DNA of 64,000 bases from an uncultured Verrucomicrobiae bacterium. Lineage in GTDB: Bacteria; Verrucomicrobiota; Verrucomicrobiia; Limisphaerales; UBA11358. The position numbers and the translations under genes were made by a program. Below are positions 1 through 64,000 of this stretch, one piece after another. The notes under the pieces were generated by a model, which was not told where the DNA came from, ran no database searches, and saw nothing but the letters and a program-made list of their open reading frames with translations. Within the stretch, counting starts at the first letter, position 1. Each line of letters begins with the position of its first letter. The DNA lies in contig CAWDPX010000015.1 in NCBI GenBank assembly GCA_963804345.1, positions 119,147-183,146 on the forward strand. The letters are read 5' to 3'.

Positions 1-804
1 CCACTCCTGCGTAAACTCCAAGGAAAGTTTTTTGCCATGTTTCACTGGCCGAACATTTGTAGTCCCTGGGACAATCGTTCCGAGAATCTCACAAAGCCGC
101 TTTAGATCGCTATCGTAGTCGCGTGAGAGAACTTGAAGCACGCTGGCGGCATTACTCCCGTCACTCTTCAAATTCGTCCCAACATCCGGTTCCTGCATCT
201 CGCGAACCTGAGAGGGTTCGATTGAATAAACACGCATTAGTGATAAGCCCTTCAGCACGGGCGCAAACTCTTTGGTGCCACCAACAACCGGTAATGCGAG
301 AGCTTGCGGGTCCAAGGACGGAACCAGTCCCCCGATACTGGATTGAAAGCCTTGATCCCCACGATCAAACCAAGCGACTTCGGTTCGGCTCACAATGCGA
401 CATTGTTCGCGGACCACCTGAAATCCATAATTAGGAAGGGCCTTAATCTCGAAGGCATAGTGCCCGCTGATCGGTGTCCCGTTGGAGAATTGAAACTCAA
501 CCCCAATGCCTAAATTAGGCGGATAACTGCGACTCCCAGAACGGTGGCGCACGATGCTGATGCCACCACGTTTGTCGAACACCGCCTGAAGCGGCAAGGC
601 CATGCACTCGCTTAAAAAAGCAAAAGCGTCCACGACATTGCTTTTGCCCGCCCCGTTCTTACCAACCAGAAACGTCGGGTTCGACAGGTCAACTGCCTCA
701 GCGGGCACGCTGCGGAACCGCTTCAAAATCAATCTGCGTATGCGTATCGGAAGCTCTGCCATTTGGGAAACATTAACCGAGCGCCTTGAACTTGACGACT
801 TCAT
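1..804 (-). CDS. AAA-family ATPase (SMC/RecF-like head, AAA_21/COG4637-like); C-terminal part lies outside the window
   Basis: Own translation of the minus strand from ATG 804 (alternative ATG 762) gives ..MAELPIRIRRLILKRFRSVPAEAVDLSNPTFLVGKNGAGKSNVVDAFAFLSECMALPLQAVFDKRGG.. with Walker A GKNGAGKS. The frame stays open to position 1. The start overlaps the methylase stop (ATGA). It is absent from the ORF track because the window edge cuts it. Confidence 0.6.
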   Translation of the reverse strand, partial: MKSSSSRRSVNVSQMAELPIRIRRLILKRFRSVPAEAVDLSNPTFLVGKNGAGKSNVVDAFAFLSECMALPLQAVFDKRGGISIVRHRSGSRSYPPNLGIGVEFQFSNGTPISGHYAFEIKALPNYGFQVVREQCRIVSRTEVAWFDRGDQGFQSSIGGLVPSLDPQALALPVVGGTKEFAPVLKGLSLMRVYSIEPSQVREMQEPDVGTNLKSDGSNAASVLQVLSRDYDSDLKRLCEILGTIVPGTTNVRPVKHGKKLSLEFTQEW

Positions 805-3800
805 TTTATTCCCCTCATCGCAGCCTGCACGCCTTCGAGCATACGGCGCTCATCGCTGCCATCTGGGTAAAGGGCGTTCAAGGCGAGGGCGAGTCTTTCA
901 AAGCGTTTGCTTTGGCGCAACTCTGTTTCCAACACCTGACGTAAGAGCGTGCTGCGACCGAGACCGAATAAGAGCATGGCGCGATGCAGACGGTCGAGTG
1001 TCGTGAACTCGACTTCAGTGGTCGCCTTGCCGGGCACGGGCTTCGACTTCTGGCCGCGCTTGGGCTTGGACATCAACGCCGCTTCTTCGCGGCGTTGCGT
1101 GGCCAGGCCGAGTTCAAGCTGTTTCACATCTTCAAGCGTGATTTCGATGCCGGGGCGCGTGGCGGCTTCGCCGAGCAACTGTTCGCTGCGCTCGCGCACG
1201 GGCAGCAGGCGCACGATGCCTTTCTCGATCTCGATGACGCGGTGTTCCAGCGTGGGATAATGAATCCCCATCGGGCGCGTGATGCGGATGAACGTGTCGA
1301 ACGGCATCGAGAACCCGGCCTTGGCCTTTTTCGGCTTCGACTCGTCCTCGTCGTTCTCGGCCTCATCCTCGGCTTCGACGGCGGTTTGGCTTTGCCGTTG
1401 CCGTTGCCGTTGGCTTTCGTGGCTTGCAGCGTCCAGAGGAACAACGCCGTCATACGCGAATCTTCCTCGAAACCTTCCGCTGATGCCTCGCCGGAAGGCG
1501 CGTCGCCGAGCACTTGGCGCAGGGCTTCCTTGGAAAGCGTCTCGAAAACGTAGGCGAGGAAACCGCGCTGCTCTGGCTCAATGGCATCTGGGTCGCCGCC
1601 GAGCGGCACTTCGCGGTCGGCGGCGGTGAGCACTTTCTCGTAACGGCTGTAAGATTCCAGCGCCGGGCCGAGGCAGGAGAAGATGGCGTCCGCGCCGCGA
1701 ACCCCGTGCTTGACCAGCGTGGGCAGCCATTCCCGAATCCGCTTTTCCATCGCCGCCTTCACTTCCGTCCAATCGCCAACACCCGCGTCGGCAGGGCGCG
1801 GGCGGCAAACAAGGTGAACGCTCCCGGTTAGCGCGGCAGAATCACGAGCGCGAAGGCGCGATGCCATTTCAGTATTGATCGGCCACGATGCGGTGATCGC
1901 CCAGCCTCCGCGAATCATTCCAGAAAGCAACGCCTCCCAGCCTTCAGTAGTCTTGTGCGCGAAAACAACGCATCCAATGCCTTCAGATTTTATCACCCTT
2001 CGTCCTTCTGCGAAAGCCTCCGCCATTCCTGTGAAGAAGAAATCAGCGTCTTTAGGTTTTGATTTCTCATCCACCGCCGTCGTGACGGTCAGCTTCTCTA
2101 GCTTTTGGAGTGAGTGTGTTTGTGGCGTCGGAAGGGTCACGCAGTTGCGGATGGCCCGGCAGAACTCGCTTCAACCAAACAAAAAAGAAATCCGACAAAT
2201 CGGCATACGCTACGTTGTCCCAATAGGGAGGGTCGGTGAACCAGACCGTGGCGGTCGCATCAGGCAATGGCGATTTCGTCGCATCAGCTAACCTCACCTG
2301 CCCGACTGTCGAGGTCCGGCTAGATTCTACGACTTCAGAAAGTAACGTGTAGCCACTCTTGAAATTGCCAGGGCAGTTCGCGAATGGTTGAACCTCTGCA
2401 AAATCCCATACCATCGGGAACGCTTGCCTCCCGAAACCATGTTGAATTTTTTCTCCGTATGCGTTCCAGTCTTGTGAATGTCATGTTGCTCATTGCGAGC
2501 CGGTCGAGTGCAACAGCCATGAGTTCGGCGACTGCCGAAGACCCCGTGGAATCACGGCCGGTAATTCCCGAAGCAGCGCCGCGAGCTTTGCTAACGTTAG
2601 TTTCTGCCGGGCTGTAAAGAAATCTCCCCAATTATCCATTCCATAGATGCGGGGCGATGCGACGGCGCGAGTGTCCGTGCTGCCAAGGAGAAGGTTCGCT
2701 GGGCACCAAGTCGGCAGGTAATCGGCGCAACATTCGAGAAGCGGCATAAACAGCATCGATAGTCCTTTTTTGCAGCTATGCGAAATTGACCCGTCCGGGT
2801 TGGTCCTCTCGAACTGAAATGACGGCAATCAGTCTTGCACCACCAATTCGTCTTCTGTTTTCGTCGAATACAACATCAGCTCCGCCCCTCTGTTTTGAGA
2901 GTTGACTACGCACGCGAGCAGCCGGCAATACGACGTTACAACATGGGCACGTAGCGTTTGCTCTGCTGACAGTGGCGGCAGGAACAGCCTCATCGCCTTT
3001 TGGCTCAAACACCTCAAATCGGATTTCAGGTGTCTTGGTTGACTCCCTGATTATTTCATAGCGAAGTGCCTGTTTTGTTTTCGACTTTTTGCTAAACCAG
3101 AATGACCGCATGAAGGGAATTTCCGCGCCGCAGCCGATGCCTTCGCAGCGCACTGTCCGCGCCCAAAGGTAGGCGATGGGGCGGCTGCCGTCCGGTTCGG
3201 GCGGATAGAATTGCGCGAGTTCCTTTTCCGCCGCCGCCTTCACCTGCTTGCCGACGTGCCGCACCGCATCGGCGAGGCCGTGAACGACAATTTCTTTGCC
3301 CTTGTCGTCCGCCAGCTTGAACTCCGCGTTGCCGTAGCGCGGGATGTCTTCGAGCAGCGTCTTGAGAATGAGGCAGGCGACGGGATTGAGGTCGCTGGCA
3401 AAGGCTTCGCAGCCGAGCCGCAGGGCTTCGAGAGGAATTGAGCCGCCGCCGGAAAACGGGTCAACGACGACGGGCGTTTCTTCGGGATGCGCGGCTTTGA
3501 CGAGTCCCCGGCCAATTTCCAGATACAGGGCGTTGGCCGCGTGATCCCAGTTGGCGAACTCGCCGATGAATTTCAGGAGCAGTTCGCGCAGTTCCTCGTC
3601 GGATTTGCTGCGCTGTGCCATAACGCTTGGCGAGGAGTGCCCGCGCCGTGGTTTTGAAATCCGCCGGACAATCCCGGTCGCACGGGTCGGGCAGGAGCAA
3701 TCCGAGCAGAACCGACCGGCAGGCCGCCAGCGGTCGCCGCGCCCACCACAGATGAACATGTGGAGATGTGTCCTTTCGGGCGTAGATTTCTCCCTCGCCG

Positions 3801-3867
3801 AGTGTTCGCTGACCGCCGCGATGGGGAAATCAACTTCGATGAGGCGTTTGCAGGTGGAGGGGATCAA
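801..3867 (-). pseudogene. DUF1156/COG1743-type N6-adenine DNA methyltransferase with Zn ribbon, broken by at least seven frame changes
   Basis: Consecutive parts of one roughly 1020-aa enzyme are spread over ORFs 2776..3867, 2490..2828, 2335..2631, 2067..2414, 1124..2140 and 801..1307. Recognisable pieces: EVDFPIAAVSEHSARE (DUF1156 start); HVHLWWARRPLAACRSVLL, readable only in a second frame between about 3790 and 3615; motif I VVDPFSGGGSIPLEA; Cys-rich ribbon CEGIGCG..CPCC; YGMDNWGDFFTARQ; motif IV WFTDPPYWDNVAYADLSDFF; ASWPINTE. Confidence 0.75.
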
Positions 3868-3869
3868 GG

Positions 3870-3905
3870 GATTTATGATTTACGATTGGCGATTTACGAT
3901 TTGCG
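3870..3905. repeat. Simple tandem repeat (GATTTAYGATT units) between the NYN gene and the methylase
   Basis: Direct reading: gatttatgatttacgattggcgatttacgatttgcg. Confidence 0.7.
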
Positions 3906-3910
3906 CGTGG

Positions 3911-4543
3911 TCACGACTTTTTCTTGGGGCGGTAGTCGCGTGGATCAAGGCAGGCGTCGTAGGTGGCGCGGTCAATTTTGATCCAGTCGGTGCCGTTGAT
4001 GCCGCGACGGTTCGGACTGGCGGGGCTGAACGGGAACGCCGACGCCATTTTTATCCACCGGCCTTGCTGTGCCGCAATCTGGCGGATTTCGTCCGCAACT
4101 TCGGAGAGGTCCTGGTCCTGGCTGAACACGAGGGCCACGTCATAGGCTCGCTGGTGGGCAAGGCTGATGACATCAATGGCCAGGCGCACGTCCACTCCCT
4201 TTTCCTGTCCGACCACCGCCGAATGAGTTGTTCCGTCGGGGAGACGGATGGTTTGGAGCCGGTAGCGGAGCGGGCGGGAGAAAGCGTGAACGCCGTCACG
4301 AGTGAGTTGGAGGAGCTTCGCCTGCCAGAAATGGTTCCAGAACGCATTGTCATCGGCGGACGGAAAGCCGGTGTAAAATCGAGCTTGGACGAATTGCCAA
4401 CCTTGAATCTGGCAGAGACGCGCTGCCAGCGCCTTTGGGTCGCAGTTGGGATGTGTGTAGCCAAAAGCGGTCTTGGCCGCGTAAAACAGGTTTTGGCCGT
4501 CAACGAAGGCGACCGCACGTTTGATGGCAGGTTCAGCGGGCAC
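3911..4543 (-). CDS. NYN-domain (LabA/DUF88-like, PIN-fold RNase) protein
   Basis: 210-aa ORF. KRAVAFVDGQNLFYAAK.. and ..EKGVDVRLAIDVISLA..DVALVFSQDQDLSEV.. match the NYN acidic-residue pattern. GTG start with GGAG 7 nt upstream. Confidence 0.7.
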   Translation of the reverse strand: MPAEPAIKRAVAFVDGQNLFYAAKTAFGYTHPNCDPKALAARLCQIQGWQFVQARFYTGFPSADDNAFWNHFWQAKLLQLTRDGVHAFSRPLRYRLQTIRLPDGTTHSAVVGQEKGVDVRLAIDVISLAHQRAYDVALVFSQDQDLSEVADEIRQIAAQQGRWIKMASAFPFSPASPNRRGINGTDWIKIDRATYDACLDPRDYRPKKKS

Positions 4544-4563
4544 GGGTCATCTCCTTTCGGATG

Positions 4564-4605
4564 AAAAAATAACCCCGTCCGGGCCTTTCGGCGTGTCGAA
4601 CGGGG
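4564..4605 (-). terminator. Intrinsic-terminator-like hairpin plus U-run inside the 5' leader of the NYN gene (possible attenuator)
   Basis: The minus strand reads CCCCGTTCG-acacgccgaaaggcc-CGGACGGGG followed by TTATTTTTT. It lies downstream of the promoter at 4641-4668 and just upstream of the RBS and GTG at 4543. Confidence 0.5.
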
Positions 4606-4640
4606 AGTAGATAAAATCGGTTATTGTTGCGCTGTAATTA

Positions 4641-4668
4641 ACTATAGCAAGTTGCCTGCCGGTGTCAA
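4641..4668 (-). promoter_or_regulatory. Near-consensus sigma70-type promoter driving the NYN/methylase/ATPase genes
   Basis: Minus strand TTGACA (4668-4663), 16-nt spacer, TATAGT (4646-4641). It sits 25 nt downstream of the helicase stop. Confidence 0.55.
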
Positions 4669-4692
4669 TGGCCAAAACCCTTTCAAAACCCT

Positions 4693-7600
4693 TCATTTTC
4701 CACCTCCATAGGGCGGTGCATCTTCCTTTAACACCACCGGCTGTGTCATCGCGTTCACGTCAAGCCGGTAATGCTCGACCTTCTTGACCTCGTGCCACGG
4801 AAAACGTGCCGGGTCTTTGATTGGGTCTTCCAACTTCGGGGTCGTGTCGCAATGCGTGACGATGTAGAGCCAGTAGAGGTCGCGCCGGTCTCCGGCGATG
4901 CGCTTCTCGTTTGGCGACAGGAAAATGGTGCCGGTCGCCGCGCCGATGCCTTTGACTTCAATCAACCTGAGTTCGCCGGACACGCGATGCAGGCTGCGGA
5001 GGTCGAAGCCGAGGTTCTGGTCCTGCACGTCTTCAATCTTGCAGCCGCGTGCCTGCTCGTAAGCAATGACGGCGGCGATGGCTTTGCGCTCGGTTTCGCG
5101 GTCGGTCTTGAGATTCGTGTGGGCAGGGACATTCCGTTCCGGGTGCGGCAGCACGAGCGCCACGCCGATGCGTTCGACGCCCTGCAATGAAAGTGAACGC
5201 TGGCGTGCGAGGTCGCCAAGGCGCAGGTCACGGCGGCGTTGGAGGTCTTGAACCTTCTGCGCTTCAAGTTCGGCCAGACCCGTGGCCGTGGGGTCGCCTT
5301 TGTCCTGGGCGAGCAGATGTTTGGCAAGCACGGCGTCGCGTTTGGCGATGAGTTCCTCGAAACAAGTGCGGACGCTGCGTTCGATGAGATTGAGTTCGTG
5401 TTCGCGTTCGCCGGCAATTTCCGTGAGAAACGGTTGGAGCGCCTTCTCAAACAGGAATGTCTGCGTGCGCGTGTCATCGCTGGTCACGTTCGGCAGGAGT
5501 TGCGGCGGTTTCTCCGGGGCGATCAGGTCGAGCAGATAAGCCGGGTCGCGCAGGCGGCGGGTGCCGTCCGAATTGGTTTCCACCAGAAACAGGCGGCGGT
5601 GAAGAACGTTGCCGACACCATCGGTCACACCGGCGATAAACAATTCCAGCAGCGCGGGTTGTTCGCGTTCCAGTTCGTAGAAGACCGCGCCCTGACGAAG
5701 CTGGGGTTGCGTGTGCTCCCAAACCTGACGGCGCACGGCCTCAAACAGCGCGTGACCGGGCGTGACCCATTCAAGGCGGGCATCTGCTTCCAGCGTGCTG
5801 CGCTCGAAACAAATGCGGTCGTAACTGCGGGCCAAAGCCGGCAGCCGCCAATCTTTGGCGCGGCACTGGTCGTAAAGCCGCGTGGGAACTTTGCCGACGG
5901 TGAAGGCGCGTTGGATGTTTTTGATCGGGGTGAGCGGCAGGCCGACTTCACCTGCGCCAATCTCGAAGAAGCGGGCGACAGTCTCCGGCACGATGCGCCG
6001 CTCCTGCGCCATTGCGCGGCGTTCGACAAGCATCGGCAGGTTCAGGCTTTTCTTGGCCAAACCTTCAAGCGCCGACTGACAAATTTTGCGGAAGTCCTCT
6101 TCGCGCACTTCAACTTCAAGCCGGGCTTCAATGTCGTCGGCACTCATTTTGCCGGAGTAGAAATCGCGGAGGAAACGCTCGATTTGATTCGACGGCAACA
6201 CTTCGCCCACGACATTGAACACGGCGTCGTCGTCCAGCGCGTCCCGGATAAGCTGGAGCTTCTCCATCAATTTGTGAAGAACACGGCCTTCGACGGTATT
6301 TTGCGCGAAGAAATTGAAGATGAGGCAATCCTTGGTTTGGCCGTAACGGTGTATGCGACCCATGCGCTGTTCGAGCCGGTTTGGATTCCACGGAATATCG
6401 TAGTTGAACAGGACATGGCAGCATTGGAGATTGATGCCTTCGCCCGCCGCCTCTGTTGCCACGAGGACTTGCGTTTTCAAATCCCAGAAGTTGCGCTCGG
6501 CCCAAAGACGCGTGCCCTCCTCATCGCGGCGTCCGGGCTTCATGCTGCCGTGAATCTGGCCGACCGTAAGACCCCATGACTTCAACTTCGCCACAAGGTA
6601 ATCGAGGGTGTCTTTGTATTCCGTGAACAGCAGCAAACGAAGTTCCTTGTCGGCGAAGATGCCACGCTCGGTGAGTTGCTCCTTGAGCGTGCGGAGCTTG
6701 ATCTCATGGCCACCGTCTTCGACACGCTGCGCTTGCGTTATGAGTTCGGCGATTTCTTTGAGTTCCTGCTCAAGGTCGGGCTTGCGCCGGGCGAGCGTGG
6801 CGCGTTCGAGTTCGCGCTCCTTCATCTCGCGCTCGGCGTCGTCCATTTCCTCCCATTCATCTTCGGAGGGAACGTCCGGCATCGGGATTTCGCCAAGCTG
6901 GTTGGCCGTTTCTAAAAGTTCCTTGAGTGCCTTCTGACGGCGCATGAGCGACTGTTTCAGCGAATAGGTGGAACTGGCCATCCGGCGCTGATACATCGCC
7001 ATGATAAAACCCACGGCGCGGGCGCGACGTTCGTCTCCTGCTTCAGCGGCGCGGGCTGACTGGCGTTGAACGTAGTGCGTAACCGCCTTGTAAAGTTCCA
7101 TCTCATCGCCTTCAAGATTGAACGCGACAGTTTGCGGGATGCGCTTCGTGAACAGCTTTTCCGCTTTCCAGGTGCCGTCGGTCTGCGGCTTGGGGAAATT
7201 CAGCATGACCTCTTTCGTGCGCCGCAGGTAGCAGGCGGCTTCACGGCGCTCCATCGCATCGTGGATGGATTTCACGTCGGCATACGCTTCCTGGTCGAGA
7301 AGTTGAAGGAACAACGAAAAGTTCACCGGGTCGCCCTTGTGCGGTGTCGCGGTGAGCAGCAGAAAGTGCGATGTCTTCTCGCGAAGGAGTTCGCCCAGCC
7401 GATACCGCTCGCTCTTGTGTTCTGAATCGCGTGCTGACATGCGGTGGGCTTCGTCCACGATGACCAAATCCCAGTCTTCGGCCTGGCGGACACTCGGCAG
7501 GATTTCCTCGCGCTTTGCCAAGTCCATCGAAGTGATGAGTTGTGGCTTTTCATTCCACATATTCACGCCGTATTGGACGCGAAGGTCGGCTCCGCGTAGG

Positions 7601-8145
7601 ATATGGAACGATTCCTGAAAACGGTCGGCCATTTCGCGCTGCCACTGGAAGGCAAGGTTCGCCGGGCAGATAATGAGTACGCGCTCGACCAGCCCGCGCA
7701 ATTTGAGTTCCTTGAGCAGCAGCCCGGCCATGATGGTCTTGCCCGCGCCCGCGTCATCGGCGAGGAGAAACCGGCAACGAGCAGATTTCAACAGGTGGTT
7801 GTAAACAGCGTCGAGTTGGTGCGGCAACGGGTCAACCCGCGAAATGGACAAACCAAAAAACGGATCATATTCCTGTGCCAGCGAAATGCGGAGGGCTTCG
7901 AGACCGAGCTTGACGAGTTTTGGCTTTGCCGCGAATTGTTTTTCCGGTCGCTCAATCTCGATGGATTGGAGATCGGTCTTGGTCAGCGTGACGCCGCCTC
8001 GGAAAGTCTTCGAGCGTGTGCCGACAAGGTTCACCAATACGAAACCATCGCCCACGGTGGGATTGCCAATGATCCGCATCGGCTCGCTGAACTGCGAACC
8101 GTTCAACACGACGCCATCAACGAAGTCATTGGCGGAAATGCTCAT
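4693..8145 (-). CDS. SNF2-family helicase with C-terminal DUF3883 (restriction-endonuclease-like) domain
   Basis: 1150-aa intact ORF. LPHQLDAVYN, motif I LLADDAGAGKTIMAG, motif II VIVDEAHRM, LLLTATPHKG, helicase-C GEGINLQCCHVLFNYDIPWNPNRLEQRMGRIHRYGQ. The C-terminal part ..NLGFDLRSL..LRLIEVKG..IFLSPNEKRIA..YWLYIVTHC is typical of DUF3883. Confidence 0.85.
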   Translation of the reverse strand: MSISANDFVDGVVLNGSQFSEPMRIIGNPTVGDGFVLVNLVGTRSKTFRGGVTLTKTDLQSIEIERPEKQFAAKPKLVKLGLEALRISLAQEYDPFFGLSISRVDPLPHQLDAVYNHLLKSARCRFLLADDAGAGKTIMAGLLLKELKLRGLVERVLIICPANLAFQWQREMADRFQESFHILRGADLRVQYGVNMWNEKPQLITSMDLAKREEILPSVRQAEDWDLVIVDEAHRMSARDSEHKSERYRLGELLREKTSHFLLLTATPHKGDPVNFSLFLQLLDQEAYADVKSIHDAMERREAACYLRRTKEVMLNFPKPQTDGTWKAEKLFTKRIPQTVAFNLEGDEMELYKAVTHYVQRQSARAAEAGDERRARAVGFIMAMYQRRMASSTYSLKQSLMRRQKALKELLETANQLGEIPMPDVPSEDEWEEMDDAEREMKERELERATLARRKPDLEQELKEIAELITQAQRVEDGGHEIKLRTLKEQLTERGIFADKELRLLLFTEYKDTLDYLVAKLKSWGLTVGQIHGSMKPGRRDEEGTRLWAERNFWDLKTQVLVATEAAGEGINLQCCHVLFNYDIPWNPNRLEQRMGRIHRYGQTKDCLIFNFFAQNTVEGRVLHKLMEKLQLIRDALDDDAVFNVVGEVLPSNQIERFLRDFYSGKMSADDIEARLEVEVREEDFRKICQSALEGLAKKSLNLPMLVERRAMAQERRIVPETVARFFEIGAGEVGLPLTPIKNIQRAFTVGKVPTRLYDQCRAKDWRLPALARSYDRICFERSTLEADARLEWVTPGHALFEAVRRQVWEHTQPQLRQGAVFYELEREQPALLELFIAGVTDGVGNVLHRRLFLVETNSDGTRRLRDPAYLLDLIAPEKPPQLLPNVTSDDTRTQTFLFEKALQPFLTEIAGEREHELNLIERSVRTCFEELIAKRDAVLAKHLLAQDKGDPTATGLAELEAQKVQDLQRRRDLRLGDLARQRSLSLQGVERIGVALVLPHPERNVPAHTNLKTDRETERKAIAAVIAYEQARGCKIEDVQDQNLGFDLRSLHRVSGELRLIEVKGIGAATGTIFLSPNEKRIAGDRRDLYWLYIVTHCDTTPKLEDPIKDPARFPWHEVKKVEHYRLDVNAMTQPVVLKEDAPPYGGGK

Positions 8146-8208
8146 TTGTCACAAACGGAGAAACTTGTTCGTTGAGCGTGCGTATTCTGATTTTTTCCCA
8201 TACCCATG

Positions 8209-8235
8209 CCGCGTAAAAGGCGTTGCCTCACGCGG
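8209..8235. repeat. REP-like hairpin repeat (CCGCGTAAAAGGCGTTGCCTCACGCGG)
   Basis: Self-complementary ends CCGCGT/ACGCGG. An inverted copy lies at 8705-8731 (24/27 identical) and a partial copy near 63283-63300. Confidence 0.6.
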
Positions 8236-8318
8236 CCATTATCGTAAGCCGCGGGGGAGTTTTCGCAAATGTTTTATTGCTGAATTGGAGATGGGAGTTG
8301 GTCTGAGACGCGTGAAAC

Positions 8319-8498
8319 AAAGGCTTCCGTCTTCGTTACACTTCGCCGCGACAAGCCGGCGTGGCAGGGAAGGCTCCCGCCGTCGCTACAGCTATGGCGG
8401 GCAGGAAATGCTCCCGCCTTCGTTTGACTACGGCGCGGCAAGAAAGTTTTAAGGCCGCAAAAAAGACTCCCGCCGCCACCGAGACAAATCGGCACGAC
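8319..8498. repeat. Degenerate tandem array (about four units of 40-50 bp, core GGCTCCCGCCKTCG..GGCG.GRCAAG)
   Basis: Direct reading of four successive related units. The only ORFs here overlap one another and are probably spurious. Confidence 0.55.
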
Positions 8499-8704
8499 GT
8501 ATTTCCGGCAGGTATCGGCTTCCGTTGACATTCGTGTTCTGATCCCCACGTAAACTCCGATAAATCGCGAGCACGTGGCAGACCATTTCGATCCCCAGCC
8601 CAAGCGGATTCGTCCCCATCGTAGGACGAAAACGGGGTTTGGCAATTGGGAAATCTTTCACAGAAGAAAACGAAGGAAACAAAGCATGGAAACTTCGTTC
8701 ACTG

Positions 8705-8731
8705 CCACGTGAGGCAGCGCCTTTTACGTGG
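8705..8731. repeat. REP-like hairpin repeat, inverted copy of 8209-8235
   Basis: CCACGTGAGGCAGCGCCTTTTACGTGG; its reverse complement matches 8209-8235 at 24/27. Confidence 0.6.
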
Positions 8732-8792
8732 CCTTCTGTTCAATCGTGATGTGCCGCTGGCGGGACTTGTGAATAACTTTAATAACTTGGGA

Positions 8793-8820
8793 TTGGTTTC
8801 ACGCTCCAATTGGCTAGAAT
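8793..8820 (+). promoter_or_regulatory. Candidate sigma70-type promoter for the response-regulator gene
   Basis: TTGGTT (8793-8798), 16-nt spacer, TAGAAT (8815-8820), 40 nt upstream of ATG 8860. Confidence 0.3.
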
Positions 8821-8859
8821 ATGGTTTTCTGTTCATATGACATCAGAGGTTGCGATAAA

Positions 8860-9243
8860 ATGACATCAATTGAGGCATCAAAACTGCGGATTTTAGTCGT
8901 GGATGACGAACCGGCTGTCGGCAATACCGTCAAGATGTTGCTCGAATTTGACGGGCATGAGGTGGAGACCACCAACAGCAGCCAGGAGGCACTGGGCCTG
9001 TTTGAATCAGGCCGGTTTGACCTGGTCTTCACCGACTTTGCCATGCCCGGAATGAATGGCCATCAACTGGCCGCCGCCATCAAGGCAGGTGCGCCGGAGC
9101 AGCCGATCGTAATGGTTACCGGACACGCCGGAACTCTGCTGCCGTCACCCGACGTGGATTTGGTCATTGGCAAACCCTTCCTGTTGGAAGATCTGCGGGA
9201 GGCGATTGCCAGAGTCATGCCGGAAGAAAGCCTTACCGCTTAA
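8860..9243 (+). CDS. Single-domain response regulator (CheY-like receiver)
   Basis: KLRILVVDDEPAV..FDLVFTDFAMPGMNG..PIVMVTGH..VIGKPF carries the receiver-domain D-D-K pattern. The internal ATG at 8860 in ORF 8821..9243 gives the normal N-terminus. Confidence 0.85.
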   Translation: MTSIEASKLRILVVDDEPAVGNTVKMLLEFDGHEVETTNSSQEALGLFESGRFDLVFTDFAMPGMNGHQLAAAIKAGAPEQPIVMVTGHAGTLLPSPDVDLVIGKPFLLEDLREAIARVMPEESLTA

Positions 9244-9305
9244 AAACGGCTGAAACGAAAACTTTAGCATTTAGCCTTCAGCCTTTGCTGTGTTACCGTC
9301 CGGCC

Positions 9306-10931
9306 ATGACCTCCAGATTGGCCCTTTCGATTGGATCGCTTTTGATGCTCCTGCCGGCGGCAGTCTTTGCCGGCGTCACGCCTTACCCGCCCTATCCGGG
9401 CGCCGTGCCGAGCGAGTCTTACAAGGTGACGGTGAACGGCCAGCCGGTGTTCGTGCATCATTTTTTGACCTTTGACCAGTTCAACTGGATGGACTATGCC
9501 AGCTTCGCCATGACCGGAAAGGTCCACGTCGAAATCACCTCGTTTGTCTGCGACCGGAAGCTGCTCACCTGCAATATCAGGCCGCTCGCTTACGGCATCC
9601 AACCGAAGATCAACGGCAACACCGTCAGTTTTGATCTGGACCGGCCGCGTTATCTGGTTATTTTTTTCAACGATGAGCCGATGTTTTACAGCACCGGGCT
9701 GATGCTGTTTGCCGAACCACCGGAGCAGAACGTTCCCAAGCTCGGCGATACGAATGTGGTCAACATCATGGACTACCACGTTGACAACACGGGCAAGACC
9801 GTCGAAACCACGAACATCAATCAGGCCATCAGCGACGTTTCCGCCCGGCCCGGCGGCGGTGTGCTTTTATTCCCACCCGGTGTCTATCTGACCGGCACGG
9901 TGTTCATGAAGAGCAACGTCAAGTTTTACGTGGATGCGGGCGCCGTGATTCGGGGATCCAGCAGAAATGCGGATTATCCTTCGGCCCCCACGCCTGCCGG
10001 CGGAAGGCCGCTCAGGGCTTTTTTCATTTTTGACAATGTCGAGAATGCCGGCCTGATGGGGCAGGGCACCATTGACATGGAGGGCTATCCGTGGTTGTGG
10101 CATGACTTCCAACCCGACACCGCGGACGGACGCGCCCGGGACGCGGATGGAAAAGTGCTGGACCCGCATGGCACCGGAATCCGGGGCTACGTGGTCAACC
10201 ACTGCCGCAACATTTCCTTCGAGGACCTGTTGCTTCTCCGCTCCGCCTATTGGACAGTGTTTGTCATCGGCACCGACAATTTCTCCACCCGCAACCTCAA
10301 GATCGTCAACCGCAAGCAGCAGTATCATGACGACGATTACGATTTCAGTGCCAGCAGCCATGTCCGGATTGAAGACGGGTTCGCCATGTCCATGGACGAC
10401 ACCTGGGCTTTTTACCGCGGCACCGATCCCAAGACGGGCGAGCCCCGGGGCATCGAGGACTTTGTCGTGAAAGGATTTGTGAATTACACCTACACCGCCG
10501 GTCTGGCCATCGGGTATGGCGGCGCTCCGGCCGTCAAGCACCTGCGGTTCGAGGACGTGAACTTCATTGCCAACCACAACAAGTTCGCCATCTGGATTCA
10601 ACTGTCGCCGGCGTATTTCAGGGGGCGGGGATATTCCTCGGGCGCCAAATTCAGCCGCAATGCGCCCATGGACGATTTCCGATTTGTGAACTGCACGTTC
10701 GAGAACGACGGCGGGCAGGTTTATATTGACGGTGGCGAAAACCCCCTGACGAACTTTGCCTTTGAGAACTGCGCTTTTTACAAGACCACCAAGCCCAGCC
10801 TGATGATGGGAACGAACGTCGCACCGGTCCTGTTCAAGAACGTGAAGATCAACGGAGCAAAGATCCAAAATGCCGAACAGTTGGAGCGGGCCGGTTTCGA
10901 TCTTTCCGTTCCCGTCAAGTTCGAGCGGTAA
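9306..10931 (+). CDS. Secreted right-handed beta-helix glycoside hydrolase (GH28-like)
   Basis: Signal peptide MTSRLALSIGSLLMLLPAAVFAG. TNINQAISDVSARPGGGVLLFPPGVYLTG and ..HDDDYDFSASSHVRIEDGFAMSMDDTWAF resemble the GH28/pectin-lyase-fold acidic motifs. Confidence 0.6.
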   Translation: MTSRLALSIGSLLMLLPAAVFAGVTPYPPYPGAVPSESYKVTVNGQPVFVHHFLTFDQFNWMDYASFAMTGKVHVEITSFVCDRKLLTCNIRPLAYGIQPKINGNTVSFDLDRPRYLVIFFNDEPMFYSTGLMLFAEPPEQNVPKLGDTNVVNIMDYHVDNTGKTVETTNINQAISDVSARPGGGVLLFPPGVYLTGTVFMKSNVKFYVDAGAVIRGSSRNADYPSAPTPAGGRPLRAFFIFDNVENAGLMGQGTIDMEGYPWLWHDFQPDTADGRARDADGKVLDPHGTGIRGYVVNHCRNISFEDLLLLRSAYWTVFVIGTDNFSTRNLKIVNRKQQYHDDDYDFSASSHVRIEDGFAMSMDDTWAFYRGTDPKTGEPRGIEDFVVKGFVNYTYTAGLAIGYGGAPAVKHLRFEDVNFIANHNKFAIWIQLSPAYFRGRGYSSGAKFSRNAPMDDFRFVNCTFENDGGQVYIDGGENPLTNFAFENCAFYKTTKPSLMMGTNVAPVLFKNVKINGAKIQNAEQLERAGFDLSVPVKFER

Positions 10932-11237
10932 CCAGTCTGGCAGTAAAACCGACTCGTTCAAAATGCAACCAACCCCGGGCGCGGAAATAATGGAATAGAC
11001 ACACTCCTTTCTTGACACCCCCATAAATTCCATGAAAAAATCAACCTGGGAATATGAAAATCAGGCGTGGGCAATTCATATTTTTGGGGACACGGATTTT
11101 TTGTCTGAAAGCCAAAATACTTTGGGGTTTTCTCGAAAGAAAATTAGTAGTCTCAACGTATCCTTCCCAGTATAGGTGTCGTTATCGTCATTAAAAAGAA
11201 CGCATTAAAAAACACGGAATGTTTATCGGAGGAAAAC

Positions 11238-11825
11238 ATGAAGATGACTGGTAAATTTGTTGTGTCTGCTGCTGCTTTGGTGATTTGCTGTTGCAGCACA
11301 TCCCAAGCAATTACCAACAGTGCCATTGCCGTTTCAGGAACGAACATCATTCTTTCATGGCCGAGTTTCGGTTATGAAAGTTATCTTGTTCAATACCGCC
11401 AGACGCTAAACCCTGATGATTCGTGGTCGTGTCTCACCAACGCCTACCACGCAAACAGTACGAACCGCACGACGTTGACCCTTTACGGCGCGGTGACGGA
11501 GTCCGGTGGAAACGGCGGATCATTCACGGCAATGACCGCAGGCGAGAGCGCATACGATTCAATGGCTGCCGGGCCGCTGGCAGTGCCGGTTGATGTGACA
11601 ATTGGAGGAAGCAAGGATTGGGGTACTGTTGATAGATTTTGGGAATTTCGCAAAGATTGGATGGCGGAATGGGCAGGCATTTTTCAAGAGCCTTTGGACC
11701 TGGCTTTTGATCAAGCAAGCATTTTTTCAGGCTGGGTAGATGGCGCACATTATAGTCATCTTAAGAGATACGGCTATACGACGATGCTATTTTTTCAGTA
11801 CAACTTTGCGGGACAATGGCCCTGA
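11238..11825 (+). CDS. Secreted hypothetical protein (FN3-like N-terminal module)
   Basis: 195-aa ORF with a signal peptide. The module AVSGTNIILSWPSFGYESYLVQYRQTL is paralogous to the N-terminus of the next gene. AT-rich context. Confidence 0.5.
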   Translation: MKMTGKFVVSAAALVICCCSTSQAITNSAIAVSGTNIILSWPSFGYESYLVQYRQTLNPDDSWSCLTNAYHANSTNRTTLTLYGAVTESGGNGGSFTAMTAGESAYDSMAAGPLAVPVDVTIGGSKDWGTVDRFWEFRKDWMAEWAGIFQEPLDLAFDQASIFSGWVDGAHYSHLKRYGYTTMLFFQYNFAGQWP

Positions 11826-14005
11826 TGAACCTATTGAGAACTTTTTCCCGACTGTTAGCTGTTTGCGGTTCAAGTGTTTTTTTCTTCTGTTTGCCTGCTT
11901 TAGCGGCGGACGACCTGGGAATCGTTGACACTCCGTCCGTTGTGGATTTGCGGGCGGAAGCAACTGCCACTAACGTAACGCTCACTTGGCCGAGCGATTC
12001 GCGGGAGAGCTTCGTGGTGCTATGGCGCTCCAACGCAACGTATCGGGCCCAATGGATTGTCCTCACAAATCAAATGCGGGCGGGCCCAAAGAACCGCACG
12101 ATTTTTTTTGATACCACTGGCTTGACGCGGATCCAAGGGGACGCCGCGCGAACCAATCTGCTTGGACTGTATAGTGTTTATCTGATTCCAGATTTCTGGT
12201 TCGATATGCAGGGAGTCACCTTGTGCGGCGGTCCCAAAATATTTGGCGAAGATTTTTTGCCGTTTTATTACGATTTGGGTGGCGCGGGTTCCCCCCAGCA
12301 GAATGTCGGTCTCGTGGTGGATGGAGAAGAAGCGGGCTGGGGGATAATCCACGTTGAGCGTGTCAATTTCGGCACTGTGCAGAAGCCGCGCTGGATTGAT
12401 GCTTGGGGGTTTTGGTTCAAAATTGACCTTCTTACCAACGGCGAGCACACGCTGCAACTGCGTTCGATGCTGTCATTAAACGATTTCGTCGGCGACTGGT
12501 CTCAAACTGTTTTTCTTACGAACAAGCCGGGGCGGATAAGAATTCTGGTGAACGGGGAAAAATCAAACCGCAATAGCTGGTGGGATCAGCGACTTGGGCA
12601 TGACTTTCCCGTTCCGCAAACCACCGAAGAATATGCAGAAAAATTTCTTCATGAAGAAAGGAATCCACTGAAAGATAAAATTCCATCGCGGCCGCTAAAT
12701 TTGGAATCTGGCGAAATAAATGCCAAGTCTTCGGGAATGATCCTAGATTTGGGCGAAGTCAGCCATCGTATCACAATTACGCCGGAATACTCTAATGCGG
12801 TGCTGTCGGCTGTACTGCCGTATTTTTCTGATGTTGCGAAAAAATTAGATTTGCCGGTGACACAACCAATCACACCAGCGGACGTTGCAGGCTTCCATGT
12901 GCTACCGTTCCGGGAGATGACTTGCTCAATGTTGCTTAAAGACGGTTCTGTATTTGACTTTCACTTTGGTTTTATGAGCCGCTATTTGAGCCCTCAATCG
13001 GTGGATCATCTTCAGCCAGCACCGAATACTGTTCTAGGACAAAAGCATCAACCTGCGATTACGCAAGATGAAGCAATTGAAATCGCACGCAATGCCATTA
13101 AAAAACTAAGCATCCCATTAGAAGATGTTTTTGCCGAACAGAAACCACGGGTGGCTGTGCGGAAAAACAGTGATGCAACGAATGCAGTTCCCCATTACGA
13201 AATTCAGTGGATTGATCCGCGCGGAAGTGGCCAAATAATCGGCGAGGTTAATGCCGAAACCGAAAAAACTGCCCTTGTAACGTCTCCCGCTGTGGACATT
13301 GAAATCAATGGTGAAACGAAGCAGATTGAAAAAATAAAATTCGCGCTTCTGAAAAGCCTTCGGCGTCTTCCGCCGAAAATAAATATCACACCTGTTGCCA
13401 GTCCCGACTGGCCATCAGTGAATCCCGAATATGCCCGTCAACTCGTTCAGATTATATTCAAGGCCGTTGACGATTACGCGCAAAAACTTTCGCTGCCGAT
13501 TCCGCGGCCATTGACGACGAACAATGTTGCGCGCGCCGAAATCCATGACAACGAAGGCTGGCCGCACGCCGAAATTGAACTCACCAACGGCTGGCGGTTT
13601 GTTTATCGTCACACAATGGTCAATGGCTATTACGCACCGGACAATCTTTTTGCCAGCGATAATCGCCCAATCCACATCGAGGAATTTGAAGGCAAATGGA
13701 ACCTGACGACGAACCAGGCGATTGAGTTGGTAAGAAAGACCCTTACCAAACTGGATTATCCAACCAACAACATTCACATGGATTTTGCTCCGAATATCAT
13801 TCCCCCGGCCGGTGATTTTAAGAAAATCATTCCACGGTATTTCTTTGAGTGGTATTACGAAAATGCCGCGCACGATGACCTGCAATCCAGGTTGGAGGCG
13901 GAAGTCGATGCCAATAGTGGCAAGCTGGAATCCTTCTATTACGATGACAAAGCCTATTGGGGAAGCCGTCCGCCTATTGACGTGCCGATTTCGATAAAAA
14001 ATTAA
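11816..14005 (+). CDS. Large secreted hypothetical protein with internal PepSY-like repeats
   Basis: 729-aa ORF with a signal peptide ..CLPALAADD. The module TATNVTLTWPSDSRESFVVLWRS and a segment type recurring 3-4 times (..AIE[IL]..[KN].[IL].KL..P..) are present. It overlaps the upstream ORF by 10 nt. Confidence 0.55.
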   Translation: MALMNLLRTFSRLLAVCGSSVFFFCLPALAADDLGIVDTPSVVDLRAEATATNVTLTWPSDSRESFVVLWRSNATYRAQWIVLTNQMRAGPKNRTIFFDTTGLTRIQGDAARTNLLGLYSVYLIPDFWFDMQGVTLCGGPKIFGEDFLPFYYDLGGAGSPQQNVGLVVDGEEAGWGIIHVERVNFGTVQKPRWIDAWGFWFKIDLLTNGEHTLQLRSMLSLNDFVGDWSQTVFLTNKPGRIRILVNGEKSNRNSWWDQRLGHDFPVPQTTEEYAEKFLHEERNPLKDKIPSRPLNLESGEINAKSSGMILDLGEVSHRITITPEYSNAVLSAVLPYFSDVAKKLDLPVTQPITPADVAGFHVLPFREMTCSMLLKDGSVFDFHFGFMSRYLSPQSVDHLQPAPNTVLGQKHQPAITQDEAIEIARNAIKKLSIPLEDVFAEQKPRVAVRKNSDATNAVPHYEIQWIDPRGSGQIIGEVNAETEKTALVTSPAVDIEINGETKQIEKIKFALLKSLRRLPPKINITPVASPDWPSVNPEYARQLVQIIFKAVDDYAQKLSLPIPRPLTTNNVARAEIHDNEGWPHAEIELTNGWRFVYRHTMVNGYYAPDNLFASDNRPIHIEEFEGKWNLTTNQAIELVRKTLTKLDYPTNNIHMDFAPNIIPPAGDFKKIIPRYFFEWYYENAAHDDLQSRLEAEVDANSGKLESFYYDDKAYWGSRPPIDVPISIKN

Positions 14006-14112
14006 TCGGCCCTGAATCGCACAAACCTAATTATGTCTAACGGTTCGTTCCCTGCTTAATCAATCCGAGGCTCTTTTTGCTTGTGATGGAATAGTACCTG
14101 GGCACTCCGAAT

Positions 14113-14538
14113 TTAACCGATGTGGCCGCGAGGAAGACCCTCGAGCAAATTACTGCTTTCCTTGATGACACGATGCTCGAACATTGTTGATTCGAGAAGT
14201 CCCCGGACAAACGTTTTGGATTCTTCCGGAATAGTGTTGGCGGGCCGGTGAGGATTAATCCGGACATGGATGAGCCAGCCGCAATCTTTGTGGTCCGGGA
14301 AAAAGTATTGTCCCTTCAAATCCTCGTTCGGGTAAACATCAAACCAGGTTCCCATCGCGTGGTTCAGGTTCCAATAAAAGTACTTGATCACGAACGGCCG
14401 GTACCCGTCGAACATCTTCCGGTCTTTGGTTTGAGTGGCTGTTTGCCGGTGCCTGGCCAGATGATTTTTGATGCGCTTGAGGAGCACAGGCTCATCCTTC
14501 TTCAGGCATTTCCATCCGTAAATGGCAACCGGTTGCAT
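14113..14538 (-). CDS. Hypothetical protein; in the same frame as the upstream signal-peptide ORF 14551..14700, separated by a TAA
   Basis: 141-aa ORF. I recognised no family. Confidence 0.4.
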   Translation of the reverse strand: MQPVAIYGWKCLKKDEPVLLKRIKNHLARHRQTATQTKDRKMFDGYRPFVIKYFYWNLNHAMGTWFDVYPNEDLKGQYFFPDHKDCGWLIHVRINPHRPANTIPEESKTFVRGLLESTMFEHRVIKESSNLLEGLPRGHIG

Positions 14539-14550
14539 AAGGTTCGGGGG

Positions 14551-14700
14551 TTATGACTGGCGGCTCCAACACGAGTTGGATGGGCATGTGACGTCGGTCC
14601 CGGAACGCGGATAACGATCGTCCAGGCACACAACGGCGGGACCGGTTTTGACCAAAACCAGCCTCGCGGCAAACAGCGACAACGTCAGTGGCTTTTTCAT
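14551..14700 (-). CDS. 49-codon ORF encoding a signal-peptide-like sequence, ending in an in-frame TAA 4 codons before ORF 14113..14538
   Basis: Own translation: MKKPLTLSLFAARLVLVKTGPAVVCLDDRYPRSGTDVTCPSNSCWSRQS*. 14700 and 14538 are in the same frame. Confidence 0.3.
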   Translation of the reverse strand: MKKPLTLSLFAARLVLVKTGPAVVCLDDRYPRSGTDVTCPSNSCWSRQS

Positions 14701-14962
14701 ATTTCTGATCCACTTTCAAACTCAGCCCGGAATCAGCCAAGGCTCTCGCCAACGTAAATGATTTTTACCCTAAACGGATCGAAACGGAAGGAATCGGGGA
14801 CAAATTGCGGGTTTGCGGGGGTGAATTGCCCCGGGCGAGGGGTGAAATACCCGTGGTTTTCACAAGTGTAACCATTTGTTTCCGATCCGCCTTTGACGAA
14901 ATTACGAATTGATGGTCTGATGCGTTCGCAACCAATAAAAGACTGCAAATCCATGCTTCACC

Positions 14963-14995
14963 GGCGCTGGTGTCACTTGACCAGCGCCTTTTTTT
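14963..14995 (+). terminator. Rho-independent terminator on the plus strand with no annotated plus-strand gene upstream
   Basis: GGCGCTGGT-gtcacttg-ACCAGCGCC followed by seven T. Confidence 0.6.
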
Positions 14996-15058
14996 ATCTG
15001 ACAGCCCGTCGGGCGCGGCCGTTGGCGTCTGCCGCAAGCTCCGTCAGGGGCCGGCTGG

Positions 15059-15454
15059 CTAAACTGCCTTGTTGTCCCGGCTTTGAATCAACAGGGCGGA
15101 GATGACCCGTTTGACCTGCGTGGAGGACAGGATGCTTTTGAGGGTGGATGTGAAGTTCTCTTCATTTAAGCACTGTCTTTGCACATGAACGGTGTGGTCG
15201 GTCACGGTCAGGGGATAAATGGTGATGGAGTACTGCAGGGTGAGAATCGCAAACTTATGATTGTTGATAGCCGGAGCCGTGATGGCAAAATTGTAGATGA
15301 GGGTATTATTGACCGTTGGCTCCTGCTCAATGGAGCCGATCAAGACACCCTTGGTGAGCTGGCTCAAAATCGAGGCCTGCCCGCGTAAAATCGACGTCGG
15401 AGTTCTCTGATTGGCCGGGGCATTGAGCTCCCCCCACATGTTTTCGACACTCAT
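15059..15454 (-). CDS. Hypothetical protein
   Basis: 131-aa ORF in the AT-rich block. No motif recognised. Confidence 0.45.
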   Translation of the reverse strand: MSVENMWGELNAPANQRTPTSILRGQASILSQLTKGVLIGSIEQEPTVNNTLIYNFAITAPAINNHKFAILTLQYSITIYPLTVTDHTVHVQRQCLNEENFTSTLKSILSSTQVKRVISALLIQSRDNKAV

Positions 15455-15575
15455 AAGATTATTGCGTCCCCATCATACCCTGGCGACCAATGACTGCAAA
15501 CATATTGGCGGCGAAAACCGGTCTTCAGAATATTACCCGAAGAATGTATGGACATTGAAGGGAATAGGTGCTCCA

Positions 15576-15764
15576 ATGGGGATAATGGCAACCAAAGGCA
15601 TTTTCATGTTGAAAGATTATTTCGGGAAATTTTTTTTCCCACGCCTGCATCCTTCACAATACAACCAGCGGTTTAAAATTGTCGCAGCCACCCTGTCGCT
15701 GGGCCTGATCATCGCCGGCAGCGTGACCGTGGTAATGATTCTGAACGGAGTTGTGGGCCGATAG
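15576..15764 (+). CDS. Small membrane protein (one C-terminal TM helix)
   Basis: Internal ATG preceded by AGGTG. TM segment IVAATLSLGLIIAGSVTVVMIL. Confidence 0.3.
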   Translation: MGIMATKGIFMLKDYFGKFFFPRLHPSQYNQRFKIVAATLSLGLIIAGSVTVVMILNGVVGR

Positions 15765-15801
15765 AAATTTCCCGGATTCGCCAAAACCGGCGGATAAACC
15801 C

Positions 15802-16014
15802 ATGAACAACCCGAAACAAAAGTATACCATCTACCGGGACAACGATGTAATCGCCTCGGATTTGCTGTCATTGCCCTCGATCATGAAATTCGTCAGAAAT
15901 GATGCGCTCAAGGAACATTCCCAGGGGCGGCCGGCCTTTTATATGATTAGTGGTTCGCTCGGCTTCAAGCGCGCGGGAAGCCACTTGAAAGGCCGGGTGG
16001 TTTGGGACGGGTAA
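15802..16014 (+). CDS. Small hypothetical protein
   Basis: Internal ATG of ORF 15751..16014 (MNNPKQKYTIYRDND..). No homology recognised. Confidence 0.3.
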   Translation: MNNPKQKYTIYRDNDVIASDLLSLPSIMKFVRNDALKEHSQGRPAFYMISGSLGFKRAGSHLKGRVVWDG

Positions 16015-16223
16015 ATTTCCGGTTTGGCTGCGCTCCAGCCCTGGTTCTCCCGACCTGGAGCGCGGACCCGATCGCGCCCGGCGCGCGTTGAAGGTTGAAA
16101 TAAAACTTGCACGAATCCAAATCGTGAGGGAAATTAATGCGCAAGCAAGACCGATTTGAGTTCAAACCTCGTTGGATGTTTGTCGGAAGTTCTCCTTCAG
16201 TCTTTAAGAGAGGAAATTGATTT

Positions 16224-16844
16224 ATGGCCATGTTCATTTTTTGGAGCGCCATTGGAATTGTTGCCGGAGTCGTGTTCGGCTCCTTCTTTGAATGGACGCT
16301 GCACCGTTATGTCATGCACCACTCCGTCAAATGGTTCCGGTACCCGTTTGAACGGCACGCGCTGGTGCATCACCGGATTTTCAAGGCGGACCACACCTAC
16401 CACCTCGTGGATGAACGGGACAAGAAGACCATTCCCATGGCGTGGTGGAACGGGCCGGCCATCGTAGCCGTGTGCCAGTTGCCGTTCCTGGTTCCGGCCT
16501 TGCTGCTGCACCGATGGGGAATTTTGTGCGGCACGGCGGTGGCCTGCACGCTGTATTTTACGGCTTATGAATATCTGCATTGGTGCATGCATCTGCCAAG
16601 GAAACGGCACGTGGAACGCTCGGGCATCTTCTTCCGTTTGAACGGGCACCACCTGCTGCACCACCGTTATATGGGCAAAAATTTCAACGTGGTGCTGCCG
16701 CTCGCTGATTTGTGCTGCCGGACCCTGCTGCTGCGCTCGCAGGTCGCCTTTGCACAGGCGCAGGGTCCGTCCGTGCCGGACGTGCAGCCGAAGGGAAACC
16801 ATTCTTTCGAGGTTTTGGCGCTGGCGGCGGCGAAGAAGGTTTGA
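16224..16844 (+). CDS. Fatty acid hydroxylase / sterol desaturase superfamily membrane protein
   Basis: Histidine boxes HRYVMHH, HALVHHRIF and HHLLHHRY, plus several TM segments. Confidence 0.7.
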   Translation: MAMFIFWSAIGIVAGVVFGSFFEWTLHRYVMHHSVKWFRYPFERHALVHHRIFKADHTYHLVDERDKKTIPMAWWNGPAIVAVCQLPFLVPALLLHRWGILCGTAVACTLYFTAYEYLHWCMHLPRKRHVERSGIFFRLNGHHLLHHRYMGKNFNVVLPLADLCCRTLLLRSQVAFAQAQGPSVPDVQPKGNHSFEVLALAAAKKV

Positions 16845-17083
16845 GCGGCAGGAATGCCGTTGTTTTCCAGAACGTCGCCAACTCGTTTCGGAGGGGCGAG
16901 CTCCGCGAGTTCCATGCTTTTCCGATAAATTTAGGCGTCGTAGAACTCCGCCCTCCGAAAGCCCCGCTTGCGCATCAGCGGAGTTGCGTCAAATCTCAAT
17001 TGCTGCGTGACAAAGTCATCCGGGCACTGTCCAAACCAGCAAGAGCACCTGCCAACCGGGGCAGGGCCTGTAACGAGGTTGTT

Positions 17084-18370
17084 ATGTCAAGTTATTGCTA
17101 TGAAGCTGTGGATGCCGGCGGACTGAAGACCCAAGGTACGCTGGATGTCACCGATCAAAGCGAAGCGTTGAAACGGATCAAGGAAATGGGGTTGTTTCCG
17201 ACCCGGGTCGCGCCACCAACACCATTCCGGCGCAGGCAAAGAAGGACGTTTGCCCCTCCAAAAATGCTCAATTTGCGGGTTCGAATGCCGGTTGGAAACA
17301 TCAAACCGGCCACGCTCACCGTGTTCACCCGTCAACTGGCGACGCTGATTGACGTGGGGATGCCGCTCATGCGCGGGTTGCGCATCCTGCAGGAGCAGAC
17401 GGAGAACCGCGCGCTGAAACGCGTCATCACGGACATGGCCGCGGCCATCGAAGGCGGGAGTACGTTGTCCGAGGCCCTGGCGGCGCATCCAAGGGTTTTC
17501 AATCCACTTTACGTGAACATGGTCAAGGCGGGCGAAATGGGCGGAGTGCTGGAGGTGGTGCTCCGGCGCCAGGCGGAGTTCATGGAGAAGGCGCTGAAAA
17601 TCAAAGGCAAGATCAAGGCCGCCATGTTTTATCCGGTCGCCGTGCTGGTGGTCGCGACGGGCATCCTCGCGCTGCTGACGGTTTTTGTCATTCCGCGGTT
17701 CCAGGCAATTTTTGACGGGTTGCTCAATGGCCGGCCCATGCCTCCGTTCACCGTGTTGGTCTTGAAAATCAGCGATGTGTTCAAAAGCCACTTTCTGACG
17801 GTCGGAATGGTTGGGCTGGTTCTGGCGGTTGTGTTGCCGATTCTCATTCGCACCCGGCGCGGCCGGCGGTGGTTTGACCGCTTCAAACTGATTGTACCTG
17901 TCGCCGGCACGGTCTGCCGCAAGGTGGTGCTCTCCCGGTTTGCCCGGACGCTGGGGACCCTGCTTGGCAGCGGCGTGCCCATCCTTCAGGCGTTGACCAT
18001 CGTGAAAGAAACGGCCGGAAATGTCATCGTGGGTGGCGTGATTTCCGATATCCATGACAGCGTGAAGGAGGGCGGGAACATCGCCGGGCCGCTGAAAGAT
18101 GCCCGTATTTTTCCGGCGATGGTGTCCGGCATGGTGGACGTGGGCGAACAAACCGGCGCGCTGCCGGACATGCTCATGCGAATCGCCGACACCAGCGACG
18201 AGGAGGTGGACAACGCGGTCAGTGCCTTGACGTCGCTGCTGGAACCGGTCATGATTGTTTTCCTGGCCATTGTCGTGGGCAGCATCGTCATCGCCATGTT
18301 CCTGCCGTTAATGGCCATCATTGGGGGTGATGTCATAGGCGGCGGGGCGGGTGCCGGTGGTGGCAGTTAA
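17084..18370 (+). CDS. Type II secretion / type IV pilus platform protein (GspF/PilC family)
   Basis: From the internal ATG 17084: YEAVDAGGLKTQGTLDVTDQSEALKRIKEMGLFP, FTRQLATLIDVGMPLMRGLRIL, and a duplicated T2SSF-type region with three TM segments. Confidence 0.85.
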   Translation: MSSYCYEAVDAGGLKTQGTLDVTDQSEALKRIKEMGLFPTRVAPPTPFRRRQRRTFAPPKMLNLRVRMPVGNIKPATLTVFTRQLATLIDVGMPLMRGLRILQEQTENRALKRVITDMAAAIEGGSTLSEALAAHPRVFNPLYVNMVKAGEMGGVLEVVLRRQAEFMEKALKIKGKIKAAMFYPVAVLVVATGILALLTVFVIPRFQAIFDGLLNGRPMPPFTVLVLKISDVFKSHFLTVGMVGLVLAVVLPILIRTRRGRRWFDRFKLIVPVAGTVCRKVVLSRFARTLGTLLGSGVPILQALTIVKETAGNVIVGGVISDIHDSVKEGGNIAGPLKDARIFPAMVSGMVDVGEQTGALPDMLMRIADTSDEEVDNAVSALTSLLEPVMIVFLAIVVGSIVIAMFLPLMAIIGGDVIGGGAGAGGGS

Positions 18371-18604
18371 TAACGTTTCCAGACATCCGGGTTCATCCAT
18401 CGGCGTTGCCATCTTCGCTTTGCTTACCGCCGGGCCACAAAACCGAACCCACGTCATGTCACACCGCCGGGATGGCTGCCACTACGGCAGGCAGAGCCGG
18501 ATGCGCCGCCACCGCAACGGCGCAAATTTTTTCCTTGAACTGTTTGCCACAACGGATGGAGTATCAGCGCGAAAATGGTTTTGCTGTGAACAGAAGGGCA
18601 TGTC

Positions 18605-19459
18605 ATGAAAACAATTAACGAATGCTTTGGTCTCCATCGTATCACACTCGCGGGCAGCCTCGGTTTAATGGCGCTCGGCGTGATGGTCGCGGGCTGTGGG
18701 AAACCGGAAAAAATCACCATCCGGGGCTCGAACACGTTTGGAGAAGAATTGGCCCCGCAGCTCATTGCGGAGTACCGGCAGGAGCATCCCGCGGTTGTTT
18801 TTGACACGGAATACAAAGGAACCACGTATGGGATGGGGGCGTTGATGGTGGGGCGATGCGACATCGCCGCAGCCTCGCGTCCGGTGAGCACGAATGAATT
18901 GCAACTGGCCAAGGATCGCGATGTGGAGTTTAACGATCATGTCATCGGCGCTTACAGCGTGGCGGTTGTCGTCAACGCCGGCAGCCCCATCGGGAGCCTG
19001 ACGCGGGATCAAGTGCGGGACATTTTTACCGGAGCGGTCGCAAACTGGAAAGAGGTGGGCGGGCCGGATGCGCCGATTCATTTGTGCAGCCGCGATGAAA
19101 TTTCAGGGACCTATCTGGGCTTTCGGGAATTGGCGATGGAAAACAAGCCTTATGCCCTGGGCTTGAAAGCGTTCACCAATTACGTGGGAATCATCCAAAA
19201 GGTGGCTCAAGATGCGAACGGAATTGGTTATGCCAGCATTGATCTGGCCGGCAAGGACGGGGTCAAAGCCGTGGCGATCGGGGGCGTGGCTCCCACCGTC
19301 GCGTCGGTGAATGGTGGTCAATATCCTTACGCGCGTGTGCTCCGCCTTTACACCGATACGCCGAAGGAATCGGCGACGACACGGGATTTTGTCCAGTTTG
19401 TCCAGTCAAAGCGCGGGCAGGAAATCCTGACCCGAGTGGGCTTCGTGCCTCGTCCTTGA
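18605..19459 (+). CDS. PstS-family (PBP_like_2) periplasmic substrate-binding lipoprotein
   Basis: Lipobox ..MVAGC. ITIRGSNTFGEELAP.., DIAAASRPV.., GAVANWKEVGG.. and GTYLGF.. are typical of phosphate-binding-protein-like domains. Confidence 0.7.
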   Translation: MKTINECFGLHRITLAGSLGLMALGVMVAGCGKPEKITIRGSNTFGEELAPQLIAEYRQEHPAVVFDTEYKGTTYGMGALMVGRCDIAAASRPVSTNELQLAKDRDVEFNDHVIGAYSVAVVVNAGSPIGSLTRDQVRDIFTGAVANWKEVGGPDAPIHLCSRDEISGTYLGFRELAMENKPYALGLKAFTNYVGIIQKVAQDANGIGYASIDLAGKDGVKAVAIGGVAPTVASVNGGQYPYARVLRLYTDTPKESATTRDFVQFVQSKRGQEILTRVGFVPRP

Positions 19460-19567
19460 CATGGTTAAAGCCGGATGGAAGACGATACCGAAGGACGGAC
19501 GCGAACTCCAGTTGTTTGGCTTAACATGAAGCCAACCAACCGCCTTCCGGTTCGACGCGGCGTCAGG

Positions 19568-20113
19568 TCAAGGGTGGTGTTTTAGCTTTTGAAACCGCTT
19601 TTTGATTTCATTCCACTCCACATTTACCCGCAGAGTCGCATTTAACAATCGCGGGAGCACGTCCAGAGCGGCTTTCAGTTCGTCGCTGTTTTCAAACTCG
19701 AACCGCATTTTCCTGCCGTCCCGCAGGGAGAAATTCCAGCGCCCCGCCTGTTTGCCGTGAAGCGCGAAAAAGGACGGCGGTTCAATCGCCGCCTCGTGAA
19801 TCTCGGGAATATAGATTTTGAAATTGTTTTTGTTTTCGCGGAGCAACTCTTCCGGGTCCACCTGCCCGGCGCGCTGGAGAAATTCCTCGGTTTTCTTTTT
19901 CGCCCGCCGTTTCATGGATTCCCGGATCAGATATCCGATGAGCCCGAAATGAATCGTGAGCGCCTGCGCGGTTGCGCTCAGACCCGCGATCTGGATGAAG
20001 TAGAGGTCGTTTCCCCGCGCATGAACACGATACACGCTGTCCGAGCGGGTGGAGACCCGTTTGGCGTTAAATGTCGCTGAGTTTTCCATAATTGTCCTGA
20101 GTTGACGCGTCAC
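19568..20113 (-). CDS. Hypothetical protein
   Basis: 181-aa ORF (possible start at ATG 20089). No motif recognised. Confidence 0.45.
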   Translation of the reverse strand: MTRQLRTIMENSATFNAKRVSTRSDSVYRVHARGNDLYFIQIAGLSATAQALTIHFGLIGYLIRESMKRRAKKKTEEFLQRAGQVDPEELLRENKNNFKIYIPEIHEAAIEPPSFFALHGKQAGRWNFSLRDGRKMRFEFENSDELKAALDVLPRLLNATLRVNVEWNEIKKRFQKLKHHP

Positions 20114-20217
20114 GGGATTCTACGGTCAATGGATTTGCAACGCCAAGCCGAAAGGCACGACCACGGTAGTTTCTCCCGCCTCGACAAACCGCGGGGCGTG
20201 GGTAGATTTTAGTCAGA

Positions 20218-21300
20218 ATGAAGGGCGAGGTGGTCTATCTTTACGCGTTCGACGTGGCGAATGAAATCATCACGCCGCGGGTGCAGGAAATCCTGTCGGA
20301 AAAGCCGTTTCCATTTGAAATCCGGATGGACCGCACGCTGCCCAAGGACATGCCGCTCTACAAACCGCTCGCCATCGAGCCGTCGCCGCTGTCCGCCCCG
20401 TTGCACGGCGCGACCGTCCGCCGGCTGATTCGCATCTACGATGTCGGCGTGGTCACGGTGATGCTCCGCGTGGCGTTTGAAGCGGGCGCACTCGCCGACC
20501 TGATGCCGTTCCACAATCCGAAGCTGGAGAACGGGCTGACGCTGGACACGGTGGCCATGAAGCTTTGCGCGGAGGTTTGCGATGGTCTGAGGGAATTGAT
20601 GGTGGGGCGCACAGAGTTTCCGCCGCCGCCGGAAGCCTACACGGTGTTTTGCCTGACCGACCTGGCCGGGGCGGACGACGTGAACCGCTGGCTGGGCGAC
20701 CAGCGGCGCGAGGTGGCGGGCCTGCTCACGGAGACGCCGGCGAACCAGTTAAGCGAGACGCAGGTGGGCGAGGTGCTGCGCATCCAGCGCTCGTTCGAGA
20801 ACACGGACCTGGCGGTGATTGACTGGGACGCGGCGCTGGTGGCGGACCTGACGGGTTACGTGGACGACGTGTTGTACGCGCTGGAACTGGCGAACCTGCA
20901 ACTGGAGGAATTCCGGGTGATGGACCGCCGGCTCGACACGTATCTCGACCGCGCCTACGACGATCTGGAACGCCGGCGGCTGCCGTTGTTTGGCGGGGCT
21001 TTCAAGACCCTGCGCCATTTGCGTCGTTTCCGCGTGGACATGGCGAAGCTCACCGACGAGGTCACGCACATCACCAAATTTTTCGGCGACTGGTATCTCG
21101 CCCGCGTCTATCTCGGCGCGCGCGACCGTTTCTACCTCGACCAGTGGCGTGCCAGCGTGGAGCAACGCCTGGCCCAACTGGACAAACTTTACAGCGTCTT
21201 TCACACCGAGTTGAACGAGCAGAGGATGTTGTGGCTGGAAGCCATCATCGTGATTTTTTTCGCCATCGATTTGCTGATTCTGTTGTTCGTCAGGCGATGA
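20218..21300 (+). CDS. DUF155/RMD1-like protein with a C-terminal TM helix
   Basis: 360-aa ORF. The overall pattern and the terminal helix WLEAIIVIFFAIDLLILLF resemble the RMD1/YagE family. Assignment from memory only. Confidence 0.4.
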   Translation: MKGEVVYLYAFDVANEIITPRVQEILSEKPFPFEIRMDRTLPKDMPLYKPLAIEPSPLSAPLHGATVRRLIRIYDVGVVTVMLRVAFEAGALADLMPFHNPKLENGLTLDTVAMKLCAEVCDGLRELMVGRTEFPPPPEAYTVFCLTDLAGADDVNRWLGDQRREVAGLLTETPANQLSETQVGEVLRIQRSFENTDLAVIDWDAALVADLTGYVDDVLYALELANLQLEEFRVMDRRLDTYLDRAYDDLERRRLPLFGGAFKTLRHLRRFRVDMAKLTDEVTHITKFFGDWYLARVYLGARDRFYLDQWRASVEQRLAQLDKLYSVFHTELNEQRMLWLEAIIVIFFAIDLLILLFVRR

Positions 21301-21362
21301 CACGGCTGCGGCGCTTTGACTTGGCCAGGCGCGTTCATTCGTGGTTTAATTCCCGCGTTGCG

Positions 21363-22952
21363 ATGCGTCCGCTGATCCAGGAAATTACGACCGCCCACAC
21401 GCCGGAATCACTGGCTGAATGCTTGCGTAGCGAGTTGGGTGTTGTTTTGTTGCGCACATCATCATTCGATTCGCCGCAAGCGCGGCATTCGTTCGTTGCC
21501 GCGCGACCATTTCTCACGTTCCGCTCCTTCGGCTCGCGCTGCGAAATTTCCAGAACCCAAACCCCGGACGCCAGACCCCATCTTCAATTCGGCAACCCGT
21601 GGCAGATTCTGGACGCGCTGCTGGCGCGCTTCGAGTTGCTGGATGAAATTGACCTGCCGTTTCCACTGGGCGGCTGCTTCGGTTACTGGGGTTATGACCT
21701 GAAGAATTTCACCGAGCCGAAACTTCCGCGCCGCGCCTTCAACGATCTCGAATTGCCCGATTGCCACGTTGGCTTTTACGACAGCCTCGTCGTGTTCGAC
21801 CATCACCTCGGTAAAACCTTTGTCATCTCGACCGGGCTCGCTGCCGACGGTTCGCGCAGTGAAAAGCGGGCTGGGGAGCAGATGGAGTTTTGGCGAAGGC
21901 ATTTGGGAAAAACCCCCGCCCCGGCCCTCTCCCTTTCGGAAAGGGCAAGGGAGAATTTTTCGTCAGCCGGAGAAAGCGCCTGTGATCTACAAGGATGTTC
22001 CAACTTGCGAAAGCTTCTCCCTCTCCCGGGGGAGAGGGTCGGGGCGAGGGCGGGCGTTGTTTCAAACTTCTCCCGCGCCGATTTTCTTTCCGCCGTCGAA
22101 CGCGCGCAGCGATACATCCGCGCCGGGGACATTTATCAGGTGAACCTGTCGCAGCGGCTGACGGCTCCCTGCCCATTGTCCGGCTTGCCGCGGCGAAGCG
22201 TTTTGGCGAAGCCGGGCTGGGAAATGTTTCAACGCCTGAGCGCGGTTTCTCCCGCGCCGTTCTCCGCGTTCCTCGATTGTGGCGATTTTCAGATTATGTC
22301 GTCATCGCCGGAACTTTTTCTGCGCTTGAGCGGTTCGCACGTCCAGACGCGGCCCATCAAGGGCACGCGCCCGCGCGCCGCCGACCCGACGCGCGACGCG
22401 CAACTCGCCTATGAACTACAGACGAGCACGAAAGAACTGGCCGAACTGGTGATGATTACCGACCTGCTGCGCAACGATGTGGGCAAGGTGTGCGAGTTCG
22501 GTTCGGTGCAGACACCGGAGCTGGCGCGGCTCGAACGTTTCGCGCAGGTGCAGCATCTGGTTTCGACGGTGGAAGGCCGGTTGCGCGCGGGGGTGACGCA
22601 TCTGGCGGCACTGGCGGCATGTTTTCCCGGCGGCAGCATCACCGGCGCGCCGAAATTTCGCGCGATGGAAATCATTGATGAACTGGAGCCGCTGGCCCGC
22701 GGGCCGTATTGCGGCTGCCACGGTTATCTGGGATTCAATCGTGAGAGCCAGTTGAGCATCACCATCCGCACGGCAATTTGCAAAGATGGCCGCGCGCATT
22801 TCAACGTCGGCGCCGGCATCGTGGCCGATTCCAATCCGGAGGCCGAATACGAGGAAACGCTGGCCAAGGCGGCGGGTTTTCTGGCGGCGTTGAATCAACC
22901 ACGGATGGACACGGATGGACACGGATTACCGGTGGTGAAATCATCCAGCTAA
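21363..22952 (+). CDS. pabB: Aminodeoxychorismate (or anthranilate) synthase component I, carrying an in-frame 47-codon repeat insertion
   Basis: Chorismate-binding motifs: GDIYQVNLSQR, FSAFLD, SSSPELFLR, RPIKGTRPR, ELVMITDLLRNDVG, CFPGGSITGAPKFRAMEIIDELE, RGPYCG, TIRT. ATG 21363 gives the normal N-terminus. Confidence 0.85.
   Translation: MRPLIQEITTAHTPESLAECLRSELGVVLLRTSSFDSPQARHSFVAARPFLTFRSFGSRCEISRTQTPDARPHLQFGNPWQILDALLARFELLDEIDLPFPLGGCFGYWGYDLKNFTEPKLPRRAFNDLELPDCHVGFYDSLVVFDHHLGKTFVISTGLAADGSRSEKRAGEQMEFWRRHLGKTPAPALSLSERARENFSSAGESACDLQGCSNLRKLLPLPGERVGARAGVVSNFSRADFLSAVERAQRYIRAGDIYQVNLSQRLTAPCPLSGLPRRSVLAKPGWEMFQRLSAVSPAPFSAFLDCGDFQIMSSSPELFLRLSGSHVQTRPIKGTRPRAADPTRDAQLAYELQTSTKELAELVMITDLLRNDVGKVCEFGSVQTPELARLERFAQVQHLVSTVEGRLRAGVTHLAALAACFPGGSITGAPKFRAMEIIDELEPLARGPYCGCHGYLGFNRESQLSITIRTAICKDGRAHFNVGAGIVADSNPEAEYEETLAKAAGFLAALNQPRMDTDGHGLPVVKSSS
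21915..22055. repeat. Palindromic repeat element (arms CCCGCCCCGGCCCTCTCCC.. / ..GGGAGAGGGTCGGGGCGAGGGCGGG) inserted in frame in pabB
   Basis: 141 nt (47 codons), translated as PAPALSLSERAREN..LLPLPGERVGARAG. Related copies lie at 46005-46062 and 52750-52910. Confidence 0.7.
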
Positions 22953-23154
22953 AAAAGGGAAACGCTCCAGCCTGTGTGGAAAGCGGCGCTGAAGCGACCG
23001 CAATCCAAACGCTGGCGCGACTTTCCAACGGCTCCTCACCGCGCGAAGCGTCTGGACTGCGGCGCGTTCACCGCCGCTTTGAAGGGCGCGAAGGTAATCT
23101 GGTTTTCTCCACCACCAGCGTTTCGATGGATTCGCGGCCGTTCGTTCCAGGCGA

Positions 23155-24372
23155 TTATTTCGCCACGGATTGATTTATTTTGGCGGCCAGGTCATTTGCT
23201 TCCGGTTCGCTAAAATTCCCGCTGATCTCGGCTTGGCCACCCCTAATCTCCGACCGGATAGTCGGGGCGGAATAAAGCCGGCCATCAATGATGATTGCCA
23301 GCCGCCTGCCGACATTTTGATGAGTCACTTTTGCGAATCGTTTCGCCCCGGCGTCAGTGAAGGTGATTTGAATCCGCGGTTTGCCTGCGGGTTGGTTCGT
23401 GATCACGCTGGCCGACTTCAAGTCAGTCTGGTCCAGCAGAACCTTCTTCTGGACATAAAGGGTCTCGGTCCCCTTTGCGTCCGCGCCCGGCTGAACGACG
23501 GTCATGGGCTCAGCCTTGGCGGATGGCGCGCTGAGAACCAGACGGAACTGGAAGACCGAAGGAGCCGGGCTGCCGCCACCGGCGGAGGTGTCGCTGGAAA
23601 GCGCGACGGTCATCGCGCCGCCGGCCAGCAACAACGTCGCAGAGACCCTGAGTGCGAATTTGAGTTTCATCCAGGTCATAACTTTGATTGTTCCTTTCAC
23701 CAGGGCCAGGGTTGAAGCTGCAACTGCCGGCCCCTTGATGACGGTTGCAGTAATGGTCGTTGCCAATCCAACGGGTGCGGCGTGGGCGGAGTTGGTAGAA
23801 ATGGCTCCGGCGATGACAGCCGTGGTCGAGGAAACGCCGTGTTTGGAAAAATAGCGGCGCAGTTTTTCCAGCGCGTGGGCAACCCGCTTCTTCGCCGCGT
23901 TTTCGCTGGCGCCGAACGCGGCGCCGATTTCCTGAAAACTTTTCCCTTCAAAAAACCGGAGCGCGATGGCGTTGCGATCCTTTTCGCCGAGCTGCCCCAT
24001 CGCGTCCTCCAGCAGCGGAGCCATTTGCGGCCAGAGTTCCGGTTCCATTTCGTTGGCCAGAGATTGCATGTAAGCCTCCTGTTCGCGGTGAACCCGCCGG
24101 ATTTCAGTTCTCAGGAAGTTGGCTGCGGTCAGCCGGGTGGTTTGATACAGCCAGCCGGATAGGATGGTTCTTTGGCTCAAACGACCGGCTTTTTTGGACA
24201 GGATGATAAAGACCGCCTGCGTGATTTCCCCGGCGGCATCGGCATTGCCGGTTTTCCGCAGCGCGGCGGAATACACCAGGTTCACGTGCCGCGCCACCAA
24301 TGCCGCAAACGCTTCGTCGGAGTTCCGGTCGGCGTATTGCCGCAACAATTCCATGTCCGCCAATTCCTGCAT
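23155..24372 (-). CDS. ECF sigma factor fused to a TM segment and a SecD-P1-head-like extracytoplasmic domain
   Basis: Sigma70 r2/r4: LLRQYADRNSDEAFAALVARHVNLVYSAALR.., ITQAVFIIL.., DRNAIALRFFEGKSFQEIG... TM anchor STLALVKGTIKVMTWMKLK... C-terminal ..GAKRFAKVTHQNVGRRLAIIIDGRLYSAPTIRSEIRGGQAEISGNF... Confidence 0.8.
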   Translation of the reverse strand: MQELADMELLRQYADRNSDEAFAALVARHVNLVYSAALRKTGNADAAGEITQAVFIILSKKAGRLSQRTILSGWLYQTTRLTAANFLRTEIRRVHREQEAYMQSLANEMEPELWPQMAPLLEDAMGQLGEKDRNAIALRFFEGKSFQEIGAAFGASENAAKKRVAHALEKLRRYFSKHGVSSTTAVIAGAISTNSAHAAPVGLATTITATVIKGPAVAASTLALVKGTIKVMTWMKLKFALRVSATLLLAGGAMTVALSSDTSAGGGSPAPSVFQFRLVLSAPSAKAEPMTVVQPGADAKGTETLYVQKKVLLDQTDLKSASVITNQPAGKPRIQITFTDAGAKRFAKVTHQNVGRRLAIIIDGRLYSAPTIRSEIRGGQAEISGNFSEPEANDLAAKINQSVAK

Positions 24373-24445
24373 CTACCCATAAATGTCCGCTGCCGCCAAA
24401 AAGTGCCAATCTATTTTAACCCAATATCGGCGCGGGCATCGGTCC

Positions 24446-25855
24446 TCAAGGTGCCGGGGGCGTGACGACTGTGAATACGATGTCTCCTCCTTTTCCATTC
24501 ATCGGCTTGCCCCCATCGTCTTTCAGGTCCCAGCCGATGCTATAAAGGACATAGCCGGCGTCTTGCTTCCGGTAACGCAATGGCTGGCCATCAAACGGGT
24601 CCGTGAGGACCGCGTTCAAATAGCTCGGCGTCAATTCGGGCAAACCGGCGGGATACCGGTTGTTGTGCGCCGCGCGAAACTGCTCCAGCGCCACGGCGGT
24701 CAATGCCAGACGGAGATTGGCGAGACATCTTGCTTCCCGGTTGACATGTTTATCGAGACCGTCCGACAACCACACGTTGAGCAGAAGCCCCCGATCCGTG
24801 GCTTCGGTGACGCGCTGGCCCATCAAGTCGGCAACAACCTTCAAACGCCCGGGAAAGGCTTCCTTGCGGGCGGACAGAAGTTGCTGGAAAGTTGTATCAA
24901 GGTAGTCTTGTTCTTCTTTCAAGCTGGCGGCCTGTTTCAGATGTTCAACCAGCCGGCGGCGCTGTTCGTCAGGCATGTCCGTTGTCTTCAATGTGCTTAA
25001 ATCCCGAACTAATTTGGCCGGGTTGTTCAACAATGCCAAATGCATTGCCAGTTCCCCGGCCATGGCGCGGCTGAAACCCTCGCCCCGCGCATCGTAATCC
25101 TCCATGCTTTGCAGGGCCTTCGTAAGCCCGTTTAAAGATTCTGGTGACAATGTGGTGCGATTTACAACCTGATTCAATGCGTCCACGGCCAGGGAAACAC
25201 CCGCCGAACGCACCAATTGAGAAATCAACACCGGCTCGGCTTTCAGTGAACGCGCCAGCGCCAGGGTCATCAGGACATCATCGGCAGCTTGTTTTTCATC
25301 ATTGTTCTCCGCATCCAAAATGGCCGACATTTCCGCCAGTTGCATGCCATGCTTGATTCCGATCAGATGAGGCAGCAGGGTGTCAGAACCTTTGGTAAGG
25401 TCTATGGGATACCGGCTTTGCTCGTATTGTGTCCCTTGGGCGAAGAATTGCAGTGCCTCGCGGTTGTGCTGCATGAAGGCGGCCAGGGCGGATTTCATGG
25501 GCGCCGGCAGGGGTGTGCCGGGCAGCGGAGCCGGCAACTTTCCCAAGACCGGCAGATTGGCCATCTGGTCGGCACCCTTGATTTGCATCGCCTTGATGCC
25601 TCGCAAATTGAAGGTGGCGGCATTTTGTCCGGCGGGCAGTTCAATGTACCAAGCGTCGAGTTCCGCGAGCGTTTGGGGAAGAACGTCCGGAGGCAACCGG
25701 TTTGCTTTCGCTGAATGACCCCCCTTGATCAAAACGACGCTCGTGCCGGCTATAAGGATTAATGCCACGCCGACAACGACGGCGGTTTTTGCTTTGGTCC
25801 AGGCCACAATTTTCAATGCTCCTTGGATGAGGGTTGAGGTTGAACTTTCACACAC
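24446..25855 (-). CDS. Membrane-anchored hypothetical protein whose N-terminus equals the post-sigma anchor module of the ECF fusions (no sigma domain)
   Basis: It starts MCESSTSTLIQGALKIVAWTKAKTAVVVG, compared with ..GSTLTLIKGALKIMAWTKAKTAIVSG in the 27033..28517 protein. The C-terminal ..DPFDGQPLRYRKQDAGYVLYSIGWDLKDDGG resembles pseudopilin-type tails. Confidence 0.6.
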   Translation of the reverse strand: MCESSTSTLIQGALKIVAWTKAKTAVVVGVALILIAGTSVVLIKGGHSAKANRLPPDVLPQTLAELDAWYIELPAGQNAATFNLRGIKAMQIKGADQMANLPVLGKLPAPLPGTPLPAPMKSALAAFMQHNREALQFFAQGTQYEQSRYPIDLTKGSDTLLPHLIGIKHGMQLAEMSAILDAENNDEKQAADDVLMTLALARSLKAEPVLISQLVRSAGVSLAVDALNQVVNRTTLSPESLNGLTKALQSMEDYDARGEGFSRAMAGELAMHLALLNNPAKLVRDLSTLKTTDMPDEQRRRLVEHLKQAASLKEEQDYLDTTFQQLLSARKEAFPGRLKVVADLMGQRVTEATDRGLLLNVWLSDGLDKHVNREARCLANLRLALTAVALEQFRAAHNNRYPAGLPELTPSYLNAVLTDPFDGQPLRYRKQDAGYVLYSIGWDLKDDGGKPMNGKGGDIVFTVVTPPAP

Positions 25856-26140
25856 CCTTCAGACAACCCTGCAAACAAATCGTCACGCCCGATGCTGATT
25901 TACCTTTTCAACAAACCGGCAACGCGATGCTGATCTTGGAAAAGCGGCGGAGGGCCGCCGCAGTCCAAGACGCGAAGCGTTTGTTTGGGACTTACGAATT
26001 GCGCAAAGCGTTTGGAGTGCGCCGGCTTTAGCGGCGCTGTCGGGCGGGCGGAGAGGCTGGAAAGATGGATGTCCCCCATGCGGACAAAAAGCAGCGCTGA
26101 AGTCGCCGCAGTCCAGACGCTTCGCGAGTTCCGGTGACGA

Positions 26141-26893
26141 TCAAATTTCGCGAAGCGTCGTGGAGTGCGCCAGCCCTTCCGCCTTCGCGGCGCGCCGGCG
26201 CCAAAGTTGAATCAGCAGCACAGTCAAAACGCCAACGGCCAATAGAACCGCCGCTCCAACACCCATTTTGAAAAGCAGGGAACGCGGCGCGGTTGTAACG
26301 GAAAAAACATCGAAGCGTGCGGTGCCCGAAACCCAAGGCTCAAAAATATTGGCATCAATCCAGATATCGGCCGTCCGGGCTTTTGGCGGGGCGAGGATGC
26401 CTTTCATCGTAATCGTCCGGTATTCGGTCATGGCCGAATCGCCCGTGCGGGCGCCGACCGGGACGACCCGTTCGCTGATGAAGTTGGTGCCGGTTGAATC
26501 GAAAAAACGCAACTGGACTTGTATATTGTTCCCGGCAGCCACCCGGTCCGAGAGCTTGTAGGCGAATGAAAAGGTGATGGGCCTCGCTCCGCCGGCGGCG
26601 GGTCCAAGAGAAAAGTTCGGACAACGCCAGTCCGCGTTGTTTTCCTTGCCGGCCACCGTGTTGCTGATCACGAAAGCACAGCCACCGTTGGTGGCCGGGT
26701 CATTAAAATCAACCGATACAGAGCCTCCCCCATTCGCTCCCGTATACCAGTTCGCGCCGGCGCTGGACGCACCGGAATCGGGTGGTCCGAGGGAAATCTG
26801 TTCTTTCCCTGAAGCGGTTATTGTTGTGATCGCAAAGGTTGCGACCAGGAGGGCAATGATGTGCCGATGCATAAATTTGATGTTTTTATTCAT
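26141..26893 (-). CDS. Secreted hypothetical protein (CBM-like beta-sandwich guess) with a C-terminal TM anchor
   Basis: Signal peptide HIIALLVATFAITTITASG. C-terminal helix VGAAVLLAVGVLTVLLIQLW followed by RRRAAK. Confidence 0.45.
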   Translation of the reverse strand: MNKNIKFMHRHIIALLVATFAITTITASGKEQISLGPPDSGASSAGANWYTGANGGGSVSVDFNDPATNGGCAFVISNTVAGKENNADWRCPNFSLGPAAGGARPITFSFAYKLSDRVAAGNNIQVQLRFFDSTGTNFISERVVPVGARTGDSAMTEYRTITMKGILAPPKARTADIWIDANIFEPWVSGTARFDVFSVTTAPRSLLFKMGVGAAVLLAVGVLTVLLIQLWRRRAAKAEGLAHSTTLREI

Positions 26894-27032
26894 TTTAGAT
26901 CACTCCGATCAAAGCCAGCCGGATTGGTTGACCAACATCGGTCCAATCGCGACCAGCAACGCAATCAAAGTAAACGTCAAAAACTTCTGGCTTCACAATT
27001 CTTATGACATCGCCCTGACAGGTTTGTCCCGT

Positions 27033-28517
27033 TTATTTTGCCTTCTCCACCACCAGCATTTTGATGGGCATATTGGTGGGAACCAGTTCCAGGCCGAGTG
27101 GATCGAGCGCCCGGTTTACCTTGTCCCAATTCCGATTTTCCAAGTCGGCTTGACTGCAATTCAAATCAAAATCGTAAAGGTTGGTGAGGCCGGTCCCGTC
27201 AATAACGGGGACATTTGCCTCGTTCTCGAAACCGGCGATCAGGCCGATTATTGGTTCATTAAATCCCCGGTACAACTCACTTGAAACGAGCTCAAAGCCG
27301 CTACCCTGTTTGGGCCAGGCACCTTTAGTATTGAGTTTCAAGGCCGGGGCATTTGTAAATTTTACCTTGAGAAGCAAAACGTCCGCCGCGCGGATTTCGG
27401 TTTTGCCGACGACACCGAATTTTCGCCTTACTTCCTCCTGCAACGCTTTTTCATTTGCAGTTTGTCCGCCCGGCAAAGTGGCGATGTAATCATACTTGCG
27501 TGCCGGCAGTTCGGCATGGGAAATGACTCTGGCCGAAGAAAAAGAGCCGCTATAAGCGGCAGCAATGACTTCTTCTGCGCCAAGTCCCGTTCCGACCATT
27601 TTACCGCCAATGCCCTCGGCATGTTTGTGAAATTTGCTGGGCAGAATCCGAACCTGCGGCGGCTGTTCAAGCTGAAATCCGTGAATCTCACCTTCATTAG
27701 TTTGCCACGGATAAGTCCGGTGCTCCTGAATTTCTTTGACCGTGACGGTGGTTGTTCCGGCGGCAAGCAATACAAACACGCCGCTGACGATGGCCGTTTT
27801 CGCTTTGGTCCATGCCATAATTTTCAAGGCTCCTTTGATGAGGGTTAAGGTTGAACCGCTCGCCGCCGCTCCCTTTGCCATCGCGGCAACGGTAATGGAT
27901 TTTGCCAGCATCGCCGGCGCGATCTGGACGGAATTGGCGGAAATGGCTCCGGCAAGGACGTCCGTCGTCGAGGAGACGCCGTGTTTGGAAAAATAGCGGT
28001 GCAGTTTTTCCAGCGCGCGGCTGACCCGCTTGCGCGCGGTGTCTTCGCCCGTGCCCAAAGAATTGCCGACTTCCGCCAGGCTTTTGTTTTCAAAGAAGCG
28101 CAGCAGCACGGCTTGCCGGTCGGTTTCGCCGAGCGTTGCCAGCGCCTCGTCGAGCAGCGGCGACATTTGTTCCCAGAACAAATCGGGCGCGGTGGGTTGA
28201 AGTTCAGATTGCATGTTGGCCTCCTGTTCGCGCCGGCGGCGTTTGGCGTCGGCGCGCATTTGCGCCAGGGCGGCAAAGCGCGTGGTGCGGAAGAGCCAGC
28301 CGGCCAGGATGGTTTTGTTGGAAATCCGTCCGGCTTTTTGCGCGAGGATGATAAACACCGCCTGCGTGACTTCCTCAGCCAGATGCGGGTCGCGCACCTG
28401 CCGCAGCGCCATTGAATAGACAAAGCCGACGCGGCGCGAAACCAGCATCTCAAAGGCCGTTTCGGAATTGCCGGTGGCGTATTCCCGCAACAGCGCCATG
28501 TCGTCCATTGCCTGCAT
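27033..28517 (-). CDS. ECF sigma factor fused to a TM segment and a TIGR03435-like C-terminal domain
   Basis: Sigma r2/r4 as in the paralogues. Anchor GSTLTLIKGALKIMAWTKAKTAIV. C-terminal ..VPVIDGTGLTNLYDFDLNC..ALDPLGLELVPTNMPIKMLVVEKAK. Confidence 0.8.
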   Translation of the reverse strand: MQAMDDMALLREYATGNSETAFEMLVSRRVGFVYSMALRQVRDPHLAEEVTQAVFIILAQKAGRISNKTILAGWLFRTTRFAALAQMRADAKRRRREQEANMQSELQPTAPDLFWEQMSPLLDEALATLGETDRQAVLLRFFENKSLAEVGNSLGTGEDTARKRVSRALEKLHRYFSKHGVSSTTDVLAGAISANSVQIAPAMLAKSITVAAMAKGAAASGSTLTLIKGALKIMAWTKAKTAIVSGVFVLLAAGTTTVTVKEIQEHRTYPWQTNEGEIHGFQLEQPPQVRILPSKFHKHAEGIGGKMVGTGLGAEEVIAAAYSGSFSSARVISHAELPARKYDYIATLPGGQTANEKALQEEVRRKFGVVGKTEIRAADVLLLKVKFTNAPALKLNTKGAWPKQGSGFELVSSELYRGFNEPIIGLIAGFENEANVPVIDGTGLTNLYDFDLNCSQADLENRNWDKVNRALDPLGLELVPTNMPIKMLVVEKAK

Positions 28518-28576
28518 TCACCTATAAATGCCTGTTCCGGCCAAAACCGGACAATCTTTTTTTCGTTGCCGCAAGT

Positions 28577-28778
28577 GTTGGAGTTCAGGCTTCAGCCTGT
28601 TCGGGCGAATCCGCGCATTGCTCCCGGAGCGCCGAGCACCGCCTCGGCAAGATTTGCTGGAAATCGCCTGTTCGTGCCGAGCCGGTGCTCGGCGCTCCGC
28701 TTTCCGTGGTGCGGCATGGGGGCAGTGTCAAGTTGCGCCCGCCTGTTCCACCTGACAAGCTAAAGCTTGAACTCCAAC
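28577..28778. repeat. Composite palindromic element (outer arms GTTGGAGTTCAGGCTTCAGCCTGT / ACAAGCTAAAGCTTGAACTCCAAC; inner arms GGAGCGCCGAGCACCG.. / ..CGGTGCTCGGCGCTCC)
   Basis: Outer arms are complementary at 21/24. The element ends 22 nt upstream of the pabC ATG. Confidence 0.6.
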
Positions 28779-28799
28779 TTTATTACGTTAAAAACCTGC

Positions 28800-29693
28800 A
28801 TGTTCGTTTTTCTCAATGGCCAGTTTGTGCCCGAAGCGCAGGCCCTCATTCCTGTCAACGACCGCGGTTTTTTATACGGAGACGGGCTGTTTGAGACCCT
28901 GCGAGTGTGCGGCGGGCGGCCGTTTCGCCTGGCGCAGCATCTGGAACGGATGACGCGGGGCGCGGATTTCCTGAAAATTAAATGCCCGTTCACGCCGAGG
29001 GAACTAGTCAATTTTGCGGAACAGCTCATCGAAAAAAATCGAATGCCCGAGGCGGTCCTGCGCGTGACGTTGACGCGTGGACCGGGCGAACGCGGGTACA
29101 CGCCACAGACTGACAGCCGGCCAACAGTCGTGATGACGTTGCACGCCGTATCTGGAGCGCCGGCCTCCAGCTCGGCTCGCTCCGATCCATCGCTACCTCA
29201 ACAAGTCGTGCCGGAGGCCGGCGCTCCAATCCAGTGGCGTCTCATCACATCATCCCATCGTATTCCGGCAGGCGATCCGCTGTCGTCGTTCAAGACGGCG
29301 AACAAGTTGGTTCACGTCATAGCGCGCATGGAAGCCGTGGAAAAGGACGCGGACGAAGCGTTGCTCGTCAATACGAACGGCGAAGTGGTGGAAACGGCCA
29401 GCGGCAATTTGTTTTGGATTGGCGGCGGGAATATTTGCACCGTGCCCACGAGTTGCGGCGCGCTGCCCGGCATCACACGCGCGGTCGTGCTGGAAATCTG
29501 CCAGTCGCTCGGCCTGCCGGTGAACGAACGTGTCATCAAACCGGAGGCGCTGGGAAAATCGGAAGGCATTTTCATCACCCAGAGCGTGCTCGGCATCGTG
29601 CCCGTGGCCGCGTTTGACGGCGAGCCGGTCGCGCGGTCGCCGCTGGTGGAGCAAATTTCGCGCGCCTATGGCGAAATGCTTGCGAAGCCATGA
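28800..29693 (+). CDS. pabC: Class IV aminotransferase-fold enzyme, probably aminodeoxychorismate lyase, with an in-frame hairpin-repeat insertion
   Basis: MFVFLNGQFVP..DRGFLYGDGLFETLRV..FRLAQHLERM..SFKTANKL..EALLVNTNGEVVETASGNLFWI..PGITR.. is the fold-type IV PLP pattern. The function is inferred from the pabB neighbourhood. Confidence 0.65.
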   Translation: MFVFLNGQFVPEAQALIPVNDRGFLYGDGLFETLRVCGGRPFRLAQHLERMTRGADFLKIKCPFTPRELVNFAEQLIEKNRMPEAVLRVTLTRGPGERGYTPQTDSRPTVVMTLHAVSGAPASSSARSDPSLPQQVVPEAGAPIQWRLITSSHRIPAGDPLSSFKTANKLVHVIARMEAVEKDADEALLVNTNGEVVETASGNLFWIGGGNICTVPTSCGALPGITRAVVLEICQSLGLPVNERVIKPEALGKSEGIFITQSVLGIVPVAAFDGEPVARSPLVEQISRAYGEMLAKP

Positions 29694-29799
29694 ATCTGCC
29701 GGCCGTGGTTAATTATTTGGATTAGTCATCATCAAATCGTTTTTGTGCCATTGAAACCGGTTGGGTCGGCAGTATTCTGAATTGGAAGCGGTGGCGATG

Positions 29800-29938
29800 A
29801 GCCTGGCGTGCCACGGAAAGGTATTTCAACACCGACGTCAACGACCCGCTGCTTTACCACATGATCATCAATACCGGCCTGGTCAGCTACGATGACGCCG
29901 CGAAATTGATCGGCGACGCGGTTCTGAACTTGCATTGA
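29800..29938 (+). pseudogene. C-terminal relic (about 45 codons) of a cytidylate-kinase-like (AAA_33-type) gene
   Basis: Own translation: AWRATERYFNTDVNDPLLYHMIINTGLVSYDDAAKLIGDAVLNLH*. There is no N-terminal part upstream; a stop codon lies immediately before it. Confidence 0.45.
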
Positions 29939-29969
29939 AGGCGACTTCGGTCTTGGGTCGCCGTCCGGC

Positions 29970-31055
29970 TTGTGGCTTAATCTCCGGGTGCGCCGCAATC
30001 CCGGATTTTCAAAATTGCATTCACGCCGCAAAAAGGGCGGCGGCTGGCGCTGGCTGTTGGCGCTGGCCGTGTTCGCGGCCGGGGCGTGGTTTTGGTGGCA
30101 TCACGAGCATCCAACCAAAGTCATCCGCCCGCCGGTAAAGGCCTTGGCGCCGCGCCTGCGGCCATTTGTCGTTGTCCCCGAAACGCCGGCCAGTTTTCCG
30201 CGTCCGGTGCGCGGCGTGTTTGAAGCGCAGGTGGCATTGGCACGCCGGGCGATTTCGCCGGGGTCAATTGACGCCGCGCTCGGCTCGCAAACGCGGGCGG
30301 CGATTTCTGTTTTTCAGGGGATTCAAAACCTGCCCGGGACCGGCATCCTGGACACGAACACCCGGGCGCGGCTTATGCTGGACGCGCCGCTGCTGACGAC
30401 TTACACGGTCACGACAAACGACCTGGCGCGGTTGCAGCCGCTCGGCAAAACCTGGCTCGCCAAGTCGCAGCAAACGGCGCTCGATTTCGAAACGGAACTC
30501 GAACTTGTCGCGGAAAAAAGCCATTCGCATCCCGAACTGATCCGGCGGCTCAATCTGGGCGCAAATTGGACCAACATTGCGGCTGGCACGGTTTTGAAAA
30601 TTCCCGCCGTGGAATATCCAACACCGGCGGACAAGGCGGCATTCGCGGTCATTCATCTGTCGGGGAAATTTCTGGAGGCGTTTGACGCGCAGACGAACCT
30701 GCTCGCCCATTTCCCGTGCAGCATCGCGGCGAATGTCGAGAAACGGCCGGTCGGCGAGCTGCACGTGGTCGTCGTTGCGCCAAACCCCAATTACACGGTG
30801 GATCCGGAGCTTTTCCCCGAGTCAGCCGAGTTGCAGGCCATCGGCCACAAATTGATTTTGCAGCCCGGTCCGAACAATCCGGTGGGCGTGGCGTGGATTG
30901 GCCTGGACAAGACCGGCTACGGTATTCACGGCACGCCCGCGCCGGAGCAGGTTGGGCGGACGGAATCGCACGGTTGCTTCCGGCTGGCAAACTGGGACGC
31001 GGAGTATTTGTCGCGATTGGTGTGGATGGGGATGCCAGTGCTGGTGGAGCCGTGA
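29970..31055 (+). CDS. L,D-transpeptidase (YkuD) with a peptidoglycan-binding domain
   Basis: PG_binding_1-like GSQTRAAISVFQGIQNLPGTGILDTNT. YkuD active site HGTPAPEQVGRTESHGCFRL. Confidence 0.8.
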   Translation: MWLNLRVRRNPGFSKLHSRRKKGGGWRWLLALAVFAAGAWFWWHHEHPTKVIRPPVKALAPRLRPFVVVPETPASFPRPVRGVFEAQVALARRAISPGSIDAALGSQTRAAISVFQGIQNLPGTGILDTNTRARLMLDAPLLTTYTVTTNDLARLQPLGKTWLAKSQQTALDFETELELVAEKSHSHPELIRRLNLGANWTNIAAGTVLKIPAVEYPTPADKAAFAVIHLSGKFLEAFDAQTNLLAHFPCSIAANVEKRPVGELHVVVVAPNPNYTVDPELFPESAELQAIGHKLILQPGPNNPVGVAWIGLDKTGYGIHGTPAPEQVGRTESHGCFRLANWDAEYLSRLVWMGMPVLVEP

Positions 31056-31304
31056 GTGACAGCTGATTCCAAAGGGTAGGGCAAAGCTGCCGCTTTGCCT
31101 TGATCACAAAGTCGGCTAACAGAGAGGTGTCAGCACTGACAAGCTAAAACATCGCTTCGCTCGTTTTACGACAATTTCGGCGTCGCGGCAGCGACGCCCT
31201 ACCACGGCGCTCCCAGGCAACCGATTCCAAAAAGACGGGCAAATTATCATTGCCCGGCAACGCGCTTTGCCTTAACAGTTATTTAAATTCAACAAAGGAA
31301 ATTT

Positions 31305-31913
31305 ATGGCTATTGGAATTGGACTGATTATTGCAATTGTTTTGCTGGTGGTGGTGCTGGGCCTGGCCGGTTTCGTCATCGGCGTTTACAACAAGCTCGTC
31401 ACGATGCGCAACCGCTACAAAAACGCCTATGCGCAAATTGACGTGCAGCTCAAGCGCCGCTACGACCTGATTCCGAACCTGGTCGAGATTGCCAAGGGCT
31501 ACATCAAGCATGAGCGCGAGACGCTGGAGAATGTCACCAAGGCGCGCAACATCGCCTACGTCGCCTCCCAGGCCGCCGCCGCCAATCCCGGCGACGCCAG
31601 TGCCATGAAAGGTCTCGTCTCCGCCGAAAGCGGCCTCGCCGGCACGTTGAGCCGCCTGATGATGGTTTCCGAGCAGTATCCCGACCTCAAGGCCAACCAG
31701 AACATGATGCAACTCACCGAGGAACTGACCTCCACGGAAAATAAAATTTCCTTTGCCCGGCAGGCTTACAACGACTCGGTCATGGTCTACAACACCGACC
31801 GCGAAGTGTTTCCGAGCAACCTCATCGCCGGCATGTTCAACTTCACTGCGGCGGAGCTGTTTGTCGTTGACAAGCCCGAGCAGAAGGACGCGCCCAAGGT
31901 TTCCTTTTCGTGA
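31305..31913 (+). CDS. lemA: LemA family protein
   Basis: N-terminal TM helix, then YNKLVTMRNRYKNAYAQIDVQLKRRYDLIPNLVE..E.ETL..VT.AR. Confidence 0.85.
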   Translation: MAIGIGLIIAIVLLVVVLGLAGFVIGVYNKLVTMRNRYKNAYAQIDVQLKRRYDLIPNLVEIAKGYIKHERETLENVTKARNIAYVASQAAAANPGDASAMKGLVSAESGLAGTLSRLMMVSEQYPDLKANQNMMQLTEELTSTENKISFARQAYNDSVMVYNTDREVFPSNLIAGMFNFTAAELFVVDKPEQKDAPKVSFS

Positions 31914-31931
31914 TCCGAGTTAGCAACTTGA

Positions 31932-32165
31932 TTGAAGTTGCAGGCGCGTTTCATGGACGACACACCGAAATACGATTGGTTTAAATTCGGAATACATTCT
32001 TTTTGCGGGGCAGTTTTGGGTGCTTTTATTGGGCTGCGCGCGTGGGGAAGATCTGGATATGCGTTTTCAAGTTCATGGATGCCCGGTGTTTGTTTTATTT
32101 GTGGTGGAGCCTTAATCGTGGGTTTAATCGCCGGAGCGATTTCCAATTCGGGGTGGGATGAGTAG
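31932..32165 (+). CDS. Small membrane protein (two predicted TM helices)
   Basis: 77-aa ORF lying between lemA and the M48 gene. The stop is 2 nt before the next start. Confidence 0.4.
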   Translation: MKLQARFMDDTPKYDWFKFGIHSFCGAVLGAFIGLRAWGRSGYAFSSSWMPGVCFICGGALIVGLIAGAISNSGWDE

Positions 32166-32167
32166 TT

Positions 32168-34138
32168 ATGGATTTCTTTGCCCAACAAGACAAGACCCGC
32201 CGTAAAACGAAGCTGCTCGTTTTCTACTTCATCCTCGCGGTGGCGGCCATTGTGGTTGCCTGCTACTTCGTTGGGCTGATCATTTTTGCCGCCGCCCAGT
32301 CACACCATTATCATTACGGCGAGCAGGCCCAGTTCGTCCTTTGGAATCCGCAGCTTTTCCTGGGCGTCACCGTCGGGGTGCTGGCCGTGATTTTCATCGG
32401 CAGCGCCTACAAAACCAATGAACTGGCCGGGGGCGGCGGCTCCGTGGCCACGTTGATGGGCGGACGGCTCGTGAATTCAAATACCACCGACCCGGACGAA
32501 CGCAAATTGCTCAACGTGGTCGAGGAAATGGCCATCGCTTCCGGTGTGCCCGTGCCGCAGGTTTATGTGCTTGATGAGGAACGCGCCATCAACGCGTTCG
32601 CCGCCGGGCATACGACCAGCGACGCTGCCATCGGCGTCACGCGCGGCTGCATCCAGATGCTTTCGCGCGACCAGTTGCAGGGCGTCATTGGACACGAATT
32701 CAGCCACATTTTGAACGGCGACATGCGGCTGAACCTCCGGCTCATCGGCATCATCTTCGGGTTGCTTTGCATCGCCACGATTGGCCGCGTCCTGTTGAGC
32801 GCGCGCAGCCGCAGCAGCCGTGACAATAATGCGTTGCCGCTTGTCGGTCTGGCCCTGGTGCTGCTCGGGGCCATCGGCGTGTTCTTTGGCCGGTTAATCC
32901 AAGCCGCCGTCAGCCGCCAGCGCGAATTTCTCGCCGATGCCTCGTCCGTGCAATTCACGCGCAATCCCGGCGGACTTTCCGGCGCGCTCCAGAAAATCGG
33001 CCAGTATGGTTACGGTTCACGCCTCGAATCCGAGCACGCCCCCGACATGTGCCACATGTTTTTCGGCAATGGTGTGGCCGAGCCATTCTTCGGCCTCCTG
33101 GCCACGCATCCGCCGATTCCTGATCGCGTCCGCGCCATTGATCCAACCTGGGACGGGAAATTTCCACCGCTGGACGAAAAGCAAATCGAAGTGGTCAAAC
33201 GCGCCGCCCTTTCCGAACTGGAACACACACCCAAGCCGATGCCGGATTTTTTCAAGACCGTGTTGGGCGGCGCCATTATTGCATCGGACAGCGCGCCCGT
33301 GCCGCCGGTTATCCGGTCGCATTCCGTCCTGCCGAATCTCGGCAATCCCACGCCGCTGCATTTGCAGTACGCCGAGAAATTGCGTGATTCGCTGCCCGAA
33401 AGCATCAAAGTCGCCGCGCGCGAACCGCTCGGTGCTGTGGCGCTGATTTACGCGATGCTGCTCAGCCCAGACGAAACGACGCGCACGACGCAACTCGCCG
33501 AACTGGCCAAACGCGTGGACCCAGCAATTCAGGGGAAAACCATCGCGTTGAATCCCGATGTTTCGGCCGCCGCCGCGCACGCGCATTTGCCGATCATCAA
33601 TCTTGCGCTGGGCGCGCTGCGGCAGTTGACCGCGGAGCAGTTCAATCAATTTTCACAGACGCTCCAATGGCTTATCGAAAGCGACGGCAAGATTGAGCTG
33701 TTTGAATTCGTGCTGCAAAAAATCGTTCTTCGCCATCTCACGCTACAATTCAGCGGGGCGCGTCCGCCGGTCGCCCAATATTACACCCTCAAGCCGCTCG
33801 TGCCGGATTGCGCCGTCGTGCTATCCGCGCTGGCCAACGTCGGCAGCAGCGATGCCGCCCAAATCGGAAAGGCCTTTGAAACCGGTGCTCCGTATCTGCG
33901 CGCGCCGGACAACGCCGATCTGGCGTTGCTGTCGGGCGAACAATGCGGCGTGGATCAGATTGACGCCGCGCTCAACCGTCTGGCGCTGGCCGTGCCGACC
34001 ATCAAGAAGAATTTGATCGAAGCCTGTGTTTACACGGTCGGTGCCGATGGCGTGATAACGGAAACCGAAGCCGAACTGCTCCGTGCCGTCGCCGACACGC
34101 TGGATTGCCCCATTCCCCCGTTTGTGCAGACGGCGTAA
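32168..34138 (+). CDS. M48-family (HtpX-like) zinc metalloprotease with a long C-terminal TerB-like region
   Basis: TM helices, HEFSHILNGDM zinc motif, ..EFLADASSVQFTRNP... C-terminal ..DGVITETEAELLRAVADTL.. resembles TerB/DjlA-N-type domains. Confidence 0.8.
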   Translation: MDFFAQQDKTRRKTKLLVFYFILAVAAIVVACYFVGLIIFAAAQSHHYHYGEQAQFVLWNPQLFLGVTVGVLAVIFIGSAYKTNELAGGGGSVATLMGGRLVNSNTTDPDERKLLNVVEEMAIASGVPVPQVYVLDEERAINAFAAGHTTSDAAIGVTRGCIQMLSRDQLQGVIGHEFSHILNGDMRLNLRLIGIIFGLLCIATIGRVLLSARSRSSRDNNALPLVGLALVLLGAIGVFFGRLIQAAVSRQREFLADASSVQFTRNPGGLSGALQKIGQYGYGSRLESEHAPDMCHMFFGNGVAEPFFGLLATHPPIPDRVRAIDPTWDGKFPPLDEKQIEVVKRAALSELEHTPKPMPDFFKTVLGGAIIASDSAPVPPVIRSHSVLPNLGNPTPLHLQYAEKLRDSLPESIKVAAREPLGAVALIYAMLLSPDETTRTTQLAELAKRVDPAIQGKTIALNPDVSAAAAHAHLPIINLALGALRQLTAEQFNQFSQTLQWLIESDGKIELFEFVLQKIVLRHLTLQFSGARPPVAQYYTLKPLVPDCAVVLSALANVGSSDAAQIGKAFETGAPYLRAPDNADLALLSGEQCGVDQIDAALNRLALAVPTIKKNLIEACVYTVGADGVITETEAELLRAVADTLDCPIPPFVQTA

Positions 34139-34197
34139 TACTTAAAATGGCAGCGCTGCAGCACGGCCCAAATCGAAGGCTGAGCGGCAGCTCAGCC

Positions 34198-35850
34198 CTA
34201 CCTGGCTGGCTCAACTTCCAGGACCACCACCGATTTCGCGGGCAACGTGGTGATAAATCCGTTGTCCGTCACCTTGAAGGCGTTGAATTCCGTTGGTTTC
34301 ACGTTGTCCGGCTGGTCGAAGGTGTTGTGCGCGGTCATTTCCGGCGCAGTCAGGATGCGGCCGGAAATTTTCTGCGCCCTGGCCCCCTGCAATTCGCAAG
34401 GGACCTCGACGGATTGATTGGGATTCAGATTGCACAGCGTGACGTGAATTTTACCGGCCTGGTCGCGCGAGGCTGAGGCGCTGACTGCCGGAATTGTTTT
34501 GTCGCCGAAGGCATAATCCACGCTTTGCAGTTCGCTGGGCAGCAGCGTGGCGTCGTGATGGACGGTGTCCATTTCAAACACCCAGTAACTCGGTGTGACC
34601 GTCATCTTTTCATTGTCAGTGAGGATCATCGCCTGGAGCACGTTGATCATCTGGGCGATGTTCGCCATCTTCACGCGGTCGGCGTGATTATTGAAAATGT
34701 TCAACGTGACGCCGGCCAGCAGCGCGTCGCGCAGCGTGTTTTGCTGGTAAAGGAAGCCGGGATTGGTCCCCGGCTCGACGTCGTACCACGCGCCCCATTC
34801 GTCCACAATCAGGCCGACTTTTTTCTGCGGATCGTATTGATCCATGATGGCGGAATGTTTGGTGACGAGTTCATCCATGACCAGCGCACGCCGGAGCGTG
34901 TTGAACCATTCCGCCTCGTCAAATTTGGTGGCGGAACCCTTGTGCGACCAGTTGCTGGTGGGCAGGGTGTAATAATGCAACGAATAGCCGTTCATCGCCT
35001 GTCCCCCATGTTTCAGTCCGTTCGCGTTCTGCTTCATCAACACTTCGGTCCAATGGTAATCGGACTCCAGCCCGCCGCTCGCGACGCGGTAGATGTTGTT
35101 GCCCGGGTAGTCTTTCACGAAGGTGTTGTAACGGCTGAAATTGTCGGCACAGAACTCCGCCGTCATGTTGCCGCCGCAACCCCAGCTTTCGTTGCCGACG
35201 GCGAAGTAGGGCACTTTCCACGGCTGTTCGCGGCCGTTTTGCCGGCGCAGGTTGGCCATGGGGGAGCTGGCCTCTGACGTCATGTATTCAACCCACTCCA
35301 TCATTTCCTGCACCGTGCCGCTGCCGACGTTGCCGCAGATGTAAGGGGCCGCCCCGATCTGGTCGCAGAAATCCATGAACTCGTGCGTCCCGAAATGATT
35401 ATTCTCCGTCACACCGCCCCAGGTCGTGTTGATCATGGCCGGACGGTTGGTGGGCGTGCCGATGCCGTCCATCCAGTGGTATTCATCGGCGAAACAGCCG
35501 CCCGGCCAGCGCACCACCGGCACCCGGATTTTCTTCAATGCGGCAACGACATCGTTGCGGATGCCGCGGGTGTTGGGAATGGGGCTGTCCTCGCCCACCC
35601 AGATGCCGCCATAAATGCAATGGCCGAGATGCTCGGAAAACTGGCCGTAAATGTTCCGGCTGATTTCCGCGCCCGGCTGGTCCGCGTGAATGACGAGCCG
35701 GTTGGTTTTCACGACGGCCGGAGGCGGCTCCGGGCTGATCGGTGGCTGTGGGCTTTGAGCAATCGGATGCTTGGGGCTGGCGCAACCCGCCAAAAGGCCG
35801 AGGCAAAAGACGCTGACAACAGGGATGACCAGAAATGGTTTCGCGTTCAT
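34198..35850 (-). CDS. abfA: GH51 alpha-L-arabinofuranosidase (lipoprotein)
   Basis: Lipobox [55 protein letters not shown]. Confidence 0.85.
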
Positions 35851-35899
35851 GGCGGTAATTCAAAACCAGATTGAGCCACGCGCAAGCATTCTTTTTAGC

Positions 35900-35986
35900 A
35901 AGGCAAACTTCGAGTGGATCGACGTCTTTTCCAACCGGGAGCGGTTCCACAGCGCACCCGGTTACAAATCCCCGGTAGTGTCCTAA
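35900..35986 (+). mobile_element. Relic of an IS3-family transposase C-terminus
   Basis: ..SKANFEWIDVFSNRERFHSAPGYKSPVVS* matches the conserved ..YIE.FYNR.R.HS.LGY.SP..F tail of DDE integrase-core transposases. No upstream part is present. Confidence 0.55.
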
Positions 35987-36338
35987 TTTGAAATTAAGAA
36001 CTTCACACTTTTGGGTTATTGGGCTTTGATTGAGGCATGAAAGAAAACATCAAATCGGCAATCTTGGGCATTTGTCTCATTATTGCTGTTTTCGTTTACG
36101 TGCGCGGCACACGCTACCAAGCTGTTGCAACTCAAAACGGCTTCGGTGGAATGGTTATCTATGACCGAATCACTGGTGAACGCAAGTGACCTGAACTTGA
36201 AGTCCGTTTCCCCAAATTTTCTCTATGCATTGCGGCATTCGTGCCCGCTGCCTTTTTGCCTCCCCGTTTTGCTAAACCAGCATTGAGCCGCTCTCGTAGC
36301 CTTTTCCATCTTGATTGATGTGACATATTGGTAATGCG

Positions 36339-36569
36339 TTAAATAAATTCGTCAAAGTCGCCCCTCTTGCGTTTTTTGGCTATTGCGCGCTGTTCCCGCT
36401 TGGTTTTCACATTCCCCAATCCCGGTAGAAGTTCTATTGCCCGGTTGGCGGCTTTTACGGCATCTTGTTCTTCAACAGCCGATTTGTAAAATGGGTCTGA
36501 TTCAACCATTTTTCGGTCATACGGTGAAAAACTCTTAAAGAACTGATTCATTTCCTCATCGAAATTCAT
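36339..36569 (-). CDS. Small hypothetical protein
   Basis: 76-aa ORF in an AT-rich patch. No motif recognised. Confidence 0.35.
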   Translation of the reverse strand: MNFDEEMNQFFKSFSPYDRKMVESDPFYKSAVEEQDAVKAANRAIELLPGLGNVKTKREQRAIAKKRKRGDFDEFI

Positions 36570-36654
36570 TTTTTTGTCCTCACATCATTGACGATTTGAG
36601 TACGCACGGCAGTTAAATCAAGCCACGAGTTCTGATTGTTACAGAGAATTGGCC

Positions 36655-37929
36655 TTACTCAAAACGCGCGGGTTGTCCGGTGGTGGCCAGCACTGCGTGC
36701 CAGATGGAGTCGTTGGGATCCACACGTTTTACCTGTTTGGCCAGCATTTCAATGGGCACATGGATGAACCGGTCGTGCAGCAACCCAATCACCAAGCCGG
36801 TCTTGCCCGCCATCGCGGCATGCACGGCATGACGGGCATATTGGTCGCACAGAATCGCGTCTTCCGCATCGGCGGGCACGCTCCGGATGATATAGCTCGG
36901 TTCCAGGTAACGCATCACCACGGGAATTTTTTCCGCCCGGAAGTAAGATTCGATCTTTTCACGGAGGAACGGGCCGATGTCCCTGAGTTTGATGTTTCCC
37001 GAAGCGTCACGTTCCCCGCCTTTGTTTTCCAGCAGGTCCTGTCCGGTGCCTTCGGCCACCACGATGACTGCGTGCGCCCGTTTCAACGTGCGTTTCTTCA
37101 GTGCGTTGAGGAACCCGCCTTCGCCTTCCAGCTTGAACGGAATTTCCGGGATCAGACAAAAGTTCACCTCCTGGCTGGACACCGTGGCTTCCGCGGCGAT
37201 GAACCCGGCGTGCCGCCCCATCAATTTTACCAGGGCGATGCCGTTCTGAACGCTGTGAACCTCCGTGTGGGCGCAGGTAATGACCCGGGTGGCTTCCTGC
37301 ACCGCAGTCTGGTAGCCAAAAGTGCGCGAAACATAAGGCACATCGTTGTCAACGGTCTTCGGAACACCCACGACCGCCAGCGCGTGACCGCGCTTTTGTG
37401 CCTCCTGAAAAAGCTTGTAACCCCCGTGTTGTGTGCCGTCACCACCGACGACGAACAGGATGTTCACATCGCGTTTAATGAGATTCTCCACCGCCCGGCT
37501 GATGTCCACCGGACCGCGCGACGTGCCGAGTACCGTGCCGCCTTCCTTGTGGATGTCGTCCACGAGGTCAGCGTTGAGCACGATTGGCTCCAGTTCGCTC
37601 GCCGGATCAAGTCCGTGGTAACCGTCGCGGAAGCCCAGCACTTGCTTCACGCCGTAGGTATGGTGCAGTTCCAGGAAGGCGGAGCGGATGACGGTATTCA
37701 TGCCGGGGCAAAGTCCGCCGCAGGTTACAATGCCGGCACGAGTGGCTTTGGGATCAAAGAAAAGTTTTTCGCGCGGGCCAGCCATCTCAAAAAGGAGTTC
37801 CTCCGATGGCGTGACGCCCGGCGTCCGCACAATTTGCAACGGTATGTGTGCCTCGTCACTGACCGAGTGTCGAATCGGCGACGCGAAGCGGGCCGGGCCG
37901 AGCAAGGTGATGTTCGTTGAGCTATTCAC
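36655..37929 (-). CDS. pfk: 6-phosphofructokinase (PfkA family, long ATP/PPi type)
   Basis: AGIVTCGGLCPGMNTVIR, FVVGGDGTQHGG, GVPKTVDNDV, MGRHAGFIA. Proposed GTG start at 37929, because the 25 codons upstream in the tracked ORF lie over the pheT-tail relic. Confidence 0.85.
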   Translation of the reverse strand: MNSSTNITLLGPARFASPIRHSVSDEAHIPLQIVRTPGVTPSEELLFEMAGPREKLFFDPKATRAGIVTCGGLCPGMNTVIRSAFLELHHTYGVKQVLGFRDGYHGLDPASELEPIVLNADLVDDIHKEGGTVLGTSRGPVDISRAVENLIKRDVNILFVVGGDGTQHGGYKLFQEAQKRGHALAVVGVPKTVDNDVPYVSRTFGYQTAVQEATRVITCAHTEVHSVQNGIALVKLMGRHAGFIAAEATVSSQEVNFCLIPEIPFKLEGEGGFLNALKKRTLKRAHAVIVVAEGTGQDLLENKGGERDASGNIKLRDIGPFLREKIESYFRAEKIPVVMRYLEPSYIIRSVPADAEDAILCDQYARHAVHAAMAGKTGLVIGLLHDRFIHVPIEMLAKQVKRVDPNDSIWHAVLATTGQPARFE

Positions 37930-37990
37930 GCACCGTTGCCTGTAATTGCGACTTGAACGCCTCCACAATTTTCGTGTGCAGCGTTGCCTG
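37922..37990 (-). repeat. Relic copy of the pheT 3' end including its stop codon
   Basis: The reverse strand reads ..TLHTKIVEAFKSQLQATVRE*, against the real pheT end ..AAHTKIVEAFKAQLKATVRE* (41271-41330). 48/60 nt are identical by hand alignment. Confidence 0.75.
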
Positions 37991-38022
37991 TTGTCCACAA
38001 CCAAATCTTGACGGCAGAACTT

Positions 38023-41000
38023 TCATTCGTCCGCAGTATTTGCAGCCTGGTTGCCAAGCAACTCCTGGGCGGCACGAACAAATCCATTTTGGCCGATTGC
38101 CTTGCCCGGGGTGATGTTTTCCTCCAGTTCCTGCAACCTAAAACGGTATTCCATATCCCGGTCTTGTTCGCTGGCTTGCGCCGCCTGCTTTTCAACTTGT
38201 GCCTTGCTGGCCGGCAACGGATAAAGACTTTCGGGCTTGGCCGGGCGCTTCCCGGCGGCGATGGCAACATTGCTCCAGAGCGCGGCCAGATCGGAGACAT
38301 TCTCAAACGACGGATGGGTGTGCCGGCCCAGCGGATCCAGTCGAAGCAGATTGAAAACCACGGCATCGCGTTCCGGCGCGGGTTGAAAAACATGAGAACT
38401 GATGCCTTCGATTTTGACCCAGGCATTGAGATAATCCGGATCCAGTCTGACCGCCGCGTGATAATTGGTCAGCGCCTCCGGATAACGCCCTTCTTCTTCC
38501 CGCAGATAGCCGAGCAGATAATGCACCTGCGGCTTATTCGGCGTTTTTTGGGCCAGTTCGGTGAACACCTTTTCGGCAATGCCTTGCGCCCGTTCACCAT
38601 CAAACGCGCGCTCGCACCCGAAACAATAACTCTCCATGCGGCCAAACTGGTCAGGCATCAACTCGTAGGCGCGACGGTAATGTTCCTCCGCCTGCTGGTG
38701 CAATCCCATGTCCGACAATTGCACGGCCAGCCGCGCATGGATGCAATAGGCGTCCGCAAAACGGTTTAATGAATCCTGATACATGGCCACGGCCCGTTTG
38801 AGCAGGCCGGCGGCGTGAAATTGGTCGGCTAATTCCGCTTGATGCACGGATTGAACAACGCCACGCAAAGTTGCTGCCTCATTGGTGTCGCCCCGGGCGG
38901 CGCGGATCTCTGCCAGTTCGACATAGGCGCGGATGCGGTCGCCGGGACCTTCCTCGCCATCCGTGGGATCAATGGTAATGGCCTGGCGGGCGGCTTGTTC
39001 GGCTTCCGCCAAATGCTGGTGGGTGCGCAACCAGTGTGCCTTCCAGATCAACGGTCGTTCCTCGAACTGGTCCCGCGCAAACAAAGCATCCAGTTCGGCC
39101 GGGACGTTTTCATCATCCAGTGAGAGCAGCAATTCATAAAGCCGGTCGCAGCCGGGGGATTGATCGAACAGTGGGATGAGCAGTTTGCGCGCTTCCGCCG
39201 GGCGTCCGGTTTTGGCCAGCGCCGCAGCGGCGTAGTAGCCTGCCGGCACGTGCTGATCGGAATAAACCGGGTTCAAATCAGCCAGGTCTTTGACGCCCCA
39301 ATACGGCGCCTGATCGAACAGCTGCAACACGTCGGCGTCTCTTCCAGCATGGTGATAAAGCCGGGCCAGCGATGTCAGAATTTGAGCGGCGGGAGTGGAG
39401 CGTCCTTCGTAACCGTACATTCGCGGGTCGGCCTTCTTCGAGACGGCGTTGGACAAGGTTGTGGCCAGAACCATTTCCGCCTCCGGTCCCCGATTGATAT
39501 CCTCCAAAAGAGTTGCCAACGACAGTGCGGTATTGTTTCCCCACGGAGAATAATCCTGTTCATCCTGTTTTTGAACAGCCGCCCTGGTTGCAGTAATGCC
39601 TTCCTCCAGCCATTCCGGACGATCGAGGAGGTGGCCGATTTGCGCCAGCTTCAGTGCCAGGTCTCCGCGGCTTTCACGCTCGTAGTGGGCTGAGGCTGAA
39701 ACCGGTTCATTGGTTTGCATCAAGCGGCGAAGTTCGGTCACACCGGCCTCGACTTCGTCGTTGGCCAGCAACGCCTGATACAACAATTGTTGCAGATGCA
39801 GCCGTTGGCCCTTGCTCAGGCCGGGCTTGGAAATGGCGGTCTGAACCAGCTTGACCATTTCCGCGGTTTGACCCGCGTGCGCCGCCACCTGCACATACTC
39901 CTCCCAGAAAGGCAGATCCGGATTTTGCTGCAACAGTTCATGGAAAAAACCATTGAGCTGGCCGGCGAAACCGGCGCGTTCCATCTGCCGGACGGCTTCA
40001 TTCGGGAAGTAAGCGTCATTTTCCTTCTCAAATTGTCCGGCTACCGCCACGGCATCAGCCGTGCGCTCATGAGCTATCAGGCCAAGCAGATAATAAATCT
40101 GGGCGCTCTTCTTTTCATAGTCGCCGGAAGCCTCGGTCGGAAGCGGCATTGAAGGCAGGTCGGAAACGGCTGCCGGAGGTTCGTTGGTTTCGGGTTTGGC
40201 AAAGCGTTTTTCCATCGCTTCATACAAATCCACCGACTCCAGCGAATTGACCAGCGACCACTGCGGTGTTTTTAATTCTTTGACCAATTCCAACGCCAGT
40301 TTCTGCGCGAGCTTGTCGGTGGCCGTGCCGGTTTCAATGTTTAATTGGGCTTTGGATTTGACCAGGGCGTGCCGGAGAAATGCCTCGGCCTTTTCCGGTC
40401 CGACCAGCGGAACGAGGTCCGGGACTTGAAGACTGGATTGATAACGATAGTCTTCCCCGGATTGTTGGGCCGCCAGTTTCCGGTCCAATGCCTGCAGCAC
40501 GGCATCGGGATTGTCCATTGTGGCCATCAGGGAACTGCTTAGTTCCTCAAACAGGGAATTGTAAAAGTAGGCCTGCCGGGTTTTGGCCTTGGCGGCGAGG
40601 GCTTCCAAGGCGGCGATGTCTTCCCGCCGCTTGGTCGTGTCACCCAGAAGGGTGTGAGCCAGCAGCCGCAAGCCAAGCTTTTGCAACGACTGAGCGCCTT
40701 CGCCCGCCGGACGCGCTTCGATGGCCTTGCCCAGTTCCGGCCAACTGGAAGGCGGAGGCAGCGCCTCGACCAATTCCTCCGGTTGGATGGGATGGGACAT
40801 CCCGCCCTGTTGGCCATAATTGGCGGGCGTCTCATTCAGTTGCAGCAGGCGATCCACCAGTGCCAGCCATTGTTTCGCCGCTTCGGCCGGCGCCAGGCTG
40901 GCGGACTGTTGCTTGAAAGCCTTCAAATCCTCGCGCAGTTGTGACGTCGGCGATGGTTTTTCCTCCTTCGATTTCGGTTGGTTGCTGCCTTCTGCCGCCT

Positions 41001-41130
41001 GACGAAGAACGGCATCCGCTCCCTCATAATTGGTTGCCGACGTCGCTTCCGCCGTTGTGGTCCAAACCCAGGCGCCCACCATACACAACACGACACTGGC
41101 AACGATTTTGCGGCAGATTTTGATGTTCAT
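38023..41130 (-). CDS. Large secreted TPR-repeat protein
   Basis: Signal/anchor MNIKICRKIVASVVLCMVGAWVWTTTAEA. Multiple TPR-like units near the C-terminus (..AEEHYRRAYELMPD.., ..ALTNYHAAVRLDPDYLNAW..). Confidence 0.7.
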   Translation of the reverse strand: MNIKICRKIVASVVLCMVGAWVWTTTAEATSATNYEGADAVLRQAAEGSNQPKSKEEKPSPTSQLREDLKAFKQQSASLAPAEAAKQWLALVDRLLQLNETPANYGQQGGMSHPIQPEELVEALPPPSSWPELGKAIEARPAGEGAQSLQKLGLRLLAHTLLGDTTKRREDIAALEALAAKAKTRQAYFYNSLFEELSSSLMATMDNPDAVLQALDRKLAAQQSGEDYRYQSSLQVPDLVPLVGPEKAEAFLRHALVKSKAQLNIETGTATDKLAQKLALELVKELKTPQWSLVNSLESVDLYEAMEKRFAKPETNEPPAAVSDLPSMPLPTEASGDYEKKSAQIYYLLGLIAHERTADAVAVAGQFEKENDAYFPNEAVRQMERAGFAGQLNGFFHELLQQNPDLPFWEEYVQVAAHAGQTAEMVKLVQTAISKPGLSKGQRLHLQQLLYQALLANDEVEAGVTELRRLMQTNEPVSASAHYERESRGDLALKLAQIGHLLDRPEWLEEGITATRAAVQKQDEQDYSPWGNNTALSLATLLEDINRGPEAEMVLATTLSNAVSKKADPRMYGYEGRSTPAAQILTSLARLYHHAGRDADVLQLFDQAPYWGVKDLADLNPVYSDQHVPAGYYAAAALAKTGRPAEARKLLIPLFDQSPGCDRLYELLLSLDDENVPAELDALFARDQFEERPLIWKAHWLRTHQHLAEAEQAARQAITIDPTDGEEGPGDRIRAYVELAEIRAARGDTNEAATLRGVVQSVHQAELADQFHAAGLLKRAVAMYQDSLNRFADAYCIHARLAVQLSDMGLHQQAEEHYRRAYELMPDQFGRMESYCFGCERAFDGERAQGIAEKVFTELAQKTPNKPQVHYLLGYLREEEGRYPEALTNYHAAVRLDPDYLNAWVKIEGISSHVFQPAPERDAVVFNLLRLDPLGRHTHPSFENVSDLAALWSNVAIAAGKRPAKPESLYPLPASKAQVEKQAAQASEQDRDMEYRFRLQELEENITPGKAIGQNGFVRAAQELLGNQAANTADE

Positions 41131-41270
41131 AAGTGTTCCATTTGTGGGTTGTAATTGAATGTGTAAAATCCTTATAGCTCTTGGGGAAATGACTTTCAAC
41201 CAAGATTTTGCAGGATGCCGTCAATCCGCCCGTCACGTTTGCCTGCCATCGCTACATTGAAACGGTTGGT

Positions 41271-43844
41271 TTACTCCCGCACCGTTGCCTTCAACTGCGC
41301 TTTGAACGCTTCCACGATTTTCGTGTGCGCGGCGTTGGCTTCGGCGTCGGTCAGCGTTTTGTCCGCGGCGCGATAGGTGAAGGCGTAGGCCAGGCTTTTT
41401 TGGCCCTCGGGAACGTTTTTGCCGCGGAACACGTCGAACAATTCCACCGCTTCCAGGTTCGCCGGTTTGGTCTGCTTCACCACCTGCAAAACGGCGTCGT
41501 GCGTCGTGGCTTCGGGCACAATCATCGCCACGTCCCGGCGGATGGCGGGAAACGCGGGCAATGGCTTGAATGACTTGGCCGGATTCCGCCGCGCCAGCAG
41601 CAAATCCAGATTCAATTCCGCCAGCAGCACGGCGTCGCGCAAATCATATTTCTTCGCCAGCGCGGGCAGCAATTGACCGAACTCGCCAACTTGATTTTTG
41701 CCCTGCAAAATGACGGCCGATTCGAGAAAGAGCGCGGTGCTTTCCGCCTGGCGCGCAAACGTCATTCCGCGCAAACCGAATTGCTCGAAAAATTCCTCCA
41801 ACACACCTTTCAAATCGCAGGCGTCAAATTTCGCGTCGCGTTCGCTGCCGCTCCAGAAGGGCAGGGCACGCTGGCCGGTGAGCGCGAGAGCTAGGCGGGG
41901 TTTTTCAAGGAAGAGGTGTGAGTCGGCATTTGGTCCTTCCTTTGTGCCGAACACCTGCCCGATTTCAAACAGCGCCACGTCGTAATTCTTCCGGCTCAAG
42001 TTATGTCGCAACGAATGAATCAATCCCGGCAACAAACTGGGACGCAGCACGTCCATGTCCGAACTCAACGGATTTGCCAGTGTAACCAATTCGGCATTCG
42101 GCATTCGGCATTCGGCATTCGCTATTAGCGTCTGCCCTTGCGCTTCGTTCAGGCCCAGCCCGCTCAAAATCCGGCGCGCTTCTGCCAGGACGTCGTGTGT
42201 CGCGTCGAATGCGTTCGTGCCTAGCGCGCCGCGCGGCGGAGTGGACGGAATTTTGTCCACGCCATGCAGCCGGGCGATTTCTTCGATCAAATCCACTTCA
42301 CGTTTCAAGTCCACGCGGAACGTGGGAATCCGAAACGTGACCGGTTCCGGCGCGGCGTTGGCGCCAACTGGCCGCGCCTTGTGACCGGCGGTTTTCAAAC
42401 CAAGCTGGCCGAGATAAAACTCAATTTCTTCAGGCCGAAGCTCAATGCCGAGCAGTTCGTTCACCTTGTGATGCCGCAGCGTGATTTGCTTCGGCTCGAC
42501 CGGTTTCGGGTAGGCGTCCACGACGCCTTCGGCGAGTTGGCCGCCGGCGGTTTCGAGAATCAATTGCGCGCACCGCGCGCCGGCCCAGTCGTTGATGTCA
42601 ATGTCCGCGCCGCGCTCGAAACGATAGCTGGCGTCGGTGCGCAGTCCCAGCGTCTTGCTCGTGCGGCGGATGTTCGTGGGCGAGAAATAGGCGCTCTCGA
42701 TGAGCACGTCCACGGTGTTGTCCTTGATCTCGGAATTCTGCCCGCCCATGACGCCGGCCAGCGCGATGCCTTTTTGTTCATCGGCGATGAGCAGATTGTC
42801 CGAAGTGAGCTTGTGTTTCTGGCCGTCGAGCGTGATGAACTCCTCGCCGGCCTTCGCGCGGCGGACGACGATGGTTGGCTTGCAGCCGCCGTCGTCAGAC
42901 GGCGCATTCTTTCCATCCGAAGTTTGCGCCGACTCACGTCGGCGGCTACGGGAAATAAGGTGATAATCAAACGCGTGCAGCGGCTGGCCGATTTCGAGCA
43001 TCACGTAATTCGTCACGTCCACGACGTTGTTGATGCTGCGGACGCCGACTTTTTCCAGGGTGGTTCGGAGCCAGTCCGGGCTGGGGCCAATCTTCACGCC
43101 TTTCACGACACGAGCGGTGTAACGCGGGCAAAGGTCTGGGTCATCGAGGCGGACGCTGACCAAATCCGCCGTTTTTTCGGAGGGGCGAGTTCCACGAGTC
43201 CCTAAATTTGCTTCGGAATCAGGGCGTCGCGGAGCTCCACCCTCCGAAACGTTTGGCACCTTCAACGCATTTCCCGTCACTGCCGCGATCTCGCGGGCGA
43301 TGCCGATGACGCTGTTCCAGTCCGACCGGTTGGGCGTGATTTCGAGATCGAACACCACGTCGCCGCCGGTGCGGCCGAGATATTCGGCGAACGGCTGGCC
43401 GATCTTGGCGTCCGCCGGCAGAATGAGCAGGCCGTCCACCTTGTCCGGCAGGCCGAGTTCCTGCGGCGAGCACATCATGCCGTGGCTGGTGATGCCGAAG
43501 ACTTTTCGTTCCTTGATGACGAACGGTTCCGTGTCGCCGGGCTTCAGCGGCAGGGCGAAGTTCGGCAGGATGAGCGGCACCTTGTCGCCGGGTTTGTGGT
43601 TTTGCGCGCCGCAAATGATGACGCGCTCGCCCTTGCCGTCGTTGACCTTGCAGACGGAGAGCTTGTCCGAGCCGGGCACGGGGTCGCGCGTAAGGATTTG
43701 GGCGACGACGATGCCGTCGAACTCGCCGCCGGTTTTATGGACGCCCTCGACTTCGAGGCCGAGCATGGTGAGCCGCTCCGCCAGTTGTTCGGGCGACCAG
43801 TCGAAATCAACGTATTGTTTGAGCCAGTTAAGGGTGAGTTTCAT
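41271..43844 (-). CDS. pheT: Phenylalanine--tRNA ligase beta subunit, with several short in-frame insertions
   Basis: MKLTLNWLKQYVDFDWSPEQLAERLTMLGLEVEG, tRNA-binding domain GSDKLSVCKVNDG, B3/4 and B5 regions, FDVFRGKNVPEGQKSLAY. Confidence 0.9.
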   Translation of the reverse strand: MKLTLNWLKQYVDFDWSPEQLAERLTMLGLEVEGVHKTGGEFDGIVVAQILTRDPVPGSDKLSVCKVNDGKGERVIICGAQNHKPGDKVPLILPNFALPLKPGDTEPFVIKERKVFGITSHGMMCSPQELGLPDKVDGLLILPADAKIGQPFAEYLGRTGGDVVFDLEITPNRSDWNSVIGIAREIAAVTGNALKVPNVSEGGAPRRPDSEANLGTRGTRPSEKTADLVSVRLDDPDLCPRYTARVVKGVKIGPSPDWLRTTLEKVGVRSINNVVDVTNYVMLEIGQPLHAFDYHLISRSRRRESAQTSDGKNAPSDDGGCKPTIVVRRAKAGEEFITLDGQKHKLTSDNLLIADEQKGIALAGVMGGQNSEIKDNTVDVLIESAYFSPTNIRRTSKTLGLRTDASYRFERGADIDINDWAGARCAQLILETAGGQLAEGVVDAYPKPVEPKQITLRHHKVNELLGIELRPEEIEFYLGQLGLKTAGHKARPVGANAAPEPVTFRIPTFRVDLKREVDLIEEIARLHGVDKIPSTPPRGALGTNAFDATHDVLAEARRILSGLGLNEAQGQTLIANAECRMPNAELVTLANPLSSDMDVLRPSLLPGLIHSLRHNLSRKNYDVALFEIGQVFGTKEGPNADSHLFLEKPRLALALTGQRALPFWSGSERDAKFDACDLKGVLEEFFEQFGLRGMTFARQAESTALFLESAVILQGKNQVGEFGQLLPALAKKYDLRDAVLLAELNLDLLLARRNPAKSFKPLPAFPAIRRDVAMIVPEATTHDAVLQVVKQTKPANLEAVELFDVFRGKNVPEGQKSLAYAFTYRAADKTLTDAEANAAHTKIVEAFKAQLKATVRE
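42090..42122. repeat. Tandem heptanucleotide repeat (TCGGCAT x4 plus a partial unit) inside pheT
   Basis: Direct reading. Translated on the minus strand as ANAECRMPNAEL. The same GAATGCC units recur at 61443-61460. Confidence 0.8.
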
Positions 43845-43848
43845 AGTA

Positions 43849-44310
43849 CTAGCTTGTGAGAATCTCGAATATTAACTCGCGCGGCTTGAGATTGAGGTGA
43901 CGAGCTAAATCTTTTAGCGATCTAATGTCCAACTCGCCGTTGCAGTAATTCACAGAAATGGCCTGACTGCCGACGATCAGTTTGAGGTGGTCCCCTTTTG
44001 ATGTTTCGAGTCTGAAGCCGCTCCTTCGAAAATAACGTTCGCATTTATGAATCTTTGGCCCTGGTAGTGCCTCTTTGATGTTTGCAGCAGTTTCTAGCGT
44101 GAGTGACTCGCTAGGAACAAGATCGTCGCGATAATCCAACGACACACCGTTACGAAGCACTCTTGTGTTAAACGGTGAGAAGCCGAACTCGGCAACTAGG
44201 TTTTCATCAAACAGCAAATCAACCACATTAAATCCTGGCTTGATGTAAAATGGCGACGTTTGTGTCCCCATCCTTACTATGACAGGCTTTGTGTAATCGA
44301 ATTGTTGCAT
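43849..44310 (-). CDS. Hypothetical protein with a HicA-like C-terminal domain
   Basis: The C-terminal ..FRRSGFRLETSKGDHLKLIVGSQAISVNYCNGELDIRSLKDLARHLNL aligns by eye to HicA (..GSNHLKLRFHGRRSVMPRHPCDEIKEPLRKAIIKQLGL). The N-terminal 85 aa are unassigned. The stop lies 4 nt before the pheT ATG. Confidence 0.45.
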   Translation of the reverse strand: MQQFDYTKPVIVRMGTQTSPFYIKPGFNVVDLLFDENLVAEFGFSPFNTRVLRNGVSLDYRDDLVPSESLTLETAANIKEALPGPKIHKCERYFRRSGFRLETSKGDHLKLIVGSQAISVNYCNGELDIRSLKDLARHLNLKPRELIFEILTS

Positions 44311-44329
44311 AAATCTTTTTTGCCTTAGG

Positions 44330-44386
44330 TTAAAACAGTTTCAAAAACCGCATGTCGTTCTCGTAAAAGAGGCAGATGTCGTTGAT
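44330..44386 (-). repeat. Relic copy A of the pheS 3' end including its stop codon
   Basis: The reverse strand reads ..INDICLFYENDMRFLKLF*, against the real pheS end ..INDIRLFYENDVRFLKQF* (45488-45544). 50/57 nt identical. Confidence 0.75.
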
Positions 44387-44618
44387 GCAGTCGCCAAGCT
44401 CCGTCAGGAGCGGCATCTTTGTAGCCAGCACGCCACCCACCACCCAAGCCCCGTCGGGGCGGCATATTCCAACAACCACAAATTTTTGACCGGCGTTGTT
44501 CATTCGTTGGCGATGTCGCTCCTGACGGAGCTTTTTTCATTTTATTTGTTTCGTTCTACAAATATTTCGCTCCTAACGGAGCTTCGATCAGGGCTCGACG
44601 GAGTCTCGCCCCACCCAA

Positions 44619-44653
44619 TTAAAACTGTTTCAAAAAACGCATGTCGTTTTCGG
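44619..44653 (-). repeat. Relic copy B of the pheS 3' end including its stop codon
   Basis: The reverse strand reads ENDMRFLKQF*. 30/35 nt are identical to 45488-45522. It lies 4 nt after the carbonic anhydrase stop and in the same frame. Confidence 0.7.
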
Positions 44654-44657
44654 AAAT

Positions 44658-45437
44658 CTATTTGTCGTAAAAATGAACCTCGCCGGTGGCGAGGTCGTAC
44701 ATGCCGCCGACCAAGCCGATCTGGCCGTTGTCAATCATCTCGCGCAGGATGGGGCTGCGTTCGCGGATTTGTTGCAGGACCAACTGCACGTTCATCTCGG
44801 ATACCTTGTCCACAAATTGCAGGTTCTTTGAATTGCGCGGCTGGCCGTCGGCGGGGACGTGTTCGATGGCCGGTTTGATTTTGGCGAGCAGGCCGGTGAG
44901 GTTGCCCAGTTCCACGCTGTCCACGGCGCCCTTGATGGCGCCGCAATTGGAATGGCCGATGACGGCAATCAATTTCGCGCCCGAAACCTTGCAGGCGAAT
45001 TCCAGGCTGCCGAGGATGTCGTCATTCAGCACGTTGCCGGCGACGCGCGCGCTGAAAATGTCGCCGATGCCCTGGTCTAAAACAATTTCGATGGGCTGGC
45101 GCGAATCCAGGCAGCTCAGGACCACGGCAAAGGGATACTGGCCGGAGGCGGTGGTTTTGACGTCCGCCGGCTGATTGCGAACCAGCGGGTGGCCGGCCAC
45201 AAACCGGGCATTGCCGGCGCGCAATTCGTCGAGCGCTTTTTGTGGCGTCATGGCCGCCTGCGATTCCTTGGTGGGCGGAGCCACCGCGGCACCAGTGGTG
45301 CAAGCCATACCCGACATCGGGCAAGTCTTTGCCGGCATCGAGCAGCAGGATTGTTTGGGAGAATGACAGCCTGCCGCGAGCAACACGGCGACGGCCAGAC
45401 CGGCAAACAGCGAGAGGCGATTCAATGGAGCTTTCAT
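44658..45437 (-). CDS. Beta-class carbonic anhydrase (lipoprotein)
   Basis: Lipobox LLAAGC. VLSCLDSRQPIEIV and VIGHSNCGAIKGA match the beta-CA Zn ligands (C-x-D-x-R, H-x-x-C). Confidence 0.85.
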   Translation of the reverse strand: MKAPLNRLSLFAGLAVAVLLAAGCHSPKQSCCSMPAKTCPMSGMACTTGAAVAPPTKESQAAMTPQKALDELRAGNARFVAGHPLVRNQPADVKTTASGQYPFAVVLSCLDSRQPIEIVLDQGIGDIFSARVAGNVLNDDILGSLEFACKVSGAKLIAVIGHSNCGAIKGAVDSVELGNLTGLLAKIKPAIEHVPADGQPRNSKNLQFVDKVSEMNVQLVLQQIRERSPILREMIDNGQIGLVGGMYDLATGEVHFYDK

Positions 45438-45487
45438 TTGTTTTCGATGTCGCTCCTAACGGAGCTTTAAGGTGCCAAATTGGAACC

Positions 45488-46546
45488 TTAAAATTGTTTC
45501 AAAAACCGCACGTCATTTTCGTAAAAGAGCCGGATGTCGTTGATGCCGTAACGGATCATGGCGATGCGCTCGATGCCGAAGCCGAACGCCCAGCCGGTCC
45601 AGATTTCGGGGTCGTAGCCGACGTTCTCGAACACCTGCGGATGCACCATGCCGCAGCCGGCGATTTCCAGCCAGTCCTTGCCCAGCTTCTTCACGAGCGC
45701 ATTGCTGAAATCAATCTCGAAGCTCGGCTCGGTGTAGCTGAAGTAGTGCGGACGGAAACGGATCTTCACATCCTTGCCCAGCAATTCCTTGAAAACGAAT
45801 TCGACCGTGCCCTTGAGGTCGCCCACGGTGACGCCCTTGTCCACGTAAAGCCCTTCGATCTGCTGGAAGGTTGGATTGTGCGTGGCGTCGGCGTTGTCGC
45901 GGCGATAAACGCGGCCGGGGACAATAATGCGCACGGGCGGCGGCTGCGATTTCATCACGCGGATTTGCACGGATGACGTATGCGTTCGGAGCAAAAGTGA
46001 TTGACGTCCGCCCTCGCCCCGGCCCTCTCCCCCGGGAGAGGGAGAATTATCCGCCGATCCACTTGCAAGGTAGAAAGTATCCTGGGTATCGCGTGCCGGA
46101 TGGTCGGCGGGGGTGTTGAGGGCGTCGAAACAATGATATTCGTCCTCGATCTCCGGGCCGTCGGCGACGGCGAAGCCGAGCTTGCGGAAGGCGCGGACGA
46201 TGTCCTCGGTGACCTGCGTGAGCGGATGAAGCTTGCCGAGCGCGCGGCGGCGTCCGGGCAGGGTGAAGTCGGTCGGCTCCTTGGGCAGGGCGGCCTTGAG
46301 TTCGAGTTCGGAGCGGCGTTCGGCGAGCGCGGCTTCGAGGGCGATTTTGGCGGCGTTGATGAGTTTGCCGGCGGCGGGCTTTTCCTCTTTCGAGAGCGTG
46401 CCGAGTTGTTTCATCAGCGCGGTGAACTTGCCGTTGGCGCCGAGCCAGGCGCCCTTGGTCTGTTCGAGCGCGGCGGGGTCGGGCGCCGCCTTGAGTTCGG
46501 CGAGCGCGGTTTGTTTCAATGGTTCAATTTCGTTTAGCAGAGACAT
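45488..46546 (-). CDS. pheS: Phenylalanine--tRNA ligase alpha subunit, with an in-frame repeat insertion
   Basis: HPLTQV, PADHPARDTQDTFY, LLRTHTSSVQIR, FRPHYFSYTEPS, GCGMVHPQVF, AFGFGIERIAMIRYGI. Confidence 0.9.
   Translation of the reverse strand: MSLLNEIEPLKQTALAELKAAPDPAALEQTKGAWLGANGKFTALMKQLGTLSKEEKPAAGKLINAAKIALEAALAERRSELELKAALPKEPTDFTLPGRRRALGKLHPLTQVTEDIVRAFRKLGFAVADGPEIEDEYHCFDALNTPADHPARDTQDTFYLASGSADNSPSPGGEGRGEGGRQSLLLRTHTSSVQIRVMKSQPPPVRIIVPGRVYRRDNADATHNPTFQQIEGLYVDKGVTVGDLKGTVEFVFKELLGKDVKIRFRPHYFSYTEPSFEIDFSNALVKKLGKDWLEIAGCGMVHPQVFENVGYDPEIWTGWAFGFGIERIAMIRYGINDIRLFYENDVRFLKQF
46005..46062. repeat. Single arm of the CCCTCGCCCCGGCCCTCTCCCCCGGGAGAGGGAGAA repeat family, in frame in pheS
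   Basis: Translated as ..NSPSPGGEGRGEGGRQ.. between the conserved DTFYL and LLRTHTS blocks. Confidence 0.7.
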
Positions 46547-46569
46547 TTAAGGGAGTGTTGAGCTTCGCG

Positions 46570-46661
46570 TTTCAAGTTTCAAGTTTTCAGTTTTCAGCCA
46601 AAGCAAAACGGGCGGACCATCGCTGGCCGCCCGCTGAAAACCTGAAACTGAAAACCTGAAA
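46570..46661 (-). terminator. Nested hairpin between rplT and pheS: GC-rich terminator-like stem-loop plus U-rich tract, enclosed by about 28-nt complementary simple-sequence arms
   Basis: The minus strand reads TTTCAGGTTTTCAGTTTCAGGTTTTCAGC-GGGCGGCCAGCGATGGTCCGCCC-GTTTTGCTTTG-GCTGAAAACTGAAAACTTGAAACTTGAAA. Confidence 0.5.
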
Positions 46662-46664
46662 CGG

Positions 46665-47048
46665 TTACGCCTTTGCCAGAGTGGCGGCGGGCTTGGCCTT
46701 TAGCGCGTTCTTGGCGATGGTCACCAGTTCGCCAAACGCGGCGGCATCGGTGGCGGCGAGGTCGGCGAGCACCTTGCGGTCGAGCGCGCACTTGGCGGCC
46801 TTGAGGCCTTCAATAAAGCGGCTGTAGGTGAGGCCGGCGGCCCGGGTGGCGGCGTTGATGCGCACCTGCCAGAGATAACGGAAGGTGCGTTTTTTGACGC
46901 GGCGGTCGCGGTAGGCGTATTGGCGGCCGTGGTCAACGGCGTCGGAGGCGTAGCGGTAAAGGTTGGAGCGGCGCGCACGGTAGCCTTTGGCGGCTGTGAC
47001 CATCCGTTTGCGGCGTTTGCGGGAGGCGGCGGCGTTGGTAACTCGCAT
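46665..47048 (-). CDS. rplT: 50S ribosomal protein L20
   Basis: MRVTNAAASRKRRKRMVTAAKGYRARRSNLYRYA..AYRDRRVKKRTFR.LW..RINAA. Confidence 0.95.
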   Translation of the reverse strand: MRVTNAAASRKRRKRMVTAAKGYRARRSNLYRYASDAVDHGRQYAYRDRRVKKRTFRYLWQVRINAATRAAGLTYSRFIEGLKAAKCALDRKVLADLAATDAAAFGELVTIAKNALKAKPAATLAKA

Positions 47049-47085
47049 GAATCAGTTGAAAGTTAATGGTTGAAAGTTGAGAGCC

Positions 47086-47295
47086 TCAATGGCTGAACGG
47101 CAGATTTTGCGTGATGCGATACGCGTCGGTGGGATCCACCGTGGCTGAGCCACGGAGATGGCGCCGGCGCTTGGGATTCTTGGTCTGGGCCAGGTGGCGG
47201 ATGCCGGCGTGGTGGAACCGGACTTTGCCTGTGCCAGTGATCTTGAACCGCTTGGCCACGGACTTTTTCGTTTTGATGCCTTTGGGTCGTCGCAT
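47086..47295 (-). CDS. rpmI: 50S ribosomal protein L35
   Basis: MRRPKGIKTKKSVAKRFKITGTGKVRFHHAGIRHLAQTKNPKRRRHLR. Confidence 0.9.
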   Translation of the reverse strand: MRRPKGIKTKKSVAKRFKITGTGKVRFHHAGIRHLAQTKNPKRRRHLRGSATVDPTDAYRITQNLPFSH

Positions 47296-47374
47296 AAATC
47301 TTAATTACAAAAGAGCGCAAACTATACGCGGCGACAGGCGCTGAGGCAAGCGCCATTTTTGAATTAATCAAGAG

Positions 47375-49117
47375 GGGCGGCGGACAAAATTCTTCATCAG
47401 GCGGACAGGGAGAGAGTGTCATTGCGTTTGGCGTGTTGATTGAGCCGGTGTTTCCAGAACGGGTCCCAGCGCCGACTGCTGTGGATGCAACGCAACGCCA
47501 GCACGTTTTCTGCACCGGGCAGGGACCAGAACATGCCTGATTGTTTGCAGCGCGCGCCGATGACCGTCTTGCAGCCAGCCTCCACGACGCCCGAACCGAT
47601 AAAGTAACCTGCGGCGCGAAAGGAGCCATACTGCATGCGCTGGATATTGCGCTCAAAATAACCCAATTCCTCCCCCACGACTTGCGCTTGCGGTTGACCG
47701 AGGCAAGCTTGGCGGGTTTCTTTAATCAGCGACTCGACCTTGTCTTTGAGCAATCGCCTGGCCCAACGTCGCTGCCGGGTTTTGTGGTCCGGATGGTTTT
47801 TGCCCAGCAGGGCGTCGAGTACTCGGCCCGCGTGTTCCAGCGCATGATAAAAGTCCACGACCTGCACACAGCCTTTGAAGCAGTCTTTGCCCATGTTCTC
47901 CAAACCGGTGGCGCCGTCGATCAAGAGCACGGTTTTTCCTGCTGTGGCCAAGCCTCGGCGCAAGGCTTCCTGGCGCAGAATGGGGCCAAACTGGTCAATG
48001 GATTGGAAGCTGGAAACATAGGTGGTGGATTCATGGTCCCGCACGGGATGGCCTTTTTCATCCGTCCGATGCTGCGTAAAAACACAGCCCAGATAAACCT
48101 GGCGGGTCTTGGCCGTGCCGTCGGGTTGTTTGCCCGCCCTTCCGGCCAACTCCTTGGGGCGCATGGGCACACCGGTGCCATCGGCGCTGACATACATAAT
48201 GGGCGCGTCGCACCGGCCGGGTTGGGCCTGGCGCTGCTGCCAAACTTGCGCGTCCTGGCCCACTCGTTGCACGACGCGCTGGATTTGCCGGGCCGACACC
48301 TGGATGGCACCGGTTTCGGCCAGATGCCGCTCCGCTTTTTGGTAGCCTGTCTCATCGGCGCCCTCCAAACAGATCAGCCGGGCCAAAGCGGGCGTGTAGC
48401 CAACCTCCAGACCCAGCGCCGCATCGGCTGGATAGTGCCCCTGTTTTTTGCCCTCATGGTAGTAGTAGTCGCGCTCCAGTTGGAAGGTGCCAAACAAACC
48501 GTCCACCCGCAGGCACTCCCGTCCTTTGCGCTGCTGGCCGGGTGCGGGCTGATAGGCGGCATCGACACGGTCGGCCGCTTGTTGGAGCAGCCATTGCACC
48601 AGCGCATTGGCGGGCTTGAAGATGGCGGTGCGCACCAGCACTTCCAACTGCTGCACCGCCAAGCCGTTGGGCGTTTGCCCGCCAAAGTGCGCCATCAACT
48701 GTTGGATTTCCTGCTCTTGGGCCAGGAGGAGTTGTGGCGTGGGGTCTTTTTTTTTGCGCCCGCCACTCGCTCGGCGCGGGTTTTTTCCACCATGAGTTGC
48801 ACGTATTGCGCCATCAGTTCCTGGACCTGACGGTAGCCATCGATGGCGGCCTTGAGGTCGGGCACCTGTTCCGGGGGCACGTAGCGGGAAACGTTGCGGC
48901 CATTTTCATAGCATTGGTGATTATAGTAGGGCCCTTGCGGCCCTTGGCGAAGCACACTGATGGTGCCGCGATCCAGACGCTGGATTTGGGCGATGTCGTT
49001 GAGGAGCGATTGCGGAGTGGATTTGGTATTCATGGCCGGAAGTATATGTGTATGCCATATACCAAGGCAATAAAAAAAAGGCTAAAAACTGATTTTGAAG
49101 AATTTTGTCCGCCGCCC
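47375..49117 (-). mobile_element. Complete ISKra4-family-like insertion sequence (1743 bp) with 22-bp perfect terminal inverted repeats and a 9-bp target-site duplication
   Basis: IRL GGGCGGCGGACAAAATTCTTCA (47375-47396) and IRR TGAAGAATTTTGTCCGCCGCCC (49096-49117). Direct repeat AATCAAGAG at 47366-47374 and 49118-49126. Confidence 0.85.
47397..49033 (-). CDS. IS transposase encoded as two overlapping ORFs (112 aa plus 433 aa) joined by a -1 frameshift at A_AAA_AAG
   Basis: OrfB ..YVSADGTGVPM.., ..LLIDGATGLEN.. and ..GSGVVEAGCKTVIGARCKQSGMFWSLPGAENVLALRC..RWD.FW match my recollection of ISKra4 transposases. The OrfA frame reads GCA AAA AAA AAG at 48757-48746; the -1 frame continues KKDPTPQLLLAQEQEIQQLMAHFGG. 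Confidence 0.75.
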
Positions 49118-49180
49118 AATCAAGAGTCAACACGCGATGGCAGGGCAAACCGGCCGGTTAGCCCGGATTTGGTGGTGTCA

Positions 49181-49343
49181 AGGGCGTGTTGCCCAAATGG
49201 AACGGAGCGCGGGTGTCCCACCCGCAGCAGCCAGGATTGCCATATGAGCGCACAAAATTCCACGGGTTTTGGGGTTGTCGAACGTGCTGCGGCTGAGACA
49301 GCCGCGCTCCGCCGTCTCCAAACTGATTTGGGCAACACGCCCT
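49181..49343. repeat. Palindromic intergenic element bounded by 18-bp perfect inverted repeats (AGGGCGTGTTGCCCAAAT / ATTTGGGCAACACGCCCT)
   Basis: Direct reading. Inner arms GGAGCGCGGGTGTCCCACCCGCAGCAGCC.. / ..GGCTGAGACAGCCGCGCTCC. Confidence 0.6.
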
Positions 49344-49408
49344 CAAGTTGCGCCCAATCGAGAAGACGGTCATCGGTCCCAAGGCGGAATTCAGGTCATT
49401 CCGTCAAC

Positions 49409-51190
49409 CTAGGGAGCATAAACCGATCGGTAGAATCGCTTGCCGAACTGGCTCGCGTTGGTATCCACAAATGTAAACGGAGCGGTATTGGTCTGCAATG
49501 GAACCCAATTCACGAAATCGGTGGAGGCCTGGACGATGTACTGGCATCCCGGCACACCGCCAACGGTCATGGTGTACTGGCCGCTGGCATGGCCAACCGG
49601 GGCCAGGGAGCCCGCTACCGTGGCATAGACGGTCAAGACGGCGGTGCTATTGGTCGAACCGTTCCCGTCGGTCACCGTCACCGAATAGACACCGGATTGA
49701 TTGGTGACAATGTTTTTCAACGTCAACAACGAACTAACCGACGAAGACAGATTGGTGCCATTGAATTTCCATTGGTATTTCAAAGTCCCGCTGCCGGTGG
49801 CGCTTACGGAAAAGGCCTTGGTCTGGCCGACCAAGGCGGCCTGGTTGGTCAATTGACAACCCAGCAGGGGCCGCCCGGTGACCGTCACAGTGAACGTGCG
49901 GGTCACGATATTGTTGCTCTTTCCACCATCATTGACCATAACGGTAATCATTACCGTGCCGGTCTTGTTGAGCGCCGGCTTGAAGGTCAGGGAGCCCGTG
50001 GTGTTCGGACTGGTATATTTGACCGTCGGCTTGGGAATCAATGTGCCACTGCTGGAAATTGCGGCTACAGTCAGCGTCTGGGTTTCATTGGCCGCACCGG
50101 AGGTGATGCCGGACAGATTCACCGTTTGCGCGCTGGCATTCTCAAAGATGGCAAGGTCGCTGATGGCGTTCAACGTCGGCGGCTGGTTCACGGCGTTGAC
50201 CGTGACCGTAAAGGTCCGGGTGACATTGCTGTTACTTGTCCCACCATCGTTGACGGTGACGGTGACGGTTGCCGTCCCGGTTTTGTTGGCCACCGGCACA
50301 AGGGTCAGGGAGCCAGTGCTGTTCGTGCTGGTGTAATTCACCGTTGGATTTGGAATCAAACCCGTGTTGCTGGAAACCGCAGTGACGGTCAGCGTCTGGA
50401 TTTCATTGGCCGCACCGGAGGTGATGCCGGACAGATTCACCGTTTGCAGCCCGGAGTTTTCGCTGATGGTCAGGTTGCTGATGGCGCTCAACGTCGGTGG
50501 CTGGTTCACAGCGTTGACCGTGACGGTGAACGTGTTCGTGACGGAATCAACGCCGCCGTTGGCCGTGCCACCATTGTCATGGACAACCACCGTGACCGTC
50601 GCCGTGCCGAACGCATTCGTTACCGGCGCAAAGGTCAGGGAGCCAGTGCGGTTCGTGCTGGTGTAATTCACCGTTGGATTGGGAATCAAACCCGTGTTGC
50701 TGGAAAACGCAGTCACGGCAAGTGTCTGATTTTCATTGGTCGCCCCGGAGCTAATGCCGGATAAACTGACAGTTTGCAGCCCGGCGTTTTCATTGATGGT
50801 CAGATTGGTGATCGCATTCAACGTCGGCGGTTGGTTCACAATCGGAACATTCAAGGGAACCAGGTAGGACACCTCGCTTGACAACGGACTTTCCAGGTCC
50901 GAAGAAGCAAACGTTGTCGCCGCAAAGTAGTAGGTGGCTCCCGGGACCAGGCTGGAAATGGTTGTATTGGTTACGTTGCCAGCACAAATCTTGTTGGTAT
51001 AGGCACCGCTGGCTCCCCCGAAATATACGTTGTAACCCGCAACATTTGGATCAGTGCAGGCGTTCCACGCCAACGTTACACTCCCGGCCGCGAAGGCGGA
51101 AAGCTGCATAACTGAAAACAAGACGCTGAAGAAAAAAGACCCGAAAATGGTGCGTCTTGACCGAATTAATACTTGCACTTGGTACATCAC
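49409..51190 (-). CDS. Secreted adhesin-like protein: FN3-like module, three tandem cadherin/Ig-like repeats of about 106 aa, one Ig (I-set-like) domain, and a conserved C-terminal module
   Basis: Signal peptide. The repeats begin NQPPTL[NS]AI[ST][ND]L.I.EN... and end TFTVTVNAV. Ig-like segment ..FSVSATGSGTLKYQWKFNGTNL..SGVYSVTVTDGNGS. Confidence 0.7.
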   Translation of the reverse strand: MMYQVQVLIRSRRTIFGSFFFSVLFSVMQLSAFAAGSVTLAWNACTDPNVAGYNVYFGGASGAYTNKICAGNVTNTTISSLVPGATYYFAATTFASSDLESPLSSEVSYLVPLNVPIVNQPPTLNAITNLTINENAGLQTVSLSGISSGATNENQTLAVTAFSSNTGLIPNPTVNYTSTNRTGSLTFAPVTNAFGTATVTVVVHDNGGTANGGVDSVTNTFTVTVNAVNQPPTLSAISNLTISENSGLQTVNLSGITSGAANEIQTLTVTAVSSNTGLIPNPTVNYTSTNSTGSLTLVPVANKTGTATVTVTVNDGGTSNSNVTRTFTVTVNAVNQPPTLNAISDLAIFENASAQTVNLSGITSGAANETQTLTVAAISSSGTLIPKPTVKYTSPNTTGSLTFKPALNKTGTVMITVMVNDGGKSNNIVTRTFTVTVTGRPLLGCQLTNQAALVGQTKAFSVSATGSGTLKYQWKFNGTNLSSSVSSLLTLKNIVTNQSGVYSVTVTDGNGSTNSTAVLTVYATVAGSLAPVGHASGQYTMTVGGVPGCQYIVQASTDFVNWVPLQTNTAPFTFVDTNASQFGKRFYRSVYAP

Positions 51191-51535
51191 AGCGGTTCTC
51201 TACGCATAAGGCTTGCCAACCTGACAACGAGTCCGCAGGAAATTTTTGGAAACGAGTGACAAACTTTGGGACAAGGAAAACTCCTGAATTTATACAGAAA
51301 CAAATGCTTTCGATGCGGAAGTTAAATTTCAATATTTATTTTAAACACCGTGCCTCAATTAGCGGCATTCCATCCGGTTCTGACGAAAAAACCTTCAAGA
51401 CAGGGGTTGTCTTGAAAACGAGCAGTGATCATTGCAAATCGCACGCGCCAAAGACTTGTTGGCAGTGCCGCTGAAAACTTTAAGATTGCCGGCGCCTTAT
51501 TCGACCGCCGAATCAACTGAATTACACCGCCAGCC

Positions 51536-52684
51536 TCACCGCGTAATCCAACCGCCACCCACCACCAGATCGTCCTGATAAAACACCGCCGCCTGGCCGG
51601 GTGTGATGGCACGCTGCGGTTCATGCAATTTCACCTTCGCCCCGCCCTGCCCCGCTGGCGTCACCGTCGCTGGCGTGCCGGGATGGTTGTAACGGATTTT
51701 TACTGTGGCTTCGATTGTCTCCGGCGGTATGTCGAACGGAATCCAGTTGCAATGCTCCACCGTGAATTCGTCGCGATCCAGCGCCGAGTCGTCTCCCACA
51801 ATGACGCGATTGCTCGCCGCATCCAGTTCGATCACATAAACCGGCTTGGGCGTGGTGATGCCCAAACCTTTTCGCTGGCCGATGGTGTAAAATTCGATGC
51901 CGTCGTGATGGCCAAGCACGCGCCCGTGCAAATCCACAATCTCGCCGCGATGCTTCTGCGCGAGGTTCGCCTCCCGGAGAAACTTTCCATAATCGTTGTC
52001 CGGCACGAAGCAGATTTCCATGCTCTCCTCCTTGTCGGCGGTCTTGAGCTGGCACTGCCGAGCGACTTCGCGGGTGTCGCCCTTGGTTTTTCCGCCCAGC
52101 GGAAACATGGCTCTCGCCAGCTGGTCCTGCCGCAGCGAAAACAGGAAATAGCTCTGGTCCTTCTTCAAATCGCGTCCGCGCTTCAGGAGATAACGCCCCG
52201 GAAATTTGGTAGGGACGCGCTGCCGCGCGTCCGGGCTGACCGGCAGGTCAGCCCTACCAACCGGTTGAGAGGAATATTCAACCCGCGCGAAATGGCCGGT
52301 GGCGATGTATTGCGCGCCAAGCTGGTCTGCACGGTCAATCAGCCGGCCAAATTTCAAATTCTGGTTGCACAGCACGCACGGATTCGGCGTGCGCCCGGCC
52401 TTGTATTCGTCGGCAAAATATTGGATGACGTGCTTCTGGAATTCCGCCGACTCGTCAATCAGGTAATATGGGATGCCGAGTTGATGGCAGACGGCGCGGG
52501 CGTCGGTGACGGCCTGCGGGCCGCAGCACTTGTCCTCGGCGCGGTTCACGCAATCCTGCGGCCAGAGCTTGAGCGTGATGCCGATGACATCGTAGCCCTG
52601 CTCCAGCAACAACGCCGCCGTGGCGGAGGAGTCCACTCCCCCGCTCATGCCGACGACGACGCGCTGACGCTTTTGCGAATTCAC
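51536..52684 (-). CDS. mnmA: tRNA 2-thiouridine(34) synthase, with an in-frame hairpin-repeat insertion
   Basis: VVVGMSGGVDSS (PP-loop), CCGPQ, GRTPNPCVLCN, YIATGHFAR, DQSYFL, LGGKTKGDTR. Confidence 0.9.
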   Translation of the reverse strand: MNSQKRQRVVVGMSGGVDSSATAALLLEQGYDVIGITLKLWPQDCVNRAEDKCCGPQAVTDARAVCHQLGIPYYLIDESAEFQKHVIQYFADEYKAGRTPNPCVLCNQNLKFGRLIDRADQLGAQYIATGHFARVEYSSQPVGRADLPVSPDARQRVPTKFPGRYLLKRGRDLKKDQSYFLFSLRQDQLARAMFPLGGKTKGDTREVARQCQLKTADKEESMEICFVPDNDYGKFLREANLAQKHRGEIVDLHGRVLGHHDGIEFYTIGQRKGLGITTPKPVYVIELDAASNRVIVGDDSALDRDEFTVEHCNWIPFDIPPETIEATVKIRYNHPGTPATVTPAGQGGAKVKLHEPQRAITPGQAAVFYQDDLVVGGGWITR

Positions 52685-52749
52685 AGCAGGACATTATACA
52701 ATGCGCGGGCAGTGTGTAAATTACGTTTGCGGCGCAAAATGAATTTCAC

Positions 52750-52910
52750 GACCTCCCTCATCCCGGCCTTCTCCCCAAGGAGAAGGAGAATTGTTCGCCG
52801 TCTCTTTGAAAAGTCCACGGCGGGATTTGCCGGAAGTTTGTTCGTAAATCAGGCCACGGGCAATGGCTGTTCCTTCTCCCCGGGGGAGAAGGTCAGGATG
52901 AGGGCGAGCG
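52750..52910. repeat. Intergenic full-length copy of the palindromic CCTCATCCCGGCCTTCTCCCC.. / ..GGGGAGAAGGTCAGGATGAGGGCGAG element
   Basis: Two inverted arms of about 40 nt separated by about 80 nt. Same family as 21915-22055. Confidence 0.65.
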
Positions 52911-52987
52911 TTCCAGCCAACTTGCCTAACTCTTAATTTTCTCCACCACCAGCATCTCAATATGGGTCACAGGCTGGACCGTACAGC

Positions 52988-54652
52988 CTATTCCACATCC
53001 ACCAGGGTGAAACGAATTCGCTCGGTTATTTGAATGGGAACCGTTTGTCCTCGATTCATAGTTTCCATCGCTATGTTCTGATCGTAGGCGGCATCCACCA
53101 CCATCCCGAGCGCCGGATCGAACCAGGCATCGCCGGCAAATTTCCCTTTTATGTTTCGTCGGGGACTATTTTGAGCCGTGGCATCGGGTTTGGCTGAAAT
53201 GCTGCCCGCAACCCCGATGCGCATGCACTTGCGATCGTGATGTTGTTCCCAACTCTTGAAGGTGTACTCCATGTCGGTGGCCATGATGCCTACGGGACTG
53301 ACAAAATCCTTGGTTTTCCGCCAGCGATCGCCCGTCGCCACCGGCCGGTTGGGCATCATCTCCCCAAACGATGCATATTCTTTTAGAATGTCCCCGCTGA
53401 ACATTTGTTGGAATATCGCCCGGTCCTGCGGTTTTCCGATCGTTCCAACTTGTCGCATCAATTCCTCCAAGCCCTCCACTTTCTCCACCTGGCCATCCGC
53501 GTCGGTAATAAATTGGAAGCGGGTGCCGAGCTGCTTTCGCAACATGGCCGACACGGGAACGCCGGCATCCTGCGCCGTATCCTGTTTGGAATCGAAACTC
53601 GACACCTTGCGCTCTCCCAGGCTGACGTCCATTGTTTCGCCTGTAAATTCCAGATCCAATTGCCGGCCCCCGTTGTCGAGTTCCTTGCGGACGGACAGGG
53701 TATAATCCTGTGTCAGGTTCACCGACTGTTTGAACGACTGGGGCTGGCCGGACGACTTTGACTCCACGGTCTCAACCATCTCCGCCCGCATGGCGTAGGT
53801 CTTGCCAGCCTGCCACTGGATCTTCATTTCCGCCGGGTGATCGGACGGGGACTGGTGCGGTGTGAATTCGTTGACGGCAAGAGTTGCCGTTCCTGCCGCG
53901 AGCAGCACGCCCACGCCGGTAATGATTGCGGTTTTTGCTTTTGTCCATGCCATAAGTTTCAATGCTCCTTTGATGAGGGTTAAGGTTGAGCCGCTGGCCG
54001 CCGCGCCTTTGGTGATCGCGACCGCCGTTGCGGTTTTTGCAAGCAAAGCTGGCGCGGCTTGAACGGAGTTGGCGGAAATCGCCGCCGTCAGAACCGCCGC
54101 CGGAAGAACAACACCACGCTTCGTGAAGAACCGCCGCAGTTTTTCCACCGCGCGCAGGACACGCCTTTGCGCCGCCGCCTCGCTTACCCGTAACGCCGCC
54201 GCAACTTCGCAAACATTTTTGTCTTTGAAAAACCGCAGCATCACGGCGTCGCGATCTTTTTTGCCCAGCCGCGACATCGCTTCATCCAGCAAGGGCGCGA
54301 GTTGATTCCAGGCTGTAGCATCGGCGGGTTCCTGAAGGGTGGATTGCATATAGGCCTCCTGTTCGCGAAATTGACGGCGGCGTTCTCCGCGCAAGAAACT
54401 CAACGCCGTCAGCCGCGTCGTTTCATGCAGCCAGCCTTCCAGGACGGTGTCCGGGCGGAGGCCGGCGGCTTTGCGCGCAAGGATGACAAAGACCGCCTGC
54501 GTGATTTCCTCGGCATGGGCGGCAATCCCGACGTGACGGAACGCAATCGAATATACCAGATTGACGTGCCGCCGGACCAGTTCGGCAAAGGCTGCTTCCG
54601 AGCCTTGCCGGTCGTAATCCCGCAACAGTTCCATGTCGCTCACATCGGGCAT
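52988..54652 (-). CDS. ECF sigma factor fused to a TM segment and a roughly 300-aa unassigned extracytoplasmic domain
   Basis: MELLRDYDRQGSEAAFAELVRRHVNLVYSIAFR.., ITQAVFVIL.., DRDAVMLRFF... Anchor GSTLTLIKGALKLMAWTKAKTAIITG. Confidence 0.8.
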   Translation of the reverse strand: MPDVSDMELLRDYDRQGSEAAFAELVRRHVNLVYSIAFRHVGIAAHAEEITQAVFVILARKAAGLRPDTVLEGWLHETTRLTALSFLRGERRRQFREQEAYMQSTLQEPADATAWNQLAPLLDEAMSRLGKKDRDAVMLRFFKDKNVCEVAAALRVSEAAAQRRVLRAVEKLRRFFTKRGVVLPAAVLTAAISANSVQAAPALLAKTATAVAITKGAAASGSTLTLIKGALKLMAWTKAKTAIITGVGVLLAAGTATLAVNEFTPHQSPSDHPAEMKIQWQAGKTYAMRAEMVETVESKSSGQPQSFKQSVNLTQDYTLSVRKELDNGGRQLDLEFTGETMDVSLGERKVSSFDSKQDTAQDAGVPVSAMLRKQLGTRFQFITDADGQVEKVEGLEELMRQVGTIGKPQDRAIFQQMFSGDILKEYASFGEMMPNRPVATGDRWRKTKDFVSPVGIMATDMEYTFKSWEQHHDRKCMRIGVAGSISAKPDATAQNSPRRNIKGKFAGDAWFDPALGMVVDAAYDQNIAMETMNRGQTVPIQITERIRFTLVDVE

Positions 54653-54880
54653 TTGACTATTTATTGCCGATGGCCGCGAAATCAGACATTTAATTTTTCA
54701 ATCTTTTACTGCCGTGCCCGCACACGGGTTCAAGTGTTGTTCATAAGAAAGCGGTTCCGATGCATTGGGACCGCACTCAACAACGCGGCGCGAGTTGCGA
54801 CGGCGCACAACATCCGTGAAATGTCTTGGACTGCGCCAGCCCTCTGGCGCTTTGACCGGGGATCCCGCCAGACGAATGGC

Positions 54881-56344
54881 TTATTTTACTTTCTCCACCA
54901 CCAGCATTGTGATCGGCTCGCGACCCGGCACAAGTCCGAGGCCAAGTTGTTCAAGTGCTTGGTTTACGCTATCCAATTTTTGATTTTCCATGTCGGTTTC
55001 CTTGCAGTTTAAAACAAAATCGAAATGATTGGTGAGACCCGTCTTATTGATAACAGGGATGTTTGCCAAAGCTTCGGTTTCACTGGCCAAGTCACCCAAT
55101 GGCCGGTCTTGAAATTCGAGTCGGATTCCCGAATCTCTCCACAGCATGTAATCATTGGGGCTTGGGCGTGTGCGTTGTTTCAAGCCTGGCGCATTTGGAG
55201 ATTTCACCGTAAGAATCCAAACATCCACCTCACGCGTTTCAACTTTGCCAATAACACCGAATTTTCGTTTTACCTCTCGCTGCAATGCTTCATAATTCCC
55301 GTTCGCCAAACTCGCGATGAAGTCGAAGCGACCTTCCGGCAGTTTAGTGGAAAGAATCGTCCTCGCACTTTGGAAGCCATAAGCTGCCGCTACAACATCT
55401 CGAGCTGTGACTCCCGTTCCCATCAGTTTAGCGCTTTCCCCATCGCCACTTTGACCTCCGGCAAAAGAGGTAAACTTGCTGGAAAGAATTCTGACTTCTG
55501 GCGGTTGCCGATCCAGCACGCTACGAGCAAAAATGCCTTCATTTACCTGCCAAGTTGTTGCTCCGGCGGCGATCAACACTCCTGCGCCAATCATGATTGC
55601 CGTTTTGGTTTTTATCCAGGTCATAATATTCAGCGTTCCTTTCACCAGGGTCATGGTTGAAACCGCAGCGATTGACCCTTTGGTAATCGCCACGGCAGTC
55701 ACAGATTTCGCCAGCGCCACCGGCGCGGCTTGAACGGAATTGGCGGAAATCGCTCCGGCGATGATGGTCGTGGTCGAACTCATGCCGCGCTTCGTGAAAA
55801 ATTTCCGCAGCTTTTCCAGCGCCCGGTTCACGCGCATCTTCGCCGCGTCTTCGCTCGCGCCCAGCGCCGCGCCTACTTCCTTGAAATTCCGGCCTTCAAA
55901 AAACCGCAGCACGAGGGCGTCATGATCCTTTTGACCGAGTTGCTCCAGCGCTCCGTCCAGCAAGGGAGCGATTTGAGCCCAGGTTTCCGCCTCCGCTTCG
56001 CTTCGGCGCGACAAGTCGTCTTGCAGTTGGTCAACCTGCGATTGCATGAATGCCTCCTGTTCGCGGCGTTGCCGCCGCCATTGAATCGTCAGCGCATTGG
56101 CGCTCGCGTAACGCGCCGTGCGGCAGAGCCACCCACTTAAAATGGTTTTCGGGCCGAGCGACCCCGCCTTGCGCGCCAGAATGATGAACACCGCCTGCGT
56201 GATTTCCTCGGCCAGCTGCGGGTCGCGCACCTGCCGTAGCGCCACGGAATAAACCAGATTGACGTGGCGCGACACGAGCGCGGCGAACGCCTCCTCGGAA
56301 TTATGCCGGGCATATTCCCGCAGCAGGGTCAGGTCGTCATTCAT
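54881..56344 (-). CDS. ECF sigma factor fused to a TM segment and a TIGR03435-like C-terminal domain
   Basis: LTLLREYARHNSEEAFAALVSRHVNLVYSVALRQV... Anchor STMTLVKGTLNIMTWIKTKTAIMIG. C-terminal ..IPVINKTGLTNHFDFVLNC..ALEQLGLGLVPGREPITMLVVEKVK. Confidence 0.8.
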   Translation of the reverse strand: MNDDLTLLREYARHNSEEAFAALVSRHVNLVYSVALRQVRDPQLAEEITQAVFIILARKAGSLGPKTILSGWLCRTARYASANALTIQWRRQRREQEAFMQSQVDQLQDDLSRRSEAEAETWAQIAPLLDGALEQLGQKDHDALVLRFFEGRNFKEVGAALGASEDAAKMRVNRALEKLRKFFTKRGMSSTTTIIAGAISANSVQAAPVALAKSVTAVAITKGSIAAVSTMTLVKGTLNIMTWIKTKTAIMIGAGVLIAAGATTWQVNEGIFARSVLDRQPPEVRILSSKFTSFAGGQSGDGESAKLMGTGVTARDVVAAAYGFQSARTILSTKLPEGRFDFIASLANGNYEALQREVKRKFGVIGKVETREVDVWILTVKSPNAPGLKQRTRPSPNDYMLWRDSGIRLEFQDRPLGDLASETEALANIPVINKTGLTNHFDFVLNCKETDMENQKLDSVNQALEQLGLGLVPGREPITMLVVEKVK

Positions 56345-56446
56345 GGTTTCATTTATACATCTACGCCACCGCGAAAAGGTAACAGATTATTTTTGCGGCA
56401 GCGGGCGAGGTTTGGAACAAGGGCGCATCGTCATTCGCGCCCTTTT

Positions 56447-56605
56447 CATTAGCACCCGGCTTCAGCCGGGTGTTGAGAGACCAGTAAAATAAAAACCGTT
56501 TCAACAGTTTTTGCCCCATTCCCATCACAAGGCAAAAAGTGAAAGCCGTTGAAACGGCTTTCCGATTTCCGTCGCCCAACACCGGGCTGAAGCCCGGTGC
56601 TAATG
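56447..56605. repeat. Head-to-head pair of a roughly 70-nt repeat (CATTAGCACCNGGCTTCAGCCNGGTGTTG..AAACCGTTTCAAC..TTTTGCC) forming a 159-nt imperfect palindrome upstream of gltB
   Basis: Left arm 56447-56515. The reverse complement of 56530-56605 aligns to it by eye. Confidence 0.6.
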
Positions 56606-56678
56606 AGAATTTCCGCGCTCCTTTCGAAAGTGAAATGCGCCTCTTCTGAAAACATTTAATTGCGAAACAGCATAATTT

Positions 56679-59600
56679 ATGTCAAGAATAAGAGAACAAA
56701 TGGCGACGAATCGCCAGGAAATGACCAGAAGAACAACGCAGCGACACAACAAACACGGCACGGGTGCAGGCAGAGCGCCGTCGAAACAAGGACTTTACGA
56801 TCCACGCTTCGAGCATGAAGCGTGCGGTGTAGGCTTTGTGGTCAACATCAAGGGCAAAAAGTCGCACCCCATCGTCCAGCAGGCGCTCCAGGTGTTGCGC
56901 AACCTCCAGCATCGCGGCGCGTGCGGTTCCGAGGCGAACACCGGCGACGGCGCGGGCATTCTGATGCAGGTGCCCCACACGTTTTTGGAGCAGGCCTGCC
57001 GCGAAATGAAGATCGACACTGCCCGGCCCGGGCGAATACGGCGTCGGCATGGTCTTTCTCCCGCCGCATCCCACGGAACGCTACAAGTGCGAGGTGCTGT
57101 TTGAGGATATCGTCGCCACGGAAGGCCTGCGCCTGCTCGGCTGGCGGACCGTGCCCACCGAACACAGTTCGCTGGGTGAAACCGCCATCGCGTCCGAACC
57201 GGTCGTGCGCCAAGTGTTCATCGCGCGTCCCGACGGTCTGGCCGACGACCTCGCGTTCGAACGCAAGCTCTACGTCATCCGCAAACTGGCGAAGCGGGGC
57301 ATCCGCACCGCGGGACTCAGTGGCGGTGACAAATTTTACGTCTGCAGCCTGTCCGCCAAAACGATGATCTACAAGGGCATGTTGATGCCCGACCAGGTGG
57401 AACATTATTATCCGGACCTCGCGGACCCGTCGCTGGAAAGCGCGCTGTGCCTCGTGCATTCGCGGTTCAGCACGAACACGTTTCCCACCTGGGAACGCGC
57501 GCATCCGTACCGTTACGTCGCGCACAATGGCGAAATCAACACCCTGCGCGGCAATATCAACTGGATGCACGCCCGCCAGTCGCTGTTCGCGTCCGATTTG
57601 TTCGGCGACGATCTCAAGAAGCTGCTGCCGGTCATCAACGAGGACGGCAGCGACTCGGCCATGTTCGACAACGCGCTGGAATTTCTCGCGCTCTCCGGAC
57701 GATCCCTGCCGCACGCCGTGATGATGATGATTCCCGAGCCGTGGGAACGGCACCAGAGCATGGACGCGGAAAAACGGGCGTTTTACGAATATCATTCCTG
57801 CCTGCAGGAACCGTGGGACGGCCCCGCCTCCATCGCGTTCACCGACGGCGTGCGCATCGGCGCGACCCTGGACCGCAACGGACTGCGGCCTTCGCGCTAC
57901 TACGTAACGAAGGACGACCGGGTGATCATGGCCAGCGAAGTCGGCGTGCTCGACCTGCCGCCGGAAATGATCGTCCAGAAAGGCCGCCTGCAACCCGGCC
58001 GGATGTTCCTGATTGACACCGAACTGGGCCGTATCGTGGCGGACGAGGAACTGAAGGCCAAAGTCGCCCGGGAGCATCCGTACCAGGTCTGGCTCGATCA
58101 GAACCATGTGCTGCTGGAAAATTTGCCCGAGCCGCCGCACGTTCATGAGCCGGACCACCAGACGGTGTTCCAGCGCCAGCAGGCGTTCGGCTACACGTTC
58201 GAGGACCTGCGGTTCATCCTGGGTCCCATGGCCAGCGACGGCGTGCAGCCGCTCGGCTCGATGGGCACGGACACGCCGCTGGCGGTGCTCTCGAACAAGC
58301 CGCAATTGCTCTACAATTATTTCAAACAGCTTTTCGCGCAGGTCACCAACCCGCCGATTGATCCCATCCGCGAGGAAATCATCACCTCCACGGAAACGAT
58401 GCTCGGCTCGGAGGGCAATCTGCTCCAGCCCACGCCCGAAAGCTGCCGCATGATCAAGCTGGAGCATCCCATCCTCACCAACGAGGACCTCGAAAAGCTC
58501 CGGCACGTGGACCGCAACGGTTTCAAGGCGGTCACCCTGCCGATTTTGTTTCAAGGTGGTAGTGGCGCGGGCGTCTCGCCCGCGCGAAGCGAAGAAAAGA
58601 TTCTCACGGGCAGGATGCCCGTGCCACTAACAATCTCGAAGGCGCGCTGGAAAAACTGTTCGCCGCCACCGACAAGGCCATTGCCGGAGGCTCGAACATC
58701 ATCATTCTTTCTGACCGCGGCATCAGCGCCGAGAACGCACCGATCCCCGCGATGCTCGCCGTGGCGGGCCTGCATCATCATTTGGTCCGGCAAGGCACCC
58801 GCACGCGCGTCGGGCTGGTGCTCGAATCGGGCGAGCCGCGCGAGGTTCATCATTTTGCGCTGCTCATCGGCTACGGTTGCAGCGCCATCAATCCCTACCT
58901 CGCATATGACTCGCTCGATGACCTGATCCACGAAGGCCTGCTGCCCGGCCTCGACCACAAGACCGCCGTTAAGAAATACATCAAGGCGGTCGTCAAGGGC
59001 GTCGTGAAAACGATGGCCAAGATGGGCATCTCAACGGTGCAAAGTTATCGCGGCGCGCAGATTTTTGAGGCCATCGGACTGAACCACAACGTCATTGACC
59101 GGTATTTTACCTGGACGGTGTCGCGCGTCGAGGGCGTCGGCCTGGACGTGTTGACTGAAGAGGCGTTGGCCCGCCACCGCCAGGCGTTTTCCGACCGCCC
59201 GGTCAACAATGTGGCGCTGGACACCGGCGGCCAGTATCAATGGCGCAGCGACGGCGAGTTTCACCTGTTCAACCCGCAGTCCATTCACAAACTGCAGCTC
59301 GCCTGCCGCCTCGGCAGCTACGAGCGGTTCAAGGAATATTCCGCGCTGATCAACAACCAGGCGCAAAACCTCTGCACGCTGCGCGGCCTGCTCGAATTCA
59401 ACTGGGCGGAAAAATCCGTGCCTATCGAGGAAGTCGAACCGGTCGAGGAAATTGTGAAACGGTTCAAGACCGGCGCGATGAGCTACGGCTCGATCAGCCA
59501 GGAAACGCACGAGGCGCTCGCCATTGCCATGAACCGCCTCGGCGGCAAAAGCAACACCGGCGAAGGCGGCGAAGACCCGGAACGCTACATCTGGACGAAT

Positions 59601-61421
59601 GAGCGCGGTGACTCGAAGAACAGCGCCATCAAGCAGGTCGCCTCCGGCCGCTTCGGCGTGACGAGCAATTATCTCATCAACGCGAAGGAGCTTCAGATTA
59701 AGATGGCCCAGGGCGCGAAGCCGGGCGAAGGCGGCGAACTGCCGGGCCGCAAGGTGTATCCGTGGATCGCCAAAACGCGGCTCACCACGCCGGGCGTCGG
59801 CTTGATTTCGCCGCCGCCGCACCATGACATTTATTCCATCGAGGATCTTGCCCAGTTGATCCACGACCTGAAGAACGCGAACCGCAACGCGCGGGTGAGC
59901 GTGAAGCTGGTCGCGGAAGTCGGCGTGGGCACCGTCGCCGCCGGCGTCGCCAAGGCGCACGCCGACGTGGTGCTCATCAGCGGTTACGACGGCGGCACGG
60001 GCGCGTCTCCCCTCTCTTCGATCAAGCATTCGGGCATCCCATGGGAACTCGGCCTGGCCGAGACGCACCAGACGCTCGTGCTCAACAATCTCCGCAGCCG
60101 GATTTACGTCGAGGCCGACGGCCAGCTCAAGACGGGCCGCGACGTGGCCATCGCCGCGCTGCTCGGGGCGGAGGAATTTGGTTTTGCCACCGCGCCGCTC
60201 GTCACGCTGGGTTGCCTGATGATGCGCGTGTGCCATTTGAACACCTGCCCGGTGGGCGTGGCCACCCAGGACCCGCAGCTCCGCAAATTCTTCTCGGGCA
60301 GCCCGGACCACGTGGTCAATTTCATGCGGTTCATCGCCGCGGAATTGCGCGAGATCATGGCCAAGCTCGGCTTCCGGACGATAAACGAAATGATTGGCCG
60401 CACGGACAAGCTGGCCCCGCGAAAGGCGATTGAGCATTGGAAGGCGAAGGGCCTCGACTTCACGAGCATTTTGCAGCGGCCGGATGTCTGGCCGGAGGTC
60501 GTCCGCTACCGGCAGATTGACCAGGACCACGGCATCAAAAACTCGCTCGACGTGATGCGGCTGCTGGACATCTGCGAACCGGCCATTGAACGCGGCGAGC
60601 GCGTCCACGCCGACCTGCCCATCCGCAACGTCAACCGCGTCGTCGGCACCATCACCGGCAGCGAAGTGACGAAGAAGTGGGGCCCGAACGGCCTGCCGGA
60701 GGACACAATTAATCTCAAATTCACGGGCAGCGCGGGCCAGAGCTTTGGCGCGTTCATTCCCAAAGGCATGACGCTCGAACTCGAAGGCGACGCGAACGAT
60801 TATCTGGGCAAGGGCCTCAGCGGTGGCAAAATCATCGTCTATCCCTCGAAAGGTTCAACCTTTGCCGCCGGGGAAAACATCATCATTGGCAACGTGGCAT
60901 TCTACGGAGCCACGAGCGGCGAGGCGTTCATTTGCGGCATGGCGGGCGAACGTTTCGGCGTGCGCAACAGCGGCGTGAACGCGGTCGTCGAGGCCATCGG
61001 CGATCACGGTTGCGAATACATGACCGGCGGGCGCGTGATAGTGCTGGGCCGGACCGGGCGCAATTTCGCCGCGGGCATGAGCGGCGGCATCGCCTACGTG
61101 CTCGACGAAGCCGGCGATTTCCCGGCGCATTGCAACCAGGAAATGGTCAGCCTCGAAAAATTGAAGGACGCCGACGAAATCGAGATGATCTGGAAATTGA
61201 TCCAGCGCCACCAGGCGTACACGAAGAGCGAACGCGCCGCGAAAGCGCTGGCGGACTGGCGGCAGCTCGTGCCTAAGTTCGTCAAGGTGATGCCGAAGGA
61301 CTACCAGCGCGTGCTCGAATCCATGAAGAAGGTGAAGGAACTGGGCCTGACCGGCGACGAAGCCGTCATGGCCGCGTTTGAGGAAAACGTCCGCGACGTC
61401 GCGCGCGTCGGAGGAGGATGA
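56679..61421 (+). pseudogene. gltB: Glutamate synthase large subunit; the reading frame is interrupted twice (one extra nt near 57018; 68 extra nt at 58560-58629)
   Basis: Three ORFs (56679..57104, 57049..58926, 58752..61421) carry consecutive GltB sequence: HEACGVGFV (Ntn Cys), [15 protein letters not shown] after the shift, [17 protein letters not shown], ..[50 protein letters not shown]/Fe-S region [21 protein letters not shown]-terminal GXGXG beta-helix. Confidence 0.85.
58560..58629. repeat. Small palindromic MITE-like element (TIR GTGGCRCGGGC / GCCCGTGCCAC, flanked by TA) inside gltB, out of frame
   Basis: TA-GTGGCGCGGGCGTCTCGCCCGCGCGAAGCGAAGAAAAGATTCTCACGGGCAGGATGCCCGTGCCAC-TA. Deleting 68 nt restores ..[19 protein letters not shown]... 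Confidence 0.7.
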
Positions 61422-61612
61422 CGCAGCAAAAGCCCGAAATCCGAATGCCGAATGCCGAAAGAAATCCGAAATCCGAATGTCGAATTCCAAGCACCATCAA
61501 TTGACGCTTGCTGTTTTCGGATTTCGAGCTTCGGGCTTCTTTCGTCATTTGTCCTTTGTCATTCGGATTTTGCAATCCGGGCGGCAATGTTAAATACTGA
61601 TTTCTAAATAGC

Positions 61613-63160
61613 ATGGGCAAACCCACAGGATTCATCGAGTATTTGCGCGAGCTGCCGGCGGACCGGCCGGCGGCGGGACGCATCGCGGACTGGAAGGAAT
61701 TTCACCTGCACCTGCCGGAAGCCGGCCTGCGCAAGCAGGGCGCGCGCTGCATGGACTGCGGCACGCCCTTCTGCCACACCGGCACGCTCCTCAGCGGCAT
61801 GGCCAGCGGCTGCCCTATCCACAATCTCATCCCGGAATGGAACGACCTCATCTATCGCGGCCTGTGGAAGGAAGCGCTTGAACGGCTGCACAAGACGAAC
61901 AATTTCCCGGAATTCACCGGTCGCGTCTGCCCGGCGCCGTGCGAAGGCTCGTGCGTGCTCGGCATCAACGCCCCGCCCGTCACCATCAAAAGCATCGAGT
62001 GCGCCATCATTGACCGCGGCTGGGACGAAGGCTGGGTCACCGCCGAACCGCCGAAACAGCGCACCGGCAAAAAGGTGGCCGTCGTCGGCTCCGGCCCGGC
62101 GGGCCTGTGCGCCGCCGCGCAACTGAACAGGGCCGGCCACACCGTCACCGTTTTCGAGCGCGCCGACCGCCCCGGCGGGCTGCTCATGTACGGCATCCCG
62201 AACATGAAGCTCGACAAGGAACTGGTGGTCCTGCGCCGCATCAAACAACTTGAAGCCGAAGGCATCCGGTTCGTTTGCAACACCGAAGTGGCACGGGCGT
62301 CCCGCCCGTCTGAAGAAAAACCAGCAACAACTCACGGGCAAGATGCCCGTGCCACTACTATTTACCCGGCGGAAAAACTGCTTCAGGAATTCGACGCCGT
62401 CATTCTTGCCACGGGCGCCACCAAGCCGCGCGATCTGCCGATCGAAGGCCGCCAATTCAAGGGCGTTCACTTCGCAATGGAATTCCTCACCGCGAACACG
62501 AAGAGTGTTCTCGACGGAAAAAAGAACGGCAATTTCATTTCCGCCGCCGGCAAGGACGTCGTCGTCATCGGCGGCGGCGACACCGGCACTGACTGCGTCG
62601 GCACCTCAATGCGTCATGGCTGTGCTAGTTTGGTGCAGGTGGAGATTTTGCCCCGGCCGCCGGAAGAGCGCGCGGCTGACAATCCGTGGCCCGAATGGCC
62701 GAAGGTCTATCGCATGGATTACGGCCAGGAGGAAGCCGCCGCGAAATTCGGCGCCGACCCGCGCATTTATCTCATCACCGCGACGAAGTTTGAAGGCGAT
62801 GCCAACGGCCAGGTGAAAGCCGTCCACACCGTGCAGGTGAAATGGGAGAAAAACGACAAGGGCCAGTTCATTCCGAAGAACGTGCCCGGCACGGAAAAGG
62901 TTTTGCCCGCGCAACTGGTGCTGCTGGCGATGGGCTTTCTCGGACCGGAACAGCCGCTGCTCGACGCGCTCAAGCTCGAACGTGACCCGCGCACAAACGT
63001 GAAGGCTGAATTCGAGAAATACTCGACTAATCTCAATGGCGTCTTCGCCTGCGGCGACTGCCGTCGCGGCCAGAGCCTGGTGGTATGGGCGTTCAACGAA
63101 GGCCGGGGTGCCGCGAGGGAGTGCGACCGCTATTTGATGGGCCACACCGATCTGCCGTAG
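61613..63160 (+). CDS. gltD: Glutamate synthase small subunit (NADPH), with an in-frame copy of the same palindromic element
   Basis: [78 protein letters not shown]. Confidence 0.9.
62288..62355. repeat. Small palindromic MITE-like element inside gltD, in frame
   Basis: GTGGCACGGGCGTCCCGCCCGTCTGAAGAAAAACCAGCAACAACTCACGGGCAAGATGCCCGTGCCAC, translated ..[24 protein letters not shown].. between the conserved NTEV and ..[11 protein letters not shown] blocks. Confidence 0.7.
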
Positions 63161-63465
63161 CCAGCTTAAATCGTCCCCGTTCTCGTCCGCGTCCTCAAAT
63201 TAGATGTTCAGCGTTGGATGTTGAATGTTTTCCATCGCGTGAGGCTGAAGGCCCCGTAAAGTGACGGGCCACCACGGGGCGGAACGCCTTTTACGCGGCC
63301 TTTCTTATCCGCAATTCCACCCCTCGCCGGGCGCAATCCACCCCTCAAATCACGCAATGTGTCCCTTATTCATCACTTTTCCGCCCGTTTCGGTTAAATA
63401 TCACTCTGATGAATTGGTGGGTCGGTTACCCGAGGCGAAATTTAAAAACGAAATCGGAGAACATT

Positions 63466-64000
63466 ATGAAAAAGTCACGCATGTTGTTTGTAGTCGGCAC
63501 CCTGCTGGCGGCTGGCGGCCTAGCCCTCTCAGCGCGGGCGCAGAACGACGTTTATGCCGTTGAGTTCAACACCGGCGACAACGGTTTCGGCGTCATCAAC
63601 CTGATGAACGGCACCTTCACTCAAATTTCCGATCTGGGCCCGACCCTTTACAACGACATCGCCTACGCCCCGGACGGCACCTTGTATGGCCTGGCCAACA
63701 ATGGCGCGTCCCTGGTGACGTTTGACCGCGCGACTGGCGACGTCACGCCGGTCGCCTCGCTGGGCGGCTCGGGCATTGAATCCATCGCTTTCAATCCGAA
63801 CAACGGCGCGTTGTTCGGCGCCTCCGAGAGCGGCCTTTACACCATTGATCCGGCCACCGGCCAGGCATCGTATATTGGTGATTTTGGCAGCCCTTACGGC
63901 TGCAACCTCTGGCAGAACATCCGGTTTGACTCCGATGGCAACCTCTACTTGAGCAATACCAGCGGGAACACCGATATTTACCGGGTCAACACCGACACCG
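63466..64000 (+). CDS. Secreted hypothetical repeat protein (N-terminal part; continues beyond the window)
   Basis: ATG 63466 with GGAGA 6 nt upstream. Signal peptide MKKSRMLFVVGTLLAAGGLALSARA. Gly/Asn/Asp-rich, beta-propeller-like sequence. Confidence 0.6.
   Translation, partial: MKKSRMLFVVGTLLAAGGLALSARAQNDVYAVEFNTGDNGFGVINLMNGTFTQISDLGPTLYNDIAYAPDGTLYGLANNGASLVTFDRATGDVTPVASLGGSGIESIAFNPNNGALFGASESGLYTIDPATGQASYIGDFGSPYGCNLWQNIRFDSDGNLYLSNTSGNTDIYRVNTDT

Follow-up and report, generated by a model that had tools for sequence, protein, structure and literature searches.

Genes A–D of the window, the whole 64-kb stretch of DNA analysed, encode ECF sigma factors tethered to the membrane. The most probable explanation of the data as a whole is that they belong to a family in which periplasmic sensors are swapped at a short anchor module, that gene E is a copy that lost its sigma, and that the anchor contains an internal translation start. 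Each product would consist of cytoplasmic σ2–σ4 regions, a two-helix linker of about 45 aa, a Lys-rich anchor, one transmembrane (TM) segment and an exchangeable periplasmic domain. Coordinates of all features are given in Table 1.

Domain architecture and range of the family

The five ORFs reported by the sequence-only reading were all confirmed, as were the ECF sigma, linker and anchor shared by A–D. Pfam matched Sigma70_r2 and Sigma70_r4 or r4_2 in these four genes and detected no Sigma70_r3 or r1 at E ≤ 0.01; TIGR02937 scored 65.6–73.2 bits against a cut-off of 42.9 (NCBIfam). Both results place the proteins in the ECF superfamily. The best PDB matches of the AF2 sigma model are ECF sigmas, and the σ2–σ4 linker is only about 20 aa long. 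Mutually, the sigma regions of A–D are only 65–68% identical in nucleotide alignment. A named ECF group could not be assigned with NCBIfam, as every equivalog or subfamily model stayed below its own cut-off on A–D. From the ECF domains it is predicted that A–D bind core RNAP and transcribe from cognate promoters.

Table 1. Positions of genes and sequence features in the window.
Feature	Position	Strand	Basis or remark
Gene A: ECF sigma, linker, diverged anchor, TM, SecDF_P1_head-like outer domain	23155..24372	-	ORF, Pfam, NCBIfam
Gene B	27033..28517	-	ORF; Pfam, NCBIfam; AF2; hydropathy
Gene C: ECF sigma, linker, anchor, TM, DUF6263 outer domain	52988..54652	-	ORF, Pfam
Gene D: ECF sigma, linker, diverged anchor, TM, DUF3738/TIGR03435 outer domain	54881..56344	-	ORF, Pfam, NCBIfam
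Gene E: anchor, TM, 410-aa all-alpha domain; no sigma	24446..25855	-	
250-aa exported/TM protein	26141..26893	-	ORF; Pfam search
Anchor of A, diverged	23650..23715	-	
Anchor of B (STLTLIKGALKIMAWTKAKTAI)	27789..27854	-	breakpoint mapping
Anchor of C	53924..53989	-	
Anchor of D, diverged	55595..55660	-	
Anchor of E (STSTLIQGALKIVAWTKAKTAV)	25778..25843	-	paralogue similarity begins at 25845
Candidate internal start in B: GGAG, 11 nt, ATG (Met234)	27816..27833	-	codon constraint; RNA structure; GC trough
Equivalent site in A	23677-23694	-	
Equivalent site in C	53951-53968	-	
Equivalent site in D	55622-55639	-	
Equivalent site in E (GTG)	25805-25822	-	
5' layout of B: A-rich tract, TTGTCC, TTTTGG and a CATTTAT box whose end is 6 nt from the ATG	28518..28565	-	
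Same 5' layout, A	24373-24420	-	
Same 5' layout, C	54653-54712	-	
Same 5' layout, D	56345-56395	-	
E leader, 40 nt, conserved by all E orthologues; two types of upstream context	25856..25895	-	
DUF3738 3'-end relic (..GRESIETLVVEKTR), directly behind A stop codon	23098..23154	-	
DUF3738 3'-end relic (..THIEMLVVEKIKS, then stop), behind C stop codon	52930..52987	-	
Degenerate relic of DUF3738 3' arm upstream of E	25896..25936	-	

In gene B the ECF sigma covers aa 1–180 and the linker about 181–221, followed by the anchor, the TM segment (242–260) and a DUF3738/TIGR03435 outer domain. The hydropathy profiles have one dominant hydrophobic 19-aa stretch right behind the Lys-rich anchor, which indicates a single TM segment, and the domain types at the C-terminus (SecD P1 head, Secretin, PDZ, DUF3738) are exported ones. 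The outer domains differ between the genes, as had been claimed. Gene A carries a SecDF_P1_head (Pfam, 103.5 bits, cut-off 27), B and D carry DUF3738 (Pfam, 40.7 and 53.8 bits, cut-off 22), and the corresponding TIGR03435 scores are 53.9 for D and a borderline 40.8 for B against a cut-off of 40. Gene C, earlier left unassigned, matches DUF6263 at 53 bits (Pfam). A role of A as SecD/SecDF translocase subunit was rejected, as TIGR01129 scored 79 against 244 and only the P1-head subdomain matches; A borrows a domain and is not SecD. Orthologues of A are present in the related loci L005, L009 and L022. The gene for the 250-aa protein travels with the sensor segment of B; it is found in the window and in L006 and is absent from L019 and L009.

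The AF2 model of B is most confident for σ2 and σ4 (pLDDT >90), and the linker helices (185–196 and 202–220) have pLDDT values of 72–84. In its predicted conformation the sigma fits anti-sigma-bound ECFs (rmsd 7.5–11 Å) but not RNAP-bound ones (22–28 Å). Linker residues are at least 90% conserved among 84 homologues. Between σ4 and the TM segment of A–D, Pfam and NCBIfam searches gave no FecR, ZAS/zf-HC2, RskA or similar anti-sigma domain, and no protease gene is linked to the family genes. A signal-dependent release is thus proposed purely by analogy. As in sigma/anti-sigma hybrids, the tethered sigma would be inactive, perhaps kept closed by its own linker, and a signal perceived by the periplasmic domain would trigger proteolysis that sets the sigma free.

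The upstream regions of the sigma fusions are also related. The co-linear order AGATTG..TTTTGGC..CATTTATRGGT..ATG, described earlier for two paralogues, is present in A and B, and the A/T-rich box reported near the ATG in all four genes was recovered as an ATTTAT or ATAAAT hexamer ending 6 nt before the start codon. The layout recurs at eight other starts of paralogous sigma fusions on related contigs. A standard sigma-70 consensus scan did not call the shared motif because its spacer is about 19 nt. Leaderless mRNAs are a plausible candidate feature of the sigma fusions.

Among clusters built at 50% identity, 1213 matched a 46-aa anchor+TM profile, and for 370 the match had E ≤ 1e-10. Sigma r4 was found in 95/121 representatives and DUF3738, the commonest sensor, in 57/121; other domains include HEAT, Secretin/STN, PDZ, TPR, Ank and the SecDF head. 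Genomic copies were confirmed in 234 cases, and the best 80 of these 234 are almost all from Verrucomicrobiota MAGs. The family is confined to Limisphaerales-type Verrucomicrobiota.

Sensor replacement at the anchor

A six-frame scan of the window found the anchor motif exactly five times, once in each of A–E and always in direct orientation. The earlier description of these anchors as nearly identical holds for B, C and E; those of A and D are related but diverged. Over 46 aa, identity to B is 83% for C, 60% for E, 57% for D and 41% for A. At the nucleotide level the identity of B and C rises from about 60% in other parts to 93–95% over 15 codons at the anchor.

Two loci, L019 and L009, share synteny with the B locus and about 90% nucleotide identity from the promoter through sigma and linker to the anchor. 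Their match to the window stops at position 27786 (L019) or 27793 (L009), which is the 3' edge of the anchor. Beyond this breakpoint L019 carries a Secretin-like C-terminal domain and L009 a divergent DUF3738, and similarity to the window picks up again only upstream of E. These breakpoints support the proposal of the sequence-only reading that the anchor is a recombination joint for sensor exchange. The 120 closest relatives of the B sigma, linker and anchor (67–95% aa identity) bear at least six sensor families, and unrelated sensors from at least six families are found even behind sigmas that are 78–89% identical. The family evolves by replacement of the periplasmic module with a left breakpoint at the anchor. 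Recombination thereby diversifies the family, with DUF3738 probably the ancestral sensor. The dS values along the locus form a mosaic: relative to L019 dS is 0.15 for the B sigma and 0.40 for the flanking aminotransferase, and relative to L006 it is 0.15 for the gene of the 250-aa protein and 0.28 for E. A shufflon or other site-specific inversion was rejected, as the anchors are direct instead of inverted and no recombinase domain is encoded by the genes called in the roughly 6 kb around B and E.

When an incoming sensor replaces DUF3738, the 3' end of the DUF3738 sequence sometimes stays behind as a relic past the new stop codon. Besides the relics behind A and C, a remnant reading ..IE[MT]LVVEK follows several non-DUF3738 sensors in relatives. 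It was found at the amino-acid level behind 5/46 non-DUF3738 sensors in GTDB loci (about 11%; antisense control 0/46). At the nucleotide level a 3' arm lies behind 4/72 genes whose own 3' end has no nucleotide-level arm, many of which still end in ..EMLVVEK at the protein level. With these frequencies the relics are recurrent and not general, and a two-arm cassette was rejected as a universal rule. The dispersed repeats noted earlier upstream of E include a degenerate relic of this kind, which can be read more clearly, as TITIELLVVEKVK, in the orthologous loci.

The anchor as a candidate internal start and the sigma-less gene E

The nucleotide conservation of the anchor is limited to the 30 nt ahead of an invariant ATG and resembles a ribosome-binding site. 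In 92 GTDB copies the 10 codons preceding this ATG are fixed on rare codons (GGA 99% compared to 12% in the background, GCA 94% to 7%, TCA 89% to 7%, TTA 71% to 2%), which together spell AAGGAG-11 nt-ATG. Codon homozygosity is 0.80–0.91 only in these 10 codons and drops to 0.56 just past the ATG and to 0.34–0.38 in the TM segment. Predicted RNA structure and GC content have a trough centred on the ATG (40-nt MFE −2.7 to −3.8 kcal/mol, GC 38–40%). The spacing of 11 nt between SD and ATG is long by E. coli standards. From these features we infer that an internal ribosome-binding site best explains the nucleotide conservation, and the anchor is a probable candidate for an internal start that gives a sigma-less short form. 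The sigma-fusion genes would then also make a protein with the architecture of E. An internal promoter within the anchor was dropped, as it contains no element like the TTGTCC..CATTTAT layout of the family.

The nucleotide identity of the anchors could instead be a by-product of gene conversion or concerted evolution, in which case the anchor would be a recombination patch with no function in the mRNA. The breakpoints at both anchor edges and the dS mosaic fit such a process. However, anchors within a genome are not significantly closer to each other than to those of other genomes (8.84 vs 9.55 differences per 66 nt, permutation p=0.11), and concerted evolution within genomes is thus not supported. 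The synonymous constraint is asymmetric, with a peak in the 30 nt before the ATG and a collapse after it, which conversion would not predict, and it is rare codons that are fixed, which makes the stretch A/T-rich, poor in G and unstructured. Conversion as the sole cause is therefore doubtful.

The internal start reading draws further on gene E. Its similarity to the paralogues begins at the anchor and stops sharply upstream, as first described: nt 11–90 of E (window 25845–25766) are 86.3% identical to B and 86.1% to C, and upstream of nt 11 there is no match to any paralogue. Two in-frame stops lie upstream of the E ORF. A degraded sigma, named earlier as the observation that would speak against a sigma-less module, is absent from the 1.2 kb upstream of E according to tblastn (best E 0.2) and the family HMM (≤0 bits). 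E orthologues at ≥75% identity are all sigma-less, homologues at 50–74% identity are mostly about 680 aa long with a fused ECF sigma, and in the tree the sigma-less E clade is nested among sigma-fused homologues. These relationships bear out the idea of a sensor uncoupled from its sigma: E lost the promoter-proximal sigma and linker, and the junction is the 5' edge of the anchor. The domain that follows has no Pfam or NCBIfam match; its AF2 model is confident (pLDDT 86.6, pTM 0.86), and a Foldseek search against the PDB gave no match (best E 0.24).

Only 3/108 anchors in genome loci are genuinely sigma-less, and the accepted cases are the E clade and a gene in locus L104. Widespread independent loss was rejected: many catalogue proteins that start with MAW come from contigs of 1.5–2 kb and may be contig-end artefacts, and most of the MAW-start proteins were set aside for their short contigs. 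The L104 gene is truncated elsewhere, inside the linker, and its sole in-frame ATG between the upstream stop and the TM segment is the anchor Met, preceded by an SD. E itself can start at GTG 25855 (469 aa) or at GTG 25807 (453 aa), the equivalent of B Met234. The public gene call uses the latter, internal GTG, and an exact look-up of the 469-aa form gave no match. In the L009 orthologue the GGAG is lost and an ATG is present at the upstream 'MCESS' codon, so E may start at 25855.

One could also regard E as a silent orphan cassette, a reservoir that can be loaded onto the B sigma through the direct anchor copies and is not expressed alone. B and E point the same way, 2 kb apart with E downstream, and E starts at the junction common to both; orphan CT modules that keep a junction motif are documented (PMC3150448). 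A family-type promoter is missing at E, and a terminator-like hairpin separates it from the gene of the 250-aa protein, which makes E only a candidate as an expressed gene. On the other hand, dN/dS of E is 0.30–0.49 at dS 0.18–0.45, similar to the outer domain of A (0.20–0.31). Judged by these ratios E is under purifying selection and kept as an intact protein-coding gene. All orthologues retain GTG or ATG at two in-frame positions, and the conserved leader accompanies E into both genomic contexts. A B sigma joined to the E domain by deletion was found on no contig, and the sigma-fused E homologues bear other sigma lineages. A silent cassette is therefore unlikely.

The signature in the anchor might also represent a programmed pause, giving time for sigma folding or membrane targeting, instead of a start. 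Rare codons (TCA, TTA, GGA, GCA, TTG, ATT) and an SD-like GGAG are indeed located right 5' of the TM-coding segment. Yet the constraint stops at an invariant ATG, which in E is GTG, also a start codon; RNA structure, too, is at a minimum in this region; and two sigma-less genes (E and that of L104) appear to start there. Pausing before TM synthesis would moreover leave the TM segment unexposed to the targeting machinery. This makes a pause quite improbable, and translation initiation remains the preferred reading of the signature.

There is a negligible probability that E lacks its sigma only through misassembly, by a chimeric join or a break of the contig in the repeated 80-nt segment: some metagenome contigs do begin at an anchor (L018, nt 1–60) and many short-contig MAW-start proteins are suspect, but the order B-(250aa)-E-A or B-E-A with the same 5' junction of E recurs in the independent assemblies L003, L004, L006, L009, L019 and L035, on contigs of 157 kb to 1 Mb, which effectively refutes it.

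Relation to known systems and significance

Sigma/anti-sigma hybrids activated by regulated proteolysis include IutY of Pseudomonas putida (ECF243), SCO4117/ECF52, ECF48 and ECF53 (PMC8999054). As in these proteins, one polypeptide combines an N-terminal ECF sigma, a cytoplasmic connector, a TM segment and an extracytoplasmic sensing domain, and a separate anti-sigma gene is absent next door. The present family differs from the IutY and ECF52 hybrids in having no FecR, zinc-finger or other recognised anti-sigma domain; its connector is an Ala/Ser/Thr-rich helix pair, and its outer domain is not fixed but exchanged among many families. The site-1 and site-2 proteolysis that activates the hybrids serves here only as an analogy. 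The family is akin to the hybrid kind, and what is new is the rare-codon/SD signature at the anchor.

Other ECFs with C-terminal extensions, such as ECF41, ECF42, ECF56, ECF57 and ECF263 (PMC7826278), likewise have a regulatory extension behind σ4 and typically no neighbouring anti-sigma gene. In that re-classification ECFs with the same extension cluster, whereas here closely related sigmas bear unrelated extensions. B and D have outer domains of the TIGR03435/DUF3738 family, here in tethered form behind an ECF sigma.

The orphan cdiA-CT/cdiI and rhs-CT modules (PMC3150448) are similar in that a short junction divides a constant N-terminal part from a variable C-terminal module, detached modules starting at the junction lie downstream, and syntenic loci have unrelated C-termini. 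Unlike the CDI/Rhs loci, the present genes encode a signalling protein, and Pfam and NCBIfam searches gave no toxin or immunity domains. The CDI/Rhs orphans lack translation start signals, whereas E keeps GTG/ATG and SD with purifying selection over the whole protein, and the anchor, unlike the CDI/Rhs junction, also bears a ribosome-binding-site signature. The resemblance is confined to evolutionary mechanics. The literature searched contained no mention of DUF3738 or TIGR03435, no paper combining ECFs, Verrucomicrobia and TM extensions, and no description of a tethered regulator and a sigma-less sensor copy from one ECF gene.

The exchange of modules is seen at a short evolutionary distance (dS below 0.5). 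In related peat-soil populations one sigma module, in an unchanged chromosomal position, is joined to different periplasmic domains, and the breakpoint maps to the 60-nt junction. This amounts to a natural plug-and-play design for membrane-tethered sigma switches, and the periplasmic domains (DUF3738, DUF6263, the E domain and others) are probably sensors of ligands or stress. Should the internal start prove real, the tethered regulator and a copy of its sensor that lacks sigma would come from the same gene. Tentatively, the anchor may be dual-purpose, an internal start giving two proteins per ORF and a constrained 60-nt homology for sensor exchange among dozens of paralogues. Translational constraint would then hold the sequence constant and so provide the homology, and E and the L104 gene would be cases in which only the short form is left. 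Such an anchor would be a new ECF regulatory layout, in which the short form could serve the tethered sigma as decoy, partner or buffer, and modular evolution would have been seeded by a translational signal.

Architecture of the genes and the boundary at the anchor

The four sigma-fusion genes A–D and the sigma-less gene E, proposed as one family in the sequence-only reading, were all found as minus-strand ORFs (Table). A–D pass TIGR02937, the ECF superfamily model, with 65–73 bits against a cut-off of 42.9. Protein alignment agrees with the proposed plan of three shared parts, namely the sigma domain, a conserved Ala/Ser/Thr-rich linker and the anchor, followed by unrelated ends. Pfam and NCBIfam likewise recover the one SecD-head-like and two TIGR03435-like outer domains that had been recognized, and in addition match to DUF6263 the outer domain of C, left unassigned before. 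For E no family match was obtained with either library. Scanned in all six frames, the 64 kb window contains the anchor motif five times and no more. Since the best hydrophobic 19-residue window of each protein sits directly after the Lys-rich anchor, the sigma domain should lie inside, followed by one TM helix and the variable domain outside.

Table. Genes and other features of the window with their coordinates.
Feature	Position	Strand	Description
Gene A	23155-24372	minus	ORF; Sigma70_r2 + r4; C-terminal SecDF_P1_head (Pfam)
Gene E	24446-25855	minus	ORF; no family match
Gene B	27033-28517	minus	ORF; Sigma70_r2 + r4; C-terminal DUF3738/TIGR03435
Gene C	52988-54652	minus	ORF; Sigma70_r2 + r4; C-terminal DUF6263
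Gene D	54881-56344	minus	ORF; Sigma70_r2 + r4; C-terminal DUF3738/TIGR03435
B sensor half	27033-27731		GC3 0.55
D sensor half	54881-55537		GC3 0.46
E match to B and C	25845-25766		E nt 11-90
Leader of E	25856-25895		40 nt
250-aa gene	26141-26893	minus	N-terminal signal-like segment, C-terminal TM helix, RRR tail
65-nt dispersed repeat	23016-23080 / 26088-26152		inverted pair, 77% complementary
Terminator-like hairpin	26109-26091		within upstream arm of 65-nt repeat
28-nt inverted repeat	28625-28699		93% complementary, 19-nt loop
593-aa gene	49409-51190	minus	~100-aa units ..NQPPTLNAI.NLTI.EN..LQTV.LSGI..GA.NE.QTL.VTA.SSN..

At the nucleotide level (blastn), the match of E begins at nt 11 and reaches 86% with both B and C, while the sigma regions of A–D share only 65–68% identity with each other. 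A codon alignment of B and C gives 93–95% identity over the anchor and about 60% elsewhere. Two in-frame stops lie upstream of E, and neither tblastn nor the family HMM detected a sigma remnant there. The similarity boundary is thus sharp and no degraded sigma precedes E, so neither of the two observations that had been named as speaking against the reading was made.

Composition also changes along these genes. B and D are mosaics in which the sigma and linker halves have a GC3 of 0.75 and 0.73, near that of housekeeping genes (0.70–0.80), and the DUF3738 halves one of only 0.55 and 0.46. Over 90 genomic copies, GC is about 65% ahead of the anchor and drops to about 51% behind it. Upstream of the D–C pair lies a gene for a 593-aa protein of repeated units that looks like a cell-surface repeat protein.

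Sensor exchange and the history of the family

Comparison with metagenome contigs related to E, some of which are syntenic with the B–E–A block, shows that the anchor acts as a recombination joint, as had been suspected. In locus L019, nucleotide identity of about 90% extends from the upstream genes through the B promoter, sigma, linker and anchor, and ends at 27786; there a Secretin-like domain follows (505-aa protein), and the match resumes at 25973, upstream of E. In L009 the match ends at 27793 and resumes at 26178, and the anchor is followed by a DUF3738 domain too diverged for nucleotide alignment. In L006 the sigma is only 78% identical, with 93.5% for the adjacent 250-aa gene. Among the 120 closest database relatives found with B residues 1-262, those at 78–89% amino acid identity carry PF06439, DUF3738, SecDF_P1_head, RCC1, TPR, PF12870 or no known domain. 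Because dS between the B-locus contigs is only 0.15–0.45, the exchanges are recent relative to paralogue divergence. Sensor exchange that is demonstrable, recent and junction-precise is an unusual feature of this family.

Other variation was seen along the locus. Against L019, dS is 0.15 for the B sigma and 0.40 for the neighbouring aminotransferase; against L006 it is 0.15 for the 250-aa gene and 0.28 for E. This mosaic suggests that recombination between populations reaches beyond the sensor swap itself. The 250-aa gene, whose product has no Pfam or NCBIfam match, separates B from E in both the window and L006, whereas syntenic L019 and L009 lack it, so that it travels with B's particular sensor segment. 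The E–A block is bracketed by the 65-nt repeat, with one arm after the 3' relic of A described below and the other just past the stop of the 250-aa gene. A breakpoint at 26177/26178, inside the 3' end of that gene and 25 nt upstream of the repeat, recurs in L006 and L009.

Directly after the stop codons of A and C follow ..GRESIETLVVEKTR and ..THIEMLVVEKIKS*, respectively, which are relics of a DUF3738 C-terminus (..PIEMLVVEKVK*) and keep the nucleotide core GCTGGTGGTGGAGAA. Such a relic also lies behind the Secretin-like gene in L019, behind the genes for RCC1 and NTF2-like proteins in L018 and behind the A orthologue in L022, and a degenerate copy, clearer in L003, L006, L009 and L019, precedes E. 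In a wider GTDB set it was found after 5 of 46 non-DUF3738 sensors, the antisense control giving 0 of 46. The recurrence of these relics indicates that DUF3738 was probably the ancestral sensor, overwritten repeatedly. The 3' relic is recurrent but not universal and forms a second, weaker joint than the anchor. The A-rich tract upstream of family members (GCAAAATAA) is similar to the stop region of DUF3738 (GAGAAGGCAAAATAA), and in L015 the two coincide, in agreement with a family that grew in tandem, head to tail.

A 46-aa anchor+TM profile searched against 1.84 billion representatives matched 1213 clusters (50% identity), with E<=1e-10 for 370. Among representatives with a substantial C-terminus, 95 of 121 have sigma r4 and 57 of 121 have DUF3738; the remaining sensors are HEAT, Secretin/STN, PDZ, TPR, ankyrin, SecDF head, CarboxypepD_reg and unknown domains. 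When each GTDB species is represented by a single genome, the anchor peptide pattern is found at 279 places, of which 234 were confirmed. Of these 234, the best 80 lie almost without exception in MAGs of Verrucomicrobiota/Limisphaerales from bog, palsa and soil; several of these genomes have at least five copies. The sigma–TM–sensor family is restricted to one verrucomicrobial lineage. Canonical anchors also occur in MAGs classified as Bifidobacteriaceae, Pseudomonadales, Sideroxydans or Aquilonibacter (loci L036, L039, L069, L086, L090, L093, L094, L096, L100 and L103); these labels are probably mis-assignment or mis-binning.

Sigma-less genes and the tethered sigma

An ENA metagenome contig is identical to the window, and in its public annotation E begins at an internal GTG (25807). 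Homologues that share at least 75% identity with E are all sigma-less and 450–470 aa long, some of them on contigs between 157 kb and 1 Mb in length; at 50–74% identity, most homologues have about 680 aa and carry a fused ECF sigma, linker and anchor ahead of the outer domain. A neighbour-joining tree built on the outer domain places the E clade as one sigma-less group within sigma-fused sequences, which bears out the suggestion that a sensor was uncoupled from its sigma. Still other homologues begin with a zinc ribbon or with a plain TM helix, P0096–P0119 carrying the domain behind a zinc-ribbon-like MIPIKILCGCGQKYAFD..CPVCG module (proteins of about 545 aa) or plain TM anchors; such outer domains are therefore common to several membrane signalling scaffolds. 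Calculated with 14 relatives (13 sigma-less orthologues and the sigma-fused homologue in L014), dN/dS is 0.30–0.49 for E, compared to 0.20–0.31 for the outer domain and 0.07–0.11 for the sigma of A, so E is maintained as a coding gene rather than being a fragment in decay. Common to all E orthologues, in two unrelated upstream contexts, are the 40-nt leader and a pair of start codons, GTG/ATG at 'M/V-CESS' and ATG/GTG at the anchor Met. A confident model of the outer domain (pLDDT 86.6, pTM 0.86) shows an all-alpha array to which a small C-terminal sheet is added, and no PDB neighbour was found for the predicted fold.

Only 3 of 108 anchors in genome loci are genuinely sigma-less, which makes E an exception; many 'MAW-start' proteins on short contigs are probably contig-end artefacts. 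A second such gene, in L104 (62.9-kb contig), is 64% identical to E and falls in a different clade. Its sigma loss is read as independent since the truncation point, unlike that of E, lies inside the linker (..SISAVAVAKGAAATSSTLTLVKGALKIMAWTKAK). There the anchor Met is the only in-frame ATG from the upstream stop codon to the TM helix. This gene abuts a prepilin N-terminal methylation-like fragment (..LAWLELLLVVAFFGVLATLLLSA), followed by an IS110-family transposase (2800-3000, 4649-5767 of L104), and many N_methyl (pseudopilin-like) genes lie nearby.

In the AF2 model of B, sigma2 and sigma4 have pLDDT above 90, linker helices 185-196 and 202-220 have 72–84, and the anchor and TM form a long low-confidence helix. 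The predicted sigma superposes on anti-sigma-bound ECFs (SigW-RsiW, AlgU-MucA, CnrH-CnrY, RpoE-NepR) with rmsd of 7.5–11 Å and not on RNAP-bound ECFs (22–28 Å). Linker residues are at least 90% conserved in 84 homologues, and Pfam and NCBIfam recognized no anti-sigma domain in A–D. The modelled conformation and the conserved linker fit a sigma that would be self-inhibited while tethered at the membrane and could be released by proteolysis. Release of this kind has been shown in IutY, and ECF52 and ECF53 are proposed to use it (PMC8999054). Sigma/anti-sigma hybrid ECFs are the closest known kind in mechanism, and the closest analogue in evolutionary mechanics is offered by CDI and Rhs loci, with their constant junction, variable C-terminus and orphan modules (PMC3150448).

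The co-linearity reported upstream of two paralogues holds for A and B over the 44 nt that precede the ATG. The A/T-rich box reported for all four is present as a hexamer. A–D and, in related contigs, eight further paralogous sigma-fusion starts share a layout of A-rich tract, TTGTCC-like element, TTTTG.. and hexamer (ATTTAT, ATAAAT, CATAAT and similar), which ends 5–7 nt before the ATG. No SD was found upstream of any of them, so that their transcripts may be leaderless. Scanning for the sigma-70 consensus called no site at the shared motif because of its spacer of about 19 nt. Just upstream of the B promoter region lies the 28-nt inverted repeat, probably a terminator or REP-like element insulating B from the upstream divergent gene.

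A candidate start site within the anchor

In 92 sigma-fused copies from 44 genomes, the anchor codons that lead up to its invariant ATG are fixed on types rare in the same genes. As share of the codons for that amino acid, the values at the anchor and in the background are 89% and 7% for TCA, 71% and 2% for TTA, 99% and 12% for GGA, 94% and 7% for GCA, 92% and 21% for TTG, and 92% and 30% for ATT. Codon homozygosity is 0.80–0.91 in the ten codons before the ATG and 0.56 just after, with 0.34–0.38 in the TM and 0.42–0.66 in sigma4 and linker. Simple concerted evolution is argued against by the likeness of anchors within genomes, which is not significantly above that between genomes.

The fixed sequence ..CTCATCAAAGGAGCATTGAAAATTATGGCA consists of AAGGAG, 11 nt and the ATG (Met234 in B). 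Centred on this ATG lies a stretch of weak structure and low GC, with a 40-nt folding energy of −2.7 to −3.8 kcal/mol and 38–40% GC, compared to −9 to −14 kcal/mol (lowest −15.9) and 60–68% upstream. The reading preferred for the anchor, possible if not quite probable, is a retained internal ribosome-binding site giving a sigma-less short form (MAWTKAK-TM-sensor), which would match E in architecture. The 11-nt spacing is long, and one E orthologue without GGAG counts against an internal start. The constant anchor sequence would also supply homology for sensor exchanges, and the start-site signature inside the junction is a second unusual feature of the family.

Follow-up and report, generated by a model that had tools for sequence, protein, structure and literature searches.

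Experiments have shown homology-facilitated illegitimate recombination in Acinetobacter, Streptococcus pneumoniae and Pseudomonas stutzeri. Nobusato and colleagues reportedly described insertion with long target duplication in 2000. For presence/absence loci, Touzain et al. (2010, PMC2884548) proposed integration that is homologous on one side and illegitimate on the other, and insertions with direct target repeats of more than 30 bp, devoid of mobility genes, have been documented (Furuta et al. 2010, PMC2853133). In integrative elements inserting at the 3' ends of tRNA or protein-coding genes, and in their recombinase-less derivatives, direct repeats of a gene 3' end (attL and attR) around an insert, combined with empty sites in relatives, represent the classical footprint of site-specific integration. 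The locus described here shares features with each of these systems. It was found in a 64,000-nt stretch of DNA from an uncultured Verrucomicrobiae bacterium, hereafter designated as the window, in which the end of the phenylalanyl-tRNA synthetase gene pheT occurs a second time, just ahead of the phosphofructokinase gene pfk.

The duplicated pheT tail and its surroundings

All genes of the pheS-pheT-TPR-pfk block are encoded on the minus strand (Table 1). The pheT product, which carries the Pfam domains B3_4, tRNA_synthFbeta, FDX-ACB, B5 and tRNA_bind, ends in AAHTKIVEAFKAQLKATVRE, and translation of the segment 37922-37990 yields a closely similar end, TLHTKIVEAFKSQLQATVRE, each followed by a stop codon. 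Repeat searches aligned positions 37916-37979 with 41265-41328 as a direct repeat of 64 nt (81% identity, spacing 3349 nt). When aligned in register from the stop codon without gaps, the final 63 nt of pheT are identical to 37922-37984 at 49 positions, the next-best match elsewhere in the window, on either strand, reaching 32. Two hundred first-order Markov sequences simulated from the base transitions of the window gave a null maximum of 33.1 +/- 1.1 (largest value 37); the observed match is about 14 standard deviations above it, so that chance similarity was rejected. Consistently, an nhmmer profile built from pheT tails matched positions 37923-37986 (E = 1.5e-11). Over the 20 codons shared by the two copies, stop included, eight of the ten differences are synonymous and the other two conservative, and the longest identical run is 13 nt. 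The segment is a genuine remnant of the pheT 3' end that now forms the 5' leader of pfk.

Between the two copies lies only the gene of a secreted TPR-repeat protein, with its 140-nt upstream spacer. This spacer contains a promoter-like motif, TTGAAA (41199-41194) and TATAAG (41176-41171) separated by 17 nt, which was left uncalled by a consensus promoter scanner, the last base of the second hexamer being a G. Both spacer and motif recur in L173, a relative devoid of pfk, and in every TPR-bearing locus. On the other side, the relic ends in CGTGAATAG, which is the source of both the GTG start of pfk (37929-37927) and the old pheT stop (TAG, 37924-37922) that it overlaps. Translation from this GTG gives 424 aa, a length shared with a database protein of 100% identity and with most of the nearest pfk homologues; among the 120 homologues listed, a few are shorter and fewer than ten slightly longer. 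A first-pass annotation of this DNA had claimed that the pheT tail is duplicated in direct orientation, that the copies enclose exactly one gene with its own upstream region, and that the relic stop overlaps a GTG giving pfk a normal N-terminus. All three claims are borne out by these results, and pfk starts at this GTG.

Table 1. Features of the pheS-pheT-TPR-pfk block, with positions counted from the first nucleotide of the window.
Feature	Position	Strand	Basis
pfk, ATP-dependent 6-phosphofructokinase, 424 aa, GTG start	36655..37929	-	Pfam PFK, E = 3.9e-59
pheT-tail relic, secure over ~65 nt; pfk 5' leader	37922..37990	-	Repeat search, nhmmer, tail comparison
34-codon ORF reading through the relic	37922..38026	-	ORF listing
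TPR 3' flank up to the joint	37991..38022	-	Homology to L171, L085, L095 and L096 flanks
Secreted TPR-repeat protein, 1035 aa from ATG	38023..41130	-	Pfam TPR families
pheT-TPR spacer	41131..41270	-	Sequence, comparison with relatives
Functional repeat copy: pheT tail and 6 nt past the stop	41265..41328	-	Repeat search, tail comparison
pheT, phenylalanyl-tRNA synthetase beta chain, 857 aa	41271..43844	-	ORF
pheS-tail relic 2, about 70 nt	44330..44399	-	Repeat search, nhmmer
pheS-tail relic 1, about 37 nt	44620..44656	-	nhmmer, sequences
Functional pheS tail, reference copy of the second repeat family	45488..45549	-	Repeat search; Pfam for pheS

Alternative gene orders and a proposed recombination

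Relatives, represented by metagenome contigs of uncultured bacteria, display two simpler gene orders. In the first (L171, L173 and L175), pheT is followed by the spacer, the TPR gene and an M48 gene, with neither pfk nor relic, and TPR identity to the window (81, 72 and 63%) declines in step with that of pheT (78, 74 and 71%). The second order is carried by many related uncultured Verrucomicrobia (L081-84, L093, L097, L099-L103 and L105-107), where pheT always ends in GTGCGTGAATAR and overlaps pfk by 8 nt (GTGAATAR), M48 coming next; in this order, the ribosome-binding region of pfk probably lies inside the last pheT codons. Beginning at the pheT stop and running across the spacer and the TPR gene to about 55 nt past it, the window is colinear with the first order; along the relic-pfk-M48 stretch, it is colinear with pheT/pfk relatives. 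Functional tails of genomes having both TPR and pfk end in CGGGAGTAA, as in the window itself, or in CGGGAATAA, close to the pheT endings CGGGAGTGA, CGGGAATAG and CGGGAAGCATGA of the first order; the CGGGAGTAA ending also occurs in relatives where pfk does not follow pheT. Relics end in CGTGAATAR, as the second order does.

Because deeper relatives have the pheT-spacer-TPR-M48 arrangement with a colinear spacer and no pfk, the TPR gene is, on this comparative reading, a resident in its ancestral position downstream of pheT. The family is conserved in verrucomicrobia, with full-length homologues forming a continuum from 100% to 37% identity. Its 3' flank is homologous to those of L171, which lacks pfk, and of L085, L095 and L096, the window-type flank having a deletion relative to L085. 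The sole novel junction is the one that joins this flank to the pheT tail, the illegitimate joint being at the downstream end of the flank. The first-pass annotation had regarded pheT-pfk with overlapping stop and start as probably ancestral, and had predicted relatives in which pfk directly follows pheT. Such relatives exist and the relic does descend from an overlap junction of this type, but L171, L173 and L175 indicate that the TPR gene was not newly inserted.

The same left relic boundary is found in every locus with both TPR and pfk (the window, L091/92/168, the L085 group, L095 and L096), which points to one event. We propose, with moderate confidence, that one old recombination merged a pheT-TPR-M48 order with a pheT/pfk-M48 order through an illegitimate joint on one side and homologous exchange on the other. 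On the illegitimate side, the TPR 3' flank would have been joined to pheT about 65 nt, possibly about 95 nt, before the stop; the homologous side would be situated in pheT or in pfk/M48, according to which genome was the recipient. Either a TPR segment would have entered a pheT/pfk genome, or a segment with the tail and pfk would have entered a pheT-TPR genome; the outgroups of the two orders, L105/106 versus L171 and L173, stand at similar distances and fit both versions. Any recombinant keeping TPR together with a working pfk would have to carry a piece of pheT tail ahead of pfk, and the relic would be that piece, because the pfk GTG and the region just upstream sit within the final pheT codons. 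There is weak support for a relic reaching about 90-95 nt before the stop and no significant support for one reaching about 211 nt, and the joint region varies between lineages by deletions and decay.

Such a pattern would correspond to homology-facilitated illegitimate recombination, with no dedicated recombinase involved. As in that process, one flank is colinear with the order of a relative, a single junction is novel, mobility genes are missing and close relatives are polymorphic for presence or absence. Pfam searches of about 15 distinct related loci revealed no integrase or transposase in or beside the pheS-pheT-pfk block; for five more loci, the cargo ORFs were inspected only visually, and a recombinase acting in trans would be outside the view of these contigs. 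The locus departs from the experimental cases in that the DNA joined here belongs to a resident housekeeping gene order and is not foreign, that the event is deduced from metagenome contigs, and that the joint has decayed too far for any microhomology to be read. The relic would be the scar of an old recombination between alternative gene orders and not a mobile-element footprint, which makes it informative about genome history but not especially unusual.

Later changes in the two copies

The relics of L085, L095 and L096 carry frameshifts and have a distal half that is roughly 60-65% conserved, but their last 30 nt still agree with the intact-tail consensus at 29, 27 and 24 positions, respectively. 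The half far from pfk has decayed in some lineages, and these three related relics suggest that the 30 nt ahead of the pfk GTG are constrained. In the sister genome L092, the functional tail and the relic are 93% identical over 57 nt, and their unique block of 35 identical nucleotides indicates that, in the lineage of the window, both copies were homogenised by gene conversion. The window and L092 are 97% identical on both sides of the pheT-tail patch, identity falling to 83% only in one 150-nt bin that covers the pheT tail plus the initial ~55 nt of the spacer. The functional tail of the window was later overwritten by an allelic patch of about 115-150 nt. This replacement accounts both for the 81% identity of the two window copies and for their differing almost only at synonymous sites, the pattern to be expected of a foreign functional allele in one copy.

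TPR or pfk was lost again in various relatives. L182 has kept the relic and lost pfk; L181 has kept pfk and lost any recognisable relic. In L104, a different cargo lies between pheT and pfk with no relic, codons 1-5 of pfk are removed and a new ATG is found at codon 5. A pfk homologue (79%) stands alone at a separate locus in L177.

The pheS-pheT junction and competing explanations

Further duplicated gene tails, also announced by the first-pass annotation, occur next to pheT. The pheS tail is present three times in the window, as one functional copy and two relics. The first relic directly follows a carbonic anhydrase gene, a pairing also seen in L001 and L081; the second is located upstream of orf153 and abuts a MITE-like element, as in L093. 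Across relatives, the pheS-pheT junction carries toxin-antitoxin and restriction-modification-like cargo with a 37-75-nt pheS-tail relic after each, and this type of cargo was found only there and not between pheT copies. The pheS relics start 37, 54, 60, 70 or 75 nt before the stop and, together with mobile-looking cargo, form arrays of up to four tail copies. The pheT 5' end has left relics as well, of 61-90 nt, and cargo modules occur in differing orders and combinations across genomes.

The best surviving alternative, although unlikely, is that a TPR segment entered a pheT/pfk genome and that the insertion itself copied about 65-95 nt of the recipient pheT tail to both sides, for instance through template switching or during the repair of widely staggered breaks, a class of event described for restriction-modification genes. 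The structure matches the definition of Furuta et al. (PMC2853133): an insert of less than 20 kb is bounded by a direct repeat of more than 30 bp overlapping a gene 3' end, the empty site of relatives holds one copy, and neither transposase nor integrase is present. The repeat-bounded restriction-modification and toxin-antitoxin cargo at the adjoining pheS-pheT junction and the 93% identity of the L092 tail copies also speak for it. Yet the supposed insert has its start precisely at the pheT stop and from there on is orthologous to the post-pheT DNA of pfk-less relatives, so that this end is no junction and looks like ordinary homologous exchange; moreover, the DNA between the pheT copies is a conserved ancestral TPR gene and not a restriction-modification system. 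The high identity in L092 is found alongside 85-95% TPR divergence between genomes carrying the same junction, and gene conversion would explain it better than recent duplication. Local copying is further disfavoured by L081, whose three pheS-tail copies differ mutually at several synonymous sites.

A more speculative reading, to which we give little credence, is that repeated gene ends (pheS tail, pheT tail and pheT 5' end) act as portable homology sites of a recombinase-free cassette system. If true, carbonic anhydrase, VapBC, restriction-modification and DUF4062 modules, bounded by 37-75-nt copies of the end of an essential gene, would be looped out, exchanged between genomes and re-inserted by RecA, and the functional gene would keep the sites recombinogenic through gene conversion. 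The modules do vary in order and combination from genome to genome, as noted above, and the relics are more conserved than expected of neutral DNA.

The first-pass annotation had itself interpreted the repeat as the footprint of site-specific integration. In such a scenario, a tyrosine or serine recombinase, since lost or with its gene elsewhere, would have inserted a circular TPR cassette with an attP mimicking the pheT 3' end, leaving the tail copies as attL and attR. The duplicated gene end beside an intact gene and the empty sites of relatives fit this interpretation, and the pheS-tail arrays resemble tandem accretion at att sites. It has nevertheless become very improbable. No recombinase was found in or next to the block among the related loci examined; the supposed element is a resident gene, present with its own spacer at the same position in relatives that lack pfk and relic; and L104 carries other cargo at this junction but no repeat. 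The varying boundaries of the pheS relics leave no fixed crossover point, and gene 5' ends are duplicated too. The longest identical run between the copies is 13 nt in the window and 35 nt in L092, but the event is old and gene conversion and allelic replacement have acted on the copies in the meantime. An integron gene cassette array was likewise rejected, there being no integrase in the loci examined, an RNA fold of the relic no better than that of shuffled sequence (z = 0.06) and zero Rfam matches in 33000-49000. The idea that the segment is no relic at all, but a chance likeness or part of a longer pfk N-terminus, has next to no probability, for although an ORF in the pfk frame does run upstream through it (TTG start, 449 aa, 36655-38004), none of the 120 homologues listed nears 449 aa and relatives read these bases as the pheT C-terminus in another frame.

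Aside from the origin of the repeat, the leader contains an ORF of 34 codons whose ATG overlaps the TPR stop (ATGA) and whose stop overlaps the pfk GTG, and in each of the four relic types the frame ending at this stop stays open over 50-71 codons. This suggestive candidate may be a translational-coupling uORF; as a side reading, the relic may have been kept as a short upstream ORF coupling pfk translation to TPR. L181 and L104 have another pfk leader in common, AAGTCAGCGYATG, which could be an older state and would then add steps to the history.

The duplicated pheT tail and the start of pfk

A repeat search of the window identified a direct repeat of 64 nt, 81% identical, between 37916-37979, immediately ahead of pfk (hereafter the relic), and 41265-41328, at the 3' end of pheT. 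With their stop codons set in register, the pheT tail and relic agree at 49 of 63 positions, against 32 for the next best match to the pheT tail in the window and a maximum of 33.1 +/- 1.1 in simulated sequences, confirming the duplication described in the first-pass annotation. Of the 10 differences between the two copies within the 20 codons that they share, the stop among them, 8 are synonymous. The stop codon of the relic (TAG) overlaps a GTG at 37929-37927, and pfk read from this GTG encodes 424 aa, as do its 100% match and most of its closest homologues, which bears out the start proposed earlier. A longer pfk N-terminus was excluded, as the same bases are read in a different frame in relatives, where they form the C-terminus of pheT. 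A database lookup for the window pheT returned no exact match on record.

Genes and pheS-tail relics between the M48 peptidase gene and rplT in the window
Feature	Coordinates	Strand
rplT	46665-47048	minus
pheS	45488-46546	minus
beta-carbonic anhydrase	44658-45437	minus
pheS-tail relic 1	44620-44656	
pheS-tail relic 2	44330-44399	
orf153	43849-44310	minus
pheT	41271-43844	minus
TPR protein (secreted)	38023-41130	minus
pfk	36655-37929	minus
arabinofuranosidase	34198-35850	minus
M48 peptidase	32168-34138	plus, convergent

A promoter scan returned one 9/12 match inside the relic (37997-37968), which is at chance level, and the accompanying terminator scan found none. A screen for relics of the pfk tail found none. 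The frame ending at the pfk-overlapping stop is open for 50-71 codons in all four relic types (the window and the related metagenome loci L085, L095 and L096), despite indels, and has in-frame start codons in each. The window version is a 34-codon ORF (37922-38026, minus strand) whose ATG overlaps the TPR stop (ATGA), an arrangement in which translational coupling to pfk may have been retained.

Alternative gene orders and the origin of the relic

About 40 related loci of uncultured Verrucomicrobia, mostly from peat or bog metagenomes, were retrieved by scans with pheT and pfk. As predicted, many have pheT directly before pfk, with an 8-nt overlap (GTGCGTGAATAR); these are L081-84, L093, L097, L099-103 and the more distant L105-107. 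The TPR gene lies between pheT and pfk in the window, L091/92/168, the L085 group, L095 and L096, and every one of these loci carries a pheT-tail relic before pfk. The left boundary of the relic is the same in all of them, so that they go back to one event. The CGTGAATAR ending of the relics is that of the pheT/pfk order, in which the GTG of pfk comes from CGT-G; the overlapping pheT/pfk junction is confirmed as their source. Functional tails in the genomes having both TPR and pfk end in CGGGAGTAA or CGGGAATAA, which resemble the endings of the pfk-less order.

This pfk-less order, pheT-spacer-TPR-M48, occurs without relic in L171, L173 and L175, in which TPR is 81, 72 and 63% identical to that of the window and pheT 78, 74 and 71%, respectively. 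Homology between the pheT-TPR spacer of the window and theirs sets in a few bases past the pheT stop and takes in a TTGAAA-17-TATAAG motif that lies directly before TPR. The window and the pfk-less relatives also have in common the first ~55 nt past the TPR stop. Across Verrucomicrobia, TPR homologues form a full-length continuum from 100% to 37% identity. Together, these observations place TPR in its native position, and its earlier description as the insert is not supported; the sole novel junction in the window is where the TPR 3' flank meets the pheT tail. A pfk homologue of 79% identity was found alone at a separate locus (L177).

We propose that the window locus is a recombinant of two alternative gene orders, pheT-spacer-TPR-M48 and overlapping pheT/pfk followed by M48, with a single illegitimate joint; the exchange would have been homologous on one side, with an illegitimate join on the other. 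Because the start of pfk lies inside the last codons of pheT, pfk needs a piece of pheT to stay functional, and wherever the start of a gene lies inside the last codons of the prior gene, a rearrangement keeping both must duplicate the overlap. Integration of this type, homologous on one side and illegitimate on the other, was proposed for loci of this kind (PMC2884548), and the pattern is that of homology-facilitated illegitimate recombination. The window structure also corresponds to the descriptive definition of a long target duplication (PMC2853133). It is a scar left by illegitimate recombination with the assistance of homology, for which long target duplication is another possible description, and belongs to a known kind. 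Either order could have been that of the recipient genome, outgroups of both lying at similar distances.

The duplicated gene tail had been regarded as the footprint of site-specific integration, yet a duplicated gene tail does not imply an integrase, and this reading is not supported. No recombinase was found in or beside the block in ~15 distinct related loci with genes examined, the cargo ORFs of five more loci being read by eye only. Relic boundaries vary, with copies of the pheS tail starting ~37, 54, 60, 70 and 75 nt before the stop and relics of the pheT 5' end (61-90 nt) occurring in L001 and L004. In L104 the gene separating pheT from pfk codes for another secreted protein; here the repeat is absent and pfk lacks its codons 1-5. 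The RNA fold of the relic is no better than that of shuffled sequence and no Rfam match was found for it, and an integron-like attC site or a structured RNA was rejected accordingly. A longer original relic was considered because the L095/L096 spacer matches pheT locally at ~211 nt before the pheT stop (z = 5.7), but nhmmer gave a colinear extension to ~90 nt only and the L181 version was not significant against 3 of 4 pheT alleles; the longer relic was dropped.

Other relatives have further arrangements at this junction. In L181, pfk is retained and starts with an ATG at codon 5, and no relic can be recognised; L182 kept a decaying relic and about six pfk codons, the rest of pfk being lost. 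L104 (2440-2500) and L181 (10720-10790) have in common another pfk leader (AAGTCAGCGYATGAAC), with ATG at codon 5 of the others; their pfk is a 420-aa form whose N-terminus (MNITLLG) is of the kind usual for pfk in other phyla, and this leader could be a secondary repair or reflect pfk as it was before the fusion. In L001 (12625-12941), the closest reference genome (pheT 83% identical), pheT is directly followed by the arabinofuranosidase gene, and both TPR and pfk are absent; its pheT tail ends in AGGGAGTAA, of the non-overlap type, with repeat-like sequence after it, suggesting that this lineage lost TPR, the relic and pfk by deletion. The arabinofuranosidase gene occurs between pfk and M48 in some relatives only. 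The locus shows, in a natural case, how genes enter and leave a tightly packed essential operon (rplT-pheS-pheT-pfk) with no machinery of mobile elements.

Later history of the two copies

In L091/92/168, the sisters of the window (TPR 94.5%, pfk 97%), the identity of tail to relic reaches 93%, and the two have in common a 35-nt block with substitutions found in no other lineage, which together indicate gene conversion. Between the window and L092, identity is 97% on both sides and drops to 83% only in the 150-nt bin that covers the pheT tail together with the initial ~55 nt of the spacer. The functional tail of the window was overwritten by a short allelic patch, which explains why the tail and relic differ mostly at synonymous positions, the copies being different functional alleles rather than a gene and its decaying copy. 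In-place decay was rejected, as was the reading of the synonymous-only differences as the mark of a relic of foreign origin or still under selection, since the sisters show the functional tail of the window to be the replaced copy. The relics of L085, L095 and L096 have a frameshifted, roughly 60-65% conserved distal half, and the 30 nt that directly precede the pfk GTG agree with intact tails at 29/30, 27/30 and 24/30 positions, respectively, a pattern consistent with a constraint on the pfk initiation region. Repeat identity is a poor guide to age, being reset by gene conversion and small allelic patches: at the same junction it is 81% in the window and 93% in the sister genomes, and cousins have a decayed relic. 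The presence of TPR is patchy on the pfk tree, which fits repeated loss by recombination between the repeats, or allelic exchange.

The pheS-pheT hotspot and neighboring repeats

The pheS-pheT junction is a hotspot of variable cargo, spanning 44330-45549 in the window and likewise located between pheS and pheT in L001, L081, L092, L093, L181 and L182. Its ancestral form is a 45-56-nt spacer (L105-107). Cargo in relatives includes carbonic anhydrase, VapBC/PIN pairs, restriction-modification genes, DUF4062, methyltransferases and nucleotidyltransferase-like genes; the same modules recur in different orders, and many are followed by a copy of the pheS tail (37-75 nt). These copies differ from functional tails mostly at synonymous positions, as would be the case had they once been the functional tails of various alleles. 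The pattern allows, with low probability, for RecA-driven shuffling of cassettes in which the repeats would be portable homology sites. The hotspot is a good site for studying recombinase-free gene gain in uncultured peatland Verrucomicrobia.

A MITE-like element of ~140 nt (44393-44537), with inverted ends at 44398-44411 and 44518-44531 (AAGCTCCGTCAGGAGCGACATC / GATGCCGCTCCTGACGGAGCTT), abuts pheS-tail relic 2, and the same pairing occurs in L093. The motif GCTCCNNNNGGAGC has only four copies in the 64 kb, two being these inverted ends and the others lying at 44569-44582 and 45452-45465; all are between pheS and pheT and none at the pheT/pfk junction, and a special hairpin site was thus rejected as an explanation for that junction.

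The gap between pfk and the arabinofuranosidase gene (35851-36654) is ~800 nt in the window versus 96 nt in the sister L092. This additional stretch is rich in AT and has small ORFs of 76, 55 and 50 aa, and no gene-end repeat was seen in it. Just upstream of the rplT-pheS operon, a 433-aa ORF (47397-48698, minus strand) matches Pfam UPF0236, a family that we take to be transposase-like; other genes occupy this position in L082 and L173. Repeat elements also occur in frame inside pheT, where 43175-43249 matches 16886-16960 and has inverted ends, and inside pheS, where 46004-46046 matches 22015-22057 in inverted orientation, encoding stretches such as ..SEGGAPRRPDSEANLGTRGTRPSEK.. and ..SPSPGGEGRGEGG... 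Much of the reason why pheT identity is low between close relatives lies in such in-frame copies, together with other indel patches.

Follow-up and report, generated by a model that had tools for sequence, protein, structure and literature searches.

Accretion of ICESt1 and CIMEs at fda of Streptococcus thermophilus has produced tandem arrays whose members are set apart by repeats of the target gene's 3' end. In arrays of this type some members carry no recombination genes, and the arrays depend on a resident integrase with a fixed att core. Chromosomal integrons and the pdif modules of Acinetobacter are built of small co-oriented cassettes, among which toxin-antitoxin pairs are dominant.

Two further systems are relevant. 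Insertion with long target duplication (Nobusato et al., 2000, Gene 259:99; Furuta, Abe and Kobayashi, 2010, PMC2853133) places direct repeats of more than 30 bp around an insert, with a single copy at the empty site of a related genome. No other mobile elements are present and the inserts enter operon-like structures; a start or stop codon often falls within the repeat, which leaves the target gene whole (PMC2853133). The process has been described mostly as single events, in Proteobacteria, Campylobacterota and a few other groups (PMC2853133). The minimal mobile elements of Neisseria (Saunders and Snyder, 2002; Snyder et al., 2007, as summarized in PMC3082526) are cassettes between two conserved genes that are swapped by homologous recombination in the flanks, and pheS/pheT of N. 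meningitidis is described in that summary as such a site, occupied by a type II restriction-modification system.

The pheS-pheT junction is also a long-lived insertion hotspot in Limisphaerales, without a visible integrase. In the window, the whole stretch of 64,000 nt of DNA analysed here, the gene order rpmI-rplT-pheS precedes a gap that holds the following features, given in the direction of transcription.

45488..46546, minus strand: pheS, phenylalanyl-tRNA synthetase alpha subunit, intact, 352 aa (Pfam tRNA-synt_2d, 1.6e-97, and Phe_tRNA-synt_N, 7e-20)
45488..45562, minus strand: functional pheS tail, the last 75 nt including the stop codon and the source of the relics (profile of 81 tails; alignment with relics A and B)
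45465..45487, minus strand: palindromic scrap of 23 nt, GGTTCCAATTTGGCACCTTAAAG, immediately 3' of the pheS stop codon (inverted repeat I7)
45433..45468, minus strand: 36-nt piece of a gap-specific element of about 190 nt, overlapping the carbonic anhydrase start codon (repeat family D2, 89% identity to 44499-44534; blastn)
44658..45437, minus strand: beta-class carbonic anhydrase with a lipoprotein-like N-terminal signal, 259 aa (Pfam Pro_CA, 5e-38)
44619..44656, minus strand: relic B, a 38-nt remnant of the pheS tail ending in TAA (nhmmer E=6e-06)
44585..44618, minus strand: spacer of about 35 nt, TTGGGTGGGGCGAGACTCCGTCGAGCCCTGATCG, which lies directly 3' of the pheS-tail stop codon in many relatives
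44392..44584, minus strand: the element of about 190 nt, with a 28-29-nt inverted repeat at its bounds (inverted repeats I1-I3)
44330..44391, minus strand: relic A, a 62-nt remnant of the pheS tail ending in TAA (E=8e-17)
43849..44310, minus strand: 153-aa open reading frame of low GC content, without a Pfam family (8 homologues; predicted structure)
41271..43844, minus strand: pheT, phenylalanyl-tRNA synthetase beta subunit, intact (open reading frame list; tblastn across loci)

As a preliminary description of this DNA had claimed, the 3' end of pheS (45488-45549, minus strand) has two further, co-oriented copies downstream, both of which local alignment extends. Relic A is identical to the pheS tail in 54 of 62 columns (50/57 in the core given earlier) and relic B in 33 of 38 (30/35 in the earlier core); the two relics are identical to each other at 34 of 38 positions (local alignment, minus strand). 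Tail, relic A and relic B share one orientation and each ends in a stop codon. The E-values listed above for relics A and B were obtained with a profile built from the terminal 75 nt of pheS at 81 loci, with about 1 Mb searched, and a 39-nt tail probe has 0 chance matches expected in the window. Relic B begins 4 nt past the carbonic anhydrase stop codon and in its frame (..YDK, stop, then ISENDMRFLKQF, stop), and 19 nt lie between the end of relic A and the ATG of the 153-aa frame, both distances being read directly and agreeing with those first given. The ATG of pheT follows 4 nt past the stop codon of the 153-aa frame. The relics bracket inserted genes and record more than one insertion event, as proposed, and arrays in relatives reach four relic tails.

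Each relic has a history of its own. Relic B is a 30-nt-deleted derivative of a relic of about 62 nt tied to the carbonic anhydrase 3' end; the longer form is kept in L005 and L011 behind the same carbonic anhydrase stop codon (junction alignment), and the internal deletion is common to the window, L003 and L098. Relic A is cut at its left end, at tail position -62, by the element of about 190 nt, and the same element-tail junction is present in L001, L021, L023, L031, L069, L094 and L138. Its right part travels with the 153-aa frame, and its ..AAACTGTTTTAA variant and the spacer also precede the homologous frame in L081-L084. The three substitutions that A and B had been said to share against the functional tail have little weight as evidence. 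Two of them are the clade consensus; the remaining one changes GTG to ATG at a CpG, is missing from the A and B equivalents of relatives and is either a parallel change or local gene conversion.

How general is this architecture? About 175 Limisphaerales loci were surveyed, with approximately 13-16 kb seen per relative; PheS identity to 80 relatives is 82-97%. The gap ranges from 6 to 4395 nt, with a median of 1554 (58 genome loci with both genes). Five loci have a near-empty junction and a single tail, and at the empty sites of L013, L054 and L059 there is one tail and pheT begins 6-12 nt past the pheS stop codon. Even the closest relatives differ in cargo: L001 (97% PheS identity) has a methyltransferase and L002 (94%) a restriction-modification pair. 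Cassettes between relics include VapB-PIN, AbrB-PIN, a nucleotidyltransferase pair, restriction-modification genes and carbonic anhydrase; cargo in the relatives is mainly toxin-antitoxin pairs, with restriction-modification genes in some only. Two conserved flanking genes with differing whole-gene cassettes across relatives constitute the arrangement by which minimal mobile elements are recognized.

Relic pheS tails number 79, all co-oriented and all inside the gap; those that flank cassettes in relatives are 60-97 nt long. The right end is the stop codon (70/79), and left ends lie between -119 and -35 with a mode at -78/-76, where 22 of the 79 begin. At least eight unrelated cassette families share a ..GAAAyC/GCCATG.. 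junction. The relics decay: among 61 there are 32 different peptides, 3 with premature stop codons, and internal deletions are found as well. A relic differs from the functional tail of its own genome by 6.9 nt per 60 nt, roughly as far as tails of different genomes are from each other (8.0 per 60 nt). Many occupied gaps have no relic (59/81 genome loci). No identical-repeat, i.e. recent, event was caught among the relatives' loci, so the birth of a duplication was not observed.

Tails and cassettes are linked at both ends. The final bases of a tail and its stop codon vary together with the downstream cassette, e.g. TAG/GATTCC with VapB-PIN and ..CTGTTTTAA with the 153-aa frame, and its first bases co-vary with the upstream cassette. 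Behind an identical junction of carbonic anhydrase and relic B, L098 has VapB-PIN, tail, PIN160 and tail, L003 has PIN160 and tail, and the window has neither cassette. This nested series of gains or losses is indirect evidence of recombination between tails. The same cassette can occupy different array positions (L019, L029, L031, L069). The idea that the arrays are mostly recent imports was dropped, because cassette genes are usually more diverged than pheS in the same genome pairs (PIN125 in 298 of 349 pairs) and cassette and pheS identities are correlated (r=0.68).

Duplicated ends are not confined to pheS. Six loci carry a mirror-image relic of the pheT 5' end, 57-90 nt long and beginning exactly at the ATG, followed by an insert and then by intact pheT. 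The tail-plus-cassette architecture, which the preliminary description had suggested looking for at other genes, was found in relatives at a 299-aa NTP_transferase gene: in L168-L172 VapB-PIN125 comes next and, after it, a relic of 123 nt derived from the 3' end of the NTP_transferase gene, and L111 has three NTP_transferase-tail relics and two cassettes. At the empty NTP_transferase site (L173, L174) the stop codon overlaps the start codon of the next gene. L111 alone had been considered as the second anchor and was rejected, its upstream gene being absent from the contig; the intact anchor was found via homologues of a small open reading frame.

Which enzyme might move the cassettes? A Pfam search of the window frames and 10 further cargo frames found no transposase, integrase or mobility gene, and among the best 25 families listed from a search of 136 cargo frames, no integrase family occurs more than once. 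With XerD and IntI1 as approximate tblastn queries, which detect only fairly close tyrosine recombinases, none was found in the window or in the approximately 175 gaps; the sole match, confined to L133 and L135, is a truncated, IntI-like N-terminal piece that lies 3 kb upstream of pheS. A degenerate 44-nt tail pattern, searched for as attP on phage DNA, gave 0 matches on viral contigs. Tail DNA (both strands, two variants) folds at -5.8 to -6.8 kcal/mol, no better than shuffled sequences (z +0.3 to +1.0). No clear constant att core was recognized at the arrays, and neither an attC-like hairpin nor a dif-like site was found.

These observations are best accounted for by insertion with long target duplication, combined with selection for intact genes and recombination between the repeated ends, a reading to which we give a probability of roughly 0.6. 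Relics A and B would be scars of separate insertions at the pheS-pheT junction. Each event would join foreign or relocated DNA at a gene boundary and duplicate the adjoining coding end, about 60-90 nt of pheS; the upstream copy of the tail would complete pheS, and the downstream copy would stay as a non-functional relic in front of the older neighbour. No element-encoded recombinase would take part, and the molecular route of the primary duplication is deduced from its products. The sharp relic end at the stop codon would be a product of selection and ancestry, since only events that spare both genes would survive and a relic would be continuous with the old downstream sequence. Later, homologous recombination between duplicated ends, probably of the RecA type, could add, delete and reshuffle cassettes, with DNA from the same genome or from relatives.

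Several points weigh against this reading. Left ends are non-random (22/79 at -78/-76), and a purely illegitimate process would scatter them more, so that either one primary slot must have served repeatedly or joining must favour a certain point. New cargo lies directly behind the 38-nt relic B stop codon in three lineages, where homologous recombination would have little sequence to work with. Recent events with identical repeats are missing from the loci surveyed, and a trans-acting recombinase might be encoded outside the approximately 13-16 kb seen per relative. Long target duplication has been described for restriction-modification genes (PMC2853133).

Applied to the window, insertion with long target duplication suggests the following history. 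The unit of relic A, consisting of the element of about 190 nt and a tail from -62, would be ancient, and the 153-aa frame would move with the 3' part of the relic A tail. Carbonic anhydrase and relic B would form an old unit, which L003 and L098 share, and the cassettes that lie behind B in those two loci are missing here.

The preliminary description had taken the carbonic anhydrase gene to be the newest insertion, with its own tail, and this does not hold. Its GC content of approximately 0.60 is host-like, it occupies the pheS-pheT gap in 18 loci, its identity tracks that of pheS (Spearman 0.51), and its junction with relic B is common to the window, L003 and L098. Family membership is clear (Pro_CA match of 131 bits against a curated cut-off of 25.7). 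Judged from these sequence comparisons, the gene is an old resident of the gap.

It is the 153-aa frame that looks more foreign, though it stands at the far end of the array, because its GC content is 0.41-0.48 and its family has only 8 proteins among 5.8 billion; the homologues with known context all lie behind a pheS tail. A Pfam search gave no match at E<=0.1. The AlphaFold model (pLDDT 85) predicts two domains. The N-terminal half is a predicted ubiquitin-like beta-grasp domain, with Foldseek matches at an rmsd of about 2 A over 74-77 residues. The C-terminal domain has a predicted alpha-beta-beta-beta-alpha topology, which fits HicA, but its motif is GDH, in contrast to the conserved GSH of HicA. 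The likeness to HicA is weak, and profile comparison with PDB sequences gives weak matches to HicA chains over residues 87-142 (9svk_A, E=0.14; 1whz_A, E=1.6).

The gap is also rich in small sequences. The element of about 190 nt has internal hairpins, GCTCC-GTYA-GGAGC and GCCCC-GAC-GGGGC in the consensus fold, and is present in 13 full and about 20 partial copies, all within pheS-pheT gaps and always in the pheS orientation (plus strand of the oriented loci). A search of 43700-46700 against Rfam at E<=1 found no known RNA family. Spacers of the TTGGGTGGGGCGAGACTCCGTCGAGCCCTGATCG type are the largest downstream-flank class, directly behind 13 tails. From the palindrome region, 27 nt recur within the ORF6N coding sequence in both L021 and L094; L005, L088 and L098 have them immediately after a tail. 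The 23-nt palindromic scrap is therefore likely to be a remnant of a former ORF6N-type cassette. Its candidacy as a dif- or att-like site behind the pheS stop codon was rejected, as it is an ORF6N coding fragment present at about 11 places only.

Could the pheS tail be a true attachment site? The tail would then be attB, and a tyrosine or serine recombinase with its gene at another place in the genome would serially integrate small circular cassettes bearing attP. The process would be akin to the way in which cis-mobilizable elements that lack an integrase accrete beside integrative elements. Elements with a preference for 3' ends classically leave direct repeats that stop exactly at the stop codon. 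Arrays with up to four relics, the same cassette at different positions, left ends that cluster at -78/-76 with a short motif in common, and tail parts that co-vary with the cassettes on each side, as expected after a crossover within the tail, all point the same way. Nevertheless, site-specific integration is judged unlikely. It has to contend with the lack of an integrase in the approximately 175 gaps and the 64-kb window, with left ends that span -119 to -35, with the mirror-image duplication of pheT heads and with the absence of a tail copy from the viral contigs searched. In addition, the same cassette stands with the 123-nt tail of another gene at the second locus, so that a second specificity would be needed. 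The preliminary description had linked successive insertions to a single att-like site; the displaced tails left by successive insertions stand, and the missing integrase, the spread of left ends, the pheT relics and the second anchor speak against the single site.

Relic tails might instead be kept because they are useful, the end of pheS providing a translation-initiation or coupling context, or a short translated or structured leader. The anchor junctions are very tight, with 6-12 nt between pheS and pheT and a stop codon overlapping the next ATG at NTP_transferase. Many relics begin at or near an in-frame ATG at -72, often overlapping or abutting the stop codon of the preceding cassette (ATGA), and the consensus peptide can still be read from 21 of 61. 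On its coding strand the window gap has neither a promoter-like site nor a convincing terminator, which makes read-through from pheS plausible. However, non-synonymous changes, premature stop codons, frameshifting deletions and truncations pile up in the relics, occupied gaps often lack a relic (59 of 81 genome loci), and pheT of the window is coupled to the 153-aa frame rather than to a relic. A useful role appears improbable as the reason why relics are kept. Such a role would complement insertion with long target duplication, tolerated insertions being those that re-create the context before the displaced gene.

A more speculative thought is that the arrays arise from a dedicated cassette-capture process, which docks at the 3' ends of essential, translationally coupled genes and duplicates the end at each insertion. 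This would explain the -78/-76 junction with its short motif as well as the tail of a different host gene at the second locus. Although we hold it to be quite unlikely, such a process would be a functional analogue of the integron without attC or a linked integrase.

The arrays might also be compared to integrons or dif modules, with the tail as an attC or pdif site that is folded or palindromic and read by IntI or host XerCD. Arrays of small co-oriented cassettes, mostly toxin-antitoxin pairs, and the palindrome behind the pheS stop codon in the window invite the comparison. This very improbable alternative is largely refuted, because the hairpin and the recombinase are missing: neither strand of the tail is prone to form a hairpin, and no IntI lies beside the arrays apart from the truncated fragment in L133 and L135. 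The palindrome is an ORF6N coding fragment found at few boundaries, toxin-antitoxin cassettes carry their own TTGACA-type promoter-like sequences, and the repeat is specific to the anchor gene and not to the cassette. The copies might also be dispersed repeats, products of misassembly or parts of a longer stretch of pheS that was duplicated locally in tandem; short repeats are plentiful in these genomes and metagenome assemblies can mis-join repeats, but this alternative is already refuted, as the copies are true remnants of the pheS 3' end that match this end alone and never extend beyond about 120 nt, there are only 3 copies in the window and 79 of 79 non-functional copies in relatives are inside the pheS-pheT gap, in more than 170 independent assemblies including contigs of 0.1-1.5 Mb, and junctions are conserved between independent assemblies.

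What do these scars signify? They are a readable record of the entry of accessory genes between two co-translated essential genes in a viable cell, where the duplicated gene end keeps both neighbours whole. Repeated events, together with recombination between duplicated ends, can build integron-like arrays without an integrase. Relic gene ends are annotated as 'hypothetical proteins' of 40-70 aa in public data, and could act as markers of insertion hotspots.

How, then, does the locus compare with the known systems? Accretion of the ICESt1/CIME type differs in that here no integrase was found, the repeat ends vary, and the 5' end of the downstream gene is duplicated too. With chromosomal integrons and integrase-less attC clusters the arrays share compact, co-oriented, toxin-antitoxin-rich cassettes with a repeat of about 60-120 nt between them; unlike in integrons, the repeat is a piece of a host gene and not a cassette-borne folded attC, there is neither hairpin nor IntI, and the cassettes bring promoter-like sequences. 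The locus resembles minimal mobile elements in having different whole-gene cassettes between two conserved genes. Those elements, however, take each other's place and have no flanking duplications in their definition, whereas the duplicated ends here make additive stacking possible and mark successive events.

The likeness to insertion with long target duplication is the most detailed. The functional tail and relic B around carbonic anhydrase form a direct repeat of 38 nt (60-62 nt in L005 and L011), which exceeds 30 bp; single-copy empty sites exist in L013, L054 and L059 and, for NTP_transferase, in L173 and L174; the insert has no mobility gene (Pfam, tblastn); and restriction-modification genes are among the cargo of relatives. 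In the window itself the cargo differs, being a carbonic anhydrase and a 153-aa orphan two-domain protein instead of a restriction-modification insert. The known range of the process would thereby be widened beyond restriction-modification genes, to take in toxin-antitoxin pairs as well as ordinary metabolic genes, in a clade, the Verrucomicrobiota (Limisphaerales), that differs from those described, and with stacked arrays of up to four relics in which both flanking gene ends are used.

The pheS 3' end is present twice more between pheS and pheT, each time in pheS orientation and ending in TAA. The genes of the junction and a repeat element found there are:

45488-46546, minus strand: pheS, intact
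45433-45468, minus strand: fragment of a ~190-nt element
44658-45437, minus strand: beta-class carbonic anhydrase gene, between pheS and pheT
44392-44584, minus strand: the ~190-nt element; its ends are 28-29-nt inverted repeats, and it has three small GC hairpins
43849-44310, minus strand: 153-aa ORF, between carbonic anhydrase and pheT
41271-43844, minus strand: pheT, last of the four genes in minus-strand order

By pairwise alignment, copy A (44330-44391) is identical to the functional pheS tail at 54/62 positions, copy B (44619-44656) at 33/38, and A and B agree with each other at 34/38; the coordinates, identities and spacings in the preliminary description hold. Searching with a profile built from the final 75 nt of pheS in 81 loci gave matches to A (E=8e-17) and to B (E=6e-06), and no further copy was found in the 64-kb window beyond these two and the functional tail. 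The window pheS also has an in-frame low-complexity insertion at ~46010-46050 (..SPSPGGEGRGEGG.., from a repeat of GGGGAGAGGGCCGGGGCGAGGG type), and pheT has others (..EGGAPRRPDSEANLGTRGTRPS.., ..SRSRRRESAQTSDGKNAPSDDGGCK.. and ..ECRMPNAE..); they resemble short repeat elements that the coding sequence has tolerated. Directly upstream of the rpmI-rplT-pheS cluster are a UPF0236-family (ISKra4-like) transposase-like ORF of 433 aa (47397-48698, minus strand) and a DUF6788 ORF (48695-49033, minus strand). No evidence was found that either acts on the pheS-pheT gap.

The proposal of successive, separate insertions at this junction is borne out by relic anatomy and distribution; each relic is the scar of a separate insertion where two essential, tightly coupled genes meet. 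Scanning a single genome from each species gave 80 related pheS loci (handles with L numbers below) of 82-97% PheS identity, all from Limisphaerales or Pedosphaera-like Verrucomicrobiota. The pheS-pheT distance is 6-4395 nt, median 1554, in the 58 loci with both genes, and five loci have a near-empty junction, with the pheT start 6-59 nt past the pheS stop. The closest relatives are wholly unlike in gap content: L001 (97%) has a methyltransferase and L002 (94%) a restriction-modification pair. One to three extra tails are present in 22/81 genome loci. When metagenome contigs are added, there are 79 relic tails vs 117 functional ones, and all 79 relics are inside the gap and co-oriented with pheS. 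Cassettes between relics are compact, about 650-1000 nt, and consist of VapB (74 aa) with a PIN protein (125 aa), an AbrB/MazE-like protein (68 aa) with a PIN protein (128 aa), a DUF6036/AbiEii-like nucleotidyltransferase (178 aa) with a 72-aa partner, a 160-aa PIN-like protein with a 70-aa partner, or an ORF6N protein. Among the larger cargo are DNA methyltransferases with restriction enzymes, Mrr, PAP2, phosphodiesterases and carbonic anhydrase. The array position of one and the same cassette varies between genomes.

Where are the boundaries of the insertions? The relic right end is the stop codon in 70/79, but this is probably no recombination boundary. The stop codon and final tail bases co-vary with the downstream cassette, and thus the relic is continuous with the sequence behind it: ..TTTTAG followed by GATTCC always precedes VapB-PIN cassettes, and the ..AAACTGTTTTAA tail variant with an identical spacer precedes the 153-aa ORF in the window and in L081-L084. 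The actual join is probably the left end. Each cassette family has its own, which touches or overlaps the stop codon of the last cassette gene; left ends span tail positions -119 to -35, with the mode at -78/-76 and more classes near -91 and -62. Decay is evident: the 61 relics that reach 60 nt or more encode 32 distinct peptides, 3 of them have premature stops, and internal deletions and truncations also occur.

Two findings argue against the single att-like site proposed for the pheS tail. Firstly, in six loci (L015, L017, L031, L068, L095 and L154) a pheT 5'-end relic of 57-90 nt starts exactly at the ATG and is followed by an insert and then intact pheT (in L068 the relic is at 7635-7691 and the true pheT at 8538). 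These relics mirror those of the pheS tail. Secondly, a second gene serves as anchor and has its end duplicated: behind a 299-aa NTP_transferase come VapB-PIN125 and then a 123-nt relic of the 3' end of the NTP_transferase gene itself (L168-L172; L168 5443-7129). In L111 (6972-8656), three such relics separate VapB-PIN125 and AbrB-PIN128. At the NTP_transferase locus the cassette retains 13-16 nt of pheS tail end before GATTCC, and at the empty site (L173/L174, ~8000-8210) stop and start overlap (..CCATGAGC..). Public data call the NTP_transferase relics as 40-70-aa hypothetical proteins (23 clusters).

Nor does the array record insertions in plain order of time, with carbonic anhydrase the latest, as had been suggested. 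Carbonic anhydrase is in the gap of 18 loci, its GC is host-like and its pairwise identity tracks PheS identity (Spearman 0.51, p=2e-10); it is a long-standing occupant. The junction between its 3' end and relic B is old as well, being common to L005 and L011 in a ~60-62-nt relic form and to L003, L098 and the window in the same 30-nt-deleted form. Behind this junction L098 has VapB-PIN125, tail, PIN160 pair and tail, L003 has the PIN160 pair and tail, and the window has neither cassette. Such a nested series is as expected from recombination between direct tail repeats, and cassettes have been gained or lost behind relic B. Relic A is cut at -62 by the ~190-nt element; this element-tail junction recurs in at least seven relatives, is decayed in L003 and L060, and is also present in L001, the window's closest relative. 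Relic A is even older than the carbonic anhydrase and B unit. A 23-nt palindrome right after the window pheS stop (45465-45487) is identical to a stretch (..SLRFQFGTLKRGQ..) inside the coding sequence of the ORF6N cassette gene of relatives (L021 ~8097; L094 ~1120), which suggests near-complete deletion of a former ORF6N cassette behind pheS in the window lineage. As a recombination site the palindrome was rejected, since it is an ORF6N coding fragment found at few boundaries.

The tail-cassette arrays are long-lived. Across genome pairs PIN125 identity correlates with pheS identity (r=0.68), and cassette genes are mostly more diverged than pheS. A relic differs from its own functional tail at 6.9 positions per 60 nt, vs 8.0 between functional tails of different genomes; no fresh event with identical repeats was caught among the relic vs own-tail comparisons.

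The 153-aa ORF looks foreign (GC 0.41-0.48). It has 8 homologues in 5.8 billion proteins, and every one with known context is directly behind a pheS tail. Structure prediction (pLDDT 85) gives a ubiquitin-like beta-grasp domain in the N-terminal half and an alpha-beta-beta-beta-alpha topology in the C-terminal half. HicA chains match the latter weakly (E=0.14 and 1.6), and 'HicA-like' is a plausible, tentative label. The predicted C-terminal domain is HicA/dsRBD-like, with an invariant KGDH motif, and the protein is a predicted fusion of the two domains. The ~190-nt element has 13 full and about 20 partial copies in relatives, all inside pheS-pheT gaps and in pheS orientation, a uniformity that would be unusual for a miniature transposon. 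Its consensus fold comprises 44 pairs, of which 4 show compensatory changes; the long stem is conserved, and an inner stem has a few such changes. There was no match to an Rfam family. It may be either a structured RNA or what is left of a miniature inverted-repeat element.

How did the insertions arise? The pheS tails behave as portable homology. The primary event would be an illegitimate or insertion-duplication-type join that duplicates a coding end; selection would remove every outcome harming pheS or pheT; and homologous recombination between duplicated ends would later add, remove and reshuffle cassettes. We infer this joint route with a probability of about 0.6. It does not account for the -78/-76 junction preference or for a cassette acquiring a new gene's tail, and both leave some room for a trans-acting recombinase driving insertion at the junction. 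Such an enzyme is unlikely. No recombinase linked to the arrays was found: each integrase family is seen at most once in the 136 cargo ORFs (Pfam, among the matches listed), and tblastn with approximate queries gave no match to a XerD- or IntI1-like gene in the window or gaps. Two further tests of site-specific models were negative: DNA folding gave no hairpin potential for the pheS tail on either strand, and no tail copies were found on viral contigs. One distant lineage has an integron-integrase-like N-terminal fragment (L135 15-449, also L133 4-141; 61% identical to IntI1 residues 15-60), truncated, about 3 kb upstream of pheS and not linked to arrays elsewhere; it is a pseudogene-like remnant. 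The same two peculiarities could also point to a so far undescribed dedicated process, to which we give slightly less credence than to the recombinase. The pheT-head relics and the NTP_transferase anchor argue against an element with affinity for pheS.

The pheS-pheT pattern has a close parallel in the insertion of restriction-modification genes with long target duplication (Furuta, Abe and Kobayashi, PMC2853133). These are inserted without other mobile elements, sometimes into operon-like structures, with repeats of >30 bp that are single copy where the site is empty; in many cases the repeats include a start or stop codon, which leaves the target gene whole. The mechanism is given there as unknown. 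The pheS-pheT case has all these features except cargo type, and the phylum, Verrucomicrobiota, is new for the pattern. In Neisseria meningitidis pheS/pheT is a classical minimal-mobile-element site that holds a restriction-modification system (PMC3082526). Minimal mobile elements, however, are replaced through flanking homology without duplications, whereas here gene ends are duplicated. The present arrays differ from known systems in their cargo, in the stacking of events, in the use of both flanking gene ends and in the presence of the same cassettes at two anchor genes.
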